DNA from: Bacteroidota bacterium
GTDB lineage: Bacteria > Bacteroidota > Ignavibacteria > 0-14-0-80-59-12
Direction of reading: 5' to 3'
Assembly (NCBI GenBank): GCA_049973045.1
Contig: JBMFJZ010000003.1
Coordinates: 142,319 to 206,318, forward strand
DNA length: 64,000 nucleotides
A program made the translations under genes and the position numbers. Shown here piece by piece: positions 1 to 64,000 of the stretch. Positions within the stretch are counted from its first letter, which is position 1, and each line of letters opens with the position of its first letter. The notes beneath the pieces were generated by a model. The model saw only the letters and a program-made list of their open reading frames with translations. It did no database searches and was not told the origin of the DNA.

Positions 1-35
1 AATAAAAAAGCGACACAGTTACTGCATCGCTTTTC
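1..35 (-). terminator. Rho-independent terminator for the 57..476 gene; hairpin aaaagcga/tcgctttt followed on the minus strand by TTTTTTATT
   Basis: Inverted repeat AAAAGCGAcacagttactgcaTCGCTTTT read directly; T-run on minus strand. Confidence 0.55.
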
Positions 36-56
36 ACTCTCCTAAAAGTTAGCTCA

Positions 57-476
57 TTATCGGAACATCGCCTTGATACTTCCCCATGTTCTCTTCACGC
101 TGGAAACGCTATGCAAGACATTGGCTTCCATAGTATCCGGGGGGCTTCCCTTGTTCACAATTAACAATCGATAGCGGTAGAACCTATCTGTAGGTTTGAA
201 CACCGATCGATCAATATACGTGTAGAGAGAATTATTGCCTTTGGGAAGAATAGGCTCAGGATTGATGATCACAAAATTACCTGAGGCACCATCATCTCGC
301 AGGAGATCAAAGTGATCTAACGAAGCCTCATTTCCGGTGCGCCATTCAAGAACAACGCCTTCGTCACTGCTCCGCGCAGTAAAGCTCCAGATCACAGCAG
401 CGGCAAGCACTGCTACAGCAGCAAAGCTCAGCACAAATAAAGCAATTGAAATTCGCCAGTGCATCTTCTTCGACAT
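57..476 (-). CDS. Small membrane-anchored hypothetical protein with an N-terminal TM helix and a beta-sandwich-like segment (VLEWRTGNE...YRYRL)
   Basis: ORF track; hydrophobic N-terminus ISIALFVLSFAAVAVLAAAVIW; no recognisable enzymatic motif. Confidence 0.5.
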   Translation of the reverse strand: MSKKMHWRISIALFVLSFAAVAVLAAAVIWSFTARSSDEGVVLEWRTGNEASLDHFDLLRDDGASGNFVIINPEPILPKGNNSLYTYIDRSVFKPTDRFYRYRLLIVNKGSPPDTMEANVLHSVSSVKRTWGSIKAMFR

Positions 477-691
477 TCAATATACAATGATAGTTTTAGA
501 AAATCAAGTCATGACTTCATTAATATAATTCGCAAAACCCTTTCGAAACGCTTTCTTCGCAAGATTCTCTGGAGCCAGTCAATAGTCCGCCTCTGGCGGG
601 TTAGAGCAAATGAAAGGTTAAGGTCATTCAGATTGGTCTTATCGGCACAAGCTGGTGGAGCGTGCATTTTTCTTGCTTAAAAATAAGAGCC

Positions 692-718
692 CTGATCCCA
701 CTTTGGGGGATCAGGGCT
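692..718 (-). terminator. Terminator hairpin immediately 3' of tRNA-Leu (CCCTGATCCC-loop-GGGATCAGGG, then TTATTTTT on minus)
   Basis: Perfect 10-bp inverted repeat plus T-run seen in sequence. Confidence 0.6.
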
Positions 719-723
719 TTCAG

Positions 724-807
724 TGCGGAAGGCGGGACTTGAACCCGCATGCCCTTTCGGGCGCCACCCCCTCAAGATGGTGTGTCTACCAGTTCCACCA
801 CTTCCGC
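724..807 (-). tRNA. tRNA-Leu (anticodon GAG), long variable arm
   Basis: Reverse complement GCGGAAGTGGTGGAACTGGTAGACACACCATCTTGAGGGGGTGGCGCCCGAAAGGGCATGCGGGTTCAAGTCCCGCCTTCCGCA. Acceptor 7 bp, anticodon stem CCATC/GGTGG, loop CTTGAGG, T-arm GCGGGTTCAAGTCCCGC. Closely resembles the E. coli Leu-GAG tRNA. Confidence 0.85.
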
Positions 808-897
808 AACCAATGAAGGCGTATGCGCCTGCACAAACAAAAATATAAAAGACGCTAATCTCTTTTGCAAGAAGCAACCGCACCAGCCGGTAGTTCC

Positions 898-1629
898 TCA
901 CTCAAAGATATTTTCAAGCCTTCGGTAGCTTGTGTGCATTTTTTCAATCGCAGCAACCACCTCTTTTTTACCTTGCCCCTTTTCAAGGGCGTCACGGACT
1001 AAAAGGAGTGACTTAGAAAGCTCATCACGCGCTTTCTCAAAAGCAGCTTTCTTACTGGCAAATTTCGATGGGAGTTCAGATGAATTAAGTACCTGCATTT
1101 TCGCTTGCAGTTCAATTACCGCTGTTCGTATTTTCACAGTGTCGTACGCTGGCAAATAATGGTGATAGAGCATGTACAATGTTCGATGAAAGTCATCAAT
1201 CTCTTTCATCGTCGGTTTGATTAATCGAACAAGTCCCTCGTACTGTGCATGAAGTTTTTCAGCGATTCTTAGAATCAGCGCGGTATCTGTTCCCTCAACT
1301 GCACTTTTGTAGTCATGAACCGTTATACCGAGATCCTTCACTCCACTTTCCCAGGCAGACTTCTTATCTCTGAGAATGCCGGGCAGTTCCGCTTTAGTCA
1401 GGTTAGTGTATCCTGCTTCGATGGCGGGTGCGAGTGAACGCATCAGCCCAACGTCTTTCTTTGGCCAGGCAACATGCCAAAGTTTGTATATCACAGCATG
1501 GTATTGCTTAAGCTCTTTGACTTCAGGATTTGTTTCTCCCTCATGAACCGACTGCGCAAAGGCTGCGACACTTAATGCCGCACACGTACAAAATAAGAAT
1601 AAAATAGCGTTTCGCATATTTTCCTCCAT
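898..1629 (-). CDS. Secreted all-helical hypothetical protein with a signal peptide; last gene of the ECF/TonB operon
   Basis: N-terminal signal LFLFCTCAALSVAAFAQ; 14-nt gap to the upstream M16 gene. Confidence 0.55.
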   Translation of the reverse strand: MEENMRNAILFLFCTCAALSVAAFAQSVHEGETNPEVKELKQYHAVIYKLWHVAWPKKDVGLMRSLAPAIEAGYTNLTKAELPGILRDKKSAWESGVKDLGITVHDYKSAVEGTDTALILRIAEKLHAQYEGLVRLIKPTMKEIDDFHRTLYMLYHHYLPAYDTVKIRTAVIELQAKMQVLNSSELPSKFASKKAAFEKARDELSKSLLLVRDALEKGQGKKEVVAAIEKMHTSYRRLENIFE

Positions 1630-1643
1630 GACAAAATAAGTAG

Positions 1644-4484
1644 TTAATCTGAAAGCATCTTGAGGATTCTCGATGAAATGCTTTGGTCGACGGGACCATC
1701 AACGACTATCACGAATCGGTCGGTCGTGAAGAACTTTCGAGCAACACTCAGTACGTCATCTTTGGTCACAGCAAGTATTCTATCAGCTCTTTTATCGAAG
1801 AAATCGAGTGGCTTCTTGTCTCGCAACATATCAAAGGTACGTGACGCTACATCATCAGGAGTCTCTATGTAGAACGGGAGAAGCCCGAGGAAATGCAGCT
1901 TCGCTCGGATCAATTCGCTGTCTGCAACTCCATGCTCAAGGAGTTTTTTAATTTCACGAAAGATCCCTGCAACAACTGAATCAACGTTTCCGGGAGCGGT
2001 CTTTGTATTGAACTTCCAGTATCCAACTTGATCTCCTTTCTCCCACAACTCGCTTTTGATGCCGTAGATCATGCCTCGCTTTTCGCGAAGCTCGATACCA
2101 ACCCGGGACGTGAGCGCACTCGACGCAAAGATGTAATTCAAGATATCAACGGCTTCCTCAATTGAATCAGGGATATCATTAAATGGCGCAAATCCAATGT
2201 TGATTGTAGCTTCAGTGTAGTCGCTATCTGTAAACACTCTCACGTCCTTTCCATGAAGCTCCGGCGCTGGGGGAATTGGTTTGGTTTCTGGAGGCGGTAC
2301 ATTGGCTTTCCATTTGCCGAAGTATTTATCAGCCAGTTTCCGCATCTCGCCGTGTGACATATCGCCCACCATCACGATTGTCAGCAACCTCGGATTAAAA
2401 TATTTGTGATGAAGGGAGATTAGGTCACTGCGCCTAATTGCTGTCAACGAGCTCTCAGTAGCCATAAATGTCGAGTATGGATGACCCCGGAAGATCTTGT
2501 CGAACATGTAGTAGAAAGCCACCTCTCTCGTCGTCTTTTTCCACTGACGAGCTCTTTCTATGTGACGGCTTAATACTTTATCAATGTCATCTTGCCTGAA
2601 GCCCGGTTCTGTGACAATCTTGTATCCCGTCCGCACCATTTCGTCGGCGTCTTTGGTCAGAGAGTAGCCTTGAAAATACAGCCTCTTATACGAGCCGTCA
2701 ACGCTGAAAGAATACGGAACATAGCCCATCCTTTCAGAAAGCTCGGCATACGTTATATCCTTTGTCCCTCTGTTCATTACATCGCAAAGAACGCTGACAA
2801 TACCTGGCTTACCTCCTCCAATTGTCTCTGGAATCAGGCCTGTTTCGAAAATTCCCCCAATAAAAATTGCCGGTGCGAGGTGATTCTCTATCGTATATAG
2901 TCTGATGCCATTGCTAAGCTTGTGAGCCTTGACCATTGGAGCAATCGGTTTAGGTCGCAGCAGCGTGGCGGTATCTATAGCTGTTGTCACGCTGGCTGCC
3001 GGCAGGTTGAAGGACGTCGTGTAGTTGAAAATCGCTTCATCATCGACTTCCTGAAATGGACAGACGTCAAGCTTTTCATCTTCAGCTTCGCCTGTTTCCG
3101 CGTCTGCACCTTTTTTCGGTTTGGCATCAGGCTTCGGCAGCCCGTAAAGAACAGTTGCCTGGTCTTGATTGAAATATTCTTGCATCACTCGCTGAACATC
3201 TTCTCGTGTTACAGCCGCGACACGCTTTGAAAACTCATCAATGTAGTCAAGTCCGTAGTATGCCTCATACATACTCAAGCGTGCACCGATGTCAGCATTC
3301 TTCGTATAGTCAGTCACCTGACTGAATTCAAATCGATTTTTCACGCGCTGCAATTCATAAAGGGTAACCAGCGAGTCCTGCATCCGTTTAATTTCATCCC
3401 ATACTATACGCTCAGCTTGATAGATATTGCTGTCGGACTTCACGGCGACAGTTATGCGGAATAGGCCCTCGTCTTTTGCTGTTGGCATTCCGCCTGTCGC
3501 CATCGTTGCAATTTGTGCTTCCTCAACGAGGCGCTTGTAGAGACGGGCAGTCCTACTACGTGCGCCCAATATCATTCCTGCAACGCGTAGAGGAGCGCCA
3601 TCTGGATGCTTCAGGTTTGGCACATGAAATGCTATGTGGAGAATTGGAGCGGTAATGTCATTGTGGTAAAGGGTGATCGTTTTCTTTGCCTTCTGAGGTT
3701 GTTCTTCGATATAAACGGGCGGTGGCTCAGGGCCCCGCGGAATCTGTCCATAGTATCGATTGACAAGTTTCAGAATCTGGTTTGTATCAAAATCACCCAC
3801 CAGGACAAGAAACGCATTGTTAGGGGTATAATACGACCGGTACCATTGATACGCTTGGTCACGGGTGATGTGTCTAATATCCGTAGGCCACCCGATAATC
3901 GGATCGCGGTTCGGGTGGCTCTGGTAAGCGACGGAGTTCATGTATTCATGCATAACTCCAGACACTGCGCTCTCACTGCGCATCCTTCGCTCCTGAAGAA
4001 TTACGTTCACCTCCGATCGGAATTCAGCGGTATCAAATCTGCAGTTCTGCATTCTGTCCGATTCAATATCAAATGCAATCTCAATCTTGTTCGCCGGTAA
4101 ATATTCAAAATAGCTCGTCATGTCATTCATTGTGAAAGCGTTGAAGACGCCAGAATTCTCAGATATTGTTTTTGCGATCTTTCCTTTGTCGTAACGAGCA
4201 GTACCTTTAAACATCATGTGCTCAACTATATGCGATATGCCCGTAATCCCGAGATGCTCGTTGCGAGAACCGACCCGATAGGTGAGTTGATGATAAACAA
4301 GGGGTGCTATATGGCGTTCCATGGTGAATACGACCAAACCATTTGGCAGCTCATGCCGATATACTTTTCCCTCTTGATATTGACCTGCCCACACAATCGA
4401 AGCAAGTAAGATTATTAAGGCAAGCGCGCTGATAAGTGTAGTTTGTTTGGTTTTCATTGCCTTCTCCATTTTAGGGTTTTCCAA
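1644..4484 (-). CDS. Secreted zinc metallopeptidase, M16 (pitrilysin/insulinase) family, two tandem M16 units (946 aa)
   Basis: Inverted-zincin motif HIVEHMMFKG (HxxEH) near the N-terminus; signal peptide; length fits a fused two-half M16. Confidence 0.85.
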   Translation of the reverse strand: MENPKMEKAMKTKQTTLISALALIILLASIVWAGQYQEGKVYRHELPNGLVVFTMERHIAPLVYHQLTYRVGSRNEHLGITGISHIVEHMMFKGTARYDKGKIAKTISENSGVFNAFTMNDMTSYFEYLPANKIEIAFDIESDRMQNCRFDTAEFRSEVNVILQERRMRSESAVSGVMHEYMNSVAYQSHPNRDPIIGWPTDIRHITRDQAYQWYRSYYTPNNAFLVLVGDFDTNQILKLVNRYYGQIPRGPEPPPVYIEEQPQKAKKTITLYHNDITAPILHIAFHVPNLKHPDGAPLRVAGMILGARSRTARLYKRLVEEAQIATMATGGMPTAKDEGLFRITVAVKSDSNIYQAERIVWDEIKRMQDSLVTLYELQRVKNRFEFSQVTDYTKNADIGARLSMYEAYYGLDYIDEFSKRVAAVTREDVQRVMQEYFNQDQATVLYGLPKPDAKPKKGADAETGEAEDEKLDVCPFQEVDDEAIFNYTTSFNLPAASVTTAIDTATLLRPKPIAPMVKAHKLSNGIRLYTIENHLAPAIFIGGIFETGLIPETIGGGKPGIVSVLCDVMNRGTKDITYAELSERMGYVPYSFSVDGSYKRLYFQGYSLTKDADEMVRTGYKIVTEPGFRQDDIDKVLSRHIERARQWKKTTREVAFYYMFDKIFRGHPYSTFMATESSLTAIRRSDLISLHHKYFNPRLLTIVMVGDMSHGEMRKLADKYFGKWKANVPPPETKPIPPAPELHGKDVRVFTDSDYTEATINIGFAPFNDIPDSIEEAVDILNYIFASSALTSRVGIELREKRGMIYGIKSELWEKGDQVGYWKFNTKTAPGNVDSVVAGIFREIKKLLEHGVADSELIRAKLHFLGLLPFYIETPDDVASRTFDMLRDKKPLDFFDKRADRILAVTKDDVLSVARKFFTTDRFVIVVDGPVDQSISSRILKMLSD

Positions 4485-4564
4485 ATCCGTATACCTAAAT
4501 CAATTATGCAGCCGGAAGACTCTTCCGTGTGGCCAACCAAAGCCTTCCAGCTGCATCCCTGGCG

Positions 4565-6778
4565 TTATTTGAGCAACAGCATCTTGTTGCGGGCAACTGC
4601 GTTCCCAAATCGTAATTCGTAAATATACACACCACTGGGTAGTCCACGTCCGTCAAAAAAAACTTCATGAACGCCCTGGGAATTGAAGCCGTCAACGAGG
4701 TTGCAAACAAGACGACCAAGCAAATCGTAAACGTTCAAAACTACGCGACCAGGCGTAGGCAAAGCATAATGGATTTTCGTTGTCGAATTGAATGGATTCG
4801 GATAGTTTGCCGCGAGATGGATTTCTTGTGGAAATATTGCGTGTTCATCCCGAACTGAGGTAACTGGAGCAGAAGTGTAGATCGAACTGTTTGATCCGGC
4901 AATCCAGGGATAGCCCGAATAGTCAACCGCACAAGAATAAAGACTCTGCTTAACGATGCTTGCGTCCAGGGAATACGGAGCCCACGATGCACCATTGGTA
5001 GTACTCAGAAGGCTATTGTTGCCAACTGCGTAACCAACTAGATTTGCTCCAACTCTGCGGAAACTCACTCTATTGAACTGCTCAGCGGCGCTATCGACAA
5101 ATGTCCAGCTCGCACCGGCATCGATAGACCGCAATATGATTTTATTTCCAACCGCAACAGCTGTGCTGCTATCAAGATATGCTATATCCCGCAAGTTGCT
5201 TGATAGCAGCGAGCCGGGTACCCCGCTGACATTGGCAGCCGACCAGGTGCTTCCCCCGTCACCGGTGTAAACAATTTTCAGCCCGTCACCAACAGCAGCT
5301 CCCTTTAGGGCGTTTCCAAACGCAACAGCGCGCAAAGCTTTATTTACTATCCCTGTCCTGATTGTCCATGTCTGCCCGCCGTCAGTAGTGTGGTAGATAA
5401 TATCAGTACCCGACTTTAGCTGGCCGACAACGATCCCATTCTGGCTATCGGTAAAGTAAACGCCGTAGCTGGCTGTAGTAGCAGAAACCGTATCAGGTAA
5501 AATCATTTGCCACGATTCTCCACCATCGGTTGTCTTAGCAACCATACGGTAGCTGCATGCCGCATAACCATTACGCTCATCCACGAAATAAATGTCTTGG
5601 ATGTTAGGTGACAAACCATTTGCATAGAGGTACTTCCCGCTCCACGTCTCGCCACCATTCGTTGTTTTCAATATTACTCCGCCATAACCGGCTGCGTAGG
5701 CTACCTTCGCGGACGCAAATTGAAGCGCATAGAGAGTTGAGCCCGGAACCTCTGTTACCAGAGTCGGTGTCTCCGACAGATTCACCCATCGAAAGATGGT
5801 TCCGCCGCTACCGACAATGAGGAACAGGTTTTTGCTGTAATGCGCGCCATAAAGAGTCACGCCCGATGGTACATTTGCCTTGTGCCAATGCACACCGCCA
5901 TCAGTAGTTGTTAGAACTACACTGCCTCTGGGACCACCGCCAGCGGCGACGCCTGTTAGCGTATCTTTGAAGACAACAGCGTACAAATTATCGTAAGTCC
6001 TGTCAGCGGAGTCCTGTGTCATGTACACCCAATTCGCACCCCCGTTAGTGGTCTTTAAAAGGATAGAGGGCTGAAGTCCAGCCGCAGAACTCCCCCAACC
6101 TACTGCGTACCCAACGAGTGGGGTGAAAAGATGTACTCCACGGATATCTGATCTCGTGTACGTAAAGCCACCCAGAGAAGGTGTTGGAGCTTTCGTCCAC
6201 GTTTGACCTCCGTCTGTTGTGTAGTACAAAACAGCCGCCGAAGACCCTACGACCACACCATTGGAACCATTAAACGAGAAGGCGTTGAATTCTTCATTGG
6301 CAACGTAATGAACGGTAGTCCATGTATTTCCACCATCCACGGTCTTCAGCACCCTCCCGTTCTTCCCCGACTCGGAGCTGAGAAGAAATCCGGTCAGCGC
6401 ATTCGTAAACTGGATACCGCGAACGCTCGCACCTGTTTCCGGGATTTCCGATAAGGTTGTCGCTCGCCATGTCATGCCTCCATCAGCGGTCTTCACCAGA
6501 GTCCGGCTGTAACCACCCACAAAACCAACATTAGCATTGAGGAAGAAAACCTTTTTCAGATCAGCTGTGGTTCCTGAAACTTGAGGCACCCATGTAATCC
6601 CACCGTCGTTCGTAACATAGATCGCACCACCAGAACCAACAGCCCATCCCCGGAGCGTATCCACCAAAAACACATCAGCAAAGCCTGGATACGTTGCTGT
6701 AGCAACCTGCCGCCAAGTCTGAGCTTGCAAGGACACAGCAACAAGAATCAGGAAAATAACAAATGACCAACGCTTCAT
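4565..6778 (-). CDS. BNR/Ycf48-like repeat beta-propeller protein with a T9SS (Por) C-terminal sorting domain
   Basis: About 12 repeats of T(D/N)GGxTW (TNDGGITW, TADGGMTW, TVDGGNTW and others); C-terminus NYPNPFN...GVYIYEL...LLLK typical of a T9SS CTD. Start moved to ATG 6778, which has GGAGG 5 nt upstream and begins a signal peptide MKRWSFVIFLILVAVSLQA. Confidence 0.8.
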   Translation of the reverse strand: MKRWSFVIFLILVAVSLQAQTWRQVATATYPGFADVFLVDTLRGWAVGSGGAIYVTNDGGITWVPQVSGTTADLKKVFFLNANVGFVGGYSRTLVKTADGGMTWRATTLSEIPETGASVRGIQFTNALTGFLLSSESGKNGRVLKTVDGGNTWTTVHYVANEEFNAFSFNGSNGVVVGSSAAVLYYTTDGGQTWTKAPTPSLGGFTYTRSDIRGVHLFTPLVGYAVGWGSSAAGLQPSILLKTTNGGANWVYMTQDSADRTYDNLYAVVFKDTLTGVAAGGGPRGSVVLTTTDGGVHWHKANVPSGVTLYGAHYSKNLFLIVGSGGTIFRWVNLSETPTLVTEVPGSTLYALQFASAKVAYAAGYGGVILKTTNGGETWSGKYLYANGLSPNIQDIYFVDERNGYAACSYRMVAKTTDGGESWQMILPDTVSATTASYGVYFTDSQNGIVVGQLKSGTDIIYHTTDGGQTWTIRTGIVNKALRAVAFGNALKGAAVGDGLKIVYTGDGGSTWSAANVSGVPGSLLSSNLRDIAYLDSSTAVAVGNKIILRSIDAGASWTFVDSAAEQFNRVSFRRVGANLVGYAVGNNSLLSTTNGASWAPYSLDASIVKQSLYSCAVDYSGYPWIAGSNSSIYTSAPVTSVRDEHAIFPQEIHLAANYPNPFNSTTKIHYALPTPGRVVLNVYDLLGRLVCNLVDGFNSQGVHEVFFDGRGLPSGVYIYELRFGNAVARNKMLLLK

Positions 6779-6863
6779 TATAAACCTCCACTTTCCAAAG
6801 TTTAACATTAGTGAATTACGAGACATCCATAAATGTTCAATCTTCTCATGTCAGAATATCCAC

Positions 6864-8360
6864 TCAACGTTGAGGCAGGCTTACCAAAACTTGCACAAGG
6901 CTGTTAGAATTCGCAACTACACCATTTGAAGCGTGTATCGAAGACCTAACGTACGAATACGTTGCAGCAATCTGGATTCCGCTTCCAAACTGGTATTGCC
7001 ATTCGGACCACGCGAAGAACCTGCGTGCATCATTTCCACCCACTACGGGGTCCGCATTTATCGCGCCGTAGCCAAGCCCCAGACGTACACCGACTCTGCT
7101 CAGCAAGGTACTCTCACCACCAATCTGCGCTCCAAATTGCAATGAACGCAATTCAGTAAAACGATTGTCAATGTATTTGCTCGAGTCGATTGCACAAACA
7201 CGCAGGGTTCCTTGTAAGAACATACGAGTTTCATGAGAAACTGACCGAGCAACAGTCAATATACCATGCACGTATTGATAGCTCCATTCCCAGATGAGGA
7301 GCTTCTTCGCTGACAACTCCGACCAGGAATTGGACACGCCTGCTTTAAGATTACCTGACATCTGAAAGTTATGCGACAGACGCCATTGCGCAAGAAGATC
7401 CCCCTGAAGGTTCTCAAATTGCGTGTAGCCATCTTCAGATTCTTTCAAGAAAGCAGTAGGTATAAGGGTCTGCAACTCAGTACGGTTTCCACGAAGATAA
7501 CCCATCAACGTGAAACTCTTGCAACTTAAGTTTGCAGCCTGCATTGAAATCTCCACACCGCTTAACCTTACCTTTTCCTCAAGACTTTGCCCTCTTCTCC
7601 TTGTGGCGTATAGGTCACCACGATAGGTAAACACGTCAACATCAAGCAACTCCTCCATCTTTGACTCGATTCTCTCTTGTGAACTATATACGCGGAAAGA
7701 TAAGCCATAAAGCATACGATTATTGCTATAGACAATCGCTCCAGTGCTGGCATCTACACTACGGACAACATTATGCGCCCTAGAATAGGCATTTTTCAGT
7801 CCATCGGAGACGCTGTACTCAATTGCCAGGCCTATTGTCAGATTCCGAATTGGGTTGAACGAATGGATAAATTCCACTTCGGGTCCATAATAGCGATAAT
7901 CTCCTTTGGAAGTGTCACTGATGAAAAAGGGATCTCCTAAGTAAGGCTGACTTCGAAGGGAGCCATGTATTCCCAATTCCTTCATCCCATAGTATTTGAA
8001 CCTGCCAAGGAAAGCACCGCTTTCTCCGAGCCTTTGCAAAGTCTGCGCGTTGAAGGAAGCTCCCTGCACTTCGTGCGGATCGAACAGCCTTCCAAAATGG
8101 TTGAACATGTCTCGCGCAGATGCTGTGACGTGAACGTAACCGCGAGTCATATCAAAAGAAAGTCCAGCCGGATTCCCACTAAATGTGTACAACCCAAGCT
8201 GCACCCCTGGCAATAGCATCTGTAAACACTCGCCGGTCTCTTCACTAACAATTGGTATTGCAAGATCTGAGCACGCAGGTAGAGTGACCAGAGTATCAAG
8301 CCCTGAGCCAAAAGCTGAACCTGCGTACATCATCAATGCTAAAGCAAATGCTTTCTTCAT
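6864..8360 (-). CDS. Putative outer-membrane beta-barrel protein (498 aa) with a signal peptide; may match the DUF6850-type OM proteins that accompany TonB receptors
   Basis: Signal MKKAFALALMMYAGSAFG; alternating aromatic/hydrophobic C-terminal strands (IQIAATYSYVRSS); the family assignment is from memory and not verified. Confidence 0.5.
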   Translation of the reverse strand: MKKAFALALMMYAGSAFGSGLDTLVTLPACSDLAIPIVSEETGECLQMLLPGVQLGLYTFSGNPAGLSFDMTRGYVHVTASARDMFNHFGRLFDPHEVQGASFNAQTLQRLGESGAFLGRFKYYGMKELGIHGSLRSQPYLGDPFFISDTSKGDYRYYGPEVEFIHSFNPIRNLTIGLAIEYSVSDGLKNAYSRAHNVVRSVDASTGAIVYSNNRMLYGLSFRVYSSQERIESKMEELLDVDVFTYRGDLYATRRRGQSLEEKVRLSGVEISMQAANLSCKSFTLMGYLRGNRTELQTLIPTAFLKESEDGYTQFENLQGDLLAQWRLSHNFQMSGNLKAGVSNSWSELSAKKLLIWEWSYQYVHGILTVARSVSHETRMFLQGTLRVCAIDSSKYIDNRFTELRSLQFGAQIGGESTLLSRVGVRLGLGYGAINADPVVGGNDARRFFAWSEWQYQFGSGIQIAATYSYVRSSIHASNGVVANSNSLVQVLVSLPQR

Positions 8361-8380
8361 CGCTTATTCGGCAACACTCA

Positions 8381-9484
8381 TCACTGATAACCCGGTGTAG
8401 GATGGGAAATGATTTCGAAATCAAGAGTCGAGTTATTGGTATCGTACCCAGGCTCTCGACGCTGCATTGACATACCCGAGTATCGAGGTGGGCTGAGAGT
8501 GAACCCACGATCCACCCTTGGATCAAGCGTTTTCCGGGCTGTCGGACTCCCATGGTATTCCACAGCATCGATGATAGTCCGAATATCAATCCCGTCCGAC
8601 CAAACGGAATCCTCCCCGGATGAAAGCACAACTATATCCCCAACCAAGTTAATGAGGAAATCCGTGGTACGGTCCGAACGCATATTGATTACATTCGGTA
8701 CATTGGGATTGTCAATATCTTCCGCCGAGTATTGGTTATAGAACTCCCAATCAGCATGGGAAAGGTCAATGCTTGTTGGACACGTCTTCCTATGGTCAAC
8801 AGCATCGGATGCTAAGACAACAAATTGCCTTGGTCTGATTGGGTAGTTATGTTCGCCCGGTGTACCTGGAAACTTGAAAGCATATGTTACACCATCAATG
8901 TCACCATCATTTCCTTCATCGGCGCCAGGACCCTTCCCGTCATTGTTTCCAGAAACTCTCATAACCATCATACCATCAAGATACTTTGTCTCACCACTTG
9001 CGTTATAGAGTTCAATAAACTGGTCAAAGAAAAAGAAGAAATTATTAACCGGTCCGCTACTATAAATCTCGTTGATTACAAGTCCGGTGCTAGACGTCGG
9101 TTCCACCATCACTGTCTCAACAACTGATGACGCAGGCGGGACTTCGATCTTCTCGAGACTTCCAACAAGCTGGATTGTCGGATCGCCTGGATATGGTGCT
9201 CTCGCAGTAACGGAGTACTCAGAACTCGGGAGTGACATCCACTGCGCTCTGCCAAACTCATCTGTGTAGCCAATTTTCATGCCGTATTCGCTGGAAAGGA
9301 TAACCTTCGCCCCGGCAACAGGAGCATATGCGGTTGAATCTTCAGCAGACGAGGTGTCGCTTAGAACCAGCAACACCAAATGGGATGTTCCATCCGCCTG
9401 AGTTGGTTTTTCCCTCATACAGCCCCCAAACGCGCCGGAACATACTGCAAGCCAAATTACAAAGCCAATGTACAGTGACCTCAT
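8381..9484 (-). CDS. Lipoprotein with a lamin-tail-domain-like fold (367 aa)
   Basis: Lipobox-like AFGGC; LTD signature VINEIYSSGP...FIELYNASGETKYLDGMMV; 4-nt overlap with the upstream TonB gene. Confidence 0.6.
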   Translation of the reverse strand: MRSLYIGFVIWLAVCSGAFGGCMREKPTQADGTSHLVLLVLSDTSSAEDSTAYAPVAGAKVILSSEYGMKIGYTDEFGRAQWMSLPSSEYSVTARAPYPGDPTIQLVGSLEKIEVPPASSVVETVMVEPTSSTGLVINEIYSSGPVNNFFFFFDQFIELYNASGETKYLDGMMVMRVSGNNDGKGPGADEGNDGDIDGVTYAFKFPGTPGEHNYPIRPRQFVVLASDAVDHRKTCPTSIDLSHADWEFYNQYSAEDIDNPNVPNVINMRSDRTTDFLINLVGDIVVLSSGEDSVWSDGIDIRTIIDAVEYHGSPTARKTLDPRVDRGFTLSPPRYSGMSMQRREPGYDTNNSTLDFEIISHPTPGYQ

Positions 9485-12423
9485 TTTACCAACCCTTCAA
9501 TTGCCATGCTAAACTCTATCCCATAAAAAATCGGTGGATTTCTTACCTCCTCTGTAATGTCGTTTGGATTACTTGTAAACTGGTATCGGTAAAGTCCAGG
9601 ATTGTCGAATATGTTGTTCACATAGAACGAAAACTCAGCACCTTTGAACAATGATTTACTGATATTAATGTCAAACAGCCATTTCCCGGGTTGACGCTTG
9701 ACGCGCCGTGCAAACAACCAGTCAAGTTTCTGCGTTTCTGTCATACGGTCCAAAGCCACAGGTTGCATACCCAAGTCCTGCCTTCGCTGCCACAGGAGGT
9801 GCTCAGCACGCAAGCTTACCCAAAGACCAACCGTTCGCGCGACATACCGAACCCAAAAATTCAGCACGATATTATCCTGCCACACCACCCCCTTTGGATA
9901 AGTCCATCCAATAATTGTGTCAACCGGAGCGCCAGGCACGCGATAGTTTGGGTATTGACCGATACTTGTGTCCGGGTACGCAGAATACGAGGGAATATTC
10001 GAACCGCTCTTGGTGTAGTTGTACGCAGCGGTTATTTGGAACTCTGTGTTAAGCAACTCGATCTTTCGCGTACGGAAAGAGAGTTCCAGTCCCTTGCTAA
10101 TCATCCAACTACCGTTAGTTGCTCGCGATGTCTGACCAACAAAAAACACGGTTGGTGTGACCCCTCTCTGCGCAACTGCGAACAGTGGAACAGGCTCACC
10201 ATCAATGCCGTCCGAGGTCGATTTGTAGTAGGATGATACTGAAAGGCCGACTGCATCCATGAATTTTTGGTCAAATGATAGTTCAAACTGCTTCTCGCGG
10301 TAAGACTTTAGGTCTGGCGCTCGGCGGTCGAGCCTAAAATAGACAACCGCGCTGTCATAGGGATTTCTCCAGCGAAATACCTCCGGGGGAGGATAAATCG
10401 AACTCATCGGGGGCGATTTTGTCATGCTGCCTGCACTAATCCTTAATTGACTTGAGCTCCCCAAACGCAGCATCAAGGCAACGCGTGGATTGAAGTAGCT
10501 GCCTTGATAAGCTTGAACAAGATCACCCTTTCCAATGATACCACTAATGTTCAACCTATATGGCCTATACATGTCATATCTTGCTCCGAGAACAAAAGAG
10601 TAATCAAACAGTAAGTGCCCAACAATCTTATCTTCCGCATAGAGTCCCAAGAGGACCTGACCGGGGATATCATCGAATGAGTACGATCTCTTGCCTGACT
10701 GAGAACCGTAATAGTTGAACAATGTATCGACCAAGACTCCATCTCCAGTATTTGCGTTATACTCAATGTCAGACCCAAGCAATAGCGAATGGATTGTATT
10801 TCCCGTTAGAATTCGTCGTGTGAATTCAAGCTTTCCTCCGATATTCCACATGTTCCCTCGGGTCTCGACCTTTCCATAGTACGTTGATATAGTATCTCCT
10901 GAAGGCAAAATCCGCAAATCGCTTTGTACAAGTCTTGATTTCATACTGTTCAGCCGCTGATAATTTATGTATCCATTAAAATTCAGTAGGGAGACTGCAC
11001 TCGGTTCCCAGTTCCCCCAAATGCTGTACGAAAGTGAGTAGCCGCGATTATAGTTTCTTGTTTGAAACACATCCCCCTTGGGCTGTTCCTCATCAAAAAT
11101 TCTCTGAGCGAATATCTTTGTATTCAAATCTATATGCTCCGCTGGAATTTCCCTATTAATTACCAACTGCCCGGTTAAGCGGGTATATTCGTCACCGCTC
11201 ACTCGAATATCCCTTTCACTCTGTGCTGCGTTAATATTATAGCTGAACCCAGTTTCATTCCAAGTGAATCCGCCGCCGAAATTCCCTTCACGAGTATCAG
11301 GATTTTGCTTGAGTTTTAACCGCGGAGGCTGCTTCCCGGCTTTGGTTTTTACATTAATCAATCCTGACGTCAACTCGCCATATCGAACCGAGGGAACACC
11401 ACGTATGACCTCTATTGATTCAACATTATCTGCAGGGATCAAACGTAAATCAGCCCCCCTGCCAACGGTTGAAACCCCTGTTTTTGCGCTCGTGAATTGT
11501 TCAAACTGGAGATTTGCATTATTGGAAATTGGTATACCATCAACAATAACTCGCGTGCCAAAAGCCGTGAGATCTACGTCGCCTCCAAGAATTCCTTGCT
11601 GACTGCGTACGGCAGCCTGAAGCGTCTTCCCGAGTCCGGGATTGGCTGTTCGCTGCACACCGGGAACCAGATCGAGAACATCTCCGACACTCGACGCCTG
11701 GTAATGCTCAATTTCAGCACTTTTTATCTGCGTCTTCGTCTCCGTCTCAACTGGCAGCAGCTCTTGCGTAGCTTCGACCACCATCTCGCCTATTCTCACC
11801 GCCGAAGATTCAAGGATAAATTCAATCTCACGAACCTCTCTCGCTGCGATTTTCACAACATGAACACCCTTCTGGTATCCTATATATGATGCCTCTACAG
11901 TGTATGTCCCGGGCTTCAGATTTCGCAAAAGGAAAAAGCCCTCTCCATTTGTCGTCGTTCCTTGACGCGTCTCCCGAATCAGAACTGTAGCTCCAACCAG
12001 CGCTTCCCCATTCCTTCCTCTCACAGTTCCCGTCACAGAACCAGTCTGCTGGCGGGCACGTTCAAAACCGACTATGATGATCCTACCGCTCGGCGAGATT
12101 ATATACTCCAACCCCAGCGGCTTGAGAAGTTCTTCAAGAGCATCCTCCAGAGTCTCGTCGATGAAGTTGACAGATACTTTTCGAAATCCCCGAATTGTAG
12201 CTTCGTCATATAAAAACCGAACGCCCGATCTCTGGCTCAGTTGACGCAGGACGAATCGCAGGGGAACATCCTTTGCCTCAAGGGTTACACGGCGGTGGAG
12301 AGATAACGAATCAATTTGATAATATGTCATCACTAATTCACCATCCATGGTAACACGAGCGACAGCCGGAAAAGTGATATAAGCAGAAATGAACAGAATA
12401 AGTAAAATGAACCGCCACTTCAT
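9481..12423 (-). CDS. TonB-dependent transducer: N-terminal STN signalling domain, carboxypeptidase-regulatory-like domain, plug and beta-barrel (980 aa)
   Basis: STN region VTLEAKDVPLRFVLRQLSQRSGVRFLYD...IISPSGRIIIV; CarbopepD_reg GSVTGTVRGRNGEALVGATV; ATGA overlap with fecR. Confidence 0.85.
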   Translation of the reverse strand: MKWRFILLILFISAYITFPAVARVTMDGELVMTYYQIDSLSLHRRVTLEAKDVPLRFVLRQLSQRSGVRFLYDEATIRGFRKVSVNFIDETLEDALEELLKPLGLEYIISPSGRIIIVGFERARQQTGSVTGTVRGRNGEALVGATVLIRETRQGTTTNGEGFFLLRNLKPGTYTVEASYIGYQKGVHVVKIAAREVREIEFILESSAVRIGEMVVEATQELLPVETETKTQIKSAEIEHYQASSVGDVLDLVPGVQRTANPGLGKTLQAAVRSQQGILGGDVDLTAFGTRVIVDGIPISNNANLQFEQFTSAKTGVSTVGRGADLRLIPADNVESIEVIRGVPSVRYGELTSGLINVKTKAGKQPPRLKLKQNPDTREGNFGGGFTWNETGFSYNINAAQSERDIRVSGDEYTRLTGQLVINREIPAEHIDLNTKIFAQRIFDEEQPKGDVFQTRNYNRGYSLSYSIWGNWEPSAVSLLNFNGYINYQRLNSMKSRLVQSDLRILPSGDTISTYYGKVETRGNMWNIGGKLEFTRRILTGNTIHSLLLGSDIEYNANTGDGVLVDTLFNYYGSQSGKRSYSFDDIPGQVLLGLYAEDKIVGHLLFDYSFVLGARYDMYRPYRLNISGIIGKGDLVQAYQGSYFNPRVALMLRLGSSSQLRISAGSMTKSPPMSSIYPPPEVFRWRNPYDSAVVYFRLDRRAPDLKSYREKQFELSFDQKFMDAVGLSVSSYYKSTSDGIDGEPVPLFAVAQRGVTPTVFFVGQTSRATNGSWMISKGLELSFRTRKIELLNTEFQITAAYNYTKSGSNIPSYSAYPDTSIGQYPNYRVPGAPVDTIIGWTYPKGVVWQDNIVLNFWVRYVARTVGLWVSLRAEHLLWQRRQDLGMQPVALDRMTETQKLDWLFARRVKRQPGKWLFDINISKSLFKGAEFSFYVNNIFDNPGLYRYQFTSNPNDITEEVRNPPIFYGIEFSMAIEGLVK

Positions 12424-13493
12424 CTTACAACGATTTCCTTACCATTGCGTGTGATTTTCACGTCCATTGCAACAGCAATATCCGACAATACTTCGTCTAA
12501 TGATTCTCTCCCAAATACACCAGTAAGCAATTTCCTCTTCACAGATGCGCTGCCGAATGAAACTTTCACATCGTACGTGCGTTCTATTTCTTCCATGACC
12601 TCATCGAGCGGCGTTCTGTCAAATGAAAGCTTGTTCCACCGCCAAGCGATAGCCTCCGCTGTTGACACGCGCTGAACTGCTGTGATAGATGCGGATCGTT
12701 CATCGTACTTTATCATTTGTCCTTTCCTTACCCGCACAGTTTCTGCAACGCTTGTAAACTGCACTGCGCCTTCCGTCACGACAACACTTACTTTCCCACG
12801 ACGATAGCGCACATTAAACTCGGTACCAATAGCTTCCGTCAGCGATGTTCCAGCTACTACTCGAAATGGCTTACCTGGGTCTTTTGCGATAGAAAAATAA
12901 GCTTCCCCATCCAACCATACCTGCCTTACACGAGCGTTCCCTTTTATTGCATATCGCAACCGACTCCCGGAATTCATATAGATGACACTCCCGTCGGGAA
13001 GCCAAACCACTGATCGCTGACCATTTGCTGTTGTAACTTCAGCAAGTTGCGAGTCGTGTCTGTCATCCTGAACCCTTAGCCTGGGAAGACCTAAATAGAT
13101 GAAGAGCGAGACGGTAGCAACCGTAACCAGGGCAACAGCTCCCCATGCAACGATGTGCACCGCAGCTGCACGTCGCCGCGGCTTGCTCTTCCCGCCCCGA
13201 CTACCTAACGCCAAAGCAACTCCCACGGCTACGGGCCGAGTACCATCTACTTCATCAGCACGCTGACGGATGCCTTGCAACACCCCGTACCACTCCTCAC
13301 TGGGACTCGGTGGCTCAGGAGCAGGTAGTTCCCCGGTCTTTTCCCAGAGAAAACTTACCGAGGCGAAAATCTCACGATGTTGATCTGATTCTTCAAGCCA
13401 TTCTTCAAAGAATTCGCGCTCCTCCTCACTGACTTCTCCCTTGAGGACACGTATGATAAACTGTGCATCGACACTTTTCCGCATAGCGCACAT
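12420..13493 (-). CDS. FecR-family transmembrane anti-sigma factor
   Basis: Single TM (HIVAWGAVALVTVATVSLFIYL) followed by a FecR domain (VVWLPDGSVIYMNSGSRLRY) and a DUF4974-like C-terminus. Confidence 0.85.
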   Translation of the reverse strand: MCAMRKSVDAQFIIRVLKGEVSEEEREFFEEWLEESDQHREIFASVSFLWEKTGELPAPEPPSPSEEWYGVLQGIRQRADEVDGTRPVAVGVALALGSRGGKSKPRRRAAAVHIVAWGAVALVTVATVSLFIYLGLPRLRVQDDRHDSQLAEVTTANGQRSVVWLPDGSVIYMNSGSRLRYAIKGNARVRQVWLDGEAYFSIAKDPGKPFRVVAGTSLTEAIGTEFNVRYRRGKVSVVVTEGAVQFTSVAETVRVRKGQMIKYDERSASITAVQRVSTAEAIAWRWNKLSFDRTPLDEVMEEIERTYDVKVSFGSASVKRKLLTGVFGRESLDEVLSDIAVAMDVKITRNGKEIVVR

Positions 13494-13554
13494 AAGCTTC
13501 TCCTAATTAAATACACATACAAAGGGAAAAAGTACTATGCAGAGGAGAAAATGC

Positions 13555-14112
13555 TCAGTCTAAATAATGAGAAAGGCGATTTCGCAGGACTGTGATAGCC
13601 TTGTTCATTTGGTTCTTAACCGTCTGGAGTGAAATCCCAAGGGTATCAGCAATTTCAGAGTAACTCATATCATGGTATCGGCTTAAGATGAAAATCTCTC
13701 GGCATCGGTTAGGCAGGGAATTAATTGCTTTTTGCAGATCATCATCTAAAAAAATGTGGTCGTGCTTCTCCTCGGTGCTAAGATATGGTGATGCAAGGAC
13801 TCCTTCGGTGGCGACTGAAAGTCGAAAGGCGCGCCGGGTTCTTGCAAGATAATTGAGCGCAAGATTCCTGGCTATCCGAAAAAGAAATGATTTTGCCGAA
13901 AGCGAGGGTTCGATCCGTTCATGAGAACGCCAGAAGTTAATAAATGTGTCTTGAGCGATGTCTCTCGCAACATCCCAATCACCTGTATAGCGATAGACAA
14001 AAAGGAAAATCTCAGGGTGAAGAGAATGGAAAAATTCTTTGAACGCATCTACATCACCCAGCCGAATTCTCTCGAGCACATCGGCTTCAATATGTCGCGA
14101 GCCTCGTTCCAT
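13555..14112 (-). CDS. ECF-type RNA polymerase sigma-70 factor
   Basis: Region 2 (LFVYRYTGDWDVARDIAQDTFINFW) and region 4 HTH (YSEIADTLGISLQTVKNQMNKA). Confidence 0.85.
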   Translation of the reverse strand: MERGSRHIEADVLERIRLGDVDAFKEFFHSLHPEIFLFVYRYTGDWDVARDIAQDTFINFWRSHERIEPSLSAKSFLFRIARNLALNYLARTRRAFRLSVATEGVLASPYLSTEEKHDHIFLDDDLQKAINSLPNRCREIFILSRYHDMSYSEIADTLGISLQTVKNQMNKAITVLRNRLSHYLD

Positions 14113-14436
14113 CGAGTTTTATTAGAAAATAACCATTCCGCATAACTTTTTCAACTGCGCCCAGAGCAGCGTAAAAACACCGCAATGCTGATCCGTCAAA
14201 TCAGCAGGCAACAGTTGAAAGTGGTCGTGCTACTGCGTATATTTCATGAGCCGGAATTCGACGTCATCTTCAATGATGTCTACAAGCAAGAGTACCCAAG
14301 GATTTTTTACTAATCCTTCGCCGGGCTCCGCCGTGATGGACTTCTCATCGCCGGCAATGTTCTGTGGTATGGACAGATTCTCGGTGCACCATCCCGACGA
14401 ATCAAGCACAACTCTCAAACACAGCAAGGAGGTTAT

Positions 14437-14745
14437 ATGGTTCTCGCTGAGTTCAGCATGTTCCCCACCGACAAGGGGGAAAGTGTGAGTGCCTATGTTG
14501 CAAAAGTTCTCAATATTGTTGATCGCTCCGGAATTTCGTACCAACTGACAGCAATGGGAACCCTCCTTGAGGGGAAATGGGAAGAAGTGATGGGGGTCAT
14601 TTCAAAATGTTTCAATGTGCTGAGGAGGGAATCGAACCGGATTTACGTTGTAGTGAAGATGGACTACAGAAAGGGGCGGACACATCGGATGAAGGCGAAA
14701 GTAAGCGCTGTGGAAAAGCAACTCGGAAGAAAATTGCAAAGTTGA
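14437..14745 (+). CDS. MTH1187/YkoF-family (DUF77) thiamine-binding-like small protein
   Basis: Matches the family pattern along the whole 102 aa (AEFSMFP...GTLLEGKWEEVMGVISKCF); AAGGAGGT Shine-Dalgarno 5 nt upstream. Confidence 0.75.
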   Translation: MVLAEFSMFPTDKGESVSAYVAKVLNIVDRSGISYQLTAMGTLLEGKWEEVMGVISKCFNVLRRESNRIYVVVKMDYRKGRTHRMKAKVSAVEKQLGRKLQS

Positions 14746-14806
14746 ATCATTATTCCTCCACTTTAAACATATTGGTCTATCTCCACTCCTGCGAGGGAAT
14801 ATGGGT

Positions 14807-17800
14807 TCAATCGGCGTCGAGCGCATTACGCACTTTCGAAACCAGATTCTGCACGTTGTATGGCTTCTGAATGAATCCACGCACCCCCTCCCGCAGGATT
14901 TCCTGCGCCTTACCATTCTGACTGAACCCCGTTGAGAGGATTGCCTTTACATCAGGGTTGATTTCCCTGAGTTTCCGGTATGTTTCATGACCTCCCATCT
15001 TCGGCATAATCATATCCAGGATTACCAGAGAGATTTCACTATGCTTCTTTCTGTATATATCGATTGCTTCTTCTCCGTTTTTTGCAGTAAGCACTTTGTA
15101 ACCGTAGCTACCAAGCACGTCCGCTACCAGTGTCCGAATCGATTCCTCATCATCCACGACAAGTATCAGTTCATTCCCTCCTCGCAGAGCAATCATCTGC
15201 TCACCTGGCTGGGCTTCCTCTTTCTCACTTGCCGGTAAGAACACGCGGAACGTGGTACCCTCTCCTACCTCACTGTACACCCGGATAAACCCACCATGGT
15301 TCTTCACTATCCCGTACACGACAGCCAGACCAAGGCCTGTGCCTTTCCCTTTCTCCTTCGTTGTGAAGAAAGGCTCAAAGACGCGGCTGAGCGTCTGCTT
15401 ATCCATCCCTACTCCCGTGTCAGTAACAGAGACCACAACGTAAGGACCTGGTTTTGCGCCAAGGCGTTTCTTCGCATAGTCCTCATCGAGCATCATGCTA
15501 TGGGCTTCGATGATCAATCTCCCGCCCCCAGGCATAGCGTCACGCGCATTCACACAGAGGTTCATCAGCACTTGTTGAATCTGCCCGGGATCGGCCTCAA
15601 TTGTAGGGAGTGAACGATCGACGTGCGTTACGATTTCAATCGACCGATCGAACGTCCTTTCTACGATCTGTAAAGTCTCCTCAATGATCCTTTCCACTTT
15701 CACAGGCTTCGTATCGTATTTGCCACCACGTGCAAAGGCGAGAAGCTGAGAAGTAAGTTCAGCAGCTCGAATGCCACTTCGCTCAATGGTATCAACATAA
15801 CGATACATCGGGTCACTCTCCGCTAAGCGTGTCTTCAGGAATGAGGCGTACCCTAAGATTCCACCGAGGAGGTTATTGAAATCATGCGCAATACCGCCTG
15901 CTAAAAGTCCAATGGATTCCATTCTCTGCGCCTGCGCAAGCTGCTCCTGCAGATAGGCACGCTCCTCCTCTGCACGGCGATGCTCAGTCGTGTCATGAAA
16001 CGCAATCGCAACTCCGCTCTGCGTCCGCCAGAGGACAACATCAAAGATACGAGAGCCACTATGGCATTCACATTGAACGTCACGCAAAATAACGCTTTTC
16101 CCCGACTCGTAAACCTGACGGAAGAGTGCATCCATCCCTGCAACTTCAATGTTCGTGAGAAGAGCAGAAAGTCGCTTGCCGAGAGCAAAAGACCGATCGA
16201 TTCCGAACGTTGACGCTGCTGCACTGTTCCATTCAGAAACGAGAAAAGATATTTCATTTCCTCCACCTGCGCGTTCGGCGACTGGAACAACCGGTGTTCC
16301 CTCAATTGTCTGGATCGTCAAGAGAACAAATGGGTCAACCATGTTATCGATCACCTGTCGGAACAGGTCGAGTGCAACTCTCAGATTCGCTGTTCGCTCA
16401 TTCACAAGGTAAGCTAACTGCCGCTCACGCTGACGGCTCTGCTGCAATCGAAGTCTCACCGCTCCCCCTACAATTCCACCAATGACAAGGAGTGAAATTC
16501 CTAAAAACCAAGTTCTCTTCCAAATTGGAGGAAGGACGCTAAATTGGATCCGCGCAGGGGTATTTGTCCATACCCCATCGGTGTTGCATGCACTCACCTC
16601 AAGTGTGTACTCTCCGGGCACAAGAGCAGGAAAGACCACCTGCCGATCTTTCATCGGAGCTGACCACTCATCGCTAGATCCGAGCAATCGATATTTGTAT
16701 AGTACACCTGAATGCCCAACATAGGTGAGAGCAGCGAACTCTACTCGGAATGCGCGATCTGATGAAGCGAATTCCAACTGCATTCCTTCCTGTGGGAGCG
16801 CAACTGGCTTTCCATTGACGAAGAAACCTGTCACAGCGACACGGGGTGGCTTTGTATGCATCTGCACATGAAGAGGATCAATGTATGATGCTCCGCCTAT
16901 TGTACCAACCCAAATCCTTCCCTGAGAATCGAGAAGCGTCGCTCCCTGGTTCGTCTCGCGATCTGCAAGTCCATCTTCAGGTCCGAAGGTACGCCATGTC
17001 TTCCCATCGAACCTCGCAACTCCATTTACGGTGCCAGCCCAAATATTTCCTCCGCGATCCTCGCTGATAAAAAACGTCAGGTTATGTGGCAAGCCATTTT
17101 TATCCGTGTAGACGCCGACGATTTTCTCATCCCTGATTTGCACTACACCTCCATCGGTGGCTGCCCAGATCGACCCGTCGTGCGCCGCAAGCACTGCAAG
17201 CACATTGTCATGGGGTAATCCATCGGCTCGTGTGAAACGCCGGAACTTTCCCCCTCGATACTCGGTTAATCCTGCTCCATAGGTTCCAAACCAAAGCGCA
17301 GCACCATTTTTAACTTGCGCTATGGCAGAGATCACATTGCTCCCTAATCCATCTCGCTCTGTGAGTCGCGTGATGTTCCCATGATCAATATGGACAGCCC
17401 CACCGCCATCGGTCCCAAACCAAAAAGAGCCATCCTCTGCCTGGAGAATCGAAAAGACTGTTGAACTCCCAAGCATCGTCTTCCCATAATGCGTTACAAC
17501 ACCGGATCTCACAGAGTAAACCCCATGATTATAATATGCCACCCACAATGTTCCTCTCCTATCGACCGTAATCGCTTGCGCTGGCTCCTTAGGGAGCGCC
17601 GCGGGAATTGACCGAAACGTGATCCGCCCATGTTCAAAGCGGGCTAAACCGCGGTTTGTTCCGATGAGGATCGACCCATCACGGTCTTCTCCGAAGCTCC
17701 ACACCACATTGTGTGGCAAGCCATCACGGACCGTGAAGGAATGGAATTTCACCACTATGAACTCAACCACACCGCCACCAGTCGCTGCCCACATATTCCC

Positions 17801-18703
17801 TTCTCGATCCACGCAGAAATCCCAAACTATTGGATCAGGAAGAGATTCTTCACCCCATTGTTGAACATCTGAACCAGAAATCCGGAGAACCCCTCGTTCA
17901 GTGCCTAACCAAAGCGCACCCACGCTGTCACGTGTGATTGCATTCACCGCTCCGCTCACCATCCTGTCATTGGCTTCAGGATGATATCTTCGGAGTACAT
18001 TCCCTTTCAGTAAGAACACTCCCCTGCGATCCGTTCCGATCCAGAGTGTCCCATCGTTATCTTCACTGAGATGCATCACCGTTGCATCATTGAGCTCAGG
18101 ACTCGCAATGATGCGCACAACAGAACCGCGATAAATCTTTGCAATCGACCCATGTTTCATCCCAACCCAAATCCCTCCATCGCGTGAGGAGGCTAATGCT
18201 GAGACAGTATCGCCGGGCAAACCTTCAGTGCGCCGATAGGATTTCATAACTGTGTTAAGGATGTGCACAACCCCTTTCCCTCTCGTTGCGACCCATAACG
18301 AACCATCCGGTTGTGCAAGCAGATCGAGGATTGCTATAGCCGAAACACGTTCATCTTGGACAGGAGAGATTTTCCCCTCTGCCCACACTGCCAGACCTGT
18401 CCATGTCCCAAGCCAAACCCTCCCCGCTTTGTCCGCAGCCAGAGAGAATACCGTGTTATCCGGCAGACCATCTTTAGTTGTGAAACTCACAAATGAATAC
18501 CCGTCGTACCGACTGACACTGCCTCCCGTGGCGAACCACATGAAGCCTTCTCGGTCTTGACATACAGAGTACACTGTCGACTGAATAAGACCGTCACGAA
18601 CAGTCAGTGGAACGAGGCGAAAGCTACCGGAAGCAACCGCCTCTAATGGAATCACCGCAAGCGAAACGAGAAGCCGTGCACTTGCTGCAAGCTTGAACGA
18701 CAT
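14807..18703 (-). CDS. Hybrid sensor histidine kinase/response regulator: signal peptide, about 14 Reg_prop beta-propeller blades, Y_Y_Y domain, TM, HisKA, HATPase and a C-terminal REC domain; no DNA-binding output domain
   Basis: Repeated GLP.N.V....D..G.lWigT blades; HisKA H-box GGIAHDFNNLLGGILGY; G-boxes DTGVGMD...GTGLGLAVV; REC ILVVDDE...ILDMIMP. Confidence 0.85.
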   Translation of the reverse strand: MSFKLAASARLLVSLAVIPLEAVASGSFRLVPLTVRDGLIQSTVYSVCQDREGFMWFATGGSVSRYDGYSFVSFTTKDGLPDNTVFSLAADKAGRVWLGTWTGLAVWAEGKISPVQDERVSAIAILDLLAQPDGSLWVATRGKGVVHILNTVMKSYRRTEGLPGDTVSALASSRDGGIWVGMKHGSIAKIYRGSVVRIIASPELNDATVMHLSEDNDGTLWIGTDRRGVFLLKGNVLRRYHPEANDRMVSGAVNAITRDSVGALWLGTERGVLRISGSDVQQWGEESLPDPIVWDFCVDREGNMWAATGGGVVEFIVVKFHSFTVRDGLPHNVVWSFGEDRDGSILIGTNRGLARFEHGRITFRSIPAALPKEPAQAITVDRRGTLWVAYYNHGVYSVRSGVVTHYGKTMLGSSTVFSILQAEDGSFWFGTDGGGAVHIDHGNITRLTERDGLGSNVISAIAQVKNGAALWFGTYGAGLTEYRGGKFRRFTRADGLPHDNVLAVLAAHDGSIWAATDGGVVQIRDEKIVGVYTDKNGLPHNLTFFISEDRGGNIWAGTVNGVARFDGKTWRTFGPEDGLADRETNQGATLLDSQGRIWVGTIGGASYIDPLHVQMHTKPPRVAVTGFFVNGKPVALPQEGMQLEFASSDRAFRVEFAALTYVGHSGVLYKYRLLGSSDEWSAPMKDRQVVFPALVPGEYTLEVSACNTDGVWTNTPARIQFSVLPPIWKRTWFLGISLLVIGGIVGGAVRLRLQQSRQRERQLAYLVNERTANLRVALDLFRQVIDNMVDPFVLLTIQTIEGTPVVPVAERAGGGNEISFLVSEWNSAAASTFGIDRSFALGKRLSALLTNIEVAGMDALFRQVYESGKSVILRDVQCECHSGSRIFDVVLWRTQSGVAIAFHDTTEHRRAEEERAYLQEQLAQAQRMESIGLLAGGIAHDFNNLLGGILGYASFLKTRLAESDPMYRYVDTIERSGIRAAELTSQLLAFARGGKYDTKPVKVERIIEETLQIVERTFDRSIEIVTHVDRSLPTIEADPGQIQQVLMNLCVNARDAMPGGGRLIIEAHSMMLDEDYAKKRLGAKPGPYVVVSVTDTGVGMDKQTLSRVFEPFFTTKEKGKGTGLGLAVVYGIVKNHGGFIRVYSEVGEGTTFRVFLPASEKEEAQPGEQMIALRGGNELILVVDDEESIRTLVADVLGSYGYKVLTAKNGEEAIDIYRKKHSEISLVILDMIMPKMGGHETYRKLREINPDVKAILSTGFSQNGKAQEILREGVRGFIQKPYNVQNLVSKVRNALDAD

Positions 18704-18887
18704 TTCCGAAGCCCCCTCTTAAAGACGTAGCATAGGCTCAACCATGATTAAATACTAAAGTATGAAAGCAGACGCAGAAAATCAATACTTGTCGATGCCA
18801 CAAATAAAAATCTCTATGAAATACAGCTTGAAGTAGAAGAGAAAAATTCAGAGTTTACCCCCACTGTCGTACAAATAGAAACAAACA

Positions 18888-19447
18888 ATGCACGCGACCG
18901 TGATAAGATACTCCATGGCTCAGAGAAAGATAATAACAAGAGCCCGCCAAGGGCGGGCGGAACTTGTGTCAAAGTTAGAGAAGTTCAATGAAATGGAGTT
19001 TTCTGACACGGTGAGCCAACAACTTTTGACAGTTAGTGGAGCAACAATTGACGGATTACTCAAAGAAGAGAAGAAAAAGGTCAATAAAGCCGGGCACACC
19101 TCTGAAAAGTCAGATAGCTGTCCGTACATTCGATAAGCAGGATGAAAGTACTGCAGGATTTATTGAAATTGACTTAGTCTCGCATGATGCCGCAAATGCA
19201 CAGGGCGATTTCCACCATACTCTTAACGCCACAGAGGCTGCTACAGGGTGCACTGAGTCGAAAGCTAATTAACGAGGCACAGCGTTCGGTCTTTGCTGCC
19301 CGCGCTCCCTCACGTAAGAGTTTATCCGTGACAGATGAAGTAGGAGAGGACTCAACGGAACCTCCGTACAGTGATCAAACCGTGCCGACGGATTTCACGT
19401 TTACAGCTTTCCTGAAAAGTCGCCACCTTTTCAGGGAACGACAATAA
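18888..19447 (+). other. Three consecutive short ORFs in three successive frames (18888-19136, 19036-19272, 19184-19447); possible frameshift-degraded gene remnant just 3' of tRNA-Lys, identity not recognisable
   Basis: ORF track pattern; weak HTH-like segment SGATIDGLLKEEKKK; possible slippery A-run gaagagaagaaaaagg at the first frame switch. Confidence 0.25.
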
Positions 19448-19775
19448 TTAGTTTTCAACTACTTATCTGTTTTTCCCTTGCCGATGTTGGATGGTCTGTT
19501 TTTTTTTTATAACAATTCTTTTGCCCTATGTCATCTCGACAATCCTACCTCCTTCCTCATTGGACGAAAGACTCCTTCGCTTCCTTACAGCACCGGTCCT
19601 GGCTTTCATGAGACCTCTAACGCTACGCATATAGCTTCCCCGTTTTTATTGCAGGCCATCGATGTGGAAGGTCACCACGAGTTTGCTTGCATTTCTACCT
19701 CAGGTTTTGCCACGTGCCCTTCAGACTCCACTCACGGCGACCCCCTGCGCTTAAATTGCTGCACGGCACACAGAC

Positions 19776-19806
19776 AAAAAAGCCCTCGAATATCAAGGGC
19801 TTTTCG
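19776..19806 (-). terminator. Terminator hairpin directly after tRNA-Lys (GAAAAGCCCTTGATATTCGAGGGCTTTTTT on the minus strand)
   Basis: Inverted repeat plus T-run seen in sequence. Confidence 0.6.
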
Positions 19807-19878
19807 TGAGGCTGGCTGGGATCGAACCAGCGACCCTCTGCTTAAAAGGCAGATGCTCTACCACTGAGCTACAGCCCC
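19807..19878 (-). tRNA. tRNA-Lys (anticodon TTT)
   Basis: Reverse complement GGGGCTGTAGCTCAGTGGTAGAGCATCTGCCTTTTAAGCAGAGGGTCGCTGGTTCGATCCCAGCCAGCCTCA. Anticodon stem TCTGC/GCAGA, loop CTTTTAA, T-arm GCTGGTTCGATCCCAGC. Confidence 0.88.
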
Positions 19879-20080
19879 TTCGTCCTTGTAAATAAATATA
19901 CAAAGCACTGACCTTCGAATCAACAATTCCATCGAGCAAATTCGCTTTCGGCAAACAACAAAAAGAGGTCAAGCTTCCCTGCATCACACGAGTGCAATTG
20001 CTGACCGTTGCTTCCTTCCGGACCTGGCGGGGTTGGGCAACGCCTCGTTGCACAGGACTTGACCTCCTGTACTCGACGTG

Positions 20081-20154
20081 TGGAGCAGAGGGGAGTCGAA
20101 CCCCCGACCTCCAGAGTGCGATTCTGGCGCTCTCCCAGCTGAGCTACTGCCCCT
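20081..20154 (-). tRNA. tRNA-Ala (anticodon CGC)
   Basis: Reverse complement GGGGCAGTAGCTCAGCTGGGAGAGCGCCAGAATCGCACTCTGGAGGTCGGGGGTTCGACTCCCCTCTGCTCCA. Anticodon stem CCAGA/TCTGG, loop ATCGCAC. Confidence 0.85.
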
Positions 20155-20220
20155 GCTACGACCTGATTAAATATACGCACCCGAAGCGAGATTCTCAACA
20201 ACTGCAAATAAACCCAAACT

Positions 20221-20718
20221 TCATCCTTTTCCAGTCTCTGTCCCCGATGCCTCCACAGAGACATCCCGCCCTTCAAAACTACTGATCAAAGTTCTAAACA
20301 TCTCCGGGACTGGTTTCGGTTGATCTGTTTTCGCATCCAACCAAACCATAATGGTAAGATTCCGTGCAATGGGTTTCCCGTCGAGGGCTCGCTCAACGTA
20401 GCCTTCAAACCCGAAGCTGCTTTTCTTGATCCAGGCCAGCCGCGTATGCACGATGAGGTCATCATCATATTTCGCTGGCGATAAATAGTCAATCTCCTGA
20501 CGAGCAATGACAACCTTTGCCCATGTGTTGATGCTCGCGGCATCGAGTGGATAGCCGAGGGCACGGAAATATTCCATACGCCCAATTTCGAAGTAGTGCA
20601 AATAGACCGCATTATGAACAATCCCTTGCGCATCCACTTCGAAACTTCTTACTTTCACCTTAACGCTGACTTTCCAGCTTGACTCAACGGGATTTTCAAC
20701 AGATTGAGGACTCTCCAT
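20221..20718 (-). CDS. Hotdog-fold acyl-CoA thioesterase (YbgC/4HBT-like)
   Basis: Length and pattern (SFEVDAQGIVHNAVYLHYFEIGRMEYF) typical of 4HBT thioesterases. Confidence 0.6.
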   Translation of the reverse strand: MESPQSVENPVESSWKVSVKVKVRSFEVDAQGIVHNAVYLHYFEIGRMEYFRALGYPLDAASINTWAKVVIARQEIDYLSPAKYDDDLIVHTRLAWIKKSSFGFEGYVERALDGKPIARNLTIMVWLDAKTDQPKPVPEMFRTLISSFEGRDVSVEASGTETGKG

Positions 20719-20728
20719 AGCAAAAATC

Positions 20729-21772
20729 CTATGAAAATAGTTCCTGAACTATCTCTGCAGCGCGCTGCACCTGTTCGAATGTCACATCCATGTGCGTCAC
20801 CGCACGCAAAGCCGCCGAAGGCGGCCTTCCGGAGCTTAACAGAACCCCATGCTCAGCAAGCTGAGTGATGACTTCATCAGGCTCCAATCCGGGGCGAGCA
20901 ATGCCGAAAATCACAATATTCGTCTGGACCGTGCTCAGATCGATCGAAAAGGCTGGAATCTTTGTGATGGCTTCAGCAAAGACCCTCGCTTTCTCGTGGT
21001 CTTCTCTGAGACGCTCCACATTGTGATCGATCGCATACAGTGCTGCTGCCGCAAGAATTCCGACCTGTCTCATACCCCCACCAAAGATTTTCCGATACCT
21101 CCGCGCCTCTGCGATGAACTCCTTCGAGCCCGCGATGGCAGAGCCAACAGGCGCACCCAAACCCTTCGAGAAACAGACAAGAACGGAATCGAAATATCGA
21201 GCGTAGTCACGCATCGGGATACCAGTTGCCACCGATGCGTTCCACAAGCGCGCCCCATCGAGATGCATCCGGATGCCATGATGTTCAGCAAGCTCCCGAA
21301 TCCGCTGAATTTCACCAAGAGGATAGATAGTACCACCTGCGCGATTGTGAGTATTTTCGAGCGCAATGACTCTGGTACGTGGCATATAGTACGCCTTAGG
21401 TCTAATAGCTCGCGCAATTTGCTCTGCTGTTAATACACCATTTGCTCCCGGAATCGGATGAAGTTGTATGCCTGAAAGAATCGATGGAGCAACTGTTTCA
21501 TAATTGAAGATGTGAGCGTCGTATTCAAGAATTACTTCATCACCAGGCTGCGTGTGAACTTTAAGCGACACTTGATTGCCCATTACGCCGCTTGGAACAA
21601 ACAGCGCTGCTTCTTTCCCAAGAAGCTCAGCAACACGTTCCTGAAGACGATTCACTGTCGGGTCTTCACCAAAGACATCATCACCCACCTCGGCTTCTGC
21701 TATTGCCCGCCGCATTTCTAACGAAGGCTTTGTAACCGTGTCGCTGCGAAGATCAATGATCTGTGCGCTCAT
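20729..21772 (-). CDS. ltaE: Low-specificity L-threonine aldolase
   Basis: N-terminus [39 protein letters not shown] and PLP-fold layout characteristic of LtaE. Confidence 0.85.
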
Positions 21773-23466
21773 TATGTTTCATACCTCTTTCTCTTGAAGA
21801 AACTCATAATGAGAAAAACAAGTCCGACCCCTCCTGCAATATGTGAAAACAGGTCACCATGCTTTGTGTAAAACGTCAGGGTCTTCACTGGCTCCACAAT
21901 ACCTTTCACAATAGTTTGTGTATAAAGCTCAGATTTGGAATGGATTATCCCTCTCGGGTCTATAAAGCAAGAGATTCCTCCATTCGCACATCGTGCAATC
22001 CATCGGCGATTTTCAATGGCTCGAAACGCAGCAAACGATTCATGCTGGTATGGGCCCACAGTTTTACCATACCAGCTATCATTGGTAATCACAACGAGGA
22101 ACTCTGCACCTTTTCGTACGAAATTTCTCACGAAACCCGGGTAAATGGACTCGTAACAGATCAATGTAGAAAATCGAATGGAATCATTTTGAGCCCAGCC
22201 TTGCGGCACGAATCGAAACACAGTCGTATCTCGACCTATATTCCACCCACCAAGCCCCATCTCCCACATCAATGAAGAGAGGAAAGGGAAAGTATCAACA
22301 TAAGGGGGTCTTTCAGCAAACGGCACGAGAATAATTTTGCCGTACTTCTGGATCCACAAAGATCCCGGAAGCAAAAGCATGGCACCATTGAATGACTGAT
22401 ACCATTCACCTCCGAGGCTCAGTTTTTTGCTTCCTCGCGGGGCATGAAGCGAGTCGGGATAGAATTCTGCATCAGGAAAGCCTGTGAGAAGCGCCACATC
22501 TAATGAGTCGACCATTGCCCGCAATATGTTAAAGTCCCATCGATACTGTGGCAGAAGAATATAATATGGGATCGCCGTTTCGGGCCACACAACAAGCTGG
22601 AGAGTGTCTCGCACAGCAGCGCCGTAGGTCATTTGCTCAAGGAGATTTATCTGCACAAATCCGCCGCTGGCGGAGTTTTCCCATTTCTCCCATGGATCAA
22701 CATTCGGCTGAATTAAGCTGACACGAAGCGCCTTCTTTTCCGCGTGCTGCACCATAAGCGAAGCCTTAACCCTCTTCATACGAGCCGATCCAAACCACTC
22801 AGGTGCCGCAATGAGAAGAGAAATGGAAACGATAAGGCTAGCAATGGACAGAAACGATCGCCTTTGGTGCTTTGAAGTTAGAAAAAGACGAGCAAGAGCG
22901 AAAAATAAAACATTAACAACGATGATCCAGAACGAAACCCCATACACCCCCGTCCATTCTGCATACTGAATTCTTGATGGATGCAAAGCCTGGCTATTCC
23001 CAAGGGTTAACCACGGGAAAGCAATCTCACCCAGTGAGTGCACATATTCAAAACCGACCCAGAGAAAAGGGAATGCGATCAGCGCCCATGCCAAGCCGAG
23101 TCGTTTCCGGATAATCAGATAAAGCCAAACTGGTATCAGGAAAAAGAGCGGATGCGCAACAATAAGAAGCAACCCACCAAGCATCATGAATTTATCGCCT
23201 TTGCTCAGGTATCCACCAACCCAGTATAATGTGAGCGCATTGAAAACAAGAAAGGAAAGATACGCATATCGCACTCCATGCCAGGTTCCTGTTACATGTT
23301 CAAAAAGGAACAGCAATGGGATAAAGGCGACGAGGATCACAAGTGAAAATGGCAAAGGGGGGAAAGATATTCCAAGCAAAACCCCACTTGCAACAGCAAG
23401 GGATGCACGCTGGAGTGTTATCGTTCGTGATGCTTCCTTGTGAAGCAGATCAACATTCTCAACCAT
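21772..23466 (-). CDS. lnt: Apolipoprotein N-acyltransferase
   Basis: Multi-TM N-terminus followed by a CN-hydrolase domain ([31 protein letters not shown]). Confidence 0.85.
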
Positions 23467-24109
23467 GATTTTTCTTTATTCCTCTCGCCTTTGCAATGAG
23501 TCTCTTGCAACATGGCGCCACTTGATGATGAACAAATTCCCACAGAGCAATCACAATAATTGCGCAAAGCACCCCAATCACCGCACCGCCCGACACGTCA
23601 AATGGATAATGAACCCCCACGTATACTCGTGAGTACGCCACTGTTGAGGCGAATGTAAAGAAAGCCCACCACCACCGTCTATAGTAATAAGAAAACAACG
23701 TTGCTGCAGCAAAATTGTTCACAGCATGGGATGATGGAAAAGAGAGCCCGCTGCCGCATGGGACAAGCAAACGCACATCTGAAAGAACGTGGCATGGCCT
23801 CAATCGTCCGACCAATGGCTTGATAGCATGGCTGCTCAGTTGGTCGCTAAAAAGGATAAGTGGTATCAAAAGGAGGGCAACAGTTCGCCCTCGCTCTCCG
23901 CCCTTCAAGAGAAGTGCCAACCAGAGCATAAGCACAATGATTTGTGCTATCTTTTGCTTGTTCAGATCCGTCAAAAAAGGCATAAACCAATCAAGTATAC
24001 CAATATGGAGAATGCCATTGATGAGATGAAATAGCCATAGATCGACCGAATGAAGAAGCTCAAGCACCCGAGTTCCCTTTTCGCTTTGAAGTTTGTCGTT
24101 GGAGAACAC
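23459..24109 (-). CDS. PAP2-family lipid phosphatase (PgpB/undecaprenyl-diphosphatase-like)
   Basis: PAP2 motifs KPLVGRLRP...PSSHA...SRVYVGVHYPFDV. Confidence 0.8.
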   Translation of the reverse strand: MFSNDKLQSEKGTRVLELLHSVDLWLFHLINGILHIGILDWFMPFLTDLNKQKIAQIIVLMLWLALLLKGGERGRTVALLLIPLILFSDQLSSHAIKPLVGRLRPCHVLSDVRLLVPCGSGLSFPSSHAVNNFAAATLFSYYYRRWWWAFFTFASTVAYSRVYVGVHYPFDVSGGAVIGVLCAIIVIALWEFVHHQVAPCCKRLIAKARGIKKNHG

Positions 24110-24686
24110 GAAGTACTACAATAATCAAAACCACAACAATAAGTGCTGTGACAACAGAACTATAGGCTGATAAATACCACTGAATCATTCGCCAATTCTT
24201 TCCAAGAATATAACCTGCGCTGACCAGGATGCTGTTCCAAGCCGCGGCGCTCACGAAGCTCAAGAGAGCAGTGCGTCCGAGATTCAATTCAGAAAGTCCG
24301 GCGAAAAACGAAACGACTGCTCGCGTCCCGGCAAGAAAGCGATTCGCTACAATGATCCAATAGCCCCATCTGCGCACCCACTGTTCAACGCTGTGTAGCG
24401 CATCAAGCGGAATGAACTTCAATTTCCCGCTTGCAAGAATCCGTTCGCCAAACCAGTAGCCTATTCCATACATAGTCAAAAACCCTAACGTGCTACCGAG
24501 CACTGCAGCACTTAAGGCACCGAGATAATGTGCTCGTCCTAACACACTCAGCGCTCCCCCAAAGACAACGAGAACGTCGCTTGGTGAAGGAGGGAAAAGA
24601 TTTTCAATGTAAGCAACAAGGAAGATTGCAGCATAGATCCAAAAGGGCTCAACAGTTGAAAGAAAATCAATACCTTGTTCAAGCAT
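24060..24686 (-). CDS. DedA/SNARE-associated family membrane protein
   Basis: YIENLFPPSPSDVLVVFGG motif and multi-TM organisation. Confidence 0.8.
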   Translation of the reverse strand: MLEQGIDFLSTVEPFWIYAAIFLVAYIENLFPPSPSDVLVVFGGALSVLGRAHYLGALSAAVLGSTLGFLTMYGIGYWFGERILASGKLKFIPLDALHSVEQWVRRWGYWIIVANRFLAGTRAVVSFFAGLSELNLGRTALLSFVSAAAWNSILVSAGYILGKNWRMIQWYLSAYSSVVTALIVVVLIIVVLRVLQRQTSKRKGNSGA

Positions 24687-24712
24687 ATCATTCTCAAAGT
24701 GAAAAAAATAGA

Positions 24713-25186
24713 TTACGCAGCATCGATCATGGCAATGGCATAGGCAACCGCGCCTTCACCTGCACCAATGAATCCCATCTTCTCCGAAGTAGTCGCCTTT
24801 ACCGATACGGCTCCAATTGAGACGTGCAATATATCAGCGATGATCTTTCGCATTGGCTCAATGTACGGAGCAACCTTGGGTTCCTCGAGAACTAGCGTCA
24901 CATCCAGATTGATGACACGATAGGAATGAGCCTGGAGCAGATCGATCACTTTCGTAAGGAGCACCGTGCTTTTCGCTCCCTCCCAAGCCGGATCAGTATC
25001 AGGAAAATGCTGTCCAATATCTCCAAGCGACGCCGCACCAAGAAGCGCATCCATAATAGCATGGAGGACAACATCAGCATCAGAATGACCAGCAAGTCCA
25101 CGATCCCACGGGATATTCACTCCGCCAAGGATGAGAGGTCTGCCGGAAGCAAAGCGATGAACATCATATCCGAAACCAACTCTCAT
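24713..25186 (-). CDS. ispF: 2-C-methyl-D-erythritol 2,4-cyclodiphosphate synthase
   Basis: MRVGFGYDVHRF...GHSDADVVLHAIMDALLGA. Confidence 0.9.
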   Translation of the reverse strand: MRVGFGYDVHRFASGRPLILGGVNIPWDRGLAGHSDADVVLHAIMDALLGAASLGDIGQHFPDTDPAWEGAKSTVLLTKVIDLLQAHSYRVINLDVTLVLEEPKVAPYIEPMRKIIADILHVSIGAVSVKATTSEKMGFIGAGEGAVAYAIAMIDAA

Positions 25187-25192
25187 GATGCG

Positions 25193-25498
25193 CTATCGAA
25201 TTTCAAAACCTCTAAATGTCCCCTCATATGGTTTATATGTAACCAGTACATCCTGCACGTCGGCGAAACGAGGACCGATACGAATTTCGCCGATGAGCGA
25301 TTCAACAAGCGATCGATCCCCTTCTACTTCAATTTCTACATCGCCGTTGTACAGATTCCGGACGTATCCCACCAAGCCAAGCCGCGAAGCTCGAGAATGT
25401 ACAAACCACCGAAAGCCGACCCCTTGTACCATCCCTTTCACAATAATATGGGCGCGAACATCCATAATATATGCACCTCCCGTCGACTTATCATTCAT
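25193..25498 (-). CDS. acyP: Acylphosphatase (true start moved to the ATG that overlaps the upstream stop)
   Basis: IVKGMVQGVGFRWFV...GYVRNLYNGDVEIEVEG. The ORF-track N-terminal extension would run into the EamA gene; ATG 25498-25496 overlaps its TGA 25497-25495. Confidence 0.75.
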   Translation of the reverse strand: MNDKSTGGAYIMDVRAHIIVKGMVQGVGFRWFVHSRASRLGLVGYVRNLYNGDVEIEVEGDRSLVESLIGEIRIGPRFADVQDVLVTYKPYEGTFRGFEIR

Positions 25499-26343
25499 CG
25501 TGACAATTCCGAGATAAGAATACCTATCACAATGAACGTTGCACCGAGAATCCCCAGTGGACCAATGACTTCTCCGAGCATCCACCAGGAGATGACCGCT
25601 GCAAGCACAGGCTCAAGAGAAAAAATTAACGCCGCCCGAGTAGGCGTGGTGTCCCTTTGAAACCGTGTTTGAAGATACGTTGTCAAAAGCGTGGCAAAGA
25701 AGACCGTATAAAGAAAAGTCCCAAAAAGCCCAAGCGTCGGTTCTAATCTCACCTTCTCGACGATTACGCTTCCTCCTAACGCAAGAAATGCTGTAACCGC
25801 AATTTGAAGAAACGTCAAATGAAGAATATCACTGCGCTTGCTGAAAATATCCAGAAAAACCATGTAGAGAGCAAAGACTACCGCCGCAATAAGTGTAAGC
25901 GCATCCCCAAGATTAAACATCTGTCCCTTCGGTGAAGTCAGGAACCAGAGCCCGATGAGCACAAGAACAACGCCAGCAACGTTCCCGACTCTTGGCATTC
26001 GCCGCTCAATAGCCATCTGAAATAGGGGCGTGAAAACTACCGTCATCCCTGTAATAAAACCGGATTTCGATGCCATCGTGTATTGCAGTCCAACAGTCTG
26101 GGTCGTGAACCCGAAGCCAAGGAGAATGCCAAGAACCAGTCCGTCAAAGAATGCTCTTCGATTGATGCTGCGGATCGACCCGAAGAAAATGAGAACCAGG
26201 ACAATCGCTGCAATTGAAAAGCGTATTCCCACAAACAAAAGTGGTGAAATGGAACCCAACGCATCCTTGACCAGTGCAAAAGTTCCGGACCAAATGATGG
26301 TAGCGCCGAGTAGAAAACCTTCAGCCCGGGTCCGAGTCGTCAT
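25495..26343 (-). CDS. EamA/DMT-family transporter (10-TM drug/metabolite exporter)
   Basis: Two EamA-like halves and a hydrophobic profile. Confidence 0.75.
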   Translation of the reverse strand: MTTRTRAEGFLLGATIIWSGTFALVKDALGSISPLLFVGIRFSIAAIVLVLIFFGSIRSINRRAFFDGLVLGILLGFGFTTQTVGLQYTMASKSGFITGMTVVFTPLFQMAIERRMPRVGNVAGVVLVLIGLWFLTSPKGQMFNLGDALTLIAAVVFALYMVFLDIFSKRSDILHLTFLQIAVTAFLALGGSVIVEKVRLEPTLGLFGTFLYTVFFATLLTTYLQTRFQRDTTPTRAALIFSLEPVLAAVISWWMLGEVIGPLGILGATFIVIGILISELSR

Positions 26344-26401
26344 GCCTCATACACAGCAATACGTTTCATCTTCTGCAATCCCTTTTGAATCCCCTCCTAA
26401 A

Positions 26402-27280
26402 CTACCTTCGAAAATAGATTATGAGAACAGCAACACCGAGCCACAGCACGACATTGATTAGCAGTGGCACATCTGTAAGGAGAACCCTTGTCGGATTTCC
26501 ACCTTTGTCTTCTCGATGAACAAGATATAAATAACGAAAGATTCCGTACAAGACAAATGGAACGGTGTAAATCAAATTTGCGGTGCCAAATTTTGAGGTT
26601 GTCTCGGGCGCCACAGTGTAAAATGTATAGGCAATCACCGTGGAAGCCGTGACGACTGAAATCATCTGATCCAGGAAATAGGGACTATATTTTTGCAAAA
26701 CCGCTCTGTGCTGGGGGGCATTATTCTGAAGCGCAATAAGTTCGTATCGACGTCTGCTAAAGCCAAGAAAAAGCGCTAGCAGCATCGTGCAAATAAGAAG
26801 CCACGTGGAGATAGGGACAGAGATGACCACAGCTCCAGCAATCACCCTCAGGACATACAGCGAAGCAACAATCATCACATCAAGAATAACAATGGCTTTT
26901 AACCACAGAGTGTACATGATGTTGACCACAAGGTAAACAGTCACAACAGCCCCGAACTCTCTACCCAGGGCAAATCCCCCAACCAATGCAACTGCAGCAA
27001 GGAAAATGCTGAGTGATATCCCGATATTGGGGGAGATAAGCCCTGCTGCAATCGGGCGCCTGGATTTTTCAGGATCAAGTCGGTCCTGTGGAGCATCGAT
27101 AAGATCGTTGAAAAGGTATGCCGCACTGGCCGCGATGCAGAAGATGAAAAATCCCATAACCGCCCGTTCAGCATCAGGAGCTGAAAAAAGTTTCCCGGAG
27201 AACACTAAAGCAGCAAAGAGAAACAGGTTCTTCACCCATTGCTGCGGACGCAAGGAAACCCAAAGTTGTGAAAAATGCAC
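26402..27280 (-). CDS. UbiA-family aromatic/polyprenyl-phosphate prenyltransferase (decaprenyl-phosphate phosphoribosyltransferase-like)
   Basis: NDxxDxxxD motif YLFNDLIDAPQDRLD and multi-TM organisation. Confidence 0.7.
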   Translation of the reverse strand: MHFSQLWVSLRPQQWVKNLFLFAALVFSGKLFSAPDAERAVMGFFIFCIAASAAYLFNDLIDAPQDRLDPEKSRRPIAAGLISPNIGISLSIFLAAVALVGGFALGREFGAVVTVYLVVNIMYTLWLKAIVILDVMIVASLYVLRVIAGAVVISVPISTWLLICTMLLALFLGFSRRRYELIALQNNAPQHRAVLQKYSPYFLDQMISVVTASTVIAYTFYTVAPETTSKFGTANLIYTVPFVLYGIFRYLYLVHREDKGGNPTRVLLTDVPLLINVVLWLGVAVLIIYFRR

Positions 27281-28008
27281 CGATATACTTCCGCGAATTA
27301 TGTGAACGTTAGATTTCTCCTATCAACGAAGACCAGAAAGCTATCTCCCACGTCGCTTTGCTCCATTGCAACTTTCATTGAGTGCACCACAAGCGAACGT
27401 ATAAGATTCTGCAGATAAAAGAAGTTACTGAAGGCAATTCGTGGAATCATTGATTTGCCTTTTATCCAATGTTATATGAAGTGGCGGATTCATTTTTCTA
27501 ATCCTAATTCTTTTCTCCCTCCATATGCCCTCCCTTTATCATCTCTAATCCTTTCTTGCGATGTCATTTCTTGTTGCTCTTTCAGGTACCTGTAAAAATG
27601 AATATCCCGCAAGGAGCTACAGCCGGAAAACTCCCGCTTAACCCCCTGCTACTCTTTCTGGCATTGTTCACACCTCCTCTTCAAAAAGTTTTCTGGAGTA
27701 ACAACAATTGGGACGGGCAGTCTTACTCGCATATTGACCTCACGAACAATTCCTTGAGTGCCGGGTTATAAAGATGCCTTGGATTCCAGGTCACAACAAA
27801 ATTTGCCACTCCCTAACTCCCAAGAGCAAGATACATTGCGTCACCTCGGGGTACCTTCCCGTAAGGAAAGATATAAATCTGTAAGCTTATCAACGTCCTC
27901 TGTTTACCGAGGTTTCCAAATAAAGCTTCAATTTTAGGCATTCTCTACTCCCGCACCGGCATTTCATACAGTTTCTGAGTTTCTCCTCATTTCTTAGAAT
28001 GGAAGAAA

Positions 28009-29724
28009 TTAAAAGACTGCTGGCTCTTCGTACACTCCGAACACTTCTTTCAATGTGTTCACCATTTCACCCAGTGTAGCGTACACCCTTGCTGCCTGAA
28101 TGATACGTGGCATTAAATTAGACCCATCCTCAGCTGCGCGACGCAAATCATCTAATGCTTTATCAACATCTTCAGCATTTCGAGAAGCACGAACGTCTCT
28201 GAGACGTTCACGCTGCCGAATTTCAGCTTCTTTCCCAATACGTAATAGCGGAATCTCAATCTGTTCATCCTCTTCAATAAAGTCATTCACACCGACGATG
28301 ATCCGCTCTTTCCTCTCAATTTCTTGTTGATAGCGATACGCAGCATCAGCTATTTCCCTTTGGAAGAACCCCTGTTCAATAGCAGGTATGACCCCACCAA
28401 GAGCATCGATCTTTTCGAAATATTGTTCTGCCTCATGCTCAAGTCGGTTCGTAAGAGATTCAATATAATAGCTTCCTCCAAGAGGATCAATAGTATTTAC
28501 GACGCCACTTTCGTAGGCAATAATTTGCTGTGTCCGCAAGGCTATCTTTGCAGCTTTTTCAGATGGGAGCGCAAGTGTTTCGTCCATGGAGTTCGTATGC
28601 AACGATTGCGTTCCGCCCAACACTCCCGCCAGTGCTTCAAGGGCAGTGCGCACGATGTTGTTCTCTGGTTGCTGAGCCATCAAAGAGCACCCCGCCGTCT
28701 GTGTATGGAATCGTAATGTCCATGAGCGGGGATTTTTTGCATGATACTTCTCTCTCATTCGTCGAGCATAGATACGGCGTGCAGCGCGGAACTTCGCTAT
28801 TTCCTCAAAAAAGTCGAGGTGTGAGTTGAAAAAGAAAGAAAGACGCGGTGCAAATTCATCCACATCGAGACCCGCCTGAATACCCGCTTCAACATAAGCG
28901 AAACCATCTGCGAGAGTGAAGGCAAGTTCCTGAGCTGCAGTGGCACCGGCTTCGCGGATGTGGTATCCACTGATGGAAATAGGATTCCATTTAGGTACTT
29001 CTTTTGCACAATACTTAAAGATATCAGTAATGATCCGCATCGATGGAGCAGGTGGATATACCCACTCTTTTTGTGCTATATACTCTTTCAGGATATCGTT
29101 CTGGATTGTGCCACGGAGCCGGTTGGGTTTCACCCCTTGCTTCTCCGCAACAACTATGTAAAAGGCAAAGAGCATCGCAGCCGGAGCATTGATCGTCATC
29201 GAGGTTGAAACTTGGTCGAGTGATATGCCTCTGAACAAAACCTCCATGTCAGCAAGTGAACTTACGGAGACGCCACATACACCAACTTCTCCCTCCGACA
29301 TAGGATCGTCGGCATCGCGACCCATAAGAGTTGGAAGGTCGAAAGCAATTGATAAGCCTGTTTCTCCGTGCCTGAGGAGGTAATGGAAACGCTGGTTTGT
29401 ATCTTCTGGTGTACCGAATCCAGAGAACTGACGCATCGTCCAGAGACGACCGCGATACATCGTACGGTGGATCCCCCGCGTGTAAGGATATTCACCGGGG
29501 AAACCAAGATCACGCAAGTAATCAAACTCTTCAAGATCAGCAGGGGTGTACAATCGCTCCACTGGAGCATCACTGATTGTCGTAAATTTCACACGCCTTG
29601 ATTCTCCGTACATTGCTCTCTCTTGCATATTGTCGTTTTCTAATTCCTTCAACCAACGTCCCTTCTCAGCACGTATTTTCTTGAGATCATCGTTTCTCAT
29701 CGTGGTTCCCTCCATCTGAAGCAA
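28009..29724 (-). CDS. Methylmalonyl-CoA mutase-family large (catalytic) subunit, without the C-terminal B12-binding domain
   Basis: Collinear with the MutB/Sbm N-terminal barrel ([37 protein letters not shown]...[10 protein letters not shown]); 571 aa ends before the DxHxxG B12 domain. Confidence 0.85.
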
Positions 29725-29823
29725 AACAGATCCTCTCTTTCCTGCCAGTGAACGGTTTCACACTTTCCAATGTTCCAGAGTTCAAAAGGTCTTCCCGGTT
29801 TCTCATGCTTTTTATCTGGCATA

Positions 29824-30228
29824 TTATTTCACCTTGTTTTCTTTTAACTCAACCTTTTTAAGAACAAAATCTTTTGCTTTTAAAGCAAGTTCAAAGCACT
29901 CTTTTGCCTCATCAACAGATGGTATGTAAAATTCTTCCGGGTATCTAACCTCAACCGCATAATCTGTAAGATTGCCGATAGTTAAGTTTTTGAACTCGCT
30001 ATCCTGTTCTGAACATAATTTTAAGAGGGTTTCAAGATCATGCGCCTTTCCAAAATCTACCTTTTTAGAAACAAGGTATGCTTTTAGCATTTCCTCAACA
30101 ACTTGCTGACGATGAAAACAAACGGGGCCTGTGGAGATTTCATTTTCAGGAAAAGTTAATTCATGTTTTGCAATATTAAAATCTTCCATTGCTTTTATTG
30201 CCCAATTTTTTATTTCCTTGTCAATCAT
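29824..30228 (-). CDS. HEPN-domain protein; toxin of an MNT-HEPN type VII-like TA pair
   Basis: HEPN pattern with HRQQVVEEMLKAYL; ATGA overlap with the upstream MNT gene. Confidence 0.7.
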   Translation of the reverse strand: MIDKEIKNWAIKAMEDFNIAKHELTFPENEISTGPVCFHRQQVVEEMLKAYLVSKKVDFGKAHDLETLLKLCSEQDSEFKNLTIGNLTDYAVEVRYPEEFYIPSVDEAKECFELALKAKDFVLKKVELKENKVK

Positions 30229-30506
30229 ATTTTAATTCCTTCTTTCAAAGCATATCTTGTAACACAGCCTATCCTGCCCTTTTTGATTTCTACTTCCTCT
30301 TCAGAATTAATTACTATATCTGCATAAACATACAATTCGGCTAGTGCTCTCCTTGTGGCACTTGCAATCTGCATCTTCTCTTTAAAACCAAATGTCCTCT
30401 CAGTTATTATTAGAAAATCACTGTTCTTTGAGTAATCTCCTCTTGCCCTTGAACCAAAAAGGATGACCTGTTTTATAGAAACCCCCATCTCGTTGAGACA
30501 TTTCAT
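30225..30506 (-). CDS. Minimal nucleotidyltransferase (MNT); cognate antitoxin of the HEPN gene
   Basis: NTase motif ILFGSRARGDYSKNSDFLII; start may instead be the ATG at 30488. Confidence 0.7.
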   Translation of the reverse strand: MKCLNEMGVSIKQVILFGSRARGDYSKNSDFLIITERTFGFKEKMQIASATRRALAELYVYADIVINSEEEVEIKKGRIGCVTRYALKEGIKI

Positions 30507-30784
30507 TGAGCAGTTTCTTCACAACATGCCAGACAATCTCGTAATCAACTCCAAAGTAAAAATCGATAACTTTATGTGTCATTCTTGCTATATCAGTTTC
30601 TTGCCATATCAGTCCAAGGTATGTCTTCATACCTTTTTCTGATAGCTTTGGGTACATTCTTTGTTGCTTCTCCGATTACTTCAATTTCTCCTACCACAGC
30701 ACTTTCATTCGTCTTTCATAAATTCTGAATCTTGTTTATCGAGATCAAAATATCTTCTATAAAAAGTTTGTAATCTCGTTTCAT
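30418..30784 (-). pseudogene. Decayed HepT (DUF86-type HEPN) toxin gene split into three frames
   Basis: Minus-strand fragments MKRDYKLFIEDILISINKIQNL*, ...VIGEATKNVPKAIRKRYEDIPWTDMARN* and ...IARMTHKVIDFYFGVDYEIVWHVVKKLL; together collinear with HepT proteins. Confidence 0.6.
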
Positions 30785-30851
30785 ATCTCCACAGCCTCTC
30801 TCAAGATTCTATCTCGTAGTTCTTCACGCAAAACAGGCTTCCTAACCAAAT

Positions 30852-31010
30852 TTAGTTAACTCCCAACAATTCTTCTAAATGCCTTCCAATTTCAATAAAC
30901 TCTAAAAAGTCTGGGACATCATAAAAATCGACAAGTATATCTACGTCACTTGTCTTTTTCTGTTGGTTTCTCACATAAGAGCAGCAGAAATATCCCAAAG
31001 GTCATCAGCA
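30852..31010 (-). pseudogene. Decayed MntA-like nucleotidyltransferase fragment upstream of the HepT pseudogene
   Basis: Minus-strand frame ...SYVRNQQKKTSDVDILVDFYDVPDFLEFIEIGRHLEELLGVN*, preceded by an in-frame stop replacing the GS-motif region. Confidence 0.5.
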
Positions 31011-31176
31011 AATATTACTCTGTAGTCACTATATTCATCTTTTGATTGTTTCGGCCCTTTGAAGCCAGGCTTAAGTTCCGGTCCATATATTTCTTTGTAA
31101 TATTCTTTTACCTCATAGCCTTTATTCGTTGACGTATTCATCGCCTTTTTACCGAGATGTCTCCAGGTAATCTAAG

Positions 31177-33018
31177 TCACGTGCGTCCAAAAAATTTATC
31201 AAATTCTTCCAGAGAAAGCTTCACAATAACAGGGCGACCATGTGGACACGAGTAAGGTATGGAAGTGGCAAACAATTGATCGATTAGCGATCGCATCTCT
31301 TCCAGGGATAATGGATCTCCAGCTTTGATTGCAGCTCTGCATGCAAATGACTTGGCAAGCCGATCCCGTATCGAAAGAGAAACCTCCCCTCGATCATCTC
31401 TGTATTCGTCAAGAATATCCTGCAAGATTCTTGCCTCATAGCCAATCCTCACATCAGCTGGAATTCCACTGACAAGGATAGTGTTCTTCCCGAAAATCTG
31501 GAGATCGAAACCAAGCCGCTGAAGTTCGCTCATGAGCTCAGTTACAAGTGCGAAATCTGCCGGTGGAAGCTCAACAGTCTGCGGAAAAAGAAGCTGCTGC
31601 GAGAGCGGAGCATTGCTTTCCAGCATTTCAACCGCTCGTTCATACAGGATACGCTCATGTGCAGCGTGCTGATCGATGATCACCAAACCAGATTTCACTT
31701 GCGACAGGATGTACTTATTATGCAGCTGCCATATTCTTGGCTCTTCCTGATCAACAACTCCGGCACCAGAACGCGTCGACACTGGAATTTCATGCGGAAG
31801 TGGGATAATGGAAAGCTTAGCTTCTCTACGGAATGACGAAGGAAACACTGAAGCCTTTTCTGATTGGAGCTCCTTCCGCATGAATGCTAAATGCATCTCA
31901 GTCCGGCTTCCCATTTGATCCCCTGTTCCTTGTTCGACGGCATCGGAAGAGCTGAATCGTTTATCACCAGCTAATTCAAGGGGAGGTGCAAGATCATGAG
32001 AACTGAGAGCCCCCCGAACTGTATGGAGAACCTGGCGGTAGACGCCCGACTCATCATCGAACTTCACCTCGAGTTTCGAAGGATGAACATTGACATCAAC
32101 TCGGCTTGGATCGATCTCGAGAAAAAGAACAAAGAAGGGGAAACTCCCTTTCTCGACCAGATGTTCATACGCACTGTAGACAGCGTGGCTGAGGACCCTG
32201 CTTGTAATAAATCTCCGATTTAAGAAGAAAATCTGTTCAGTACGCGTTTTTCGTGCAAATTGAGGTTTGGAGACAAAACCATGGATACGGAGAGAACCCG
32301 ACCCTTCGTTCACAGGAATAAGAGACCCAAAGAATTCTTCGCCAAGAAGATCTCGTATCCTCTGCTCGTATGTAGGAGTCGACTGAACATCCAGAATGAT
32401 TTCATCATCATTGACGAAGGTAAACGCAACTTCGTGCCACGCCATTGCGGTTCGTTGCACGGTTTCAAATATATGTTTGAACTCCGTGGCATCGCTTTTC
32501 AAAAATTTTCGCCGGGCAGGGGTATTGTAGAAAAGATTGCGAACGGTCACACTTGTCCCAGCCTCCATTGCAACAGGCTCAACAAGCTCACGCACGCCTC
32601 CAGCGATACGAATACGCGTTCCAAGAGCGTCCCCCCGCACATCTCCACCTGTGGCGGACATAGCTAAGCGGGTCTTCAACTCAACCTGAGCTACTGCAGC
32701 TATTGACGCTAAGGCTTCTCCCCGAAAGCCGAGCGTCTCGATATGTCCCAGATCTTCATCGCTGGCAATCTTGCTCGTCGCATGACGCTCAAACGCTGTC
32801 AAAGCATCTTCTGCAGACATCCCGATCCCGTCATCACTGACCTGAATGAAACTTTTCCCAGCCTTGCGAATAACAACGGTCACAGAGCGAGCCTGCGCAT
32901 CAATGGCGTTTTCAATGAGTTCTTTGACTACAGATTCAGGACGCTGAACTACTTCACCAGCAGCGATCTTTCTCGCAAGATGTTCAGGCAAGATATTGAT
33001 TGTACGTGCCACAGTCAA
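31177..33018 (-). CDS. mutL: DNA mismatch repair protein MutL
   Basis: GHKL ATPase N-terminus INILPEHLARKIAAGEVVQRPESVVKELIENAIDA; C-terminal dimerisation domain. Confidence 0.9.
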   Translation of the reverse strand: MTVARTINILPEHLARKIAAGEVVQRPESVVKELIENAIDAQARSVTVVIRKAGKSFIQVSDDGIGMSAEDALTAFERHATSKIASDEDLGHIETLGFRGEALASIAAVAQVELKTRLAMSATGGDVRGDALGTRIRIAGGVRELVEPVAMEAGTSVTVRNLFYNTPARRKFLKSDATEFKHIFETVQRTAMAWHEVAFTFVNDDEIILDVQSTPTYEQRIRDLLGEEFFGSLIPVNEGSGSLRIHGFVSKPQFARKTRTEQIFFLNRRFITSRVLSHAVYSAYEHLVEKGSFPFFVLFLEIDPSRVDVNVHPSKLEVKFDDESGVYRQVLHTVRGALSSHDLAPPLELAGDKRFSSSDAVEQGTGDQMGSRTEMHLAFMRKELQSEKASVFPSSFRREAKLSIIPLPHEIPVSTRSGAGVVDQEEPRIWQLHNKYILSQVKSGLVIIDQHAAHERILYERAVEMLESNAPLSQQLLFPQTVELPPADFALVTELMSELQRLGFDLQIFGKNTILVSGIPADVRIGYEARILQDILDEYRDDRGEVSLSIRDRLAKSFACRAAIKAGDPLSLEEMRSLIDQLFATSIPYSCPHGRPVIVKLSLEEFDKFFGRT

Positions 33019-34169
33019 CCTTCACGCGCCGCAATGCCAAGCCCAGGCAGATCGCCCAAGATAAGCTTCCCGTCTTTTACTGTAACACCTCGATAGGGAT
33101 CATTTATGATGAGCAGATTCCCGTCAAGGTCAGCATAGTCCACCAGCGGAGAAAGGTGCGCTGCAGCGGTGATGGCGACGGAACTCTCCACCATACATCC
33201 GAGCATGATTTTCATGTTGAAAGCCCGCGCCGTATGTATCATCCTCATAGCCTCCCGCAAGCCAGCGCTTTTCATGAGCTTGATGTTAATGCCATCAAAA
33301 GCCTCGGCAATTTTCGGGATATCGTGTAACCCTAGTACACTCTCATCAGCAATGATTGGAATTTCAACGCGCTCGCGCAACCAAGCAATGTCGGAAAGTC
33401 GATCTGCAGGCATTGGCTGTTCGACAAACTCCACTCCATTATCCTGAAGCCACTTGATTCGCTCCAGAGCCACCTCTTTCGATTTCCACCCTTCATTCGC
33501 ATCAACACGAAGAACTTTCTTTGTAACAGCACGAACCGCCTTCATGATTTCTTCGTCGTTGTCAAGACCAACTTTTATTTTCAGAATCGGATATTCTTCC
33601 GCTTCACGGATCTTCTGCTGCATCACCTGTGGTGTGTCAATACCAATGGTAAATGAGGTTACAGGGGTCTTCTCCTTGTTAAGCCCCCACAATTTATAAA
33701 GTGGAACTCCAAGTTTCTTTCCCACCCAGTCATGAAGGGCAATATCGATGGCGGCTTTCGCGGAGGTATTCTCTGGCGCAACAGAGTAAACATAGTCGAG
33801 GATATCCTCAAGAAGAAATGGAGTCTCAAATCCCGATATACCGGGATCAATGCGATCGAGGAACATGGAGACGGTGTTGATATCCTCATGGTAGCGAGCG
33901 TTTGGTGACGACTCACCAATGCCGGTGACGCCATCTGCAGAGACCTCTGCAAACATAACTGGAACGACATCCCTGGAGCCACGGGCAATCGTGAAGGTGT
34001 GGCGCAATTTCAAATCATAACGCCAATACTTGAGACTGATGCCAGACACAGTTTTCTCCTTTTTGTCAAAATGTGAAGGGGCAAATAGATACGGCATTTT
34101 ACTGCTCAGGAGAGCAGAAACTCCGCCAGCGAATGCCGTTGAAAGAAATCTTCTCCGAGAAACGTTCAC
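33015..34169 (-). CDS. Enolase-superfamily dipeptide epimerase-like protein (MR/MLE family) with a twin-arginine signal
   Basis: N-terminus MNVSRRRFLSTAFAGG (Tat motif); KxK and metal-ligand region KIKVGLDNDEEIMKAVRAVTKKVLRVDANEGW. Confidence 0.7.
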   Translation of the reverse strand: MNVSRRRFLSTAFAGGVSALLSSKMPYLFAPSHFDKKEKTVSGISLKYWRYDLKLRHTFTIARGSRDVVPVMFAEVSADGVTGIGESSPNARYHEDINTVSMFLDRIDPGISGFETPFLLEDILDYVYSVAPENTSAKAAIDIALHDWVGKKLGVPLYKLWGLNKEKTPVTSFTIGIDTPQVMQQKIREAEEYPILKIKVGLDNDEEIMKAVRAVTKKVLRVDANEGWKSKEVALERIKWLQDNGVEFVEQPMPADRLSDIAWLRERVEIPIIADESVLGLHDIPKIAEAFDGINIKLMKSAGLREAMRMIHTARAFNMKIMLGCMVESSVAITAAAHLSPLVDYADLDGNLLIINDPYRGVTVKDGKLILGDLPGLGIAAREG

Positions 34170-35131
34170 GTTACTGCGCTCCTTTCGCTGTTATTTGTGA
34201 TAAACAATGCCTCGACAAAAGCATAGGGATCAAATGGCTGCAAATCGCCGATATCCTCCCCAACCCCGATGTAGCGGACAGGGATAGAGAGTGTTTGCGC
34301 AATTCCAATCACGACGCCACCCTTTGCTGTACCATCAAGCTTTGTAAGCGCGATGCCGGTTACACCAACTGCATCGGTAAATTGCCGTGCCTGCTGTATT
34401 GCATTTTGCCCTGTCGTTGCATCGAGAACAAGCAACACCTCGTGAGGAGCGGATGACATGGCTTTCTGTATAACTCGATGAACTTTTCGGAGCTCCTCCA
34501 TGAGATTAACTTTCGTGTGAAGTCGCCCTGCAGTGTCAACAATGACGATATCGTGCCGCTTTGCCTGTGCATGTCGAATTGCATCGAAGGCGACTGCCGC
34601 TGGGTCAGCCCCGCGAACTTGCTGAAGTATCTCAGCTCCTGCTCTCTCCGTCCAGATTTCAATCTGCTCGTTCGCAGCAGCACGAAATGTATCCGCCGCT
34701 GCAATGAGAACCAATTTCCCTGCTTTCCGATACCGGTACGCTAACTTTCCTATTGTAGTTGTTTTCCCAACTCCGTTTACCCCAACCACCATGATAACAT
34801 GAGGGATCTCGGAAAACTCCTCACGAAATGGATCGTCACTCGGTGGAACAGGAAAAAGCTTTGCCACCTCTTCCTTCACAAGCGATACCACCATCTGTGG
34901 ATTCAGAATCCCTTCTTTCTTCACCCGCGCACGGACCTGATTAACGATATAGGTCGAAGTTGCAACTCCAACATCGCCTCCGATCAAAGTCTCCTCAATT
35001 TCTTCAAACAACGCATCGTCAATTGTACTGTGAAGATGAGTTATCTTCCCGAGCGCATCAAAGACCACCTCGCGCGTCTTCGACAGCCCGTCCTTCAAAC
35101 GATTAAACCCAAGTGCATCTAAGAAGCCCAT
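34166..35131 (-). CDS. ftsY: Signal recognition particle receptor FtsY (start moved to MGFLDALGFN)
   Basis: NG domain GVNGVGKTTTIGKLA...DTAGR. The ORF-track 99-aa Cys-rich extension overlaps the upstream gene and is not FtsY-like. Confidence 0.85.
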   Translation of the reverse strand: MGFLDALGFNRLKDGLSKTREVVFDALGKITHLHSTIDDALFEEIEETLIGGDVGVATSTYIVNQVRARVKKEGILNPQMVVSLVKEEVAKLFPVPPSDDPFREEFSEIPHVIMVVGVNGVGKTTTIGKLAYRYRKAGKLVLIAAADTFRAAANEQIEIWTERAGAEILQQVRGADPAAVAFDAIRHAQAKRHDIVIVDTAGRLHTKVNLMEELRKVHRVIQKAMSSAPHEVLLVLDATTGQNAIQQARQFTDAVGVTGIALTKLDGTAKGGVVIGIAQTLSIPVRYIGVGEDIGDLQPFDPYAFVEALFITNNSERSAVT

Positions 35132-35139
35132 CTTGACCG

Positions 35140-35754
35140 TCAACGTATCTCTGATTGAGTAATGACTATATCGTAGAAACGCCTTGCGTAAACAACAAGA
35201 CTGAGAAATAGAAGCAAGATACTTGCCCACAATAAAATTGTGAAAGTGAAGTGGAGCGTTTCTCCGCCTGAGGCGGGCACTGCAGCAAGGAAAATTGTCA
35301 ATGCAATCGCTGTGACTGCAATTTTTCCGGGAAGATTCGATGGGGGCACCGCTCCCCTCTTTGACTGAATGATAAGTCCTGCAATGATAATTAGTGCATC
35401 TCGACCCACAATAAGAGCAACGTACCATAATGGCAATTCGCCAAGGAGAAAAAGGGTGATGCCGACTGAACCAATAGCAACCTTGTCAGCAAATGGATCA
35501 AGTATTTTCCCAAGCTCCGTGACCTGATTCAATGTCCGCGCAAAAAGTCCATCGAGAGAGTCTGTGAGACCGGCGATAACCATCAACAGGAGCGCAACAA
35601 TCCGACGCTCCGGGTTTGTGCTAAAAAGAAGAAGAACAATCGGCAAGACTAACAGCAACCTCAACAGGCTAAGCAAGTTTGACACTGTCCACGACTCACG
35701 CTGTACAATTAAACGCCAGATAGAAGCAATAGCACCTTTTGACTCAGATATCAT
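35140..35754 (-). CDS. CDP-alcohol phosphatidyltransferase-family protein
   Basis: Motif DSLDGLFARTLNQVTELGKILDPFADK. Confidence 0.8.
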   Translation of the reverse strand: MISESKGAIASIWRLIVQRESWTVSNLLSLLRLLLVLPIVLLLFSTNPERRIVALLLMVIAGLTDSLDGLFARTLNQVTELGKILDPFADKVAIGSVGITLFLLGELPLWYVALIVGRDALIIIAGLIIQSKRGAVPPSNLPGKIAVTAIALTIFLAAVPASGGETLHFTFTILLWASILLLFLSLVVYARRFYDIVITQSEIR

Positions 35755-37234
35755 TGTCGTCCTTCTTCAATTCTTCGTCAACAGGAACTGGATACTCACC
35801 ACTGAAACAGGCTGTGCAATATCCCTCTCCATTTCCATGCGGGACAACCTCGAGGAGCTTCTCCAATGAAAGGTATTTCAATGAATCAGCACCCAACTCC
35901 TGACGAATTGCCTCGACATCTCCATTCTTCCGAACAGCAATAAGTTCTTCTCGACTTGGGAAATCCATGCCGTAATGACAGGGAAATCGTATAGGCGGTG
36001 AGGAAATCCGAAAATGTATTTCAGACGGTTCGGCTTTGCGAAGCAGCTTCACAAGCAATTTTGACGTGGTCCCTCGAACAATGGAATCATCCACGACAAC
36101 AACTCGCCTACCTTTCAGCACTCCTTTGACTGTGTTAAACTTCGTCTTCACTTGGGTTTCGCGGATATCCTGGTCCGGCTGAATAAATGTGCGCCCCACG
36201 TAGTGGCTGCGGATCAAACCAATCTCAAACCGTGCGTTAATCCCCTGATCCACGCTTCGCGTCACATATCCGAGCGTTGCTGTATTGCTCGAATCGGGAA
36301 CGCTCATCACGATAAGGTGCTTCTCATCGGGAGCTTTCTCAACGGGGTGCTCCTCAGCAAGAGCCTTGCCAATCCGCCTGCGAATTTTATCAACGTTCTC
36401 ACCAAAAATCTTGCTGTCTGGACGTGAGAAATAGATATACTCGAAAATGCAGTAACGTGGGGATGGAACCTTTTCCGCCAACTGAAATGTCTTCAGCTTC
36501 CGGGTTCGAAGTGCCTCCTCATCAATAACGAGGACCTCTCCAGGATTAACATCGCGAATGTAAGTTGCCCCAATTATATCGAATGCGCACGTCTCGGACG
36601 CAACAACATAGGCACCATCTTTTTCTCCCAATGCCAAGGGACGAAAACCATAAGGATCACGTGCGGCAATGAGCTTGTCATCAGTTAGTAGAATAAGCGA
36701 AAATGCTCCACGTACGGTGTTTAATGCATCGAGAATCTGTCGGATCTGGTCTTGTTCCCGGCTGCGGGCAATTAAGTGGAGAATGATCTCGCTATCAGAA
36801 GTAGTTTGAAAAATCGTTCCCTCCTCTTTGAGCTGGTCCCGTAAAGCACGAAAATTTGTAAGATTGCCATTGTGAGCGATTGCTAAATTTCCGCCGCGGT
36901 AATTCACAACAAACGGCTGAACATTGAGAGGATTGTTTGACGCTCCTGCAGTTGAGTAACGATTATGTCCGATAGCTGCATTGCCTTTGAGATGTTCAGT
37001 AAGAATCGCTTCATCGCGAAACACGTCAGCAATAAGCCCGAGTCCACGGTGGACGTTGAAATGGCTCCGTCTCTTTGCCGAATCATATTCCAATGAGACA
37101 ATGCCCGCCCCCTCCTGCCCACGGTGTTGCAAAGCATGAAGCCCGTAGTACGTTAGAGTGGAAGCAAAGGGAGAGCCAAAGACACCAAATACACCGCAGT
37201 TCGGCTTGGGTTTATCAGTAAACGGTAATTCCAT
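35744..37234 (-). CDS. purF: Amidophosphoribosyltransferase
   Basis: N-terminal Cys nucleophile MCGVFGVFG, PRTase motif VVVVDDSIVRGTT, C-terminal Fe-S cysteines. Confidence 0.9.
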   Translation of the reverse strand: MELPFTDKPKPNCGVFGVFGSPFASTLTYYGLHALQHRGQEGAGIVSLEYDSAKRRSHFNVHRGLGLIADVFRDEAILTEHLKGNAAIGHNRYSTAGASNNPLNVQPFVVNYRGGNLAIAHNGNLTNFRALRDQLKEEGTIFQTTSDSEIILHLIARSREQDQIRQILDALNTVRGAFSLILLTDDKLIAARDPYGFRPLALGEKDGAYVVASETCAFDIIGATYIRDVNPGEVLVIDEEALRTRKLKTFQLAEKVPSPRYCIFEYIYFSRPDSKIFGENVDKIRRRIGKALAEEHPVEKAPDEKHLIVMSVPDSSNTATLGYVTRSVDQGINARFEIGLIRSHYVGRTFIQPDQDIRETQVKTKFNTVKGVLKGRRVVVVDDSIVRGTTSKLLVKLLRKAEPSEIHFRISSPPIRFPCHYGMDFPSREELIAVRKNGDVEAIRQELGADSLKYLSLEKLLEVVPHGNGEGYCTACFSGEYPVPVDEELKKDDNDI

Positions 37235-37349
37235 TTTCCTCGTTCCTATTTCAGTTAAATTTTACAAAATTGAACGGTGCGAAACAAACATCGTTTTTCA
37301 CGCAACTGCATTTGAAAATTGAATTTGTTCCAGTAAATTTCTAATCGCC

Positions 37350-38324
37350 ATGTGTTTACGGTTGCTCCAAGGGTTAGTCCTTTTATCCTGTTTTTTGCTT
37401 TCACCGAAAGCACAAGCCCACGATTCTATTCCTTCCGACAACAGCCGTAATTCTACACCTTCTCATGTCAGAGTCGTGCTTTTCCCTTCGTCCTTAACAT
37501 TTGCGCCTCCAGTAGCAAGTCCATTTGAACCTCGATTCGGAATAACGAAAAATTTCTCAAACGGCAGTCTGCTGGCTGAGATTGGCAACACAATTGAGAT
37601 ACTGCAAATTGCTCCACTCCGCCAAAGGCAGGCTAATCCGCCAAAGGCGGATACAATCGGCATTGCCGCTGAGTTTTTCGCGCGAACGTATGTCACTGGA
37701 TGGGAGGGACTTCATCTTCAAGTTGATGCAGCCGACGGTTTCTTCGGTGGTAACATTGCCTGGAGTAGATCGATCCGGCAAGGAACAATAGCTGCACGGC
37801 TTCGCTTCATACATCACAGCGCACACCTCCTCGACGGACACTGGGATGCAGCTACAGGTAAATGGAAAGATGGGCGAGCTCCAACCGCCTGGACGAAGGA
37901 CCAATTCGAGCTTCTTGGCTCTTTTCAACATGGCGTCTGGCGTGCTTATATTGGGATCAGCTATGCGACAAAGGTTCGCCCCGCATCGCTGAATCCCTTG
38001 TCAGGCTCAATCGGATTTGAGATATTCCCTATTACAAATCCCTCGCACCCAATTCGCCCTTTCCTCGCCTTCGACCTTCGAATCGATGGAGGAGCCTTTC
38101 TCGACCAAAATACACACAAAATTCAAGGAACAGAATCATGGGTCGGTGCAAGCTCGCTACTCCTTGGCGCTTCAGTTGGACCCGAAGGAAAACAATCAAT
38201 CAGACTTTTCTTGCTTCTTCACACAGGGCAATATCCATTGAGCGAGTATTCAGATCTCCGGACACCGTACATCGGTGCAGGATTCGATTTTCAATATTAC
38301 TCACTTTTTCAAGCAGAGGATTAA
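37350..38324 (+). CDS. Secreted hypothetical protein, possibly outer membrane; cotranscribed with the downstream YncE/phosphoesterase gene
   Basis: Signal peptide LVLLSCFLLSPKAQA; stop 38324 lies 2 nt before the next start; C-terminal aromatic-rich GAGFDFQYY. Confidence 0.5.
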   Translation: MCLRLLQGLVLLSCFLLSPKAQAHDSIPSDNSRNSTPSHVRVVLFPSSLTFAPPVASPFEPRFGITKNFSNGSLLAEIGNTIEILQIAPLRQRQANPPKADTIGIAAEFFARTYVTGWEGLHLQVDAADGFFGGNIAWSRSIRQGTIAARLRFIHHSAHLLDGHWDAATGKWKDGRAPTAWTKDQFELLGSFQHGVWRAYIGISYATKVRPASLNPLSGSIGFEIFPITNPSHPIRPFLAFDLRIDGGAFLDQNTHKIQGTESWVGASSLLLGASVGPEGKQSIRLFLLLHTGQYPLSEYSDLRTPYIGAGFDFQYYSLFQAED

Positions 38325-38325
38325 T

Positions 38326-40809
38326 ATGAAAACCAAAATTTCTCTTTCCCGACCAAATTCCTTGCTGCGAAGGACACTGTTTATCTTTCTCTGTTCTTTA
38401 TCTTTCTCAGTGAATATGCCTGCTCAATTGCCCGGGAAAACCGCAAGTGGGGCTGTGCTCCTGCCAAACGGTTGGTCTTTAACACCTGCTGGAATTGCAA
38501 TACAGCTTGGAGATCTTCCACTGAGCATGGACATCGATGAGACCCACCACAGAGCGGCGGTTCTCCACGCAGGCATGGGAAAACAGACCGTCGATCTGGT
38601 CGACATCCAATTAAGGAAAGTTGTTTCAACACTTGAGCTTCCCTCGTTGTGGCTCGGCATCCGATTTTATGATGACGGAAATCGTCTCGCCGTTTCAGGT
38701 GGCGGCAGAAACGTCATCTACCTTCTAACGATCAGGAACAATTCTCTTCTTCTTGTTGACTCCATCGTCGTCAACAAGGGGAGCTCGAAACAAAATATAT
38801 TTCTCACTGGGCTGGACATTTCCCCCGATGGGAAAACACTCTATGTCGTGACAAAGGGTGATAAAGCTCTTTACGAATGTGATCTTAAAAGCAAATCTCT
38901 CCGTTCACGCACTCCTCTTCCAGCCGAAGCATACACATGTCGGTACTACCCACAAGAGAAAACTATTTACATCACACTATGGGGAGGAAAAGAGGCTATC
39001 GGCGTAGATGGAAAGACACACCGCATTGTTTTCAGAATAACCACTGGCGATCATCCAACCGACATAGCATTAAGTTCAAACGGCAAATGGATGTTCATTG
39101 CCAATGCAAATGAAAATAGCGTGAGCGTCATCGACCGAGGGAGACAAAAGGTTGTGGAAATTCTTTCAACAGCCCTCAATCCTGATCTACCCCCCGGCAG
39201 CACGCCGAACTCATTGGCACTGGCTCACCACGATAGCCTTCTTTTTGTCGCCAATGCAGATAATAATTGCCTTGCTGTCTTTGACGTCTCCAAGCCTGGA
39301 TCATCACGATCACTCGGATTTATACCAACGGGTTGGTATCCAACATCCGTCCGTGTGGCAAAGAACAAAGGGGGAAAAGAGATTCTTCTCGTCCTCAACG
39401 GGAAGGGAACGACGTCACACTCGAATCCGGGTGGACCGAACCCAATGAAGAGACATCAGCAAAACGAGCAATATATTGGTACTTTACTTCGAGGAAGCAT
39501 TTCCATCATCCCGATTCCTTCGAAGACCGACCTTGCGGAATACACAAGGCAGGTCTACGCAAACACTCCTCTTACAAGAGGACCCTCTGAGAACTGCCAG
39601 CAAGCGAACCCAATCATCCAGAAACCATCTCCCATCAAACATGTTTTTTACATCATCAAGGAAAACCGAACATACGATCAAGTATTCGGCGACATCAAGG
39701 AGGGAAATGGCGACCCATCTCTATGTCTATTCCCGGATTCAGCAACACCAAACCATCATGCACTGGCTCGGGAGTTTGTCCTCCTCGACAATTTTTATGC
39801 CGATGCCGAAGTAAGTGCCGATGGGCATAACTGGTCAATGGCTGCTTACGCGACAGACTACGTTGAAAAGCTCTGGCCAACTGTATACAGCCGACGCGGC
39901 GGTACATACGACTTTGAAGGGAGCACAGCAATTGCTGGACCGAGCAGCGGCTACATTTGGGATAACTGTGCACGCCATGGCATAACATATCGGAGCTACG
40001 GCGAGTTCACTGAGTTCAATCCAAAATGGAAACCCGGCGATACCGTTCGACCCGCAGCAGCCGTTCCTACACTCATTGGACATGTCTCACCAACCTATCG
40101 GGGGTTTGACCTGAACTATAAGGATGTGGATCGGGCTGCAGCCTGGATCAAAGAGTTTGACGAGCTCGAGAAAGAAAGTGCTGTACCTCAATTTGAGGTC
40201 ATTCGTCTGCCGAACGATCACACCATCGGGACGCAAGTTGGTATGCCGACACCAATGGCATACGTTGCTGATAACGATCTTGCCTTAGGACTGATTGTCG
40301 AGCGGATTTCACACAGCAGCATCTGGAAGGAGTCAGCAATTTTCGTTGTTGAAGATGATGCTCAGGACGGTCCCGATCACGTCGATGCACACCGGACTGT
40401 AGCCCTCGTCATCAGCCCTTATGCGAAGCGACACGCAGTCGATCACACACTCTACTCCACATCGAGCATGGTCAAAACCATGGAGATGATACTTGGCTTG
40501 CCTTCTATGACGCAGTTTGATTCGGCAGCGACAGCGATGTGTGCTTCATTCACCAGCACTCCAGACTTCACGCCTTTCAACCATCGAATCCCCAAAGTTG
40601 ATCTTAACGAGGTGAATACTGCTGAAGCGTATGGGAGCAAACGATCGGCAGAATTCAATTTTGCACAGGAGGATCGTGCGCCGGACATCGAATTCAATGA
40701 GATCATCTGGAAGGCGCTTAGGGGAAAAACCTCAGAAATGCCCCCGCCAGTTCGGGGTGCATTTATCTCGCAAGGTGACCTTTGGTCCACCAGAGGCGGA
40801 AAAGAATAA
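38326..40809 (+). CDS. Bifunctional YncE/YVTN beta-propeller plus phosphoesterase-family protein (phospholipase C / acid phosphatase AcpA-like)
   Basis: N-terminal propeller blades (DISPDGKTLYVV, SSNGKWMFIANANENSVSVID and others); C-terminal phosphoesterase hallmark HVFYIIKENRTYDQVFGD; start moved to MKTKISL, which begins a signal peptide. Confidence 0.8.
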   Translation: MKTKISLSRPNSLLRRTLFIFLCSLSFSVNMPAQLPGKTASGAVLLPNGWSLTPAGIAIQLGDLPLSMDIDETHHRAAVLHAGMGKQTVDLVDIQLRKVVSTLELPSLWLGIRFYDDGNRLAVSGGGRNVIYLLTIRNNSLLLVDSIVVNKGSSKQNIFLTGLDISPDGKTLYVVTKGDKALYECDLKSKSLRSRTPLPAEAYTCRYYPQEKTIYITLWGGKEAIGVDGKTHRIVFRITTGDHPTDIALSSNGKWMFIANANENSVSVIDRGRQKVVEILSTALNPDLPPGSTPNSLALAHHDSLLFVANADNNCLAVFDVSKPGSSRSLGFIPTGWYPTSVRVAKNKGGKEILLVLNGKGTTSHSNPGGPNPMKRHQQNEQYIGTLLRGSISIIPIPSKTDLAEYTRQVYANTPLTRGPSENCQQANPIIQKPSPIKHVFYIIKENRTYDQVFGDIKEGNGDPSLCLFPDSATPNHHALAREFVLLDNFYADAEVSADGHNWSMAAYATDYVEKLWPTVYSRRGGTYDFEGSTAIAGPSSGYIWDNCARHGITYRSYGEFTEFNPKWKPGDTVRPAAAVPTLIGHVSPTYRGFDLNYKDVDRAAAWIKEFDELEKESAVPQFEVIRLPNDHTIGTQVGMPTPMAYVADNDLALGLIVERISHSSIWKESAIFVVEDDAQDGPDHVDAHRTVALVISPYAKRHAVDHTLYSTSSMVKTMEMILGLPSMTQFDSAATAMCASFTSTPDFTPFNHRIPKVDLNEVNTAEAYGSKRSAEFNFAQEDRAPDIEFNEIIWKALRGKTSEMPPPVRGAFISQGDLWSTRGGKE

Positions 40810-40950
40810 GCTAATTGTAAAACATGATTGCATGCCATCGTGCTCGCATAGCATGACAAAGTCTGCGATGGTGAGCCTGGGGAGCCATCAGTCCAATCCG
40901 CTGCAGGCGGACTCAGTTACAATGCAAATTCCATAGCAGAGTCGATAATG

Positions 40951-41484
40951 CTACGAAAGTGCTCTAATAATTGCTTGGCAGAACTGCGGCAAATCGGCGG
41001 GTGAGCGCGAGCTGATAAGATTGCCATCAATAACAACAGGCTCATCGTGGTAAAGGACGCCGGCGTTTTCTAAATCCTCCTTAATTGCAAAAAAGCCTGT
41101 CATATGTCTCCCTTTGACGATCTTCGCAGAGATAAGCACCCACCCTGCATGACAAATCGTTGCGATGACCTTCTTCGCAGCATCGAAAGCACGGACTATC
41201 TCCAGGACCTGCTTTGACCGACGCAAACGGTCCGGGGCATACCCTCCCGGTATCACCAGCGCATCATACCTCTGTGAATTCACGTCGCTCACCAGGATGT
41301 CGGGGACAACGGGCATCCCCTGCTTTCCTCTGTAAGTTTTCTTTTCAGGTGCAGCAACTGTTACTGCAGCTCCTTCTTCCTCAAGGCGAATCTTCGGATA
41401 CCAAAATTCGAGATCTTCATAAAGCTCTTCTACAATAATAAGGATTTTCTTGTCTTTAAGCGCATGCATCTTGAAGCTCATCAA
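40951..41484 (-). CDS. DJ-1/PfpI-family protein (class I glutamine amidotransferase-like)
   Basis: Nucleophile elbow ICHAGWVL and VIPGGYAPD pattern. Confidence 0.8.
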   Translation of the reverse strand: MMSFKMHALKDKKILIIVEELYEDLEFWYPKIRLEEEGAAVTVAAPEKKTYRGKQGMPVVPDILVSDVNSQRYDALVIPGGYAPDRLRRSKQVLEIVRAFDAAKKVIATICHAGWVLISAKIVKGRHMTGFFAIKEDLENAGVLYHDEPVVIDGNLISSRSPADLPQFCQAIIRALS

Positions 41485-41504
41485 TCAAGTTACCAGCCCT
41501 CAAT

Positions 41505-42059
41505 CTATGGTTTCAAACCGATTTGATCAGCGATGCTCTTCATAGCATCGATCACAAACTGAATATGCTCATCGAGGTCGACGCCAAGTTCTTCAGCACC
41601 GTGAAGTATGTCATCTCGATTCACGCTCCGCGCAAAAGCTTTGTCCTTCATTTTCTTCTTGACTGAACTTGCTTCCAGATCCATGATCTTTTGCGGTCGA
41701 ACGAGAGCTGCTGCAGTAATAAAACCGCAAAGCTCATCGCACGCATACAGCGTCTTTGCCATAAGAGTATCACGAGGGACTCCAGTATATGTTGCATGAC
41801 CAAGAATAGCGTGCCGAATTTCTTCAGAGACCCCTCGCTCCTTCAAAATCTCCGACCCTTTCAGCGGGTGATCCGGAGCAGTGGGATACATCTCGTAGTC
41901 GAAATCATGAAGGAGCCCAACTATTCCCCACATTTCTTCGTCCTCTCCAAACTTCCGCGCGTAGGCACGCATCGCCGCCTCCACCGCAAGCGCGTGCTTA
42001 ATCAGGTTCGCATTTTTCGTATACTCACTCAAAAGTAGATATGCTTCACTTCGTGTCAT
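41505..42059 (-). CDS. HD-domain phosphohydrolase
   Basis: HD motif IVGLLHDFD and histidine ladder. Confidence 0.7.
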   Translation of the reverse strand: MTRSEAYLLLSEYTKNANLIKHALAVEAAMRAYARKFGEDEEMWGIVGLLHDFDYEMYPTAPDHPLKGSEILKERGVSEEIRHAILGHATYTGVPRDTLMAKTLYACDELCGFITAAALVRPQKIMDLEASSVKKKMKDKAFARSVNRDDILHGAEELGVDLDEHIQFVIDAMKSIADQIGLKP

Positions 42060-42170
42060 AGCTCTTCCCCATTTGTCCTTACAAGGTTAACTATTCAAGG
42101 AACGAAAATCAAGGTTGAAAGTCAATGCGAAGCTCACTATATTGTGTTAAGAAAAAATTGGGGTACAGCC

Positions 42171-42797
42171 ATGGAGCTAATTAATTCTGAGATACAGAAA
42201 TATCTTGTCGATCTCCTTCCGCCGCGAGATCCAGTGCTCGCGGAGATGGAAGAAGTAGCAGCCCGTGAATCGTTTCCTATTGTCGGTCCTCTTGTCGGTA
42301 ATCTGATCTACCAGCTTGCCATGATGATTAATGCCCGACGCATAATCGAGCTTGGTTCGGGATACGGTTACTCAGCTTTATGGTTTGCTCGGGCTCTCCG
42401 CGGAAGCGGAACAATAATCTGTACTGACGAAAATCCGGCAAATGCAAAACGGGCGGCGGAGTTCTTTAGTCGTGCTGGAGTGTCAGCTTCCATAGATTAT
42501 CGTGTAGGCGATGCTGTAGCAATCCTGGATTCCCTCGATGGAGAATTTGACATTATTTTCAATGACGCACACAAGTACGATTATCCAAAGATTTTCTACA
42601 AATCTCTGCCCAAGCTCCGACGTGGTGGACTGTTGATTGCGGACAACGCCCTGTGGCACGGAAAGGTCCTTGATGTTCATCCAGATGAATCGACCGCAGC
42701 CCTGCTAACCTGGAATCGCCTGATCTATTCAACCCCGGACTTACTGACAACAATTATCCCTATACGTGACGGTGTATCCGTGAGCCTTAAACGATGA
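42171..42797 (+). CDS. Class I SAM-dependent O-methyltransferase (family 3, caffeoyl-CoA OMT-like)
   Basis: SAM motif IIELGSGYGYS and acidic loop FNDAHKYDYP; the ORF track starts 27 nt earlier at 42144. Confidence 0.75.
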   Translation: MELINSEIQKYLVDLLPPRDPVLAEMEEVAARESFPIVGPLVGNLIYQLAMMINARRIIELGSGYGYSALWFARALRGSGTIICTDENPANAKRAAEFFSRAGVSASIDYRVGDAVAILDSLDGEFDIIFNDAHKYDYPKIFYKSLPKLRRGGLLIADNALWHGKVLDVHPDESTAALLTWNRLIYSTPDLLTTIIPIRDGVSVSLKR

Positions 42798-42887
42798 GAG
42801 CTCTACATGCTCATTAATCCAGCAGGAAAATTTCCCGGGGTTGGCACTGAAGACCAGCTTTTCCGATGCGACGTGCAGATGCTCAGC

Positions 42888-45209
42888 TCAGCCTTGCTCA
42901 CCCCGCACCAGATAGCCTAAGCCCTGCTCTCCGTCCATCACGATCTCTAAGTGATGACCCTCCCTCTCATTTGCAACGGAAATGAGCTTCAGGCACTCTC
43001 TCAATTCACTGGCATCTGGCAAAAACTGAGGAAGGAAATTCTGAGCGTTATCAAAGAACGGTCGGTTCAGGAAATCGTCTGAATCGTCAAGGTAGATTGC
43101 AAGCGGATAGATTTGTGCCTCCACAAGGTCCTGAAAGAAGTGAGTTCCGTAGGACGGCTCTGGAGCTTCTCCTTCATTGGGCATGGCAATCTCAACAAGG
43201 GCTCGCGCATTGTAAATATCAGCGTAAGTTACCGGTACACCAAGCTGGCTATTCACTGAGCCCCACCGACCGGGACCGATGAGAATAAAGTTGCTCCCCT
43301 CCAACAGTTTGTTTAGACGTCCCACCGTACGTGCTACCTCACTGCGACGTGCAGGCTCACTCAATCGATAGTATCTCATCGGATCCACGTAGACAATGTA
43401 CTCGACTCCACTCACCTGCCCTTGAGGAACCATCCGTGTCGCCAAGAGAATCTTGTCGTCCTCCGCGACATCAGCCGGCACAGTACGGAAACGCCCCCCC
43501 TGCATGCTGCTCTGCGGACGGCATTGAAGCAGATAGAAAGCAAAGCGTGGCTGCGGAAAGTCCGCTGAGAGATTCACAGCAAACTCAACGTCCACCGGAA
43601 CTTGATAGTGTTTCTCAAGCGCGGAAAGAATTCCCTTCATGATCGAGACAAAATCGTCCTGCTGAACTAAATTGTCAAATGTCAGGACGAGCTTCTCCGG
43701 ACGAATCTGGTATCCCACAGCGTACACCGGCGAAAGCATCTCTTCTTTTTGAACAGAGGCAACCCAATGGAGTGCCGGATAATCGACGTCAAGAACTTCA
43801 TGAACAGGCAGTGTTGTGAAAGCATTGCGCTCAATGTCAATCAGGTCAATGAATCGTTGGGAGTAGTACTGGATCGCCTTTGGCATTACTTCAGGCTTAA
43901 GATTTGGATGACTTAGTGCTATGAGACGTGGATAATCTTCCCCAACTCGTTCCAGGGCTCTTGTCCCGAGACCGAGCACCAGGCGCACGAATCCCTCCTC
44001 GCGGCGCAACCGTGGGCTCCATACGATCGGGCTACGACTGAAAGCAACTCCTGCTAAATCAGGAAAAAAATATCCACGATGCGGATTGCCAACCACTTCC
44101 TGCAGAAGGATTGCCATACGCTCGTCATAATCGAGCAATCCCATCCGCCGCCGATAGAGAAGTGCATCCGGACTAAAAATGCTCGCATAGACCCTGCCTA
44201 TAGCTCTTATAAGATCTCGGAGATTCTCTTCCAAAGTGCCCTGGTTAGGACAGAAGAAACTGGCGTACTTGCCCGCAAAGGATGTCCCAAAATTATCCTC
44301 GAGCAAACTCGACGAGCGGACAATAAGTGGCTTCTTCCCTATCTCCTCAAGAACCGCCCGCAAGCCAGCCTCAATCTCCTCAGGAAACTGCCCACGCTCG
44401 CATTCCTCGCGTATCTGAGGATATTCCTGGCGAATCTCCTCAGGCGATTTATATTTTTGATTGAAATATTCCAAGCCGTTGAACGCCATGAAGTCATAAA
44501 CAACATCAGCACCCACGAAATACGAGCGGGGTAATGTGACACGCTCTGCAATCTCAGGGTTCGCAGACTGGAGAATCTTCCAGGCAAGTAGCATGCCTCC
44601 AGCCTTTCCTCCAATTTTCCCGTTACCAATCCGTCTTTCCTGGATGAATCTGAAATCGGAGGCATGAAACCAATTCTTCGCAATGCGAATGAAGTTTAAC
44701 TGATCGCTGATCATTGTTTTGATCAGGACAACAATAAGCTCTTCTAAGTCGTGATGAACCTCTGCACGTTTGTCCTTAGGGAGGGCTTCAAATTGCTCAG
44801 CCTGGCGAAGAACAAGATCAAGAGGAGCTAATTCTGGATTGAAGTTGAGTGCTATCTGACTTCGATTAGTGCTTTGACGCGGAAGCACCTCATCAACGAT
44901 CTGATTAAAAAGATCAATAGGCAAGTTGTTGGCAAAATAGAAATCGGTCAAGTAATCGCGGATTTGGGTCAGACGTTGCTCCCATTGGCTGGCGTCTTCT
45001 TGCACAAGAGGACTTGTTAATCCTTCACGGCGTTGAGAGAGCAAAGCTTTTTCACGTACCTCCTGCTCAAAGCGTTCTGAGGTAATCACGCCGCGCTGAT
45101 AAAGCTCTTCTCGCATTCGCGCACGAATCCGACGCGCCAGAATCGGAAACTGTGCAATTCGCAAATGGATCAATAGAATCTGTGGTACTTCGACTGAAGG
45201 TTCTGCCAT
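42888..45209 (-). CDS. PEP/pyruvate-binding (PPDK_N-like) domain protein with no recognisable phosphohistidine swivel domain
   Basis: IGGKAGGMLLAWKI...PLIVRSSSLLEDNFGTSFAGKYASF resembles PpsA/PPDK N-domain motifs; no GGRTSHAAI-type His domain seen. Confidence 0.6.
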   Translation of the reverse strand: MAEPSVEVPQILLIHLRIAQFPILARRIRARMREELYQRGVITSERFEQEVREKALLSQRREGLTSPLVQEDASQWEQRLTQIRDYLTDFYFANNLPIDLFNQIVDEVLPRQSTNRSQIALNFNPELAPLDLVLRQAEQFEALPKDKRAEVHHDLEELIVVLIKTMISDQLNFIRIAKNWFHASDFRFIQERRIGNGKIGGKAGGMLLAWKILQSANPEIAERVTLPRSYFVGADVVYDFMAFNGLEYFNQKYKSPEEIRQEYPQIREECERGQFPEEIEAGLRAVLEEIGKKPLIVRSSSLLEDNFGTSFAGKYASFFCPNQGTLEENLRDLIRAIGRVYASIFSPDALLYRRRMGLLDYDERMAILLQEVVGNPHRGYFFPDLAGVAFSRSPIVWSPRLRREEGFVRLVLGLGTRALERVGEDYPRLIALSHPNLKPEVMPKAIQYYSQRFIDLIDIERNAFTTLPVHEVLDVDYPALHWVASVQKEEMLSPVYAVGYQIRPEKLVLTFDNLVQQDDFVSIMKGILSALEKHYQVPVDVEFAVNLSADFPQPRFAFYLLQCRPQSSMQGGRFRTVPADVAEDDKILLATRMVPQGQVSGVEYIVYVDPMRYYRLSEPARRSEVARTVGRLNKLLEGSNFILIGPGRWGSVNSQLGVPVTYADIYNARALVEIAMPNEGEAPEPSYGTHFFQDLVEAQIYPLAIYLDDSDDFLNRPFFDNAQNFLPQFLPDASELRECLKLISVANEREGHHLEIVMDGEQGLGYLVRGEQG

Positions 45210-45247
45210 TTTTGAATTTCAATTCACAATAGATAAAGAAAAGCTCG

Positions 45248-45277
45248 GGCGGTCCGCATCGCGGCGAGGACCGCCCT
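45248..45277. terminator. Bidirectional terminator hairpin GGGCGGTCCgcatcgcggcgaGGACCGCCC, T-rich on both sides
   Basis: 9-bp GC-rich inverted repeat seen between the gdh stop and the next gene start. Confidence 0.6.
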
Positions 45278-45298
45278 TGTTTAGAAAGCAGAGTTCTC

Positions 45299-46444
45299 TC
45301 ATGCCCAACCGCGGAGACGCACCGCCTCAGCGACACGGCTTACCGCAACAAGGTAGGCTCCAAGTCTGTTATGAACCTTCCGTGCCTGTGCTTCACGATG
45401 CACAGCGTGGAAGGCTGCTGTCATCTTCTTGTCCAGTCGCTCATGAACCGTCTCTTCATCCCAGTAATATCCATAAGCGTTCTGCACCATCTCGAAGTAA
45501 GAAACGGTGACTCCCCCGGCGTTGCACAGGAAATCCGGGATCACATATACGCCGTTCTGGTGAAGAATCTTGTCTGCTTCCGGAGTTGTTGGTCCATTCG
45601 CCAACTCAGCAATGACTCTCGCCTTAATACGACCCGCATTGGACTGAGTGATGACATTTTCGAGCGCCGCGGGGAAAAGGACAGTTACATCCAGCTCAAG
45701 AATTTCCTCGTTGCCGATACTCTCAGCCCCGGGGAAACCAACGACCGATCCAGTCTTCTCCTTATGAGCTATAACCTTCTCGAAGTCGAGCCCTTTAGGA
45801 TCATAGATACCACCCTTGGAATCGGACACAGCTACAACTTTAAGCCCAAGGAGCTCTATACCGAGCTTATGAGCAAAATAGCCGGCGTTTCCATAGCCTT
45901 GGATAGCAGCAGTTGCTCCTTTCAGGTTAATGCCGAGAGCTTTCCCTGCTTCACGCAGGCAATAGATTCCACCTCTGGCTGTGGCATCGCCTCGCCCAGC
46001 AGATCCGCCGAGAGGCAATGGCTTGCCGGTAATAACCCCGAATTCATTATGCCCTCTCAGGAAGGAAAATTCATCTGCCATCCAAGCCATAATCTGTGGT
46101 GTTGTATAGACATCAGGAGCTGGCACGTCCATATCCGGACCTAAGATACGTCCTACTTGACGGATGTAGGCCCGACTCAGCCGTTCTATCTCGCCTGGGG
46201 ACATCTCTTTCGGGTTACAGATGATGCCTCCCTTGGCACCGCCGAGCGGGATATCCACAACAGCAGTTTTCCATGTCATCCATGCCGCCAGAGCACGCAC
46301 AGTATCGATCGTCTCCGCGGGATGGAAACGGATACCACCCTTTGTCGGACCACGGGCATCATTGTACTGTACACGAAATCCATGAAAAATTTTTGTCTTC
46401 CCATCATCCATTTTCACTGGCAGCGTCACATGAAGTTCCCGCAT
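45299..46444 (-). CDS. gdhA: Glu/Leu/Phe/Val-family (glutamate) dehydrogenase; ORF as called starts downstream of an in-frame TAG. The uninterrupted gene would start at ATG 46570
   Basis: Catalytic Lys motif [11 protein letters not shown] and NAD(P) Rossmann motif GYGNAGYF. The upstream in-frame sequence [41 protein letters not shown] matches the GDH N-terminus. Confidence 0.8.
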
Positions 46445-46705
46445 AGGCCAGCGCAGGAATTCGTGAATCGCCGGATCGAGTTTGAGAATCGCCGCAGCTT
46501 CATCAAGTTGCTGCTAGGCAATTTCAAATGGGTTCATCGTTGTCTGAGTTGAAAAAGCTACTTGTTGCATAGTTTGCTCCTATGATTAGGTGATTAAGAT
46601 GATCCAGTTATTTGAAAGGAAGTATTACAGCACAAAGAGATCAGGTTAAACATGATTGAGTAAAATGTTCAACTATCAGATATCAGATTACTGTTGTTTC
46701 CTACA

Positions 46706-48742
46706 TCACTTTACAGGTGCTCCACTCGGCACCTCAGTGTCTGGTGTGAGCAACGAAAGTGTTCCAGCCCCATCATCCACAGCAAGGAGCATCCCCTGTG
46801 ATTCCACACCCATGAGCTTTGCTGGCTGAAGATTCGCAACGACGATAATTGTTTTCCCGATAAGCATATCGGGGGTATAGTGTTCCCCAATACCTGCGAC
46901 GATCTGGCGCGGTTCCCCACCAACATCAATCTGAAGTTTGATGAGCTTCTTTGATTTTGGCAGACGCTCTGCAGCGAGAATTTTCGCTGTTCGTAATTTG
47001 ATGCGTCGAAACTCGTCAATGGAAATTTGCTCATCCTTTACTGGTGCCATTTGAGGTTTCAAACCAAGCTTTGTCAATTCTCGTTCTATAACCTCATCTT
47101 CAATTTTTGTGAACAAGATTTGAGGTTCACCAAGCTTTTGACCTTCTGGGATATCTGCCTCGCCTGCTGCATCCCAGAGCGCACCGGCAAGTGGACCGGA
47201 CTCTCCAAGCATCTTCCACATTAGCCGAGTCGTAAACGGAATGACTGGTTCAAGCAGCACAGTAAGGACACGAATTGCTTGAAGTGATAGATGAATTGTT
47301 GTTGCGCATTGGGGATGATTGCTCCTCAATGTTTTCCAGGGCTCGGAGTCATTGAAGTATTTATTTGCAAATCGTGCAAGGTTCATTGCTTCAACGATAG
47401 CATCCTTGAAGCGAAAGTTTTCATAAAGCTCTCCAACGACTTTAGGAGCCTCTCTAAGCCGTCTCAGCAATTCTTCATCTCGATCACTGAGTTCACCACG
47501 CGCCGGAACAAATCCTCCAAAGTTCTTCTGAGCAAACGTCATAGTTCGATGAACAAAATTCCCAAGTGTGTCAGCAAGCTCATTATTTACCCGTGCCTGA
47601 AAATCCTTCCAGTAAAAATCTGTGTCCCGATACTCCGGAAGGTTTACCGCAAGAGCATACCTTAGCAAGTCAGGAGGAAATGTTTCGAGGTAGTCCTTCA
47701 AATAAATTGCATAGTTCCGACTCTTGGAAAGTTTTCCCCCTTCAAGATTGAGGAACTCATTCGCAGGGACATTGTCCGGTAAGATATAGCCCCCTTTCGC
47801 CATGAGCATTGCCGGGAAGACAATGCAGTGAAACACTATGTTATCTTTCCCAATGAAGGCAACATATTTCGTGGCATCGTCCTGCCAGTATTCCTTCCAC
47901 TTTTCAGGCATACCGATTCGCTCAGCCCACTCCTTCGTCGAGGAGATATATCCAAGAACAGCCTCAAACCAGACATAGAGAACTTTATCCTCGTAGCCTT
48001 CAAGAGGAACCTTCACCCCCCATCGGAGATCGCGGGTCACGGCTCGATCTTCAAGCCCCTCAGCAAACCAGCTTTCGCAATACTTTCGCACATTCTCTTT
48101 CCAGTCAGTTTTTGACCGCACATACGCTTCAAGCTGAGGCTGGTACTCTCCGAGGGGGAAATACCAGTGCTTCGTTGTGCGAATGACTGGTGCTCTGCCG
48201 CAAATCTTGCATCGAGGATTAATAAGCTCACGAGGATCCAGTAGGCTACCACACTGTTCACATTGATCACCCCGTGCTTCAGTATAACCGCATACAGGAC
48301 AAGTCCCTTCAACGTATCGGTCAGCGAGGAACATTCGATCCTGTTCGCAATACAACTGTTCTTCTTCCTTCTCCCTTAGAATTCCCTTGTGATAAAAATC
48401 AAGGAAAAATTCTTGAGCTGTCCTGTGGTGAACAGGTAGCGTTGTTCGCGAGTAATTGTCGAAGGAAATCCCGAATGCTGCAAATGCATCACGATTCATC
48501 GCATGGTAACGATCGACGATGACTTTTGGATCCACTCCTTCTTTCTCTGCTGCAATTGTAATGGGGACCCCATGCTCATCGGAGCCACAAATGAAAACGA
48601 CGTTCCGTCCCTTCAGCCGTTGATATCGAACGTAGAGGTCTGCAGGCAGATAAGCGCCAGCGAGGTGCCCAAAATGGATAGGACCATTTGCGTAAGGTAA
48701 TGCTGCAGTGACGAGGATACGTTTTGGGGGTTCAGGATGCAA
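46706..48742 (-). CDS. metG: Methionine--tRNA ligase with a C-terminal tRNA-binding domain
   Basis: HIGH-region ALPYANGPIHFGHLAG, zinc knuckle cysteines, KMSKS loop, C-terminal EMAP-like domain. Confidence 0.9.
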   Translation of the reverse strand: MHPEPPKRILVTAALPYANGPIHFGHLAGAYLPADLYVRYQRLKGRNVVFICGSDEHGVPITIAAEKEGVDPKVIVDRYHAMNRDAFAAFGISFDNYSRTTLPVHHRTAQEFFLDFYHKGILREKEEEQLYCEQDRMFLADRYVEGTCPVCGYTEARGDQCEQCGSLLDPRELINPRCKICGRAPVIRTTKHWYFPLGEYQPQLEAYVRSKTDWKENVRKYCESWFAEGLEDRAVTRDLRWGVKVPLEGYEDKVLYVWFEAVLGYISSTKEWAERIGMPEKWKEYWQDDATKYVAFIGKDNIVFHCIVFPAMLMAKGGYILPDNVPANEFLNLEGGKLSKSRNYAIYLKDYLETFPPDLLRYALAVNLPEYRDTDFYWKDFQARVNNELADTLGNFVHRTMTFAQKNFGGFVPARGELSDRDEELLRRLREAPKVVGELYENFRFKDAIVEAMNLARFANKYFNDSEPWKTLRSNHPQCATTIHLSLQAIRVLTVLLEPVIPFTTRLMWKMLGESGPLAGALWDAAGEADIPEGQKLGEPQILFTKIEDEVIERELTKLGLKPQMAPVKDEQISIDEFRRIKLRTAKILAAERLPKSKKLIKLQIDVGGEPRQIVAGIGEHYTPDMLIGKTIIVVANLQPAKLMGVESQGMLLAVDDGAGTLSLLTPDTEVPSGAPVK

Positions 48743-48759
48743 ATTTGACCTCCGACAAG

Positions 48760-49824
48760 TTATGCATCGTACTCAAGAGATTCATTGTACAGGTCGTGAT
48801 CCGAATCAACAGCGGGTCCACCGTGAGCGGTCTCAAGCTCCTCGTTCAACGCCAGCATATCTTCCAGCTCAAACGCCAAACAGCACTTCAATCGCCCGCA
48901 CTGTCCAGAGAGTTTCACAGGATTCAAAGGGAGATTTTGCAGACGTGCATGCTGCGTGCTGATGTGATAAAAGCCCCCGATCCACATTGCACAACAAAGT
49001 GGGCGTCCGCAGCTACCAATTCCGCCAATACGCCTTGCTTCGTCCCTGGCGCTTATTTGCCGAAGCTCAATGCGAGTCCGATACACCGATGCAAGATCTC
49101 TAACAAGCGACCGGAAATCGACTCGTTTATCCGCAGTAAAGTAAAACGTGATCCGATTCCGATCGAACTGGTATTCCACATCAACAAGTTTCATCGGGAG
49201 TCCATGCAGGGGAATTTTTCTCTGGCACAATTCAAACGCCTCTCGTTCACGAGCCGCATTCTCCTGATGCTGTGCTAGGTCCTGAGCTGTAGCCTTTCTA
49301 AGAACAGCAAATTCCACGAGATTCTTCTTTTCAGGATGCGAGCTTGAAAGCTGGGTATTGCCAGACTCCTCTTCGACACAGACTAAAGTGGACGCTACAT
49401 CGGACCCCTTCTCTCCAAACTGCTGAGGAATTGTTTTTGCTCTCCTATACATCGCAGCCCACCGCAGTTGCGCCAATTTCCCGGTGAAATGAACTCTCCC
49501 GATATCAATCCCCTTCTCAGCTTCAACAATAACATAGTCACCAATGTGTAGATCAAGCTGAAACGGATTCTTATAAAAAGAACGTCGTCCTGCTTTGAAC
49601 TGAACCTCGACATACTCCCCAGCCGATTCCGTTCCCCTCAGATGATCGAGATCGTAGATCAAGCGCGCTACTCCGCAGCAACTCTCCGGAAAAGGATCAC
49701 CATCCGAAGCCTCAGTCGAATTGCCAAGCAACAATTTCTCAACAAAATTACTGAGTGCGCTGTTCTTTTGAGAATCACTTTGTTCGCTCTCATCTTGCTT
49801 GCGTTCTGTATCAAGAGTGTTCAT
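48760..49824 (-). CDS. PSP1 C-terminal domain protein (RicT/YaaT-like)
   Basis: GSCGRPLCC...CGRLKCCLAFE motif pair; located between holB and metG as in Firmicutes. Confidence 0.75.
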   Translation of the reverse strand: MNTLDTERKQDESEQSDSQKNSALSNFVEKLLLGNSTEASDGDPFPESCCGVARLIYDLDHLRGTESAGEYVEVQFKAGRRSFYKNPFQLDLHIGDYVIVEAEKGIDIGRVHFTGKLAQLRWAAMYRRAKTIPQQFGEKGSDVASTLVCVEEESGNTQLSSSHPEKKNLVEFAVLRKATAQDLAQHQENAAREREAFELCQRKIPLHGLPMKLVDVEYQFDRNRITFYFTADKRVDFRSLVRDLASVYRTRIELRQISARDEARRIGGIGSCGRPLCCAMWIGGFYHISTQHARLQNLPLNPVKLSGQCGRLKCCLAFELEDMLALNEELETAHGGPAVDSDHDLYNESLEYDA

Positions 49825-49842
49825 ATCTTTCTCCTTCTCACC

Positions 49843-51030
49843 TCAAATGTGTGAGCCTTCGATCAACTGGATCGGCGCGGCATGAGATTCAGCAAGATCT
49901 CGTCGTAGGTCCAATGCCAGCAATGTCAGAGCTAAGGCGGTATTGACATTCCGATCAAGTGCTCGAATAGTCGCCTCAACAGTCTTTAAAGCACGCTCGA
50001 CCCTCCCTGAATTGAAGATGGAATCAGGGTAAAGGTCAACGAACCGCTCTAATCTCTCTCTCATATCAACGTTGAAAATAAGTTCAGGGCTTCCTGTCTG
50101 GACAAACATAACGTCGCGCAGCCAGGAGAGCATCAGTTCAAGACGATGAGCGAGGAGTTCTCGGCTTTCTCCTGACCATTGCTCAATTTTTTCCACTAGC
50201 GCAAGATACTTCCCAGCTACCGAGTATCCGATGAAATCCACAACTTCTCGTCGCCATTCCTGTAAATCCCGACTGAGCAATTCAACAGCTCGCCGATAAT
50301 TTCCACATGAGAGCCGAGCCGCTAACTGTGCCTGGCTTTGTGCAACGCGATGTCGAACAACAAGAGCGTGGCGAATATCCTCTTCCCTTAGAAAATCGAA
50401 CTGTACATTTTCACACCGAGAAATAACCGTAGGTCGCAGTCGCTCTGGGTATGCACTTGTCAGGATAAATATTGTTCTCGGAGGAGGCTCTTCCAATGTT
50501 TTCAAGAGTGCATCAGATGCTTCTTCGTTCATTTCGTCAGCATTGAAGATGAGGATCACCTTCCAGTGTCCAAGCGAAGAGCTCAATGAAGCAAAACGAC
50601 GCATAGCTCGAATGCTCTTGATCCGAATTTCCGAGGCACGAGGCACAGCTATGCGGTGATATGGATCGCGGGCTTTCGCCACAAGCTCAGCCTTGATGGT
50701 CTGAACTTCTGATTCACTGAAACCATCAAGTGGGTCATTTGATTCAGAGGATTTTCCCCCTGGCAATGCAAAGACAATCTGGATATCTGGATGCTCAAGT
50801 GCGCTTGCTCGGCGGCAGCTCAGGCATGTCCCACATGCTTCGATGAGTTGGTCGGCATTAACAGCTGGAGACGAACAATTAAGTACCTTTGCAAATTCCA
50901 GTGCTACAGCATCTTTTCCGATACCCTCAGGACCAACAAAGAGATAGGCATGGGCAACCCGACCCTTTGAGAGAGCCGAGGATAGAAGCCGCTTCACACG
51001 CTCCTGGTTGATAATCGCTGACCAACTCAC
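49843..51030 (-). CDS. holB: DNA polymerase III delta-prime subunit
   Basis: AHAYLFVGPEGIGK P-loop-like motif and zinc-module C..C..C..C (CGTCLSCRR). Confidence 0.85.
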   Translation of the reverse strand: MSWSAIINQERVKRLLSSALSKGRVAHAYLFVGPEGIGKDAVALEFAKVLNCSSPAVNADQLIEACGTCLSCRRASALEHPDIQIVFALPGGKSSESNDPLDGFSESEVQTIKAELVAKARDPYHRIAVPRASEIRIKSIRAMRRFASLSSSLGHWKVILIFNADEMNEEASDALLKTLEEPPPRTIFILTSAYPERLRPTVISRCENVQFDFLREEDIRHALVVRHRVAQSQAQLAARLSCGNYRRAVELLSRDLQEWRREVVDFIGYSVAGKYLALVEKIEQWSGESRELLAHRLELMLSWLRDVMFVQTGSPELIFNVDMRERLERFVDLYPDSIFNSGRVERALKTVEATIRALDRNVNTALALTLLALDLRRDLAESHAAPIQLIEGSHI

Positions 51031-51070
51031 ACAATAAAATTACGAAGGATTTCCTTGATTTCCAACGCTG

Positions 51071-53224
51071 TCAAAAAGCGTGACCGAGGCCAAAATGAAT
51101 AACTCCATGGGCAAGAACATCGGAAAAGAACCTCTGCTGAAAAAACCATTGATGCTCCGACACTCCCTTAGGGTCGTATATGCGAATCCCGTAGTCGATC
51201 CTCAAAGGTCCTGCAATTGTATCGTACCGGAAGCCAATTCCTGAGGCGATGGCAAATTGTGAGGGTCGTATATCTGCGGGGGTAGCCCAGATATTTCCTG
51301 CGTCAAGGAAAGGCACAAGCCAGACATGCTCAAATGGGATTCCAATTGGCGAGCCAAGTTTACGTAAGCCATTCCAGCGTAGTTCAAAATTCATCTCGAC
51401 CAGAGCGTTACCTCCAAATTCCGGCTTTGTCACTGCCCCCAGTTCCCGTGTCCTCCACCCTCGAACGCTTCCGCTGCCTCCTGCAAAAAAACGGCGATTC
51501 AATGGGATCGGAGTTGTATTCGAGCGGGCGAGAAGAACCGCCGCACCGAGTTTTATCTTCCATGCAAAAATCCCAAGTCTGTTTCCCCAGAGATCTTTAT
51601 ACCACCTCCCCAAAAGGATTACTTTCGCATACTGAGAAAACGGAAGCCCACCCATAGGAATTCCAAATTTCTTGAGGAGCAAGGGGAAAAGTCCAGCTTC
51701 TTCAATCACTCCAGAATTGAAAAAACCTGCACTGGGCGAAAAAACGTCATTGGTTTTGTCTCGCTGAAGTGTGAAGCTCAAGATGGAGTTAAACTGAGGT
51801 TTGTCTTCCTCAGCAAGAGTCAATGAGCGAAAATCGGGACTTACACTGTCCAGGGAGACTCGCTCCAGGCTCCAGTCCAGAAAAGCAAAAGTATAAGTTG
51901 CCCTCTGATTCACAATGCCGATCTTGTTTCTGAAGATCGTTTGCAAATACGCCAACTGTTTATCGGCTGTTGCGGTGAGCGACCAGTTTCCACTGGTACG
52001 ATTGCTGAAAACGTATGGCTGAGTAAGCTGGAGAGTCAGCTCGGCATTGGCAACAAGATTTGGCTCTCGGAATCCGGTCTTAGTGATGATCCGTCCGAAA
52101 TTCACATGCGTCAACGACTGGACACGGAATCGTCCACGGAGTGTTAGCCGACGTGCGCCACCAATGAAGTCCAAATTACTGTATCCCAATCCAATACCAA
52201 GATTGAATGCATTGTTTTCATCATTGGCAAGCACCTCAGGGGTCAATTCATTAAGTGGACGCGGCTGAAGCTGAATTATTATTGGAATGGGAACCCGGAT
52301 TGACTCCGGTGAAGGGATGCTCATTTCAATTCGCACCGACTCAAAAACTCCAAGACGGTTGAGGTTTCGCTCGCTGTTATCCAACTTCTGCCGACTGTAA
52401 AGTTCCCCGGGACGGAAATCCAATTGCCGATAAACCACCGCCTCATCACGAACAGATCCATGAGTGCTCTTAATCTGAATATCCCCAAATGTGTACTGAC
52501 CACCAAGAGAAAAGGTGATTGTGGGAACAACTTTATGCCGAACTGAATCGATTAAGACCTGGGAATTCTTAGAATCGACAGATGCATTGGGATACCCATG
52601 GTTACCGAGGAGAGTGATGATACGATTCCGATCTCCATTATATGCCTCAGCTGTAAAAGGCTCGCCAACGCGCATTAGCGCCTGGCTATTGATCTGTACA
52701 AGGAGAGCACTGTCAACTCCACTTAGCCCGGCAAATCGAACTGAATCGATCACAAATCGGGGTCCCTCAGAAATCCTGAATGTTAAAACCAGTGACTCTC
52801 CGTTTGAAAGAAGCTTCGTCGTTGTATCTACACGGGCACTGAAGAAGCCATGATCACGGTAAAAATTCTCTAAGCGAGCGATATCGGCTCCGGCAACGTA
52901 GGGATCGTAGAAAACCGGAGGACTTCCGAGACGTTCAGAGATATGCTCGTAGAAAAACTGTGAAATTGCTGAAGGAGAAACGCGTGTAAGAATACGGGAA
53001 CGGAGAAGTTTCGAACTGATTTCTGAATTACCGACGAACTTTATCTCAACTATCTCCGGTCGGTTTTGAACTTCATTCGAGCTTTCACGAAGACTCTCAG
53101 ATAGCAGTGCACCTTGGAGAATCGGGACAGGGACACCGAACGCGAGAAATAAAAAAACCATCCGCCAGAGGCAGATGGATTTCCTTACGCCAATTAGACA
53201 AAAAAAGTGATGCAAATTCTTCAC
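51071..53224 (-). CDS. Omp85-family outer-membrane protein (BamA/TamA-like) with N-terminal POTRA domains
   Basis: POTRA-like EIKFVGNSEISSKLLRSRIL; C-terminal Omp85 barrel ending in an aromatic residue. Confidence 0.75.
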   Translation of the reverse strand: MKNLHHFFCLIGVRKSICLWRMVFLFLAFGVPVPILQGALLSESLRESSNEVQNRPEIVEIKFVGNSEISSKLLRSRILTRVSPSAISQFFYEHISERLGSPPVFYDPYVAGADIARLENFYRDHGFFSARVDTTTKLLSNGESLVLTFRISEGPRFVIDSVRFAGLSGVDSALLVQINSQALMRVGEPFTAEAYNGDRNRIITLLGNHGYPNASVDSKNSQVLIDSVRHKVVPTITFSLGGQYTFGDIQIKSTHGSVRDEAVVYRQLDFRPGELYSRQKLDNSERNLNRLGVFESVRIEMSIPSPESIRVPIPIIIQLQPRPLNELTPEVLANDENNAFNLGIGLGYSNLDFIGGARRLTLRGRFRVQSLTHVNFGRIITKTGFREPNLVANAELTLQLTQPYVFSNRTSGNWSLTATADKQLAYLQTIFRNKIGIVNQRATYTFAFLDWSLERVSLDSVSPDFRSLTLAEEDKPQFNSILSFTLQRDKTNDVFSPSAGFFNSGVIEEAGLFPLLLKKFGIPMGGLPFSQYAKVILLGRWYKDLWGNRLGIFAWKIKLGAAVLLARSNTTPIPLNRRFFAGGSGSVRGWRTRELGAVTKPEFGGNALVEMNFELRWNGLRKLGSPIGIPFEHVWLVPFLDAGNIWATPADIRPSQFAIASGIGFRYDTIAGPLRIDYGIRIYDPKGVSEHQWFFQQRFFSDVLAHGVIHFGLGHAF

Positions 53225-53268
53225 ACGAAGATGAAGATAATGATGCCCTCGCCTACGATGGAAGCTCG

Positions 53269-53493
53269 TTAGTATTCTTCCTCTTCGCCAAAATAGAAAT
53301 CTTGATCCGTTGGATAATCAGGCCAGATATCTTCCATACTTTCGTAGACCTCATCACTATCTTCAAGTTCTTGGAGATTTTCGATCACCTCACGCGGTGC
53401 ACCTATGCGGATAGCATAGTCAATTAGCTCATCTTTCGTAGCAGGCCAGGGTGCATCTTCAAGATAAGAAGCCAATTCAAGCGTCCAGATCAT
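53269..53493 (-). CDS. Small acidic DUF2795-like protein
   Basis: 74 aa, acidic C-terminal tail EEEEY. Confidence 0.5.
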   Translation of the reverse strand: MIWTLELASYLEDAPWPATKDELIDYAIRIGAPREVIENLQELEDSDEVYESMEDIWPDYPTDQDFYFGEEEEY

Positions 53494-53613
53494 CGCTTAT
53501 CACTCCTTACTTACCTTACTTATTTTGAAATTGAATATTTACTCACATTATAGAACAAGAAAATTAAACATCCGAATCAAAAGTTTCATTCACTGACACC
53601 CATAGAGTGAAAC

Positions 53614-54564
53614 TCAATCGCCAACCGCCACGCCTCTCATACTGAAGCGAACATCGTCAAAGAAATAATCAACCGGGTTTTGTTTCACACCATCCTTAAC
53701 AACTTCGTAATGAAGGTGAGGCCCACTGACAAGACCCGTTCTTCCACTCCTGGCAATCACTTGCCCGCGTTTAACCTTCATCCCAACGTGAACAAGTACA
53801 GCGGAAAGATGCGCGTAAATCGTCCGATATCCGTACCCATGATTGATCTCCACAACAATCCCATACCCACCTGCACTGTGGCCAGCGAACTCCACAACTC
53901 CATCACCAGTAGCAACAACAGGCGTCCCTACATCATTAAGGATATCGATCCCCTCATGCATGCGCCTGATATGAAGAACCGGGTGTATGCGCATCCCAAA
54001 GCTCTCAGGGTCATAATATCCTTCCATTGGTTTGATCGCAGGCAGATGTTGAAAGTATACTTTGTTTGACTCATATTTTCGTACAATCGCATTGTAGCTT
54101 TCTTCTTCCAGTTTGACCTCACGTTCGAGTTTATCCACTGACGTCATGATGCGGTTCAGAAGGTTTGCAACCTCTGCATTGCCAATCCCGACTTCAGCAC
54201 GAGCTACTCTTCCTCCAGTACCGACGTTCCGTACATCTTCATCGATCGGAGGCAGATCAACCACTAAGCGGAGATTATTATCTTGCTTGGCAAGTCGGTC
54301 AATCGCTGCCTGGAGAGTCTTAACTTTCCCGTTCAACATCTTAAGATGGTTCTGAAGAACCTCGTTCTCGTTTTGCAGCGACTGCACGCGGTCGTAGCCA
54401 AGTGAAAGCACATCGCCGAAAAGATGATTCAGTGCAGTAATGATTGAAAGCGATACCAAAACTGAAAGTGTTAAAAGTGCAAAAAACTTGATCCGGAACC
54501 GCTTCACCTCTACCAGTCGCATCTCCTTGCCGGATACATAGTAAAGCTTATCATTCCATCTCAT
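53614..54564 (-). CDS. M23-family peptidase with an N-terminal TM and coiled-coil (EnvC-like murein hydrolase activator/endopeptidase)
   Basis: M23 motifs HEGIDI...HLHYEV; start moved to ATG 54564 (MRWNDKLY), which has AGGGAGGA 6 nt upstream. Confidence 0.8.
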   Translation of the reverse strand: MRWNDKLYYVSGKEMRLVEVKRFRIKFFALLTLSVLVSLSIITALNHLFGDVLSLGYDRVQSLQNENEVLQNHLKMLNGKVKTLQAAIDRLAKQDNNLRLVVDLPPIDEDVRNVGTGGRVARAEVGIGNAEVANLLNRIMTSVDKLEREVKLEEESYNAIVRKYESNKVYFQHLPAIKPMEGYYDPESFGMRIHPVLHIRRMHEGIDILNDVGTPVVATGDGVVEFAGHSAGGYGIVVEINHGYGYRTIYAHLSAVLVHVGMKVKRGQVIARSGRTGLVSGPHLHYEVVKDGVKQNPVDYFFDDVRFSMRGVAVGD

Positions 54565-55338
54565 TGCAATCCTCCCTTTCATATGATACGGAGTTTCCGG
54601 GTGCCAAAGTTGCACCAGCGTCAAATGATAAGGCACATACCGGCTCGCGGTTGATCCCTCCCACCAACATCTTTTCTCACAGCTTGCCGCTCCTACACGA
54701 TCGTAAAGTTGAAAATACACAATTTAATTGTATTTGTCAAGAATTTTGGATCGTAAATTTACCCCAAAAAGTCGCTTTACGCCTGGGGACAAACCTTCGC
54801 GAAAGGGTCAGCACAACAGGTAGCGATGGTAACCCTGAACCTCCGGGCTCGAATCCGCCGCCCTTGTAGCGGGAATGAAGTGGTATTGGGCATCGCTCTG
54901 GGCTAAATCCACCACCAGAGGCATTTTGCTGATTATCCTGCCAAAAGTGCCAAAAGTGGCTGAAAACGGTAATCTCCAGCTCAATAAAGGCATTCTGCCA
55001 GCAGTCCAAACCTCCTAACCAAGAATGCGTGTGTCACGTGGCGTGGCAAGCGTGTTTATAGAGGATTGCTCGGAAGGGGGCACACTTTCCTATGTGAAGC
55101 TTACCCTTATACGGTCTTGAACCATCAAAGAGAACAAAAGCAAGTGCACTCCCTGGTATGTACCTTGGCTGACTTTGCAGAGGCTTGGGCATCGTCATTT
55201 TCTCGTAACCCGGAATTGTCAACTCAAATTCTCTGCTCCTTGACATAACCAGAGAATTTTTGTATGGTTTATCGAAACGTTTCGACATGCCTCACAGCAG
55301 GGGCGTTCAATGTCCGTATGTTACCTGAAGGAGGTTAA

Positions 55339-55455
55339 ATGACTGACGGCAAGCCAACGATAAAGGATGTCGCTAGGCGAGCGGGGACAGCTGTGAGCAC
55401 TGCTTCGCTCGTTGTGAATAAAAAAGGTTACGTAAGCGCAGAGGTCAGTGCCAGA
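55339..55455 (+). pseudogene. Remnant of a LacI-family transcriptional regulator (HTH only), fused in frame to the following foreign gene
   Basis: KPTIKDVARRAGTAVSTASLVVNKKGYVSAEV matches the LacI HTH consensus TIKDVAxxAGVSxxTVSRVLNxxGYVSxET; an abrupt shift to AT-rich sequence follows. Confidence 0.6.
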
Positions 55456-55491
55456 TCTTTTATAATTGCCCTAATTAATTTTGGAAATACT

Positions 55492-58437
55492 ATGTATAAA
55501 AAAGAAATTTTAATAATCTTCTTCTTGTTTTCATTTAATCTGTATGCACAAAATTTTTCCAATGGATTTAATTTTTATTTACCATCCAGTGATACAACTT
55601 CTCAAAAATTTTTACCTCAATTTCCCATTGATAAAATTGAAGATGATGAATTTGTATCTATCAATGCTGAAGGGAAATTTAGTGTAAAAGGGAGAAGAAT
55701 TCGTTTATGCGGTACAAACTTTGGAGCTGATAATGCTTTCCCGCCAAGAGATAAAGCCGGACTTTTAGCCGGACGTTTGAGAAAATTTGGCTTTAATCTT
55801 GTACGCATGCATCATCTCGATAATCCATGGTCAAACAGAAGTCTTGTAGGCAAAAGCGATACACGAGAGATTATTCCTGCTTATCTCGACACTCTCGAAT
55901 ATACAATAGCAAAACTCAAGGAAAATGGAATTTATGTGAACATGAATCTCCATGTTTCAAGAACCTTCAGAATTTTTGATCAGGTTGCAGATTATGATTC
56001 GCTTCCAAAATTTGGAAAAGGTATAAATTTCTTTGACCCCTATATAAAAAGTCTTCACAAAGAATATGCACGTCAACTGCTTACTCATGTAAATCCATAT
56101 ACTGGCAAAGCATTGGTTAATGACCCGGTTATGGCAATGGTCGAAATTACTAATGAAAATTCTCTATATCGGTTCTGGAGAAATAATCAGTTAAAACCAA
56201 TTTCATCTGGCGGTGTTTTACCATACTATTATTCAAAAATGCTTGATAGCCTGTGGAATGAATTTTTATTAAGCAAATATCAATCAACCCAGAATTTATT
56301 GGCAGCATGGAACAAAGGACAAATTTCATCTGTTCAAAATGAACAGGTAAAAAATGGAGGTTTTGAAAATCCTAATCCTCCAAATTACTGGGCTCTGGAA
56401 GAACATAATGGCGCTGATGCAGATACCTCACGCGATGATTCTGTTTCTTATAAAGGAAATTACAGCTTTAAAGTTATTGTAAAAAATGCTACTGGAACAA
56501 ATTGGCATATTCAATTCAAATTACCTTCAGCTACAATATTAAAAGATTCTTTATATGCACTTTCATTTGCGGCTTGTTCAGATTCACCGAAAGAAATTGC
56601 TGTTAATATTATGAATGATAATTCACCATGGAATTCTTATGGATGGTATTCAATAAAATTATCAACAAACTGGCGAACATTTTCTTTTAGCATTAAAGCT
56701 CCCGAAGATAACAAAGGTCATACAAGATTGTCATTCAGTCTTGGCAAAGAAAAAGGAACATATTGGTTTGACGAAATTAGTTTTACAAAAGCCGGAGTTG
56801 TTGGTTTAGAACAAAATGAATCACTCGAATTAAAAAATATTGCAAGAATAGATTATTCAAAATGTGTTCAATACACAAATCAACGTGTTAAAGATATGTC
56901 CGAATTTTATATCAATCTCGAAAGAAATTATTTCAAGGAAATGATTTCGTTTTTGAAAGATACACTTGGTGTGAAAGTGCCAATTGTTGGAACCAATTGG
57001 AATGTAGGTCCAGCAGATTTAGCAGCAATGTCTGATGCTGATTATGTTGATAATCATGCTTACTGGGACCATCCGCGATTCCCATCAGGTGCACGGTCTT
57101 CAACTGATTGGCTTATTAACAATACTCCAATGGTAAAAGATAATAACGGCGGAACTATACCCGGTTTATTTGCTGGTGTTCCAATTGTTGGTAAACCTTT
57201 TACTGTTAGTGAATACAATCATACGTTTCCAAATCGATATCAGGTAGAATCAATTTTATTCATTGCCGGCTATGCTTCTTTTAATGATGCAGATGCATTT
57301 ATGTATTTTGACTACAGCGAAGCTTTTGAATGGGAAAAAGATTTTATTGCTAATTTCTTTGGAATTAACCGCAATTCTGTTTTGATGTCGTTTTTTCCAA
57401 CTATTGCTTATGCATTTAGAAATGGTTTAATCAAGCCCTCGTTAAATCCAATTCATATAAATTACACAGCAGATACTTTGTATGCCTTACCTAAGAATGA
57501 TGCTTCTGGCTGGTATGGTCCTTCTTTTTACGATAGAAAAATTTCTCTCATTCATTCGATTAAAACAGAAAATTATTTTGGAACAAGCACGACTAACTTT
57601 AATCAGCTACCTCAAATTTCTGGTAATTCATTCACAACTGATACAGAAGAAATTACTTGGAATACTACTGATGGAACATTAACCATAGCTGCACCAAGAC
57701 TAAATGGATTTACCGGATATCTTTCTAAATTAAAAGGAAAAAGGATTGGCGATATTTATGTGATTGATGTTCTCTCATCAGATGATTTTGGTGCTCTAAC
57801 ATGGTTGTCTTTAACAAACAATCCGGTTTCAAGTTCAAATAAATCTTTAATTACAATCGGCTCTAAAATTCAAAATACTGGAATGATCTGGAAAGGAACA
57901 ACAACAGTTAATAATAATTGGGGACATTCACCGACTCAAATTTATCCATTAAAAATCAAACTCGATTTGATGATTTATGCTGATTCAATTAGAGTTTATC
58001 CGCTTGACAATAAAGGAAAAGAAAATTTATCACGGTCGTTTGTAATAAAACCATTTCAGACAAATCATTTTTTATTAGAAATTGACCAGTCAATTTATAA
58101 ATCACTCTGGTTTGGAATTGAATGCTATGGAGAAGGAATAAAAACAAAAATTAATGATTATGGTTTAAGTCCCTTTAATTATAAATTGGAACAAAATTTT
58201 CCTAATCCATTTAATGGAACTTCAATTATAAAATATCAGGTTCCTGAAAACACAATTGTTAAAATAAAACTTTACGATATTTTAGGAAGGGAAATTAAAA
58301 CACTCGTTGATGAATATAAGACCCCTGGCTATTATCAGATTGAAATGAATTCCGAAAATATTTCAAGTGGTGTATATTTCTGTGCTTTTCAATCAAATAA
58401 TTTTGTAGATGTAAGGAAAATTGTTCTTATAAAATAA
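55492..58437 (+). CDS. Secreted clan-GH-A-like glycoside hydrolase with a CBM4_9-like carbohydrate-binding module and a T9SS C-terminal sorting domain. A mannanase role is suspected from context only
   Basis: Signal peptide MYKKEILIIFFLFSFNLYA; TIM-barrel-like catalytic region with an NE motif (VEITNENSLY); CBM start NGGFENP; CTD NFPNPFNGTSIIKYQV...GVYFCAF...LIK. Confidence 0.6.
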   Translation: MYKKEILIIFFLFSFNLYAQNFSNGFNFYLPSSDTTSQKFLPQFPIDKIEDDEFVSINAEGKFSVKGRRIRLCGTNFGADNAFPPRDKAGLLAGRLRKFGFNLVRMHHLDNPWSNRSLVGKSDTREIIPAYLDTLEYTIAKLKENGIYVNMNLHVSRTFRIFDQVADYDSLPKFGKGINFFDPYIKSLHKEYARQLLTHVNPYTGKALVNDPVMAMVEITNENSLYRFWRNNQLKPISSGGVLPYYYSKMLDSLWNEFLLSKYQSTQNLLAAWNKGQISSVQNEQVKNGGFENPNPPNYWALEEHNGADADTSRDDSVSYKGNYSFKVIVKNATGTNWHIQFKLPSATILKDSLYALSFAACSDSPKEIAVNIMNDNSPWNSYGWYSIKLSTNWRTFSFSIKAPEDNKGHTRLSFSLGKEKGTYWFDEISFTKAGVVGLEQNESLELKNIARIDYSKCVQYTNQRVKDMSEFYINLERNYFKEMISFLKDTLGVKVPIVGTNWNVGPADLAAMSDADYVDNHAYWDHPRFPSGARSSTDWLINNTPMVKDNNGGTIPGLFAGVPIVGKPFTVSEYNHTFPNRYQVESILFIAGYASFNDADAFMYFDYSEAFEWEKDFIANFFGINRNSVLMSFFPTIAYAFRNGLIKPSLNPIHINYTADTLYALPKNDASGWYGPSFYDRKISLIHSIKTENYFGTSTTNFNQLPQISGNSFTTDTEEITWNTTDGTLTIAAPRLNGFTGYLSKLKGKRIGDIYVIDVLSSDDFGALTWLSLTNNPVSSSNKSLITIGSKIQNTGMIWKGTTTVNNNWGHSPTQIYPLKIKLDLMIYADSIRVYPLDNKGKENLSRSFVIKPFQTNHFLLEIDQSIYKSLWFGIECYGEGIKTKINDYGLSPFNYKLEQNFPNPFNGTSIIKYQVPENTIVKIKLYDILGREIKTLVDEYKTPGYYQIEMNSENISSGVYFCAFQSNNFVDVRKIVLIK

Positions 58438-58697
58438 TTCTGATAATTATTTATAATGATTAATTAAAAGTTCTATTTCAGATTATCTTGAATATAGTTT
58501 GGAACCTGAGAAGATAAATTTAATAATGTCATGCTGAACGAAGTGAAGCATCTTAAAAATTATTTTATGGAAAGATGTTTTGAAAATGTTTTTAGTATTT
58601 TTTGCATCAATTTTTGACAGAGCTTTGGGGTGAACGTAAGAATGAAAAACAATAAATTATATGAAAAACAAAATCGCCAAGTTATGAGATATCATAG

Positions 58698-59492
58698 CAG
58701 CTGGAGGGAACTGAGCGGCTATTTAAATTTGCTGCTTCAGAGGTAAGAATTGCGAAGGATTTTGAGGATCAAGTTTTGCAAATGCAGTTAGTACAAGCCA
58801 AGGCAGTAAAGACAGGTATGTTGCACTGGAGAGCAAGAAAATGGAGAACATCGGGGGCGCTATTCTGGCAACTGAACGACTGTTGGCCTGCCTCCAGCTG
58901 GTCCGCCATCGACTATGCGAAACGACCTAAGGCTTTGTACTATTGGTCGAAACATTTCAATAAACCAACGAAAGTGGTCTTTAAGAAAAGGAACGACTGT
59001 GTCATCCCGATTATCGTAAATGATTCATTGACTCCGTTCAGGGGGAAAATCATTATTGTCAAGCAAAAAGTTGATGGGGGAAAATTGTTTGAAATTTCCG
59101 CTAATATTAGTATTGAAAAAAATTCAATCTTGAGAGTCAATAAACTCCCTGTAGAGATTACGGCTGACGAAACAACTTTTCTTTACGCAAGGCTAATTGA
59201 CATAGCCTCTGACGCTGCTGTTGACGAAGAAGACTTCATAGCAGTACCTTGGCTTGATTTTAAGAGGCCGGACATAAAATACGTTATAACGGAGCCCAGC
59301 CCAACCGAAAAGCTGGTGACTTTTGTCAGCAATGTCTTCATTCAGGGCGTTTACCTTGACCTTGGTGAAAAAGTTGGGGAAGTGTCGGACAACTTCTTTA
59401 CGTTATATCCAAATGTGGAAAAGCAGGTGCTTGTGAAGTCTTATCTGATAAAAGACAATCTTCAAATTCGCACCCCATTAGTACAAGAATGA
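58698..59492 (+). pseudogene. C-terminal fragment of a GH2 beta-mannosidase (about the last 260 aa); the upstream part is absent
   Basis: ALFWQLNDCWPASSWSAIDYAKRPKALYY is the conserved GH2 beta-mannosidase segment; the frame opens right after a TAG at 58695-58697. Confidence 0.6.
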
Positions 59493-59709
59493 GATGCAGT
59501 GTCCGCGTCAATACAATTCCGGTCAGCCCTTTGCCTCGTTGATAGACAAAGATAGACCACGTTGTAAAGCAAGAGTTCAGTTTCTGCTAATACAAATCCT
59601 GCGTTCCGGTTAGAAACAGAGACAAATTCCCCTCGCTTCTTCTCAAGAGAAAATCCGTGCCAAGCAAAAAGCTCAGAATAGTGCTCACCGAGATCAGCAA
59701 TTAATCATA

Positions 59710-60465
59710 TCACTTGTTCCCAACAAGGGATTGCGCAGCAACAGACTCAGCCGCCTTTTTCACCTCTTCTTCGCTGCCAAGATAATAGTGCGAAATCGCT
59801 TTCAAGTCACCATCCAGCTCATACACTAAAGGAAAACCAGTTGGGATATTTAACTCGACTATCTCCTCATCCGAAACATTGTCGAGATACTTCACAAGTG
59901 CTCGCAGACTGTTCCCGTGTGCGGAAATAAGCACCCTTTGCCCGCTCTTTAAGACCGGAACAATGACCTCGTGCCAGTAAGGGAGAACTCGCTCAAGGGT
60001 GTCTTTCAGTGATTCAGTGGCTGGTAGTTCTTCCGGTTTCAACATTGCATATCGGCGGTCAAAGCGCGGGTGACGCTTGTCATCGAAGTCCAGAGCAGGA
60101 GGACGCACGGCGTAGCCGCGTCGCCATTGCTGAACCTGTACCGGCCCATATCGCTCAGCCGTTTCTTTCTTATTTAAACCTTGAAGCGCACCGTAGTGCC
60201 GCTCGTTTAACCGCCACGTACGATAGACCGGAATCCACATCAAATCCATATCATCAAGCACGATCCACAGCGTTCTGATTGCACGCTTCAAAACAGATGT
60301 GTATGCAACATCAAATGTAAAACCACCATCTTTAAGAAGAACCGCCGCGCGATGAGCCTCCTCTACACCTCGCTCGGAGAGATCTACATCTGTCCAGCCA
60401 GTGAACCTGTTTTCCAGGTTCCAGATGCTCTCCCCATGACGTAGCAGAACTAAATTAATTGCCAT
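59710..60465 (-). CDS. gpmA: 2,3-bisphosphoglycerate-dependent phosphoglycerate mutase
   Basis: [29 protein letters not shown] with catalytic His; the start was chosen at MAINLVLL. Confidence 0.85.
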
Positions 60466-60779
60466 TTGCATTCTCCTGTGTGTACTCACATGAGTAGATT
60501 GCTCAATTTACTAATTCCCTGTAGCTGACCAAAGCTGAGGGGCAATTTCAGGTACTAAAATAAAAAAAAACGTTATGAATTACCAATGAACTCAACACCC
60601 GGCCCTGAAAGTGCACTTTGAACAATTTAATAGAATGACGGGGGCAAGTCATATTGGTCAAGCTGTTACATTGTTTGCCTGAGTCGCATTGTTTTTGTAT
60701 ATTAAATATTCAAGCTGCTCGCTGTTTTTGAAGTGTCTATGCTCAAAATCACATTATAAGGATATGCCATCCTTCGATT

Positions 60780-61718
60780 ATGAATGGTTTGAAAGTCTTT
60801 TCGGGCAGGGCGAATACTGAACTATCAAAGAAAATCGCTAAAGCGATCAGGCAAGAGCTCGGTCAGGTTGAGATTAGAAATTTTAGCGATGGTGAGATTT
60901 GGGCGAAATATGGCGAGAACATCCGGGGAAGAGATGTATTTATAATTCAGCCCACATCTCCACCAGCTGAGAATTTGCTTGAACTTCTCATCTTGATTGA
61001 TGCGGCAAAACGAGCCTCGGCAAGTCGGGTCACAGCCGTTATACCATATTTTGGATACGCAAGGCAAGACAGGAAAGACCAGCCACGGGTTTCTATTACA
61101 GCAAAGCTCGTAGCGAATCTTCTCACAACAGCAGGAGCTGATCGAATCATCACCATGGATTTGCATGCGGCACAGATTCAAGGTTTCTTTGATATCCCGC
61201 TCGATCATTTGTATTCAGCTCCAATCATTGTGAAATACTTTAAGCGTCAGCGTATTCCAAATCTTACAGTGGTAGCTCCTGATGTTGGTGGTGCACGCAT
61301 GGCACGTGCTTATGCCAAGCGTCTTGGTGCCGACTTGATCCTCATCGATAAGCGGCGCCCCGGACCAAACTTAGCCGAGATCATGAATGTAGTCGGCAAT
61401 GCAAAGGACCGCAATATTCTCATCGTCGATGATCTAATTGATACAGCAAGGACATTTGCCAATGCAGTTGAAGCTCTGAAGAACGCTGGAGCTCTGGATA
61501 TCTATGGTGCCTGCACACATGCGATTCTTTCAGACAATGCTGTTGAACGAATTGAAAATTCTGCTGTGAAAAAGCTTATCGTGACTGACTCGGTCGCGCA
61601 GGGTCAAACATCAGAAAAGATTGTAGTGCTTTCGGTGGCTGAACTTTTCGCTGAGGCAATCTTACGAACACATAAGAATCAATCGATCAGCTCCTTGTTC
61701 GATATCGACAAAAATTAA
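60780..61718 (+). CDS. prs: Ribose-phosphate pyrophosphokinase
   Basis: PRPP-binding loop VDDLIDTARTF and N-terminal KVFSGRANTELSKKIA. Confidence 0.9.
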   Translation: MNGLKVFSGRANTELSKKIAKAIRQELGQVEIRNFSDGEIWAKYGENIRGRDVFIIQPTSPPAENLLELLILIDAAKRASASRVTAVIPYFGYARQDRKDQPRVSITAKLVANLLTTAGADRIITMDLHAAQIQGFFDIPLDHLYSAPIIVKYFKRQRIPNLTVVAPDVGGARMARAYAKRLGADLILIDKRRPGPNLAEIMNVVGNAKDRNILIVDDLIDTARTFANAVEALKNAGALDIYGACTHAILSDNAVERIENSAVKKLIVTDSVAQGQTSEKIVVLSVAELFAEAILRTHKNQSISSLFDIDKN

Positions 61719-61731
61719 GGGGAAGTTAAGA

Positions 61732-62394
61732 ATGGCAGAAATTGTTCTTCAAGCAGAAATTCGACATGAGATAGGAAAACATGCAAAGCGTGTTCGCCGC
61801 GCCGGGAAAGTCCCCGGAATCTTTTACGCGCACGGTCAAACTCCAATCCCACTCACCGTGGATGAGCGGTATCTTCGCCCATTGATCTATACATCGGAGA
61901 CTCACATTGTAGACCTTCGCATTCCCGGAGATACTGGAACACATAGCTGCATACTCAAAGATGTGCAGTTCGACCCTGTTACAGAAAAAGTAATCCATTT
62001 CGACCTTCTTGGGCTGAAGGCGGATGAGGAGATCACGGTTGAGGTTCCTGTTCGTCTTGTCGGTACACCGAACGGAGTAAAAGCGGGAGGCATACTTCAA
62101 CATTCGCTTCACCGTGTTCCGATCTCTTGTTTACCAAAAAATATTCCTCAGCACATTGAGGTCAACGTCGAACAGATGGAGATCGGCGACTCAATTCACG
62201 CCGGTAATTTACCAAAGGGGGAGTATCGGATACTTCTGAGCGAGGATGCAACAATTGCTGCTATTGTTCCGCCGGCTATAATGAAAGAAGCTGCACCTGA
62301 AGCTGCGGAAGCGCCAGCCGAAGAGGAAGTGAAGGAACCTGAAGTTATTGGCAAAGGAAAGAAAGAAGAAGAGGAAGAGGGGTCGAAGGAATAA
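61732..62394 (+). CDS. rplY: 50S ribosomal protein L25 / general stress protein Ctc
   Basis: Typical L25 N-domain and an acidic/Lys-rich C-terminal tail. Confidence 0.85.
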   Translation: MAEIVLQAEIRHEIGKHAKRVRRAGKVPGIFYAHGQTPIPLTVDERYLRPLIYTSETHIVDLRIPGDTGTHSCILKDVQFDPVTEKVIHFDLLGLKADEEITVEVPVRLVGTPNGVKAGGILQHSLHRVPISCLPKNIPQHIEVNVEQMEIGDSIHAGNLPKGEYRILLSEDATIAAIVPPAIMKEAAPEAAEAPAEEEVKEPEVIGKGKKEEEEEGSKE

Positions 62395-62433
62395 TTACAA
62401 ATCTAATCCGCAGAAGGTGGACTCTGAAACACA

Positions 62434-63003
62434 GTGTACTGCATGGTTGGTTTGGGAAATCCTGAGCGGGCATACGAAAGAACGAGGCACAATGTAGGAT
62501 TTATGGTTGCTGACGAGATTGCAACGCGTCTTGACGTTCGGTTCCGGGAGGGTACCGGAGAATACCTCATTGCAGAAAAGACGTATGGTGGCGACCGGGT
62601 CGTCCTCATCAAGCCAACAACCTACATGAATAACAGTGGTTTTGCGGTCAGGGATGTGGTGGATAAGCTCAATGTAGATTTAAGTTCACTTCTTGTGATC
62701 TGTGACGATTTCAATTTGCCTATTGGCACGATTCGCATCCGCCTGCAAGGGAGCGATGGAGGGCACCACGGATTGGCATCGATCATTGAGCATCTTGAAA
62801 GCATCGCCTTCCCTCGCCTGCGATGTGGCATTCAGAGCAAATATATGCCACAAGACCGTGCTAAACTGGCTGATTTCGTCCTCGACGTGTTTGCAGAGGA
62901 CGAGCAACCCATTGTCAAAATGATGATCCAACGGGCAGCCGATGCTTGCCTGCAAATTCCCTTGAAAGGAATTCATCGCGTGATGAACGAGTTTAATCAA
63001 TAA
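62434..63003 (+). CDS. pth: Peptidyl-tRNA hydrolase
   Basis: VGLGNPERAYERTRHNVGFM and HHGL catalytic-region motifs. Confidence 0.9.
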   Translation: MYCMVGLGNPERAYERTRHNVGFMVADEIATRLDVRFREGTGEYLIAEKTYGGDRVVLIKPTTYMNNSGFAVRDVVDKLNVDLSSLLVICDDFNLPIGTIRIRLQGSDGGHHGLASIIEHLESIAFPRLRCGIQSKYMPQDRAKLADFVLDVFAEDEQPIVKMMIQRAADACLQIPLKGIHRVMNEFNQ

Positions 63004-63090
63004 ATCCACGAATCCCTGCTCCTCAACCCGCTACAAAGTGGCGGGATGACTTGGAGCCGTATCACAACGTCCGAAGGGAGGTGAATCAAT

Positions 63091-63528
63091 CTGACAGCAC
63101 CAAAACGAATCTACGAAACAACGTTCATCATCAACTCTTCTCTTGAAGATCCTCAAATCGAGTCTCTGATTACGAAGGTGCAGGATTTCCTCGTGAAGTC
63201 AGGGGCAGAAGAATTGAAAGTGAATCATTGGGGGAGAAAACGCTTCGCCTATCCTATTGAGGCGCGGAACAACGGATATTACGTCTCCATCGAATTCACA
63301 GGAGCTGGAGAAATAGTCCAAAAACTTGAGCGCATGTATCAGCTTGAAGAAAACATTCTCCGCTACTTGACAATCCGCCTCGAGAGCAAAGCTTTGAAGG
63401 CTCGTGAGAAAAGTGCTGAACGCGAGCGCCAAGCTGCGCAGGCTCTGTTGGAAGAGGCAGAAGAGGAACTCAGTTTCCTCGATGAGGATACCGAAGTCTC
63501 TCCAGAAGAAGATGAGACAGCAGTTTGA
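63091..63528 (+). CDS. rpsF: 30S ribosomal protein S6; no canonical start codon, CTG 63091 proposed 9 nt after a GGGAGG Shine-Dalgarno site
   Basis: The conserved S6 N-terminus APKRIYETTFIINSS is encoded upstream of the ORF-track GTG (63178); the frame opens after TGA 63082-84 and has no ATG/GTG/TTG before 63178. Confidence 0.75.
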   Translation: MTAPKRIYETTFIINSSLEDPQIESLITKVQDFLVKSGAEELKVNHWGRKRFAYPIEARNNGYYVSIEFTGAGEIVQKLERMYQLEENILRYLTIRLESKALKAREKSAERERQAAQALLEEAEEELSFLDEDTEVSPEEDETAV

Positions 63529-63553
63529 GATTTTCCTCAGCAAAGAATCTGTA

Positions 63554-64000
63554 GGGGCATCTGATGGCAGACCTTAGGATACCAGAATTGAACAACGTGA
63601 TCATTGCTGGCAACTTGACGAAGGATCCTGTGTTCCGCCAGACTACCAATGGAACTCCGGTAGCAAATTTCTTCATCGCCGCAAATCGGAGATACCGCGA
63701 TGCCAACAACCGCTGGCAAGAAGAGGTTTGCTACGTTGGAGTTGTGGCATGGAACAAACTTGCGGAGAGTTGCCGCGACCATCTTAAGAAAGGGAGCGCT
63801 GTCTTGATTGATGGCGAACTCCAGAGCAGAACACTGAAAGGAGACGATGGTTCATCTCGGAGCATAGTCGAAATTAAGGCGCGTCGTATTCAGTTCCTAA
63901 ATAGACGCAGCAATAGCGCTACAGTTCAACCTACAGTCTCCAACGAGCCCATGGCTGATACCGAGGTCAACCACCAGGAACGAATTGAGGAGGAGCCGTC
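63554..64000 (+). CDS. ssb: Single-stranded DNA-binding protein (partial; runs off the window end)
   Basis: OB-fold N-terminus MADLRIPELNNVIIAGNLTKDPVFRQTTNGTPVANFFIA; position between rpsF and the expected rpsR. Confidence 0.8.

Follow-up and report, generated by a model that had tools for sequence, protein, structure and literature searches.

An ECF sigma/FecR-linked gene cluster of Ignavibacteria joins a non-SusC TonB-dependent transducer and a DUF4876 lipoprotein to a T9SS propeller and an M16 peptidase: a candidate uptake system

The window, by which we mean the whole 64-kb stretch of DNA that was analysed, holds a run of eight collinear open reading frames on the minus strand (Table 1). 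All eight lie where an earlier sequence-only reading had placed them, and the two ATGA overlaps it described, at 12420-12423 (FecR stop and transporter start) and at 9481-9484, can be read directly in the sequence. The other gaps are 61, 20, 37, 80 and 14 nt; of two lengths given earlier, the 14 nt stands and the 38 nt is corrected to 37. The M16 gene more likely starts at ATG 4469 or 4457 than at the TTG, and the 80-nt gap before it becomes 107 nt with ATG 4457. A terminator scan detected zero terminator-like sites in the intergenic gaps of the cluster, and three minus-strand matches upstream of the tRNA are weak and lie within coding sequence, with the total number of matches below the shuffle expectation. 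The run ends, as had been proposed, at tRNA-Leu(GAG) and its strong terminator (718-688), and a search of the locus for a riboswitch found none. A promoter-like site at 870-842, between the last open reading frame and the tRNA, suggests that the tRNA gene probably has its own promoter. The locus is thus a real, tightly packed eight-gene cluster.

Table 1. Features of the minus-strand cluster, listed from its upstream end
Feature	Position	Strand	Characteristics
ECF sigma factor, Bacteroidetes type	13555..14112	-	185 aa; Sigma70_r2, Sigma70_r4_2, TIGR02985
FecR-type anti-sigma factor	12420..13493	-	357 aa; one transmembrane segment; DUF4880, FecR, FecR_C
TonB-dependent transducer	9481..12423	-	980 aa; signal peptide, STN, CarboxypepD_reg-like, Plug, ~630 aa barrel; not SusC-type
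DUF4876 lipoprotein, putative surface lid of transporter	8381..9484	-	367 aa; lipobox ...GAFGGC; LTD-like core
DUF6850 outer-membrane beta-barrel	6864..8360	-	498 aa; ~20 strands; no plug domain
Double Ycf48-like BNR beta-propeller, predicted surface-displayed	4565..6826	-	753 aa; 6+6 Asp-box motifs; type-A T9SS C-terminal sorting domain
Fused tandem M16 metallopeptidase, predicted periplasmic	1644..4484	-	946 aa from TTG; signal peptide
All-helical periplasmic protein, occasional accessory gene	898..1629	-	243 aa; tandem repeat, three invariant His per repeat
tRNA-Leu(GAG), downstream boundary of cluster	723..807	-	ARAGORN; Rfam tRNA 49 bits
Intrinsic terminator 3' of tRNA	688..718	-	12-bp stem, 8 GC pairs, T-run

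The sigma factor matches TIGR02985 at 148.5 bits (NCBIfam cutoff 126.4), and the transporter carries matches to STN (47.5 bits, Pfam GA 28.4), CarbopepD_reg_2 and Plug; every regulatory and transport domain of the cluster passes its threshold. Judged from these domain matches, the ECF sigma factor, FecR and the STN receptor constitute a complete regulatory module, in agreement with the sequence-only reading. No enrichment of canonical Fur boxes was found upstream of the sigma or transporter genes. A SusC-type assignment of the transporter was rejected, as it reaches only 91.6 of the 368 bits that the TIGR04056 cutoff demands, and likeness to solved transporter structures is confined to the plug. 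The earlier statement that the downstream genes are not SusD-like holds.

The lipoprotein and barrel had been suggested to be a DUF4876/DUF6850 pair, and Pfam places both proteins in these families above threshold (72.5 bits against GA 27.9, and 63 against 27, respectively); the second protein indeed has a beta-barrel fold. The lamin-tail domain (LTD) signature claimed for the lipoprotein falls below threshold in the window's protein (27.5 bits, GA 34.3) but recurs among its homologues, and a match to PDB 4q1z (E 4e-8 by sequence, 3e-13 by profile) covers the LTD core only. The lipoprotein has 584 homologues, the best 120 of which are 56-64% identical bar one near-identical copy at 99%. DUF4876 proteins have been proposed as lids for non-SusC TonB transporters, a role backed by AlphaFold-Multimer predictions for BT1938/BT1939; proximity of DUF4876 and transporter is conserved in 81 genera, and Bacteroides thetaiotaomicron mutants of such pairs showed no phenotype in 519 conditions (bioRxiv 10.1101/2023.03.17.533168). 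The window's lipoprotein is a putative surface lid of its transporter, while any function offered for DUF6850 would be a guess.

The propeller matches PSII_BNR at 148.6 bits (Pfam), and its twelve Asp-box motifs and T9SS tail (TIGR04183, 37.1 bits against an NCBIfam cutoff of 23) agree with the 12-blade, T9SS-exported protein described earlier. A sequence search of the PDB returned Ycf48/HCF136 as the only matches, and similarity to the F510_1955 glycosylhydrolase model is weak (62.5 bits, cutoff 175). Its most likely role is non-enzymatic, in capture or as a scaffold. Nothing points to a glycan or to the glycoprotein substrate once suggested for the locus, and the only solved-structure relative is the non-enzymatic Ycf48 scaffold.

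The peptidase comprises Peptidase_M16 and two Peptidase_M16_C domains (Pfam) with a single HxxEH motif (HIVEH, residues 85-89), so that the N-terminal half is predicted to be active and the C-terminal half inactive. The label of tandem M16 pitrilysin survives only in its first part: the pitrilysin model scores 42 bits where 765 are required, and the structures nearest to the N-terminal half are 4nnz and 3amj, both M16B (E 1e-61), compared with 5e-16 for PqqL and 8e-14 for FusC in a structure-sequence search. The protein carries an ordinary signal peptide, and sequence and profile checks found neither a lipobox nor a T9SS tail. It is accordingly predicted to be periplasmic, and cleavage of cargo should follow import and take place in the periplasm, which overturns the order of capture, proteolysis and import put forward previously. 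The last protein of the cluster has no Pfam or NCBIfam family match; alignment identifies the three invariant His in each repeat, AF2 models it with a pLDDT of 66.6 overall and near 90 in the C-terminal half, and a weak lead to a cytochrome b562-like fold comes with sequence support that is not significant. Its orthologues follow M16 in four of the 11 loci with room, making it an occasional member only.

Comparison with about 85 related loci (Ignavibacteria, Melioribacteraceae, Kryptonia and Marinimicrobia-like) revealed a near-invariant core order of TonB-dependent transporter, DUF4876 lipoprotein, DUF6850 barrel and T9SS-anchored double Ycf48-like propeller. Among about 80 species-level loci, and counting only those where room exists, the transporter precedes DUF4876 in 65/66, DUF6850 follows DUF4876 in 56/56 and the propeller follows DUF6850 in 56/56, so these genes are strongly co-conserved elsewhere. 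The core, propeller included, is kept in loci whose DUF6850 shares only 16-22% identity with that of the window (L083, L084, L085, L086), and the lipoprotein-barrel pair extends beyond Ignavibacteria to a Marinimicrobia-like locus (L167). Sigma and FecR genes accompany about two thirds of related loci, with FecR present in 40/59 and the sigma gene upstream of it in 33/59 with room, and the transporter measures ~1000 aa with FecR and ~880 aa without. The sequence-only reading did not recognise the gene combination as a described system, and the published literature likewise holds no description of it in full; the name DUF6850 is absent and DUF4876 is rarely used. This four-protein core thus recurs across a whole bacterial group, yet has not been characterised in the literature.

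The M16 peptidase is linked to the core less strictly but persistently. Of the 43-47 loci with room, 33 (about 70-77%) encode an orthologue 3' of the propeller, and among FecR-bearing loci the figure is 23/26; the gene is kept whether 0, 1.8, 2.9 or 4.7 kb of insertion (M28, or an ABC/DUF4857 cassette) separates it from the core. In L086 the orthologue (738 bits) is found on the upstream side of the transporter instead, and in the dispersed locus L168 it still adjoins the propeller. As a control, M16B pairs of the generic two-gene kind in other phyla have no transporter nearby. In roughly one locus in four, for the most part in FecR-less Melioribacteraceae, M16 is missing within 6 kb, indicating that the peptidase is not obligatory. 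Relatives also carry an M28 aminopeptidase (26 loci), an embedded trio of ABC ATPase, 222-aa membrane protein and DUF4857 as in BT3625-27 (36-42 loci), Fer4_5 reductase-like membrane proteins with the core (13 loci and L167), PepSY_TM-like membrane proteins with the core (three loci) and a HEAT protein of the kind annotated for the BT1933-39 locus. The ABC/DUF4857 cassette and the M28, PepSY and Fer4 genes are all absent from the window's own locus, and no sugar-catabolic genes are co-conserved with related loci.

DUF4876/transporter loci are among the genes most induced by iron starvation in Porphyromonas gingivalis and B. thetaiotaomicron, where iron depletion raises PG1019-22 by 21-214-fold and BT3625-33 by 37-128-fold (PMC10434189), and a hemH mutant cultured in the absence of haem up-regulates PG1019/1020 (PMC13096392). 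Combined with the ABC/DUF4857 cassette and the reductase-like proteins of relatives, this induction, carried over from very distant DUF4876 proteins, suggests that the cargo is probably iron-linked. We favour, at a probability of roughly one half, a system for TonB-dependent uptake that belongs to the DUF4876-lid family and is controlled by cell-surface signalling. The non-SusC transporter, the lipoprotein as lid and ligand binder, the plug-less DUF6850 barrel and the T9SS-anchored propeller would together form an outer-membrane core in which the propeller captures or scaffolds without catalysis. Ligand binding would be relayed by the transporter's STN domain to FecR, which would free the sigma factor and raise transcription of the operon. 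Cargo drawn into the periplasm would then be cut by the fused M16, helped in many relatives by the M28 aminopeptidase; this cargo is most likely a scarce metal, probably iron, together with the peptide or small protein that bears it. The Fur-box and riboswitch results, the absence of the relatives' accessory genes from the window, a peptidase that is not obligatory, the B. thetaiotaomicron mutants without phenotype, the evolutionary distance over which the iron link is carried, a transporter that is not FusA/YddB-like and an M16 nearer to M16B than to FusC/PqqL all weigh against this reading.

The locus might instead serve plain peptide or protein nutrition, importing oligopeptides as a carbon and nitrogen source in the manner of P. 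gingivalis RagAB, with periplasmic M16/M28 digestion and no role for metal. The frequency of M16 and M28, the unenriched Fur boxes and the window's lack of reductase or ABC genes agree with this, and sigma/anti-sigma/STN control serves non-iron nutrients in Bacteroidota (SusC-type transducers). However, nutrition has no need of the Fer4_5, PepSY_TM or BT3625-27-type genes that many relatives carry, it does not explain the place of homologous DUF4876 loci in the iron stimulon, and with no surface protease encoded the source of the peptides is left unaccounted for; we consider it unlikely, if the foremost of the alternatives. A second possibility is that the core takes up a siderophore-like compound, haem or free metal, with M16, M28 and the 243-aa protein as periplasmic housekeeping neighbours. 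Here the iron stimulon counts in favour, as do the PepSY_TM and Fer4_5 accessories, the b562-like lead, the M16-less quarter of loci and the argument of Price and Arkin that non-SusC lidded transporters take small substrates (bioRxiv 10.1101/2023.03.17.533168). Mere neighbours would hardly fit an M16 linkage that survives at least three arrangements and deep divergence and tracks FecR-bearing loci, when generic M16B pairs do not adjoin transporters, and we regard this explanation, too, as doubtful.

Glycan or glycoprotein utilisation, in which the propeller would cleave glycosides or bind glycans for a SusC-like importer, is far less probable. GH74 enzymes and sialidases contain BNR/Sortilin-Vps10-type repeats, and the weak glycosylhydrolase match and SusC-like layout of the transporter N-terminus lean the same way; against them stand the failed SusC/RagA model, the missing SusD, the propeller's exclusively Ycf48/HCF136 structural matches, the lack of any glycoside hydrolase or carbohydrate-binding module family match above threshold (Pfam, NCBIfam) and the absence of co-conserved sugar catabolism. 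That the genes are an unrelated, independently transcribed, lineage-specific synteny block, as the 80-107 nt gap before M16 and the promoter-like site before the tRNA might hint, is scarcely credible in view of the two 4-nt overlaps, the gaps of 14-61 nt, the terminator-free junctions, the deeply conserved core order and the lipoprotein-barrel pair beyond Ignavibacteria.

Read as a signalling-controlled, DUF4876-lidded uptake system, the cluster combines traits of several known ones. With SusCD utilisomes and RagAB it has in common the N-terminal STN, CarboxypepD_reg-like and Plug layout, a surface lipoprotein lid, accessory surface proteins and ECF sigma/anti-sigma control, but its transporter misses TIGR04056, its lid is DUF4876 rather than SusD/RagB, its accessory surface protein is anchored through T9SS where theirs are lipoproteins, and a plug-less barrel is added. 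FecIRA likewise has an ECF sigma factor, a FecR-family anti-sigma factor with a C-terminal domain and STN on the transporter; the window's FecR, however, misses the FecR equivalog model (69 bits, cutoff 385) and the accompanying sigma factor belongs to the Bacteroidetes type, TIGR02985. Neisserial TbpA/TbpB/Slam, in which an additional outer-membrane barrel is co-encoded with a TonB transporter and a surface lipoprotein for iron piracy, offers an analogy only: Slam combines TPR repeats with a 14-strand DUF560 barrel, and no similarity between it and the ~20-strand DUF6850 barrel was detected.

The Bacteroidia DUF4876-lidded transporters (BT1938/BT1939, BT3631-3633, PG1019/PG1020) resemble the window's locus in having DUF4876 on the same strand as a non-SusC TonB transporter and directly 3' of it, and in the LTD-like core of 4q1z, and its relatives also possess the BT3625-27 cassette and the BT1933-39 HEAT protein. 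Sequence similarity is remote, and the window's transporter differs as an STN transducer under ECF sigma/FecR, joined by a T9SS propeller and fused M16 where only the transporter-lid pair has been published. The proposed function would be analogous to that of proteobacterial Fus (FusA/B/C/D, Pectobacterium) and YddA/YddB/PqqL (Escherichia coli), in which, as here, a TonB transporter accompanies a ~930-aa periplasmic tandem M16 (PMC6793856, PMC6071955) with a single HxxEH in its N-terminal half. These iron-controlled combinations of transporter, periplasmic tandem M16 and ABC transporter have been termed 'protease-associated import systems' (PMC6793856); their ABC transporter has a counterpart in many relatives of the window's locus, and their iron regulation matches the stimulon data for DUF4876 loci. 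Unlike them, the window's locus has no dedicated TonB paralogue, its transporter has no FusA/YddB match in a solved-structure search and its M16 is closer to M16B than to PqqL or FusC. Protease-associated import systems have so far been described in Proteobacteria only, and to their parts the window's locus adds a lid lipoprotein, a second barrel and a T9SS propeller.

The cluster of eight genes encodes an uptake system that is real, conserved and essentially uncharacterised. All eight collinear minus-strand genes predicted in the sequence-only reading were found in an ORF listing exactly where they had been placed, and both of the ATGA overlaps it described were read in the sequence, one joining the FecR and transporter genes at 12420-12423 (...AGATGAAG...) and the other, of 4 nt, joining the transporter and lipoprotein genes at 9481-9484 (...AAATGAGG...). 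The remaining intergenic gaps measure 61, 20, 37, 80 and 14 nt, and a terminator scan found no terminator-like site in the gaps of the cluster; in total, terminator-like matches were fewer than expected from shuffles (10 observed vs 13.5 expected). At the downstream end, a promoter-like site suggests that tRNA-Leu is separately transcribable. At the upstream end, the Thiamine_BP gene stands between the sigma gene and a hybrid sensor kinase and forms the cluster boundary. The kinase, in which a domain search found no DNA-binding output domain, was rejected as a cluster member because this plus-strand gene intervenes and because comparison of loci shows no co-conservation between it and the uptake system.

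Coordinates of the cluster, its surroundings and related features in other genomes (L-numbers denote related loci)
Feature	Position	Strand	Details
ORF just past the tRNA	57-476	-	139 aa; no family match
Terminator	718-688		12-bp stem
tRNA-Leu(GAG)	723-807
Promoter-like site	870-842
243-aa periplasmic protein	898-1629	-	no family match (Pfam, NCBIfam)
Fused M16 peptidase	1644-4484	-	946 aa
Propeller	4565-6826	-	753 aa
DUF6850 barrel	6864-8360	-	498 aa
DUF4876 lipoprotein	8381-9484	-
TonB-dependent transporter	9481-12423	-
FecR anti-sigma factor	12420-13493	-
ECF sigma factor	13555-14112	-
Thiamine_BP gene (MTH1187/YkoF-like)	14437-14745	+	102 aa; Pfam 97 bits
Hybrid sensor kinase	14807-18703	-	1298 aa; Reg_prop repeats, Y_Y_Y, HisKA, HATPase, receiver domain
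SRP RNA	19964-20064	-	63.7 bits; between tRNA-Lys(UUU) and tRNA-Ala(CGC), region 19806-20153
Second T9SS-tailed protein	55339-58437	+	1032 aa; C-terminus resembles SBBP-protein sorting domain
Orthologues of 243-aa protein	L001:18007-18744, L006:20021-20734, L020:12775-13524, L068:19681-20391
ABC/DUF4857 cassette, examples	L002, L007, L011, L014:10992-11660, L016, L017:15000-15887, L034:13762-15015
Fer4_5 membrane protein, examples	L167:431-2365, L078:17486-19432		648 aa
PepSY_TM-like gene, example	L002:2310-3488
HEAT-repeat protein	L085:8292-10502, L167:7826-10045		~737 aa
Tandem DUF4876 paralogues, examples	L003:11194-12315, L008, L012, L016

Gene-neighbourhood conservation, proposed as a check in the sequence-only reading, was assessed in 78 loci from a motif scan (one genome per species) and in further loci added by look-ups, by calling ORFs and searching them with the window's proteins. 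Relatives of the window's cluster were found in Ignavibacteria, Melioribacteraceae and Kryptonia, with orthologous loci in Ignavibacterium album and Melioribacter roseus (L015, L043 and L055 are examples), and the order of four genes is kept almost without exception, with the transporter preceding DUF4876 in 65 of 66 loci, DUF6850 following DUF4876 in 56 of 56, and a T9SS propeller following DUF6850 in 56 of 56. In three loci (L083-L085) the DUF6850 protein is just 16-22% identical to that of the window, yet transporter, DUF4876, DUF6850 and T9SS propeller are all kept. The genes are dispersed in L168, where the DUF4876-DUF6850 pair, transporter, propeller and tandem M16 all lie inside 12 kb, while in L086 an M16 of the same clade (738 bits) lies upstream of the transporter. 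The Marinimicrobia-like locus L167 reads Fer4_5 protein, transporter, DUF4876, DUF6850 and HEAT-repeat protein, the last occupying the place of the propeller; the same type of HEAT-repeat protein recurs near the core in L085. Judged by sequence and gene order, the core is a predicted four-gene outer-membrane module.

The transporter combines an STN domain (47.5 bits), a CarboxypepD_reg-like domain and a Plug domain. Membership of SusC/RagA was rejected, as the TIGR04056 match scores 91.6 bits against a cutoff of 368.25 and is limited to residues 129-365. Its matches among solved structures are at plug level only (PfeA, PirA and YncD), and neither FusA nor YddB is among them at E <= 0.01. The adjacent lipoprotein, with a lipoprotein signal peptide (sequence ...AVCSGAFGGC) and an invariant Cys22, passed the Pfam model for DUF4876 (PF16215; 72.5 bits vs a gathering score of 27.9), as had been suspected; the lamin-tail domain first ascribed to it is present as a match, but a sub-threshold one. 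Its only solved relative is PDB 4q1z, which the DUF4876 family profile matches at E 3e-13. Conservation of the lipoprotein is unusually high, the best 120 of 584 homologues being 56-64% identical save for one near-identical copy at 99%. DUF4876 proteins have been proposed as lids of non-SusC transporters from AlphaFold-Multimer models and conserved proximity, with AlphaFold-Multimer and proteinase-K data on Bacteroides homologues addressing capping and surface exposure; no phenotype was found for the DUF4876/transporter system (bioRxiv 10.1101/2023.03.17.533168). By Pfam criteria, the locus is a member of this putative lid family. About 20 loci carry two tandem DUF4876 paralogues, like BT3631/BT3632, and one (L042) carries three DUF4876 genes with no transporter within 10 kb.

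Domain searches found all three FecIR-type components that the proposed ECF sigma/FecR control would need: the STN domain of the transporter, an ECF sigma factor (TIGR02985, 148.5 bits vs a cutoff of 126.4), and an anti-sigma factor with DUF4880, FecR (67.3 bits) and FecR_C (57.2 bits) domains. From this composition we infer that the cluster works like a cell-surface-signalling TonB transducer. FecR was found in 40 of 59 related loci and is accompanied by the sigma factor in 33, and transporters beside FecR measure ~1000 aa while those without it measure ~880 aa, a difference of ~120 aa that matches whether the STN extension is present or has been lost. A 19-bp consensus Fur box with three or fewer mismatches does not occur in the window, although the lineage's own regulator motif may differ, and neither a 15-bp Fur core nor any k-mer is enriched relative to shuffles upstream of 33 sigma genes and 21 sigma-less transporters, a result still compatible with a lineage-specific regulator. 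The only RNA families in window positions 1-20500 and seven sigma-less loci are tRNAs and SRP RNA, and the idea that a cobalamin or TPP riboswitch controls the locus was rejected.

The second barrel also proved to be what had been suspected, scoring 63 bits with DUF6850 (PF21012), above the Pfam gathering score. Its fold was predicted as a beta-barrel with AF2 from database representatives (62-sequence alignment; pLDDT 86.5, pTM 0.84), residues 74-497 forming roughly 20 strands. On this model, DUF6850 would be a large plug-less barrel without a close solved relative. The most conserved motif of the family, NPAW (within residues 57-70 of the window protein, with N63 invariant), sits outside the modelled barrel in a short N-terminal helix ahead of the first strand and could be a plug or docking motif; the barrel may serve as scaffold, channel or translocon. 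The family is small, with 189 representatives recovered from 1.84 billion proteins by an exhaustive HMMER search (word-based searches with a single sequence or a 30-sequence profile returned just 2-3), and in a literature search the term 'DUF6850' occurs in no paper.

Of the 12-blade propeller claimed for the next gene, a PSII_BNR/Ycf48-like protein, the twelve Asp-box motifs were found, arranged as 6+6, and the only solved structures it matches by sequence are Ycf48/HCF136. Its predicted export by T9SS stood, with a C-terminal type-A sorting domain above cutoff (TIGR04183, 37.1 bits vs 23) and a borderline match to Por_Secre_tail in Pfam (26.8 vs 27). The suggestion of a glycoprotein substrate gained no support.

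The peptidase is a fused M16 with a single HIVEH at residues 85-89 and none in its C-terminal half. The tandem architecture was confirmed and the pitrilysin (M16A) label rejected, the N-terminal half of the enzyme being closest to the M16B enzymes 4nnz and 3amj (E 1e-61). The protein has a signal peptide and neither lipobox nor T9SS tail; because it lacks a surface-sorting signal, cleavage would be placed in the periplasm, and the proposed order of surface proteolysis before import has to be reversed. Of the 43-47 loci with room for it, 33 have a fused-M16 orthologue (600-1290 bits) downstream; 23 of 26 FecR-bearing loci have one, and about a quarter of loci do not. Its distance from the propeller is 11-250 bp, ~1.8 kb where an M28/PA aminopeptidase gene lies between (26 loci), or 2.3-4.8 kb where further genes intervene, including an ABC cassette in L017. 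The reciprocal start from M16 serves as a negative control only, since that metagenome scan picked generic M16B motifs: it yielded just two orthologues (L087 and L088), and none of the 78 unrelated M16B gene pairs that it recovered, generic ones of other phyla, had a transporter nearby. By sequence comparison, M16 is a frequent partner of the core and was repeatedly kept.

The gene for the 243-aa protein is an occasional neighbour, found in 4 of the 11 loci with room for it. In an alignment its product is an internal tandem repeat with three invariant histidines in each copy (H44/H52/H127 and H148/H156/H232), and in a single-sequence model (pLDDT 66.6) the C-terminal repeat is helical and confident. 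With Foldseek this model comes closest to BRIL fusions and cytochrome b562 (1qq3, E 0.095, TM 0.72); no match reaches E <= 0.001. An assignment to cytochrome b562 fell short and stands as a lead: the resemblance is at fold level, Pfam Cytochrom_B562 (PF07361) reached at best 19.6 bits vs a GA of 30 in one orthologue, Cytochrome C' was likewise sub-threshold, and hhalign gave a probability of 1.2%. Haem or metal binding is a lead of the same kind.

A putative link to iron comes from genes that accompany the core elsewhere. A mobile cassette of ABC ATPase, 222-aa membrane protein and DUF4857 is present in 36-42 loci, either between DUF4876 and DUF6850 or behind the propeller, and its composition is that of the iron-induced trio BT3625-27. 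A Fer4_5 polyferredoxin-like membrane protein occurs in 13 loci and in L167, and PepSY_TM-like and DUF4920 genes lie upstream of sigma in three loci, among them L022, the species-level locus with the best-scoring transporter and M16 in comparison with those of the window. The window itself carries none of the ABC/DUF4857, Fer4_5 or PepSY_TM-like/DUF4920 genes. These accessory genes point to a cargo with a reducible metal. In iron depletion, PG1019-22 of Porphyromonas gingivalis rise 21-214-fold and BT3625-33 of Bacteroides thetaiotaomicron 37-128-fold (PMC10434189); PG1019/1020, termed an 'uncharacterized transport system', also rises in a hemH mutant without haem (PMC13096392).

Read onto the observed parts list, targeting signals (signal peptides, lipobox, T9SS tail), regulatory triad and co-conservation, a working mechanism would have the DUF4876 lipoprotein cap the transporter and the T9SS-displayed propeller aid ligand capture, while signalling from STN to FecR would free the sigma factor. 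Cargo, which would be peptide-like and probably metal-bearing, would enter the periplasm and be cleaved there by M16, assisted by M28 in relatives. Taken as a whole, the boldest reading, to which we give roughly one chance in four with all its parts, is that the FCB group owns an independently evolved machine for piracy of protein- or peptide-bound iron, spanning Ignavibacteria, Marinimicrobia and possibly, through PG1019-22 and BT3625-33, Bacteroidia. Here the T9SS double propeller and DUF4876 lid would catch an iron-bearing polypeptide, the non-SusC transporter would import it, and fused M16, with or without M28, would dismantle it periplasmically, with Fer4_5 or PepSY reductases and the DUF4857 ABC system delivering the metal. 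DUF6850 would represent a new class of ~20-strand barrel that scaffolds the complex or translocates a surface component.

DUF4876/transporter loci are among the most iron-starvation-induced genes of P. gingivalis and B. thetaiotaomicron, and standard screens have revealed no phenotype in their mutants. Ignavibacteria-type loci enlarge the parts list, which is highly conserved among them, with a second barrel, a propeller displayed by T9SS, M16 and M28 peptidases predicted to be periplasmic, reductase-like membrane proteins and a dedicated sigma/anti-sigma pair. With this richer list, what had been a 'transporter plus DUF' pair becomes a model that can be tested, an analogue of protease-associated import assembled from unrelated parts. 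Such a machine would also clearly exemplify a TonB-dependent transporter with a T9SS cargo protein as integral and obligatory partner, and would give DUF6850, a family without literature, a context. The known protease-associated import systems, described in Proteobacteria, are iron-regulated and combine a TonB transporter with an ABC transporter and a tandem M16 in the periplasm (PMC6793856), and by analogy our cluster plausibly works like one. In contrast to Fus and Ydd-PqqL, the transporter of the window is, by the search of solved structures, not of the FusA/YddB clade. The window's M16 scores nearer M16B (1e-61) than PqqL (5e-16) or FusC (8e-14), the latter two alignments being limited to the catalytic domain. 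As in those systems, the transporter here shares its locus with a tandem M16 that is ~900 aa long and carries a signal peptide and one HxxEH motif, in its N-terminal half.

Follow-up and report, generated by a model that had tools for sequence, protein, structure and literature searches.

The 1.35-kb AT-rich islet between mutL and the methylmalonyl-CoA mutase gene of an uncultured Bacteroidota bacterium (29824..31176, no strand assigned) is very probably a small, horizontally acquired insertion of two different HEPN/MNT modules that is undergoing erosion. Few toxin-antitoxin modules are as abundant as HEPN/MNT pairs, which are frequently placed in tandem. The islet, which lies in a 64-kb window (the whole stretch of DNA that was analysed), reads on the minus strand, as do all the features located below: remnants of MntA and HepT lie upstream, and open reading frames for an MNT and a HEPN protein lie downstream. 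The first-pass annotation had described two tandem MNT-then-HEPN cassettes, the upstream one decayed, and that description is supported; the peptides it quoted were all recovered at the minus-strand places where it had put them. Under the class definitions of PMC7641770, which also provides mutagenesis of the GSX10DXD and RX4HXY motifs, the upstream pair belongs to class I (type VII HepT/MntA; PF01934/PF01909) and the downstream pair to class II (PF05168/PF01909). In class I pairs the RNase HepT is normally kept in check by its MNT, which adds AMP to the RX4HXY tyrosine; class II HEPN/MNT has been defined as a class, but toxicity and neutralisation have been established for no pair of it (PMC7641770).

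The islet is bordered by mutL (31177..33018) and by the methylmalonyl-CoA mutase gene (28009..29724). Its GC content is 0.354, as against 0.470 +/- 0.039 across 45 equally long windows that do not overlap (z = -3.0), and the same cassettes are AT-rich in other hosts as well. In 45 of 45 related loci, all from distant relatives whose MutL is only 47-56% identical, mutL directly adjoins the mutase gene (median gap 80 bp, range -54 to 816 bp), and none of the 45 carries an MNT, HEPN or HepT gene between the two. The base composition and the lack of these genes from the related loci bear out the earlier suggestion of an AT-rich islet of horizontal origin and, as far as comparative sequence can tell, mark the islet as an acquired insertion. 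Its neighbouring genes include no recombinase, no tRNA was found within ~9.7 kb, and neither a direct repeat nor a target-site duplication could be convincingly identified at its flanks. An Rfam search of the islet gave no match, and no additional HEPN/MNT copies were found within the window. A scan for sigma-70 promoters and terminators performed no better than on shuffled sequence, and the Bacteroidota -7 motif TAnnTTTG matched 42 times, with 36.5 matches expected.

The upstream module is the descendant of an MntA/HepT pair of class I (type VII). Only residues 32-97 of intact MntA are represented in the MntA pseudogene (30781..30992), the first 31 having been lost by 5' truncation. When its fragments are re-joined they match the NTP_transf_2 profile (E=2e-7) and the NCBIfam MntA_antitoxin profile (E=1e-5), and from SYVRN onwards the remnant is 64-71% identical to P0121 and to the MntA of L085. 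DNA alignment with the intact L085 cassette identifies a 1-bp deletion (GTTAA-CTAAAT, 30851..30860) that causes both the frameshift and a TAA stop; the stop said to end the MntA piece is present, but it comes after this deletion. Alignment with intact homologues further shows that the GGC glycine codon of the GS motif has been replaced by TGCTGC (30981..30986), which turns F-G-S into F-C-C-S. The GSX10DXD motif is accordingly incomplete, with the DVD kept and the glycine changed to Cys-Cys. Where the 5' end of MntA should lie there is a 56-aa ORF (30971..31141) that forms a single-member protein cluster, found in this species only. A RelE/ParE-like remnant and a frame-shifted MntA N-terminus were considered for this ORF and rejected: it has no match in Pfam, NCBIfam, PADLOC or PHROGs, tblastn of the related loci gave no match, and intact MntA proteins used as tblastn queries showed no homology in their N-terminal part. 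The ORF is probably not a gene and is treated here as orphan sequence.

The stop of MntA overlaps the start of the HepT pseudogene (30500..30784) in an ATGA (30784..30781). The re-joined HepT fragments match PF01934 HepT-like (E=2.3e-13), so that the profile searches proposed for the fragments succeeded for both genes, and the re-joined protein aligns from end to end with intact HepT proteins of 114-118 aa at 61-68% identity. Mapping against the intact L085 cassette places a cluster of lesions at 30706..30725. Its 28-bp deletion (30720/30719) lies between GAATTT repeats, and the other lesions are a TGA in frame (30718..30716), the loss of 5 bp (30711/30710) and, at 30706, an A>G substitution. 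The ancestral state, with neither the 5-bp deletion nor the A>G change, is seen in L003; the 5 bp are absent from the other assemblies. A 16-bp tandem duplication (30582..30613), already reported in the first-pass annotation, does exist; its copies agree at 15/16 bases, it shifts the HepT frame, and the window shares it with L001, L003, L084 and L119. The RX4HXY motif is degenerate (30556..30579) and reads T-HKVI-D-F-Y where homologues have R-DKII-H-F-Y. The K, I, F and Y columns are invariant, whereas the R and H conserved in 12 intact homologues are replaced here; the motif has therefore become TX4D and departs from the class I RX4HXY, with the acceptor Tyr still readable. The last ~17-20 residues are gone by 3' truncation.

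HepT had been described as broken into three frames. It is broken, but its first two pieces share a frame with the TGA between them, and only the third piece differs. Nor does removing the 16-bp duplication restore HepT, as had been proposed, since the 28-bp deletion, the TGA, the R->T and H->D changes and the missing C-terminus remain. The claim that the upstream toxin is inactivated holds for HepT, which is dead, but the damage is not confined to the toxin, MntA having lost 31 residues, the GS glycine and its frame. The class I genes retain their order and their ATGA overlap, and each of the two reading frames is broken. The separate lesions number at least eight and include the loss of both catalytic motifs; to judge from its sequence, the pair is dead in both genes.

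These lesions are not assembly errors. The sequences are metagenome assemblies, one of them with only ~4x coverage, which might encourage the view that the upstream pair is really intact and that its frameshifts and 16-bp duplication come from errors of assembly or sequencing. We consider this highly improbable, because the same lesions as in the window are repeated in the assemblies covering the upstream pair from four other sources (GCA_049969995.1, GCA_049700715.1, Logan SRR6344962 and ENA ERZ3623746), as is the case for the frameshifts noted earlier, and because a single base distinguishes one duplicate copy from the other. Furthermore, sequencing errors cannot yield the substitutions of the catalytic R and H or the absence of 27-28 bp and of the C-terminus.

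The two cassettes are unrelated, belonging to different classes, and are not paralogues of each other. Pairwise comparison of HepT and HEPN detects no similarity, and the class I and class II MNTs are alignable only over 44 residues around the catalytic motif. The downstream module had been taken for a paralogue of the upstream one; with PF01934 on one side, PF05168 on the other and no similarity between HepT and HEPN, that view does not stand. The same comparisons bear on the idea that the modules interact, with class II displacing or cross-neutralising class I and decay being an outcome of competition between addiction modules. The modules are in tandem, both antitoxins are MNT-fold enzymes, and elsewhere MNTs of class I-like and class II-like type occur side by side or fused (for example, P0192). 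However, in addition to the dissimilarity of HepT and HEPN and the short MNT alignment, the HEPN protein lacks the RX4HXY acceptor context, and the class I antitoxin has decayed as far as its toxin, a pattern in keeping with simple neutral erosion. Nothing was found in support of the competition suggested earlier, and we regard such an interaction as scarcely conceivable.

The class II MNT gene (30225..30506) encodes 93 aa and matches NTP_transf_2 (E=7.4e-7). Its stop overlaps the start of HEPN in an ATGA, the PF05168 gene lying immediately downstream of the PF01909 gene. This overlap had been recognised and is real, but the pair is not intact as had been supposed: the MNT has a truncated N-terminus and has lost one Asp from its DXD. 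The truncation, a deletion at a TGAAATG microhomology, removed ~16 N-terminal codons, so that 17 residues precede the motif glycine, compared with a median of 30 among 107 homologues; the MNTs of the four closest relatives carry ~16 extra N-terminal residues. Since 3 of the 107 homologues, such as P0188, have an equally short N-terminus, truncation alone need not disable the MNT. The Asp was lost in an in-frame 6-bp deletion between TGATT direct repeats (30414..30419; the codons here are D30 and F31), which reduced SD[YD]FLII to SDFLII: the sequence is AGTGATTATGATTTT in L089, L091, L092 and L110 and AGTGATTTT in the window. The MNT genes beside the 19 nearest HEPN relatives all have SD[YWF]D, and an exact GSX10DXD occurs in 104 of 107 representative homologues, whereas the motif region of the window MNT is GS-RARGDYSKNS-DFL. 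The protein retains the GS and the third conserved acidic residue, D63.

The class II HEPN gene (29824..30228) is full length, with 134 aa, a PF05168 match at E=3.2e-16 and 74-76% identity to its nearest relatives; by profile it also matches the HEPN proteins 1wol and 1ufb of the PDB. It has no RX4H, and the invariant R95-Y96 and the near-invariant H63 are kept, as are D16, C37, F38, Q42, E45 and K49. The K that 53 of 53 homologues have at position 46 is E here (K46E), and R40 stands in a column that is C in 41 of 53. Among the columns with a conservation of at least 90%, HEPN deviates at only one, a number equal to the family median; the count of private substitutions in HEPN (1) thus gives no signal as a test of relaxed constraint, and K46E is for this reason only suggestive. 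A complete HEPN gene lies beside the DXD-less MNT in every examined assembly of the species.

The HepT remnant is fused to the MNT at a deletion junction (A + TGAAATG, 30499..30506) that creates the ATG start of the MNT. In DNA alignments, homology to HepT stops at TGAAAT and homology to native MNTs begins at that same TGAAAT; the edges are CTCAATGAAATG on the HepT side and TGAAATGTCTC on the MNT side, and the 5' sequence of native MNTs is of the ATTTTG type. A 13-bp tandem duplication, CTCAATGAAATGT / CTCAACGAGATGG, with doubled LNEM coding, was considered and rejected in favour of the deletion junction because AAATGT matches K-C codons native to the relatives of the MNT and because homology to HepT extends as far as TGAAAT. 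The ENA contig NODE_427 ends at 30499 and NODE_1752 starts at 30505, and the second contig of GCA_049700715.1 likewise starts at 30505. These contig ends, which come from two assemblies only, suggest that an allele without the fusion deletion may still coexist in the population; a protein-cluster look-up for such an allele returned only truncated MNT forms. If pre- and post-fusion alleles do coexist in one population, a direct comparison of the two becomes possible.

As the sequence shows, a deletion between two TGAAAT(G) copies removed the HepT 3' end, the spacer with the presumed class II promoter and ~16 codons of the class II MNT, and the junction supplied the MNT with a new in-frame ATG. 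A later 6-bp slippage deletion took one Asp of the GSX10DXD, leaving an MNT that is presumably no longer able to transfer nucleotides. In that case HEPN would be harmless without modification, or weakened by K46E, or barely expressed, and any expression of the islet would ride on read-through from mutL towards the mutase gene. Erosion may well be ongoing, as the 5-bp deletion in HepT is polymorphic between strains and the contig ends hint at an undeleted allele. Decay also appears to be recent: dN/dS is 0.12-0.19 for the class II genes relative to their relatives, and dN is 0.14-0.17, with dS saturated, for the class I remnants.

The class II genes nonetheless both retain open reading frames and, by dN/dS, have not accumulated the substitutions expected under relaxed constraint, and the pair could work by binding alone. 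In the fullest form of this argument, only class I is junk and class II is still a working toxin-antitoxin or defence module whose truncated, DXD-less MNT neutralises HEPN by stoichiometric binding. The retained ATGA overlap, the in-frame ATG gained at the junction, the preservation of D63 and GS, the dN/dS values and the few natural homologues that are equally short at the N-terminus are all consistent with such a pair. However, the window MNT has lost a motif that is exact in nearly all of its homologues (104/107); in class I MntA, a DXD-to-EXE change does away with modification and makes neutralisation weaker (PMC7641770); the deletion took the native 5' region, presumably together with the promoter; and K46E alters a position at which each of the 53 other homologues has K. 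A working class II pair therefore seems unlikely to us, and erosion of both modules is the reading that we prefer.

The remnants resemble type VII HepT/MntA (PMC7641770) in their MNT-then-HepT order, 4-bp ATGA overlap, PF01934 and PF01909 domains and 61-71% identity, and in the MntA DVD and HepT acceptor Tyr that can still be read. They differ in that MntA is frameshifted and lacks residues 1-31 and the motif glycine, and in that HepT carries the 28-bp and 5-bp deletions, the TGA, the 16-bp duplication, TX4D and the loss of its C-terminus. The downstream pair is similarly like class II HEPN/MNT (PF05168 and PF01909; HEPN folds 1wol and 1ufb) in gene order, in the ATGA overlap and in a HEPN without RX4H, and unlike it in the missing DXD Asp, the ~16 missing N-terminal residues of the MNT and the K46E of HEPN. 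As a small insertion of toxin-antitoxin genes only, in a syntenic interval, without a linked recombinase and being lost by pseudogenisation and deletion, the islet also resembles eroding chromosomal toxin-antitoxin loci such as ccdO157 in E. coli and those of the Photorhabdus survey (Belot et al. 2026, PMC13617665). Unlike at those loci, the antitoxins of the islet are damaged at least as much as the toxins, and a single deletion has fused two unrelated HEPN/MNT classes.

Erosion of chromosomal toxin-antitoxin loci is frequent (PMC13617665), and the locus is an ordinary case of it. Since HEPN/MNT pairs are abundant and often in tandem, and such erosion is well documented, the significance of the locus is mostly slight. 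For annotation, genes labelled 'nucleotidyltransferase' and 'HEPN' here adjoin unannotated pseudogenes, and the nucleotidyltransferase is itself motif-deficient. Of some interest is the combination of a class II HEPN and a DXD-less MNT, a natural experiment in a class without demonstrated toxin-antitoxin status. It is possible, though we hold it only tentatively and think it rather doubtful, that the locus amounts to a natural knock-out of antitoxin enzyme activity beside a complete class II HEPN, in which case either the HEPN would be non-toxic alone or the MNT would neutralise it without nucleotidyl transfer.

The islet between mutL (31177..33018), which lies 5' of it, and the methylmalonyl-CoA mutase gene (28009..29724), which lies 3' of it, spans 1,353 bp (31176..29824), and every feature in it, like both flanking genes, is on the minus strand. 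In transcription order, an orphan 56-aa ORF directly after mutL (31141..30971) is followed by fragments of an MntA-type nucleotidyltransferase gene (about 30992..30781), fragments of a HepT/DUF86 gene (30784..about 30500), a 93-aa MNT ORF (30506..30225; NTP_transf_2, E=7.4e-7) and a 134-aa HEPN ORF (30228..29824; PF05168, E=3.2e-16). When re-joined, the MntA fragments match NTP_transf_2 (E=2e-7) and, in a profile search, NCBIfam MntA_antitoxin (E=1e-5), and the HepT fragments match PF01934 (E=2.3e-13). An ATGA overlap joins the MNT ORF to the HEPN ORF, and another joins the MntA stop to the HepT start (30784..30781). The GC content of the islet is 0.354 as compared to a mean of 0.470 +/- 0.039 in 45 non-overlapping windows of the same size (z = -3.0). 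These profile matches and the GC deviation confirm the observation in the first-pass annotation of two cassettes in an AT-rich interval; it had the right objects, but read too much into the condition of the downstream pair and into how the modules are related. The 56-aa ORF (30971-31141), which three NCBI metagenome-assembled genomes list as a hypothetical protein, sits where the missing MntA 5' end should be; it matches no family, and forms a single-member cluster confined to this species.

HEPN/MNT modules include two classes (Yao et al. 2020, PMC7641770): class I, in which PF01934 or PF08780 occurs with PF01909, the toxin carries RX4HXY and the antitoxin GSX10DXD; and class II, in which PF05168 occurs with PF01909, the antitoxin carries GSX10DXD and the HEPN protein lacks RX4H. 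Class I modules have been validated as type VII toxin-antitoxin systems, with HepT neutralised by MntA through poly-AMPylation, while the toxin-antitoxin status of class II pairs is so far without validation (PMC7641770). Of the two cassettes here, the upstream remnant belongs to class I and the downstream pair to class II. No similarity was found between HepT and HEPN when intact representatives were compared, and the sole match shared by the two MNTs is 44 residues around the catalytic motif. The modules, previously described as paralogous, are thus not copies of one module.

Lesions in the class I remnant were mapped by protein comparisons, tblastn and DNA alignment against L085, the locus with the nearest intact cassette. 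The MntA remnant matches intact proteins of 96-97 aa, with homology beginning only at SYVRN (residue 32 of 97); unrelated sequence stands in place of codons 1-31 and any promoter. The glycine codon of its GS motif is changed from GGC to TGCTGC (30986..30981), and the loss of 1 bp at 30856/30855 causes a frameshift that leads to a TAA stop. The re-joined HepT is 61-68% identical over its full length to intact HepT proteins of 114-118 aa, and has a 28-bp deletion between GAATTT direct repeats (30720/30719), an in-frame TGA (30718..30716), a 5-bp deletion (30711/30710), an A>G change at 30706 and a 16-bp tandem duplication (30582..30613). Its motif reads T-HKVI-D-F-Y as compared to R-DKII-H-F-Y in homologues, and the last ~17-20 codons are absent. 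Removing one copy of the 16-bp duplication, proposed earlier as a check, re-joins the second and third pieces but restores no HepT, because the 28-bp deletion, the 5-bp deletion, A>G change and TGA, the R to T and H to D motif changes and the C-terminal loss all persist. Both class I genes are dead.

The downstream pair, previously called intact, is damaged in its MNT gene, which is N-terminally truncated and lacks one Asp of the DXD motif. For comparison, the MNT gene upstream of the HEPN gene was examined at loci that encode HEPN relatives. The four closest of these MNTs, with HEPN partners sharing 68-75% identity with the HEPN protein of the window, start about 16 residues earlier (for example, MSSAREISIKEIKEEILKCLNEMG...), whereas the window MNT begins MKCLNEMG. 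Of 107 representative homologues taken from a full HMMER scan, 104 conserve an exact GSX10DXD and only three have an N-terminus as short, with a median of 30 residues ahead of the motif glycine against 17 here. One catalytic Asp is lost (SDFLII in the window as opposed to SD[YWF]D in 19/19 relatives) at a 6-bp gap between TGATT repeats, where DNA alignment pairs AGTGATTATGATTTT in relatives with AGTGATTTT in the window. In class I MntA, changing DXD to EXE abolished AMPylation and weakened neutralisation (PMC7641770); the class II MNT here is predicted to lack nucleotidyl-transferase activity.

DNA alignments place the end of HepT homology (against L085) and the start of native class II MNT homology (against relatives) at the same TGAAAT(G). 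The simplest reading is that a single microhomology-mediated deletion joined the two cassettes. Such a deletion would have taken out the 3' end of HepT, the spacer between the cassettes and ~16 codons from the start of the MNT gene. The A ahead of TG at the junction supplies the ATG (30506..30504) that is now the annotated MNT start.

The HEPN ORF is full length and retains the family-invariant D16, C37, F38, Q42, E45, K49, L52, F79, R95 and Y96. Position 46, in the QQxxEKxLK motif, is E where 53/53 homologues have K, and position 40 is R where 41/53 have C. K46E is only suggestive of damage, since one deviation at strongly conserved columns, as found here, is the family median.

Assembly error as the source of the lesions is excluded, because contigs from four other sources (GCA_049969995.1, GCA_049700715.1, ENA ERZ3623746 and Logan SRR6344962), on which both the HEPN protein and the 56-aa ORF occur, match the islet of the window at 99.5-100% identity and show every lesion that they cover; the frameshifts and the duplication noted earlier are genuine. 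Five base pairs (GAAAA) and an A that are missing from the others remain in the Logan contig (L003), in both cases as in the intact L085 sequence, which makes both the 5-bp deletion and the A>G change derived and polymorphic. Erosion is probably still under way. Between L003 (6.5 kb) and the window, three of five substitutions and one of two indels fall inside 85 bp of the HepT remnant. This variant cluster lies at L003 2870-2960 (window 30700-30790), where L003 is ancestral at the 5-bp indel and one substitution; the remaining ~6.4 kb holds two substitutions and one indel.

One ERZ3623746 contig ends exactly at ...CTCAATGAAATG (30499) and the next begins exactly at TGAAATGTCTC... (30505) with a 7-bp overlap, both running unbroken for more than 10 kb away from the junction; in GCA_049700715.1, a 100-N gap is flanked by two contigs whose overlap is 55 bp (30505..30451). 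Contig ends or starts thus fall on the TGAAATG junction (window 30499-30505) in two independent assemblies (the end of L119, the start of L002, and L084 4101-4300). This pattern is as expected for an unresolved de Bruijn graph branch and suggests an indel polymorphism bounded by the TGAAATG repeat. We infer from the contig ends that the ERZ3623746 and GCA_049700715.1 samples also contain an allele in which the fusion deletion is absent.

Among species representatives, the nearest genomes are Ignavibacteriota/Bacteroidota metagenome-assembled genomes, and their MutL is only 47-56% identical. In 45 of these, mutL is directly followed by the mutase gene, with a gap of -54 to 816 bp (median 80 bp) as compared to 1,452 bp in the window, and MNT, HEPN or HepT genes occur between the two in none. 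Gaps of ~300 bp contain a ~100-aa ORF with the pattern MKIITV...FYEEWKDQ. This ORF, ABM/monooxygenase-like by appearance only, is present in 13 related genomes (L016, L018, L019, L021, L022, L024-L026, L029, L032, L037, L047 and L063) and absent from the window; the site therefore takes different small insertions in different lineages. The insertion is not marked by a recombinase among its neighbouring genes, by a tRNA within about 9.7 kb or by a convincing flanking repeat. Related cassettes are AT-rich in other hosts too, with GC below that of their flanks in 7/9 loci. Pairwise dN/dS between the class II genes and their relatives is 0.12-0.19; for the class I remnants, dN is 0.14-0.17 and dS is saturated. 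Thus, divergence took place mostly under purifying selection, and the disabling lesions arose comparatively recently.

Tandem HEPN/MNT cassettes recur elsewhere, since four loci with relatives of the class II cassette (L093, L094, L095 and L105) contain a second class II MNT gene directly 3' of the HEPN gene. The 213-aa protein P0192 fuses a class I-like MntA domain (GSYARGEQGVASDID) with a class II-like MNT domain (GSRARGDFNRFSDYD), so both MNT types occur side by side, even fused, in another genome. MNT genes are also clustered in L085-L088, where the nearest intact MntA/HepT pair adjoins a 47-aa ORF and a divergently oriented MNT gene of 140 aa. Elsewhere in the window, another AT-rich patch, stronger than the islet (55339-59492; GC about 0.29 at 57.0-58.8 kb), contains a 1032-aa ORF that starts with a putative LacI-like helix-turn-helix and continues as a putative secreted glycoside-hydrolase-like protein with a C-terminal sorting domain, followed by an apparent C-terminal fragment of a putative GH2-like gene (58776..59492). 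This patch may be another insertion or gene disruption.

The islet is an ordinary small toxin-antitoxin-only insertion in erosion, a process documented in other toxin-antitoxin families (PMC13617665). Mildly interesting is the retention of a complete class II HEPN beside an MNT short of one DXD Asp. The locus is a natural test case for the question of whether class II HEPN proteins act as toxins whose neutralisation requires nucleotidyl transfer.

Follow-up and report, generated by a model that had tools for sequence, protein, structure and literature searches.

A glutamate dehydrogenase gene from a Bacteroidota bacterium carries an in-frame TAG at an invariant glutamine codon, probably as a recent nonsense allele

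The stretch of DNA analyzed here (the window, 64 kb) contains a reading frame for glutamate dehydrogenase (GDH) on its minus strand. The frame spans positions 45299..46570 and consists of 423 codons and a TGA stop (45301..45299), with a single interruption at codon 19. It begins at an ATG (46568..46570, minus strand) that is also the start of the 423-aa gene called in eight contigs of a sister lineage described below. A Shine-Dalgarno-like AGGAG, read from the sequence, is located at 46577..46581 on the same strand and ends 6 nt upstream of this ancestral ATG. The 18 codons that run from ATG 46570 to the interruption encode MQQVAFSTQTTMNPFEIA. The interruption itself is a TAG at 46514..46516 (minus strand), which corresponds to a CAG (Gln) altered by a C-to-T transition. 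After the TAG, the frame continues with 24 residues, the last of them Met43, and then RELHV..., and it is the same frame as that of a 381-aa ORF (46444..45299) opened by the Met43 ATG (46442..46444, minus strand). This ATG is the first ATG, GTG, or TTG past the TAG, and 69 nt lie between the two. A first-pass annotation of this DNA had placed the TAG in frame with the 381-aa ORF starting at ATG 46444 and had described the upstream codons as matching GDH N-termini. Its coordinates, its residues for the frame from ATG 46570, and its numbering of the TAG as codon 19 were all correct when re-read from the sequence, translation gave the same relation to the 381-aa ORF, and an intact homologue, P0001, spans all 423 codons. 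P0001 is the best database match (423 aa, 99% identical over the full length, Gln at position 19). Because it covers the entire 423-codon frame, the 18 upstream codons are read as coding sequence and not as a chance similarity.

The GDH gene is flanked upstream by a gene for methionyl-tRNA synthetase and downstream by one for a PPDK_N-domain protein. The latter lies past a terminator-like hairpin located 3' of the GDH stop (45235..45276, minus strand). The hairpin, read by eye, consists of GGGCGGTCC, a 12-nt loop, and GGACCGCCC, followed by a T-rich run, and it suggests that GDH forms the end of its own transcription unit. A consensus scan for promoters and terminators did not list this hairpin because its 12-nt loop exceeds the 8-nt limit of the scan. 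The surroundings of the gene are ordinary chromosome. T9SS sorting domains and a cluster of ECF-sigma, FecR, and TonB-receptor genes elsewhere in the window agree with the label 'Bacteroidota bacterium' that NCBI gives for the same protein.

The assignment of the frame to the GDH family comes from domain searches, structural homologues, and motifs. In the intact homologue P0001, which serves as the repaired form, the Pfam ELFV dimerization domain (PF02812) matches residues 42-169 with E = 2.5e-55, and the catalytic/NAD(P)-binding domain (PF00208) matches residues 188-421 with E = 1.1e-79. The 381-aa ORF also matches both domains, with the catalytic domain complete and the dimerization domain aligned from position 3 of its profile. 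Solved GDHs from Thermococcus, Pyrococcus, and Thermotoga align to residues 12-422 with E values down to 3e-169. The translation contains GGAKGG, the glycine-rich motif of the catalytic lysine (GGxKGG), and GYGNAG, the dinucleotide-binding motif (GxGxxG), and both align with the solved GDHs. By these comparisons, the frame encodes a typical hexameric-type GDH of about 420 aa that belongs to the Glu/Leu/Phe/Val dehydrogenase family. It resembles the hexameric members of that family (PDB 1EUZ, 1BVU, 1GTM, and 1B26) in having the same two Pfam domains, an end-to-end alignment over residues 12-422, and the motifs GGAKGG and GYGNAG. It differs from them in that the frame is broken at codon 19, and the uninterrupted ORFs that remain are devoid of the N-terminal 27-42 residues kept by every homologue.

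In a comparison with L013-L092, and among the matches listed, this GDH is 82-87% identical to GDHs from metagenome-assembled genomes (MAGs) of Chloroflexota/Anaerolineae and only 71-75% identical to Chlorobium-type GDHs. The presence of a Chloroflexota-like GDH in a Bacteroidota-like window could reflect either lateral transfer or extreme conservation. Relatives among GTDB species representatives are at 82% identity or less and none is conspecific, again among the matches listed. The closest non-conspecific relatives, at 87% identity, are on three Anaerolineales-type metagenome contigs (L093-L095) where GDH is present as a tandem pair of paralogues, 428 and 430 aa long (positions 2413-3699 and 4001-5293 in L093). 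The gene neighborhood in these three contigs is unrelated to that of the window.

The direction of the change at codon 19 can be read from relatives. The sister lineage, which has about 93% DNA identity to the window and the same gene order, was seen on at least ten contigs (L002-L009, L011, and L012) that come from different samples. Codon 19 is CAG in all ten of these contigs, and position 19 is Gln in each of 118 aligned homologues. Since both the sister lineage and the wider family agree on this residue, comparison identifies the TAG as the derived state, produced by a CAG-to-TAG transition at an invariant Gln. The first-pass annotation had pointed out that a single base change from CAG, AAG, or TAC would suffice; the sister lineage and the 118 homologues settle the ancestral codon as CAG. 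One of the sister-lineage samples, Ga0078972, was traced by literature search to a Yellowstone metagenome. A degenerate pattern search of JGI metagenomes did not find the TAG allele and returned two contigs only, both of the sister lineage and both with CAG.

One sister-lineage contig, L012 (JGI Ga0315298_1000006), has an unusual GDH gene. Its central 540 nt, corresponding to about 45550-46090 of the window and to the NAD(P)-binding domain, are far diverged from both lineages. Every 60 nt between roughly nt 540 and 1020 contain 20-44 differences, with fewer toward the margins, and at its two ends the gene matches the sister lineage exactly. The reading frame remains open, with 90 amino-acid differences. 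The pattern resembles that of a domain swap by recombination or of a chimeric assembly.

Is the TAG a real allele? Two further contigs have this TAG as well, L010 (NCBI GCA_049700715.1, a 281-kb contig) and L001 (ENA ERZ3623746, a SPAdes-style contig of 27.6 kb with about 4x coverage), and a second NCBI record (a 344-kb contig) has the same shortened product. The window, L010, and L001 belong to the population bearing the TAG allele, referred to here as lineage A. One of the two contigs differs from the window at 4 positions and the other at 7, over about 7 kb. The three sequences are thus three haplotypes, with differences at 47006, 46871, 46635, 45506, 49405, 48449, 44967, and 44889 and an indel at 45213, some of which are common to two of the three. 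The first-pass annotation had allowed for an error. It could be argued that the organism truly has CAG and that the TAG arose during sequencing or assembly, given that the ENA contig has just about 4x coverage and that all lineage-A records might stem from one site or one data set. However, a random consensus error is unlikely because the TAG recurs in three non-identical assemblies that were built differently, and the mixture of 281- and 344-kb contigs with a SPAdes-style contig makes a systematic, platform-specific error unlikely as well. Furthermore, no intact allele turned up when about 15 billion proteins were searched for an exact match to the lineage-A protein repaired to Gln at position 19. 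An error is therefore very unlikely, and these comparisons favor a genuine strain-level allele.

A second question is whether TAG is a stop codon in this organism at all. Among 39 long ORFs in the window, 23 end in TGA, 12 in TAA, and 4 in TAG, and a fifth TAG terminates a shorter, acylphosphatase-like ORF located directly before an ispF-like ORF. The five genes that end in TAG (the acylphosphatase-like ORF and the DJ-1/PfpI, HD-domain, beta-eliminating lyase, and UbiA genes) do so at sensible positions. The sister lineage stops at identical positions in the DJ-1/PfpI and HD-domain genes, the two that were compared. When all six frames of the 64 kb were scanned for long segments with one stop between them, no second interrupted conserved gene was found. 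The tRNAs of the window are Leu-GAG, Lys-TTT, and Ala-CGC, to which Rfam adds only an SRP RNA; a tRNA with a CUA anticodon was not found in the 64 kb, nor were pyl genes among the annotated proteins of the window. TAG is read as Gln in code 15, used in some phages, and pyrrolysine is another reassignment of TAG. The sole point in favor of such a code here, with TAG as a sense codon for Gln or pyrrolysine, is that the TAG falls at an invariant Gln position. Against it are the five genes terminated by TAG at sensible positions, two of them with stops common to the sister lineage, the single interrupting TAG in 64 kb, and the absence from the window of tRNA-CUA and pyl genes. Judged from these stop codons, the window uses the standard code, and reassignment has a negligible probability and is excluded for practical purposes. 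This agrees with the first-pass annotation, which had seen no other in-frame TAG in conserved genes and had considered a reassigned code unlikely.

The scan also raised a candidate for a second interrupted gene, 139 aa-TAG-159 aa at 25612..24713, which was rejected as two separate ORFs, the acylphosphatase-like and ispF-like ones mentioned above. These two ORFs (24713-25585, minus strand) are in the same frame with a TAG and two codons (6 nt) between them, an arrangement that a naive scan could misread. Elsewhere in the window, three short plus-strand ORFs in different frames (18888-19450) resemble, by eye, decayed pieces of a transposase or integrase. They are near the tRNA-Lys gene (19806-19878), the SRP RNA, and the tRNA-Ala gene.

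How have annotation pipelines dealt with the interrupted frame? Prodigal-type callers report a protein that begins at Met43 (P0003, 381 aa) for the ENA contig. A second protein, P0002 (396 aa), begins with MLKLDPA... where the window encodes ILKLDPA, the first codon being ATT at codon 28. Two NCBI accessions, MGB9772512.1 and MGC9092736.1, hold this shortened 396-aa product, in which ATT is read as Met and the internal stop is left unflagged. The non-canonical ATT start in the NCBI annotation (46487..46489, minus strand) is probably a mis-annotation. An SD-like motif (GGAG, GAGG, or AGGA) was not found upstream of ATT28, ATT35, CTG39, or ATG43, while the ancestral start has one.

The segment missing from the short products is as well conserved as the rest of the protein. 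Across the 118 homologues, mean conservation is 0.89 for residues 12-42 and 0.91 for residues 43-423, and none of the 118 starts after residue 7. Residues 12-42 are also within the ordered chain of solved GDHs, whose alignment begins at residue 12. The first-pass annotation had envisaged Met43 as the possible true start of orthologues, preceded by a divergent region; these data show otherwise. Judged against its homologues, the truncated form is not a natural isoform of the GDH family, though both Pfam domains formally remain.

The age of the mutation was assessed from substitution patterns. Compared with the sister lineage, the GDH gene has 57-61 synonymous and 6 non-synonymous differences, giving a dN/dS of 0.027-0.029. 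This is the lowest value among ten genes compared, the others ranging from 0.047 to 0.195. When changes were polarized with eight outgroup genes, 16 synonymous and 3 non-synonymous changes (TAG included) fell on the lineage-A branch, and 24 and 1, respectively, on the sister (B) branch. Within lineage A there is a single GDH difference, at a third codon position. The frame has no indels or second stops, and neither outgroup polarization nor dN/dS detected relaxed selection in GDH; such extra lesions and relaxation are expected only in older pseudogenes. A gene drifting neutrally along the entire lineage-A branch should have gained about 100 non-synonymous changes (roughly 0.115 substitutions/site over 963 sites), and at most five were observed. 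Because decay is absent and non-synonymous changes are far fewer than the neutral expectation, either the stop would be very young or the gene would still be in use. In other words, the stop is estimated to date from about the final tenth of the lineage-A branch, or else the gene is still under selection.

The explanation that appears likely is a recent nonsense mutation with standard termination at UAG-19, which would make the gene a very young loss-of-function or strongly hypomorphic allele. A nonsense mutation was one of the options in the first-pass annotation, and it gains support from the location of the in-frame stop where orthologues have Gln, one C-to-T change away. Under the standard code, ribosomes starting at ATG 46570 would terminate after 18 residues. 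Full-length GDH would then be lost or be cut to the level permitted by rare near-cognate misreading of UAG, and any product restarted downstream would come without the conserved N-terminal helical segment. Hence GDH enzyme function would be lost or reduced, and the time since the mutation would have been too short for further damage. Several observations pull in the other direction. The complete lack of decay is equally consistent with a gene that is still functional, and both Pfam domains remain in the 381-aa ORF. Its presence in three haplotypes means that the allele has had time for spread or recombination. Moreover, no intact lineage-A allele was found among the roughly 15 billion proteins, which suggests that the TAG may be fixed in lineage A rather than being a transient deleterious variant.

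Two ways in which a working enzyme might still be produced have to be weighed against this nonsense-allele explanation. Translation might restart past the TAG to yield a truncated but active GDH, which would have 381 aa if the restart is at Met43 and 396 aa if it is at ATT28, an example of a non-canonical codon. Termination at codon 19 leaves an 18-residue peptide, and the 18-codon upstream ORF would bring terminating ribosomes to 69 nt before Met43, the ORF that opens there keeps both Pfam domains, and the coding sequence has not decayed. On the other hand, hexameric GDHs use their N-terminal helices as part of domain I, which builds the hexamer, and the residues at stake (12-42) belong to the ordered fold of the solved enzymes, are conserved like the core, and are present in every one of the 118 homologues. 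The candidate starts have no SD-like motif. Functional reinitiation is thus weakened because a ribosome-binding site is absent and the lost segment is conserved, and an active restarted enzyme is quite improbable.

Alternatively, full-length GDH might still be made if UAG is decoded as Gln, either by a near-cognate tRNA-Gln acting at a useful level or by an amber suppressor whose gene is in another part of the genome, on a mobile element, or on a phage. Insertion of Gln would restore the wild-type protein since Gln is the ancestral residue. The base following the TAG is C, and a C after the stop is a weak termination context in E. coli work. Of the three stop codons, TAG is also the one least used in the window (4 of 39 long ORFs), and the GDH gene is undecayed. 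However, TAG terminates at least five genes of the window, including the two whose stops coincide in position with those of the sister lineage, and a suppressor tRNA is absent from the 64 kb. A CAG-to-TAG change is, moreover, among the commonest routes to an amber codon. Programmed readthrough sites have a stop that is conserved among relatives; here the TAG is in lineage A only, and the other relatives have CAG or Gln. A local hairpin is predicted around the TAG, but it is not significant (z = -1.43), as 17 of 200 shuffled sequences fold equally well. Decoding as Gln is on balance unlikely. A stronger version, in which a TAG fixed in lineage A is decoded by a suppressor tRNA from elsewhere in the genome, a phage, or a mobile element so that a working GDH depends on the suppressor, is highly improbable. 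If true, a core metabolic enzyme would be under natural amber-gated expression in a bacterium whose code is standard in all other respects. Overall, the locus resembles systems of stop-codon reassignment or programmed readthrough in having TAG where relatives have Gln. It is unlike them in that TAG terminates normally, a single interrupting TAG occurs in 64 kb at a site that relatives do not conserve, the window has neither a suppressor tRNA nor pyl genes, and no significant stimulatory RNA structure surrounds the stop.

A closer parallel to the nonsense-allele explanation is provided by rpoS. It is well established that natural populations can carry early amber alleles. In E. coli K-12, translation has been reported to restart downstream of an amber codon at rpoS codon 33 (Gln in the K-12 reference), yielding a shortened protein with partial activity. 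In ECOR strains of the same species, rpoS amber alleles have been described at codons 11, 26, 42, and 200 (PMC3074542). The GDH allele resembles these natural rpoS alleles in being an early in-frame amber made by a single base change, in a gene that is otherwise intact and conserved, present in some strains and absent from close relatives. It is unlike them in that it affects a metabolic enzyme of an uncultured organism and has no SD-like motif past the stop. The GDH TAG is an ordinary nonsense polymorphism of the rpoS-amber kind, not recoding or programmed readthrough, and it calls for no new mechanism.

The finding bears on how the locus is represented. Public records show an intact protein of 396 or 381 aa, whereas the evidence points to a gene of 423 codons that an amber codon interrupts, and the two shorter 'proteins' would be the result of gene callers working around a premature stop. 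In metabolic reconstructions of lineage-A MAGs, GDH should be treated as probably lost or impaired. The locus also offers a clean case of a nonsense allele before further decay, with an intact sister lineage that is well sampled (Yellowstone metagenome). Such a pair could be used to test, in nature, how quickly nonsense alleles are purged, fixed, or rescued.

A separate observation concerns another part of the window. On the minus strand at 29824-30506, two small ORFs of 93 and 134 aa overlap by 4 nt and are located between the genes for methylmalonyl-CoA mutase and mutL. The pair looks like a candidate nucleotidyltransferase/HEPN toxin-antitoxin system.
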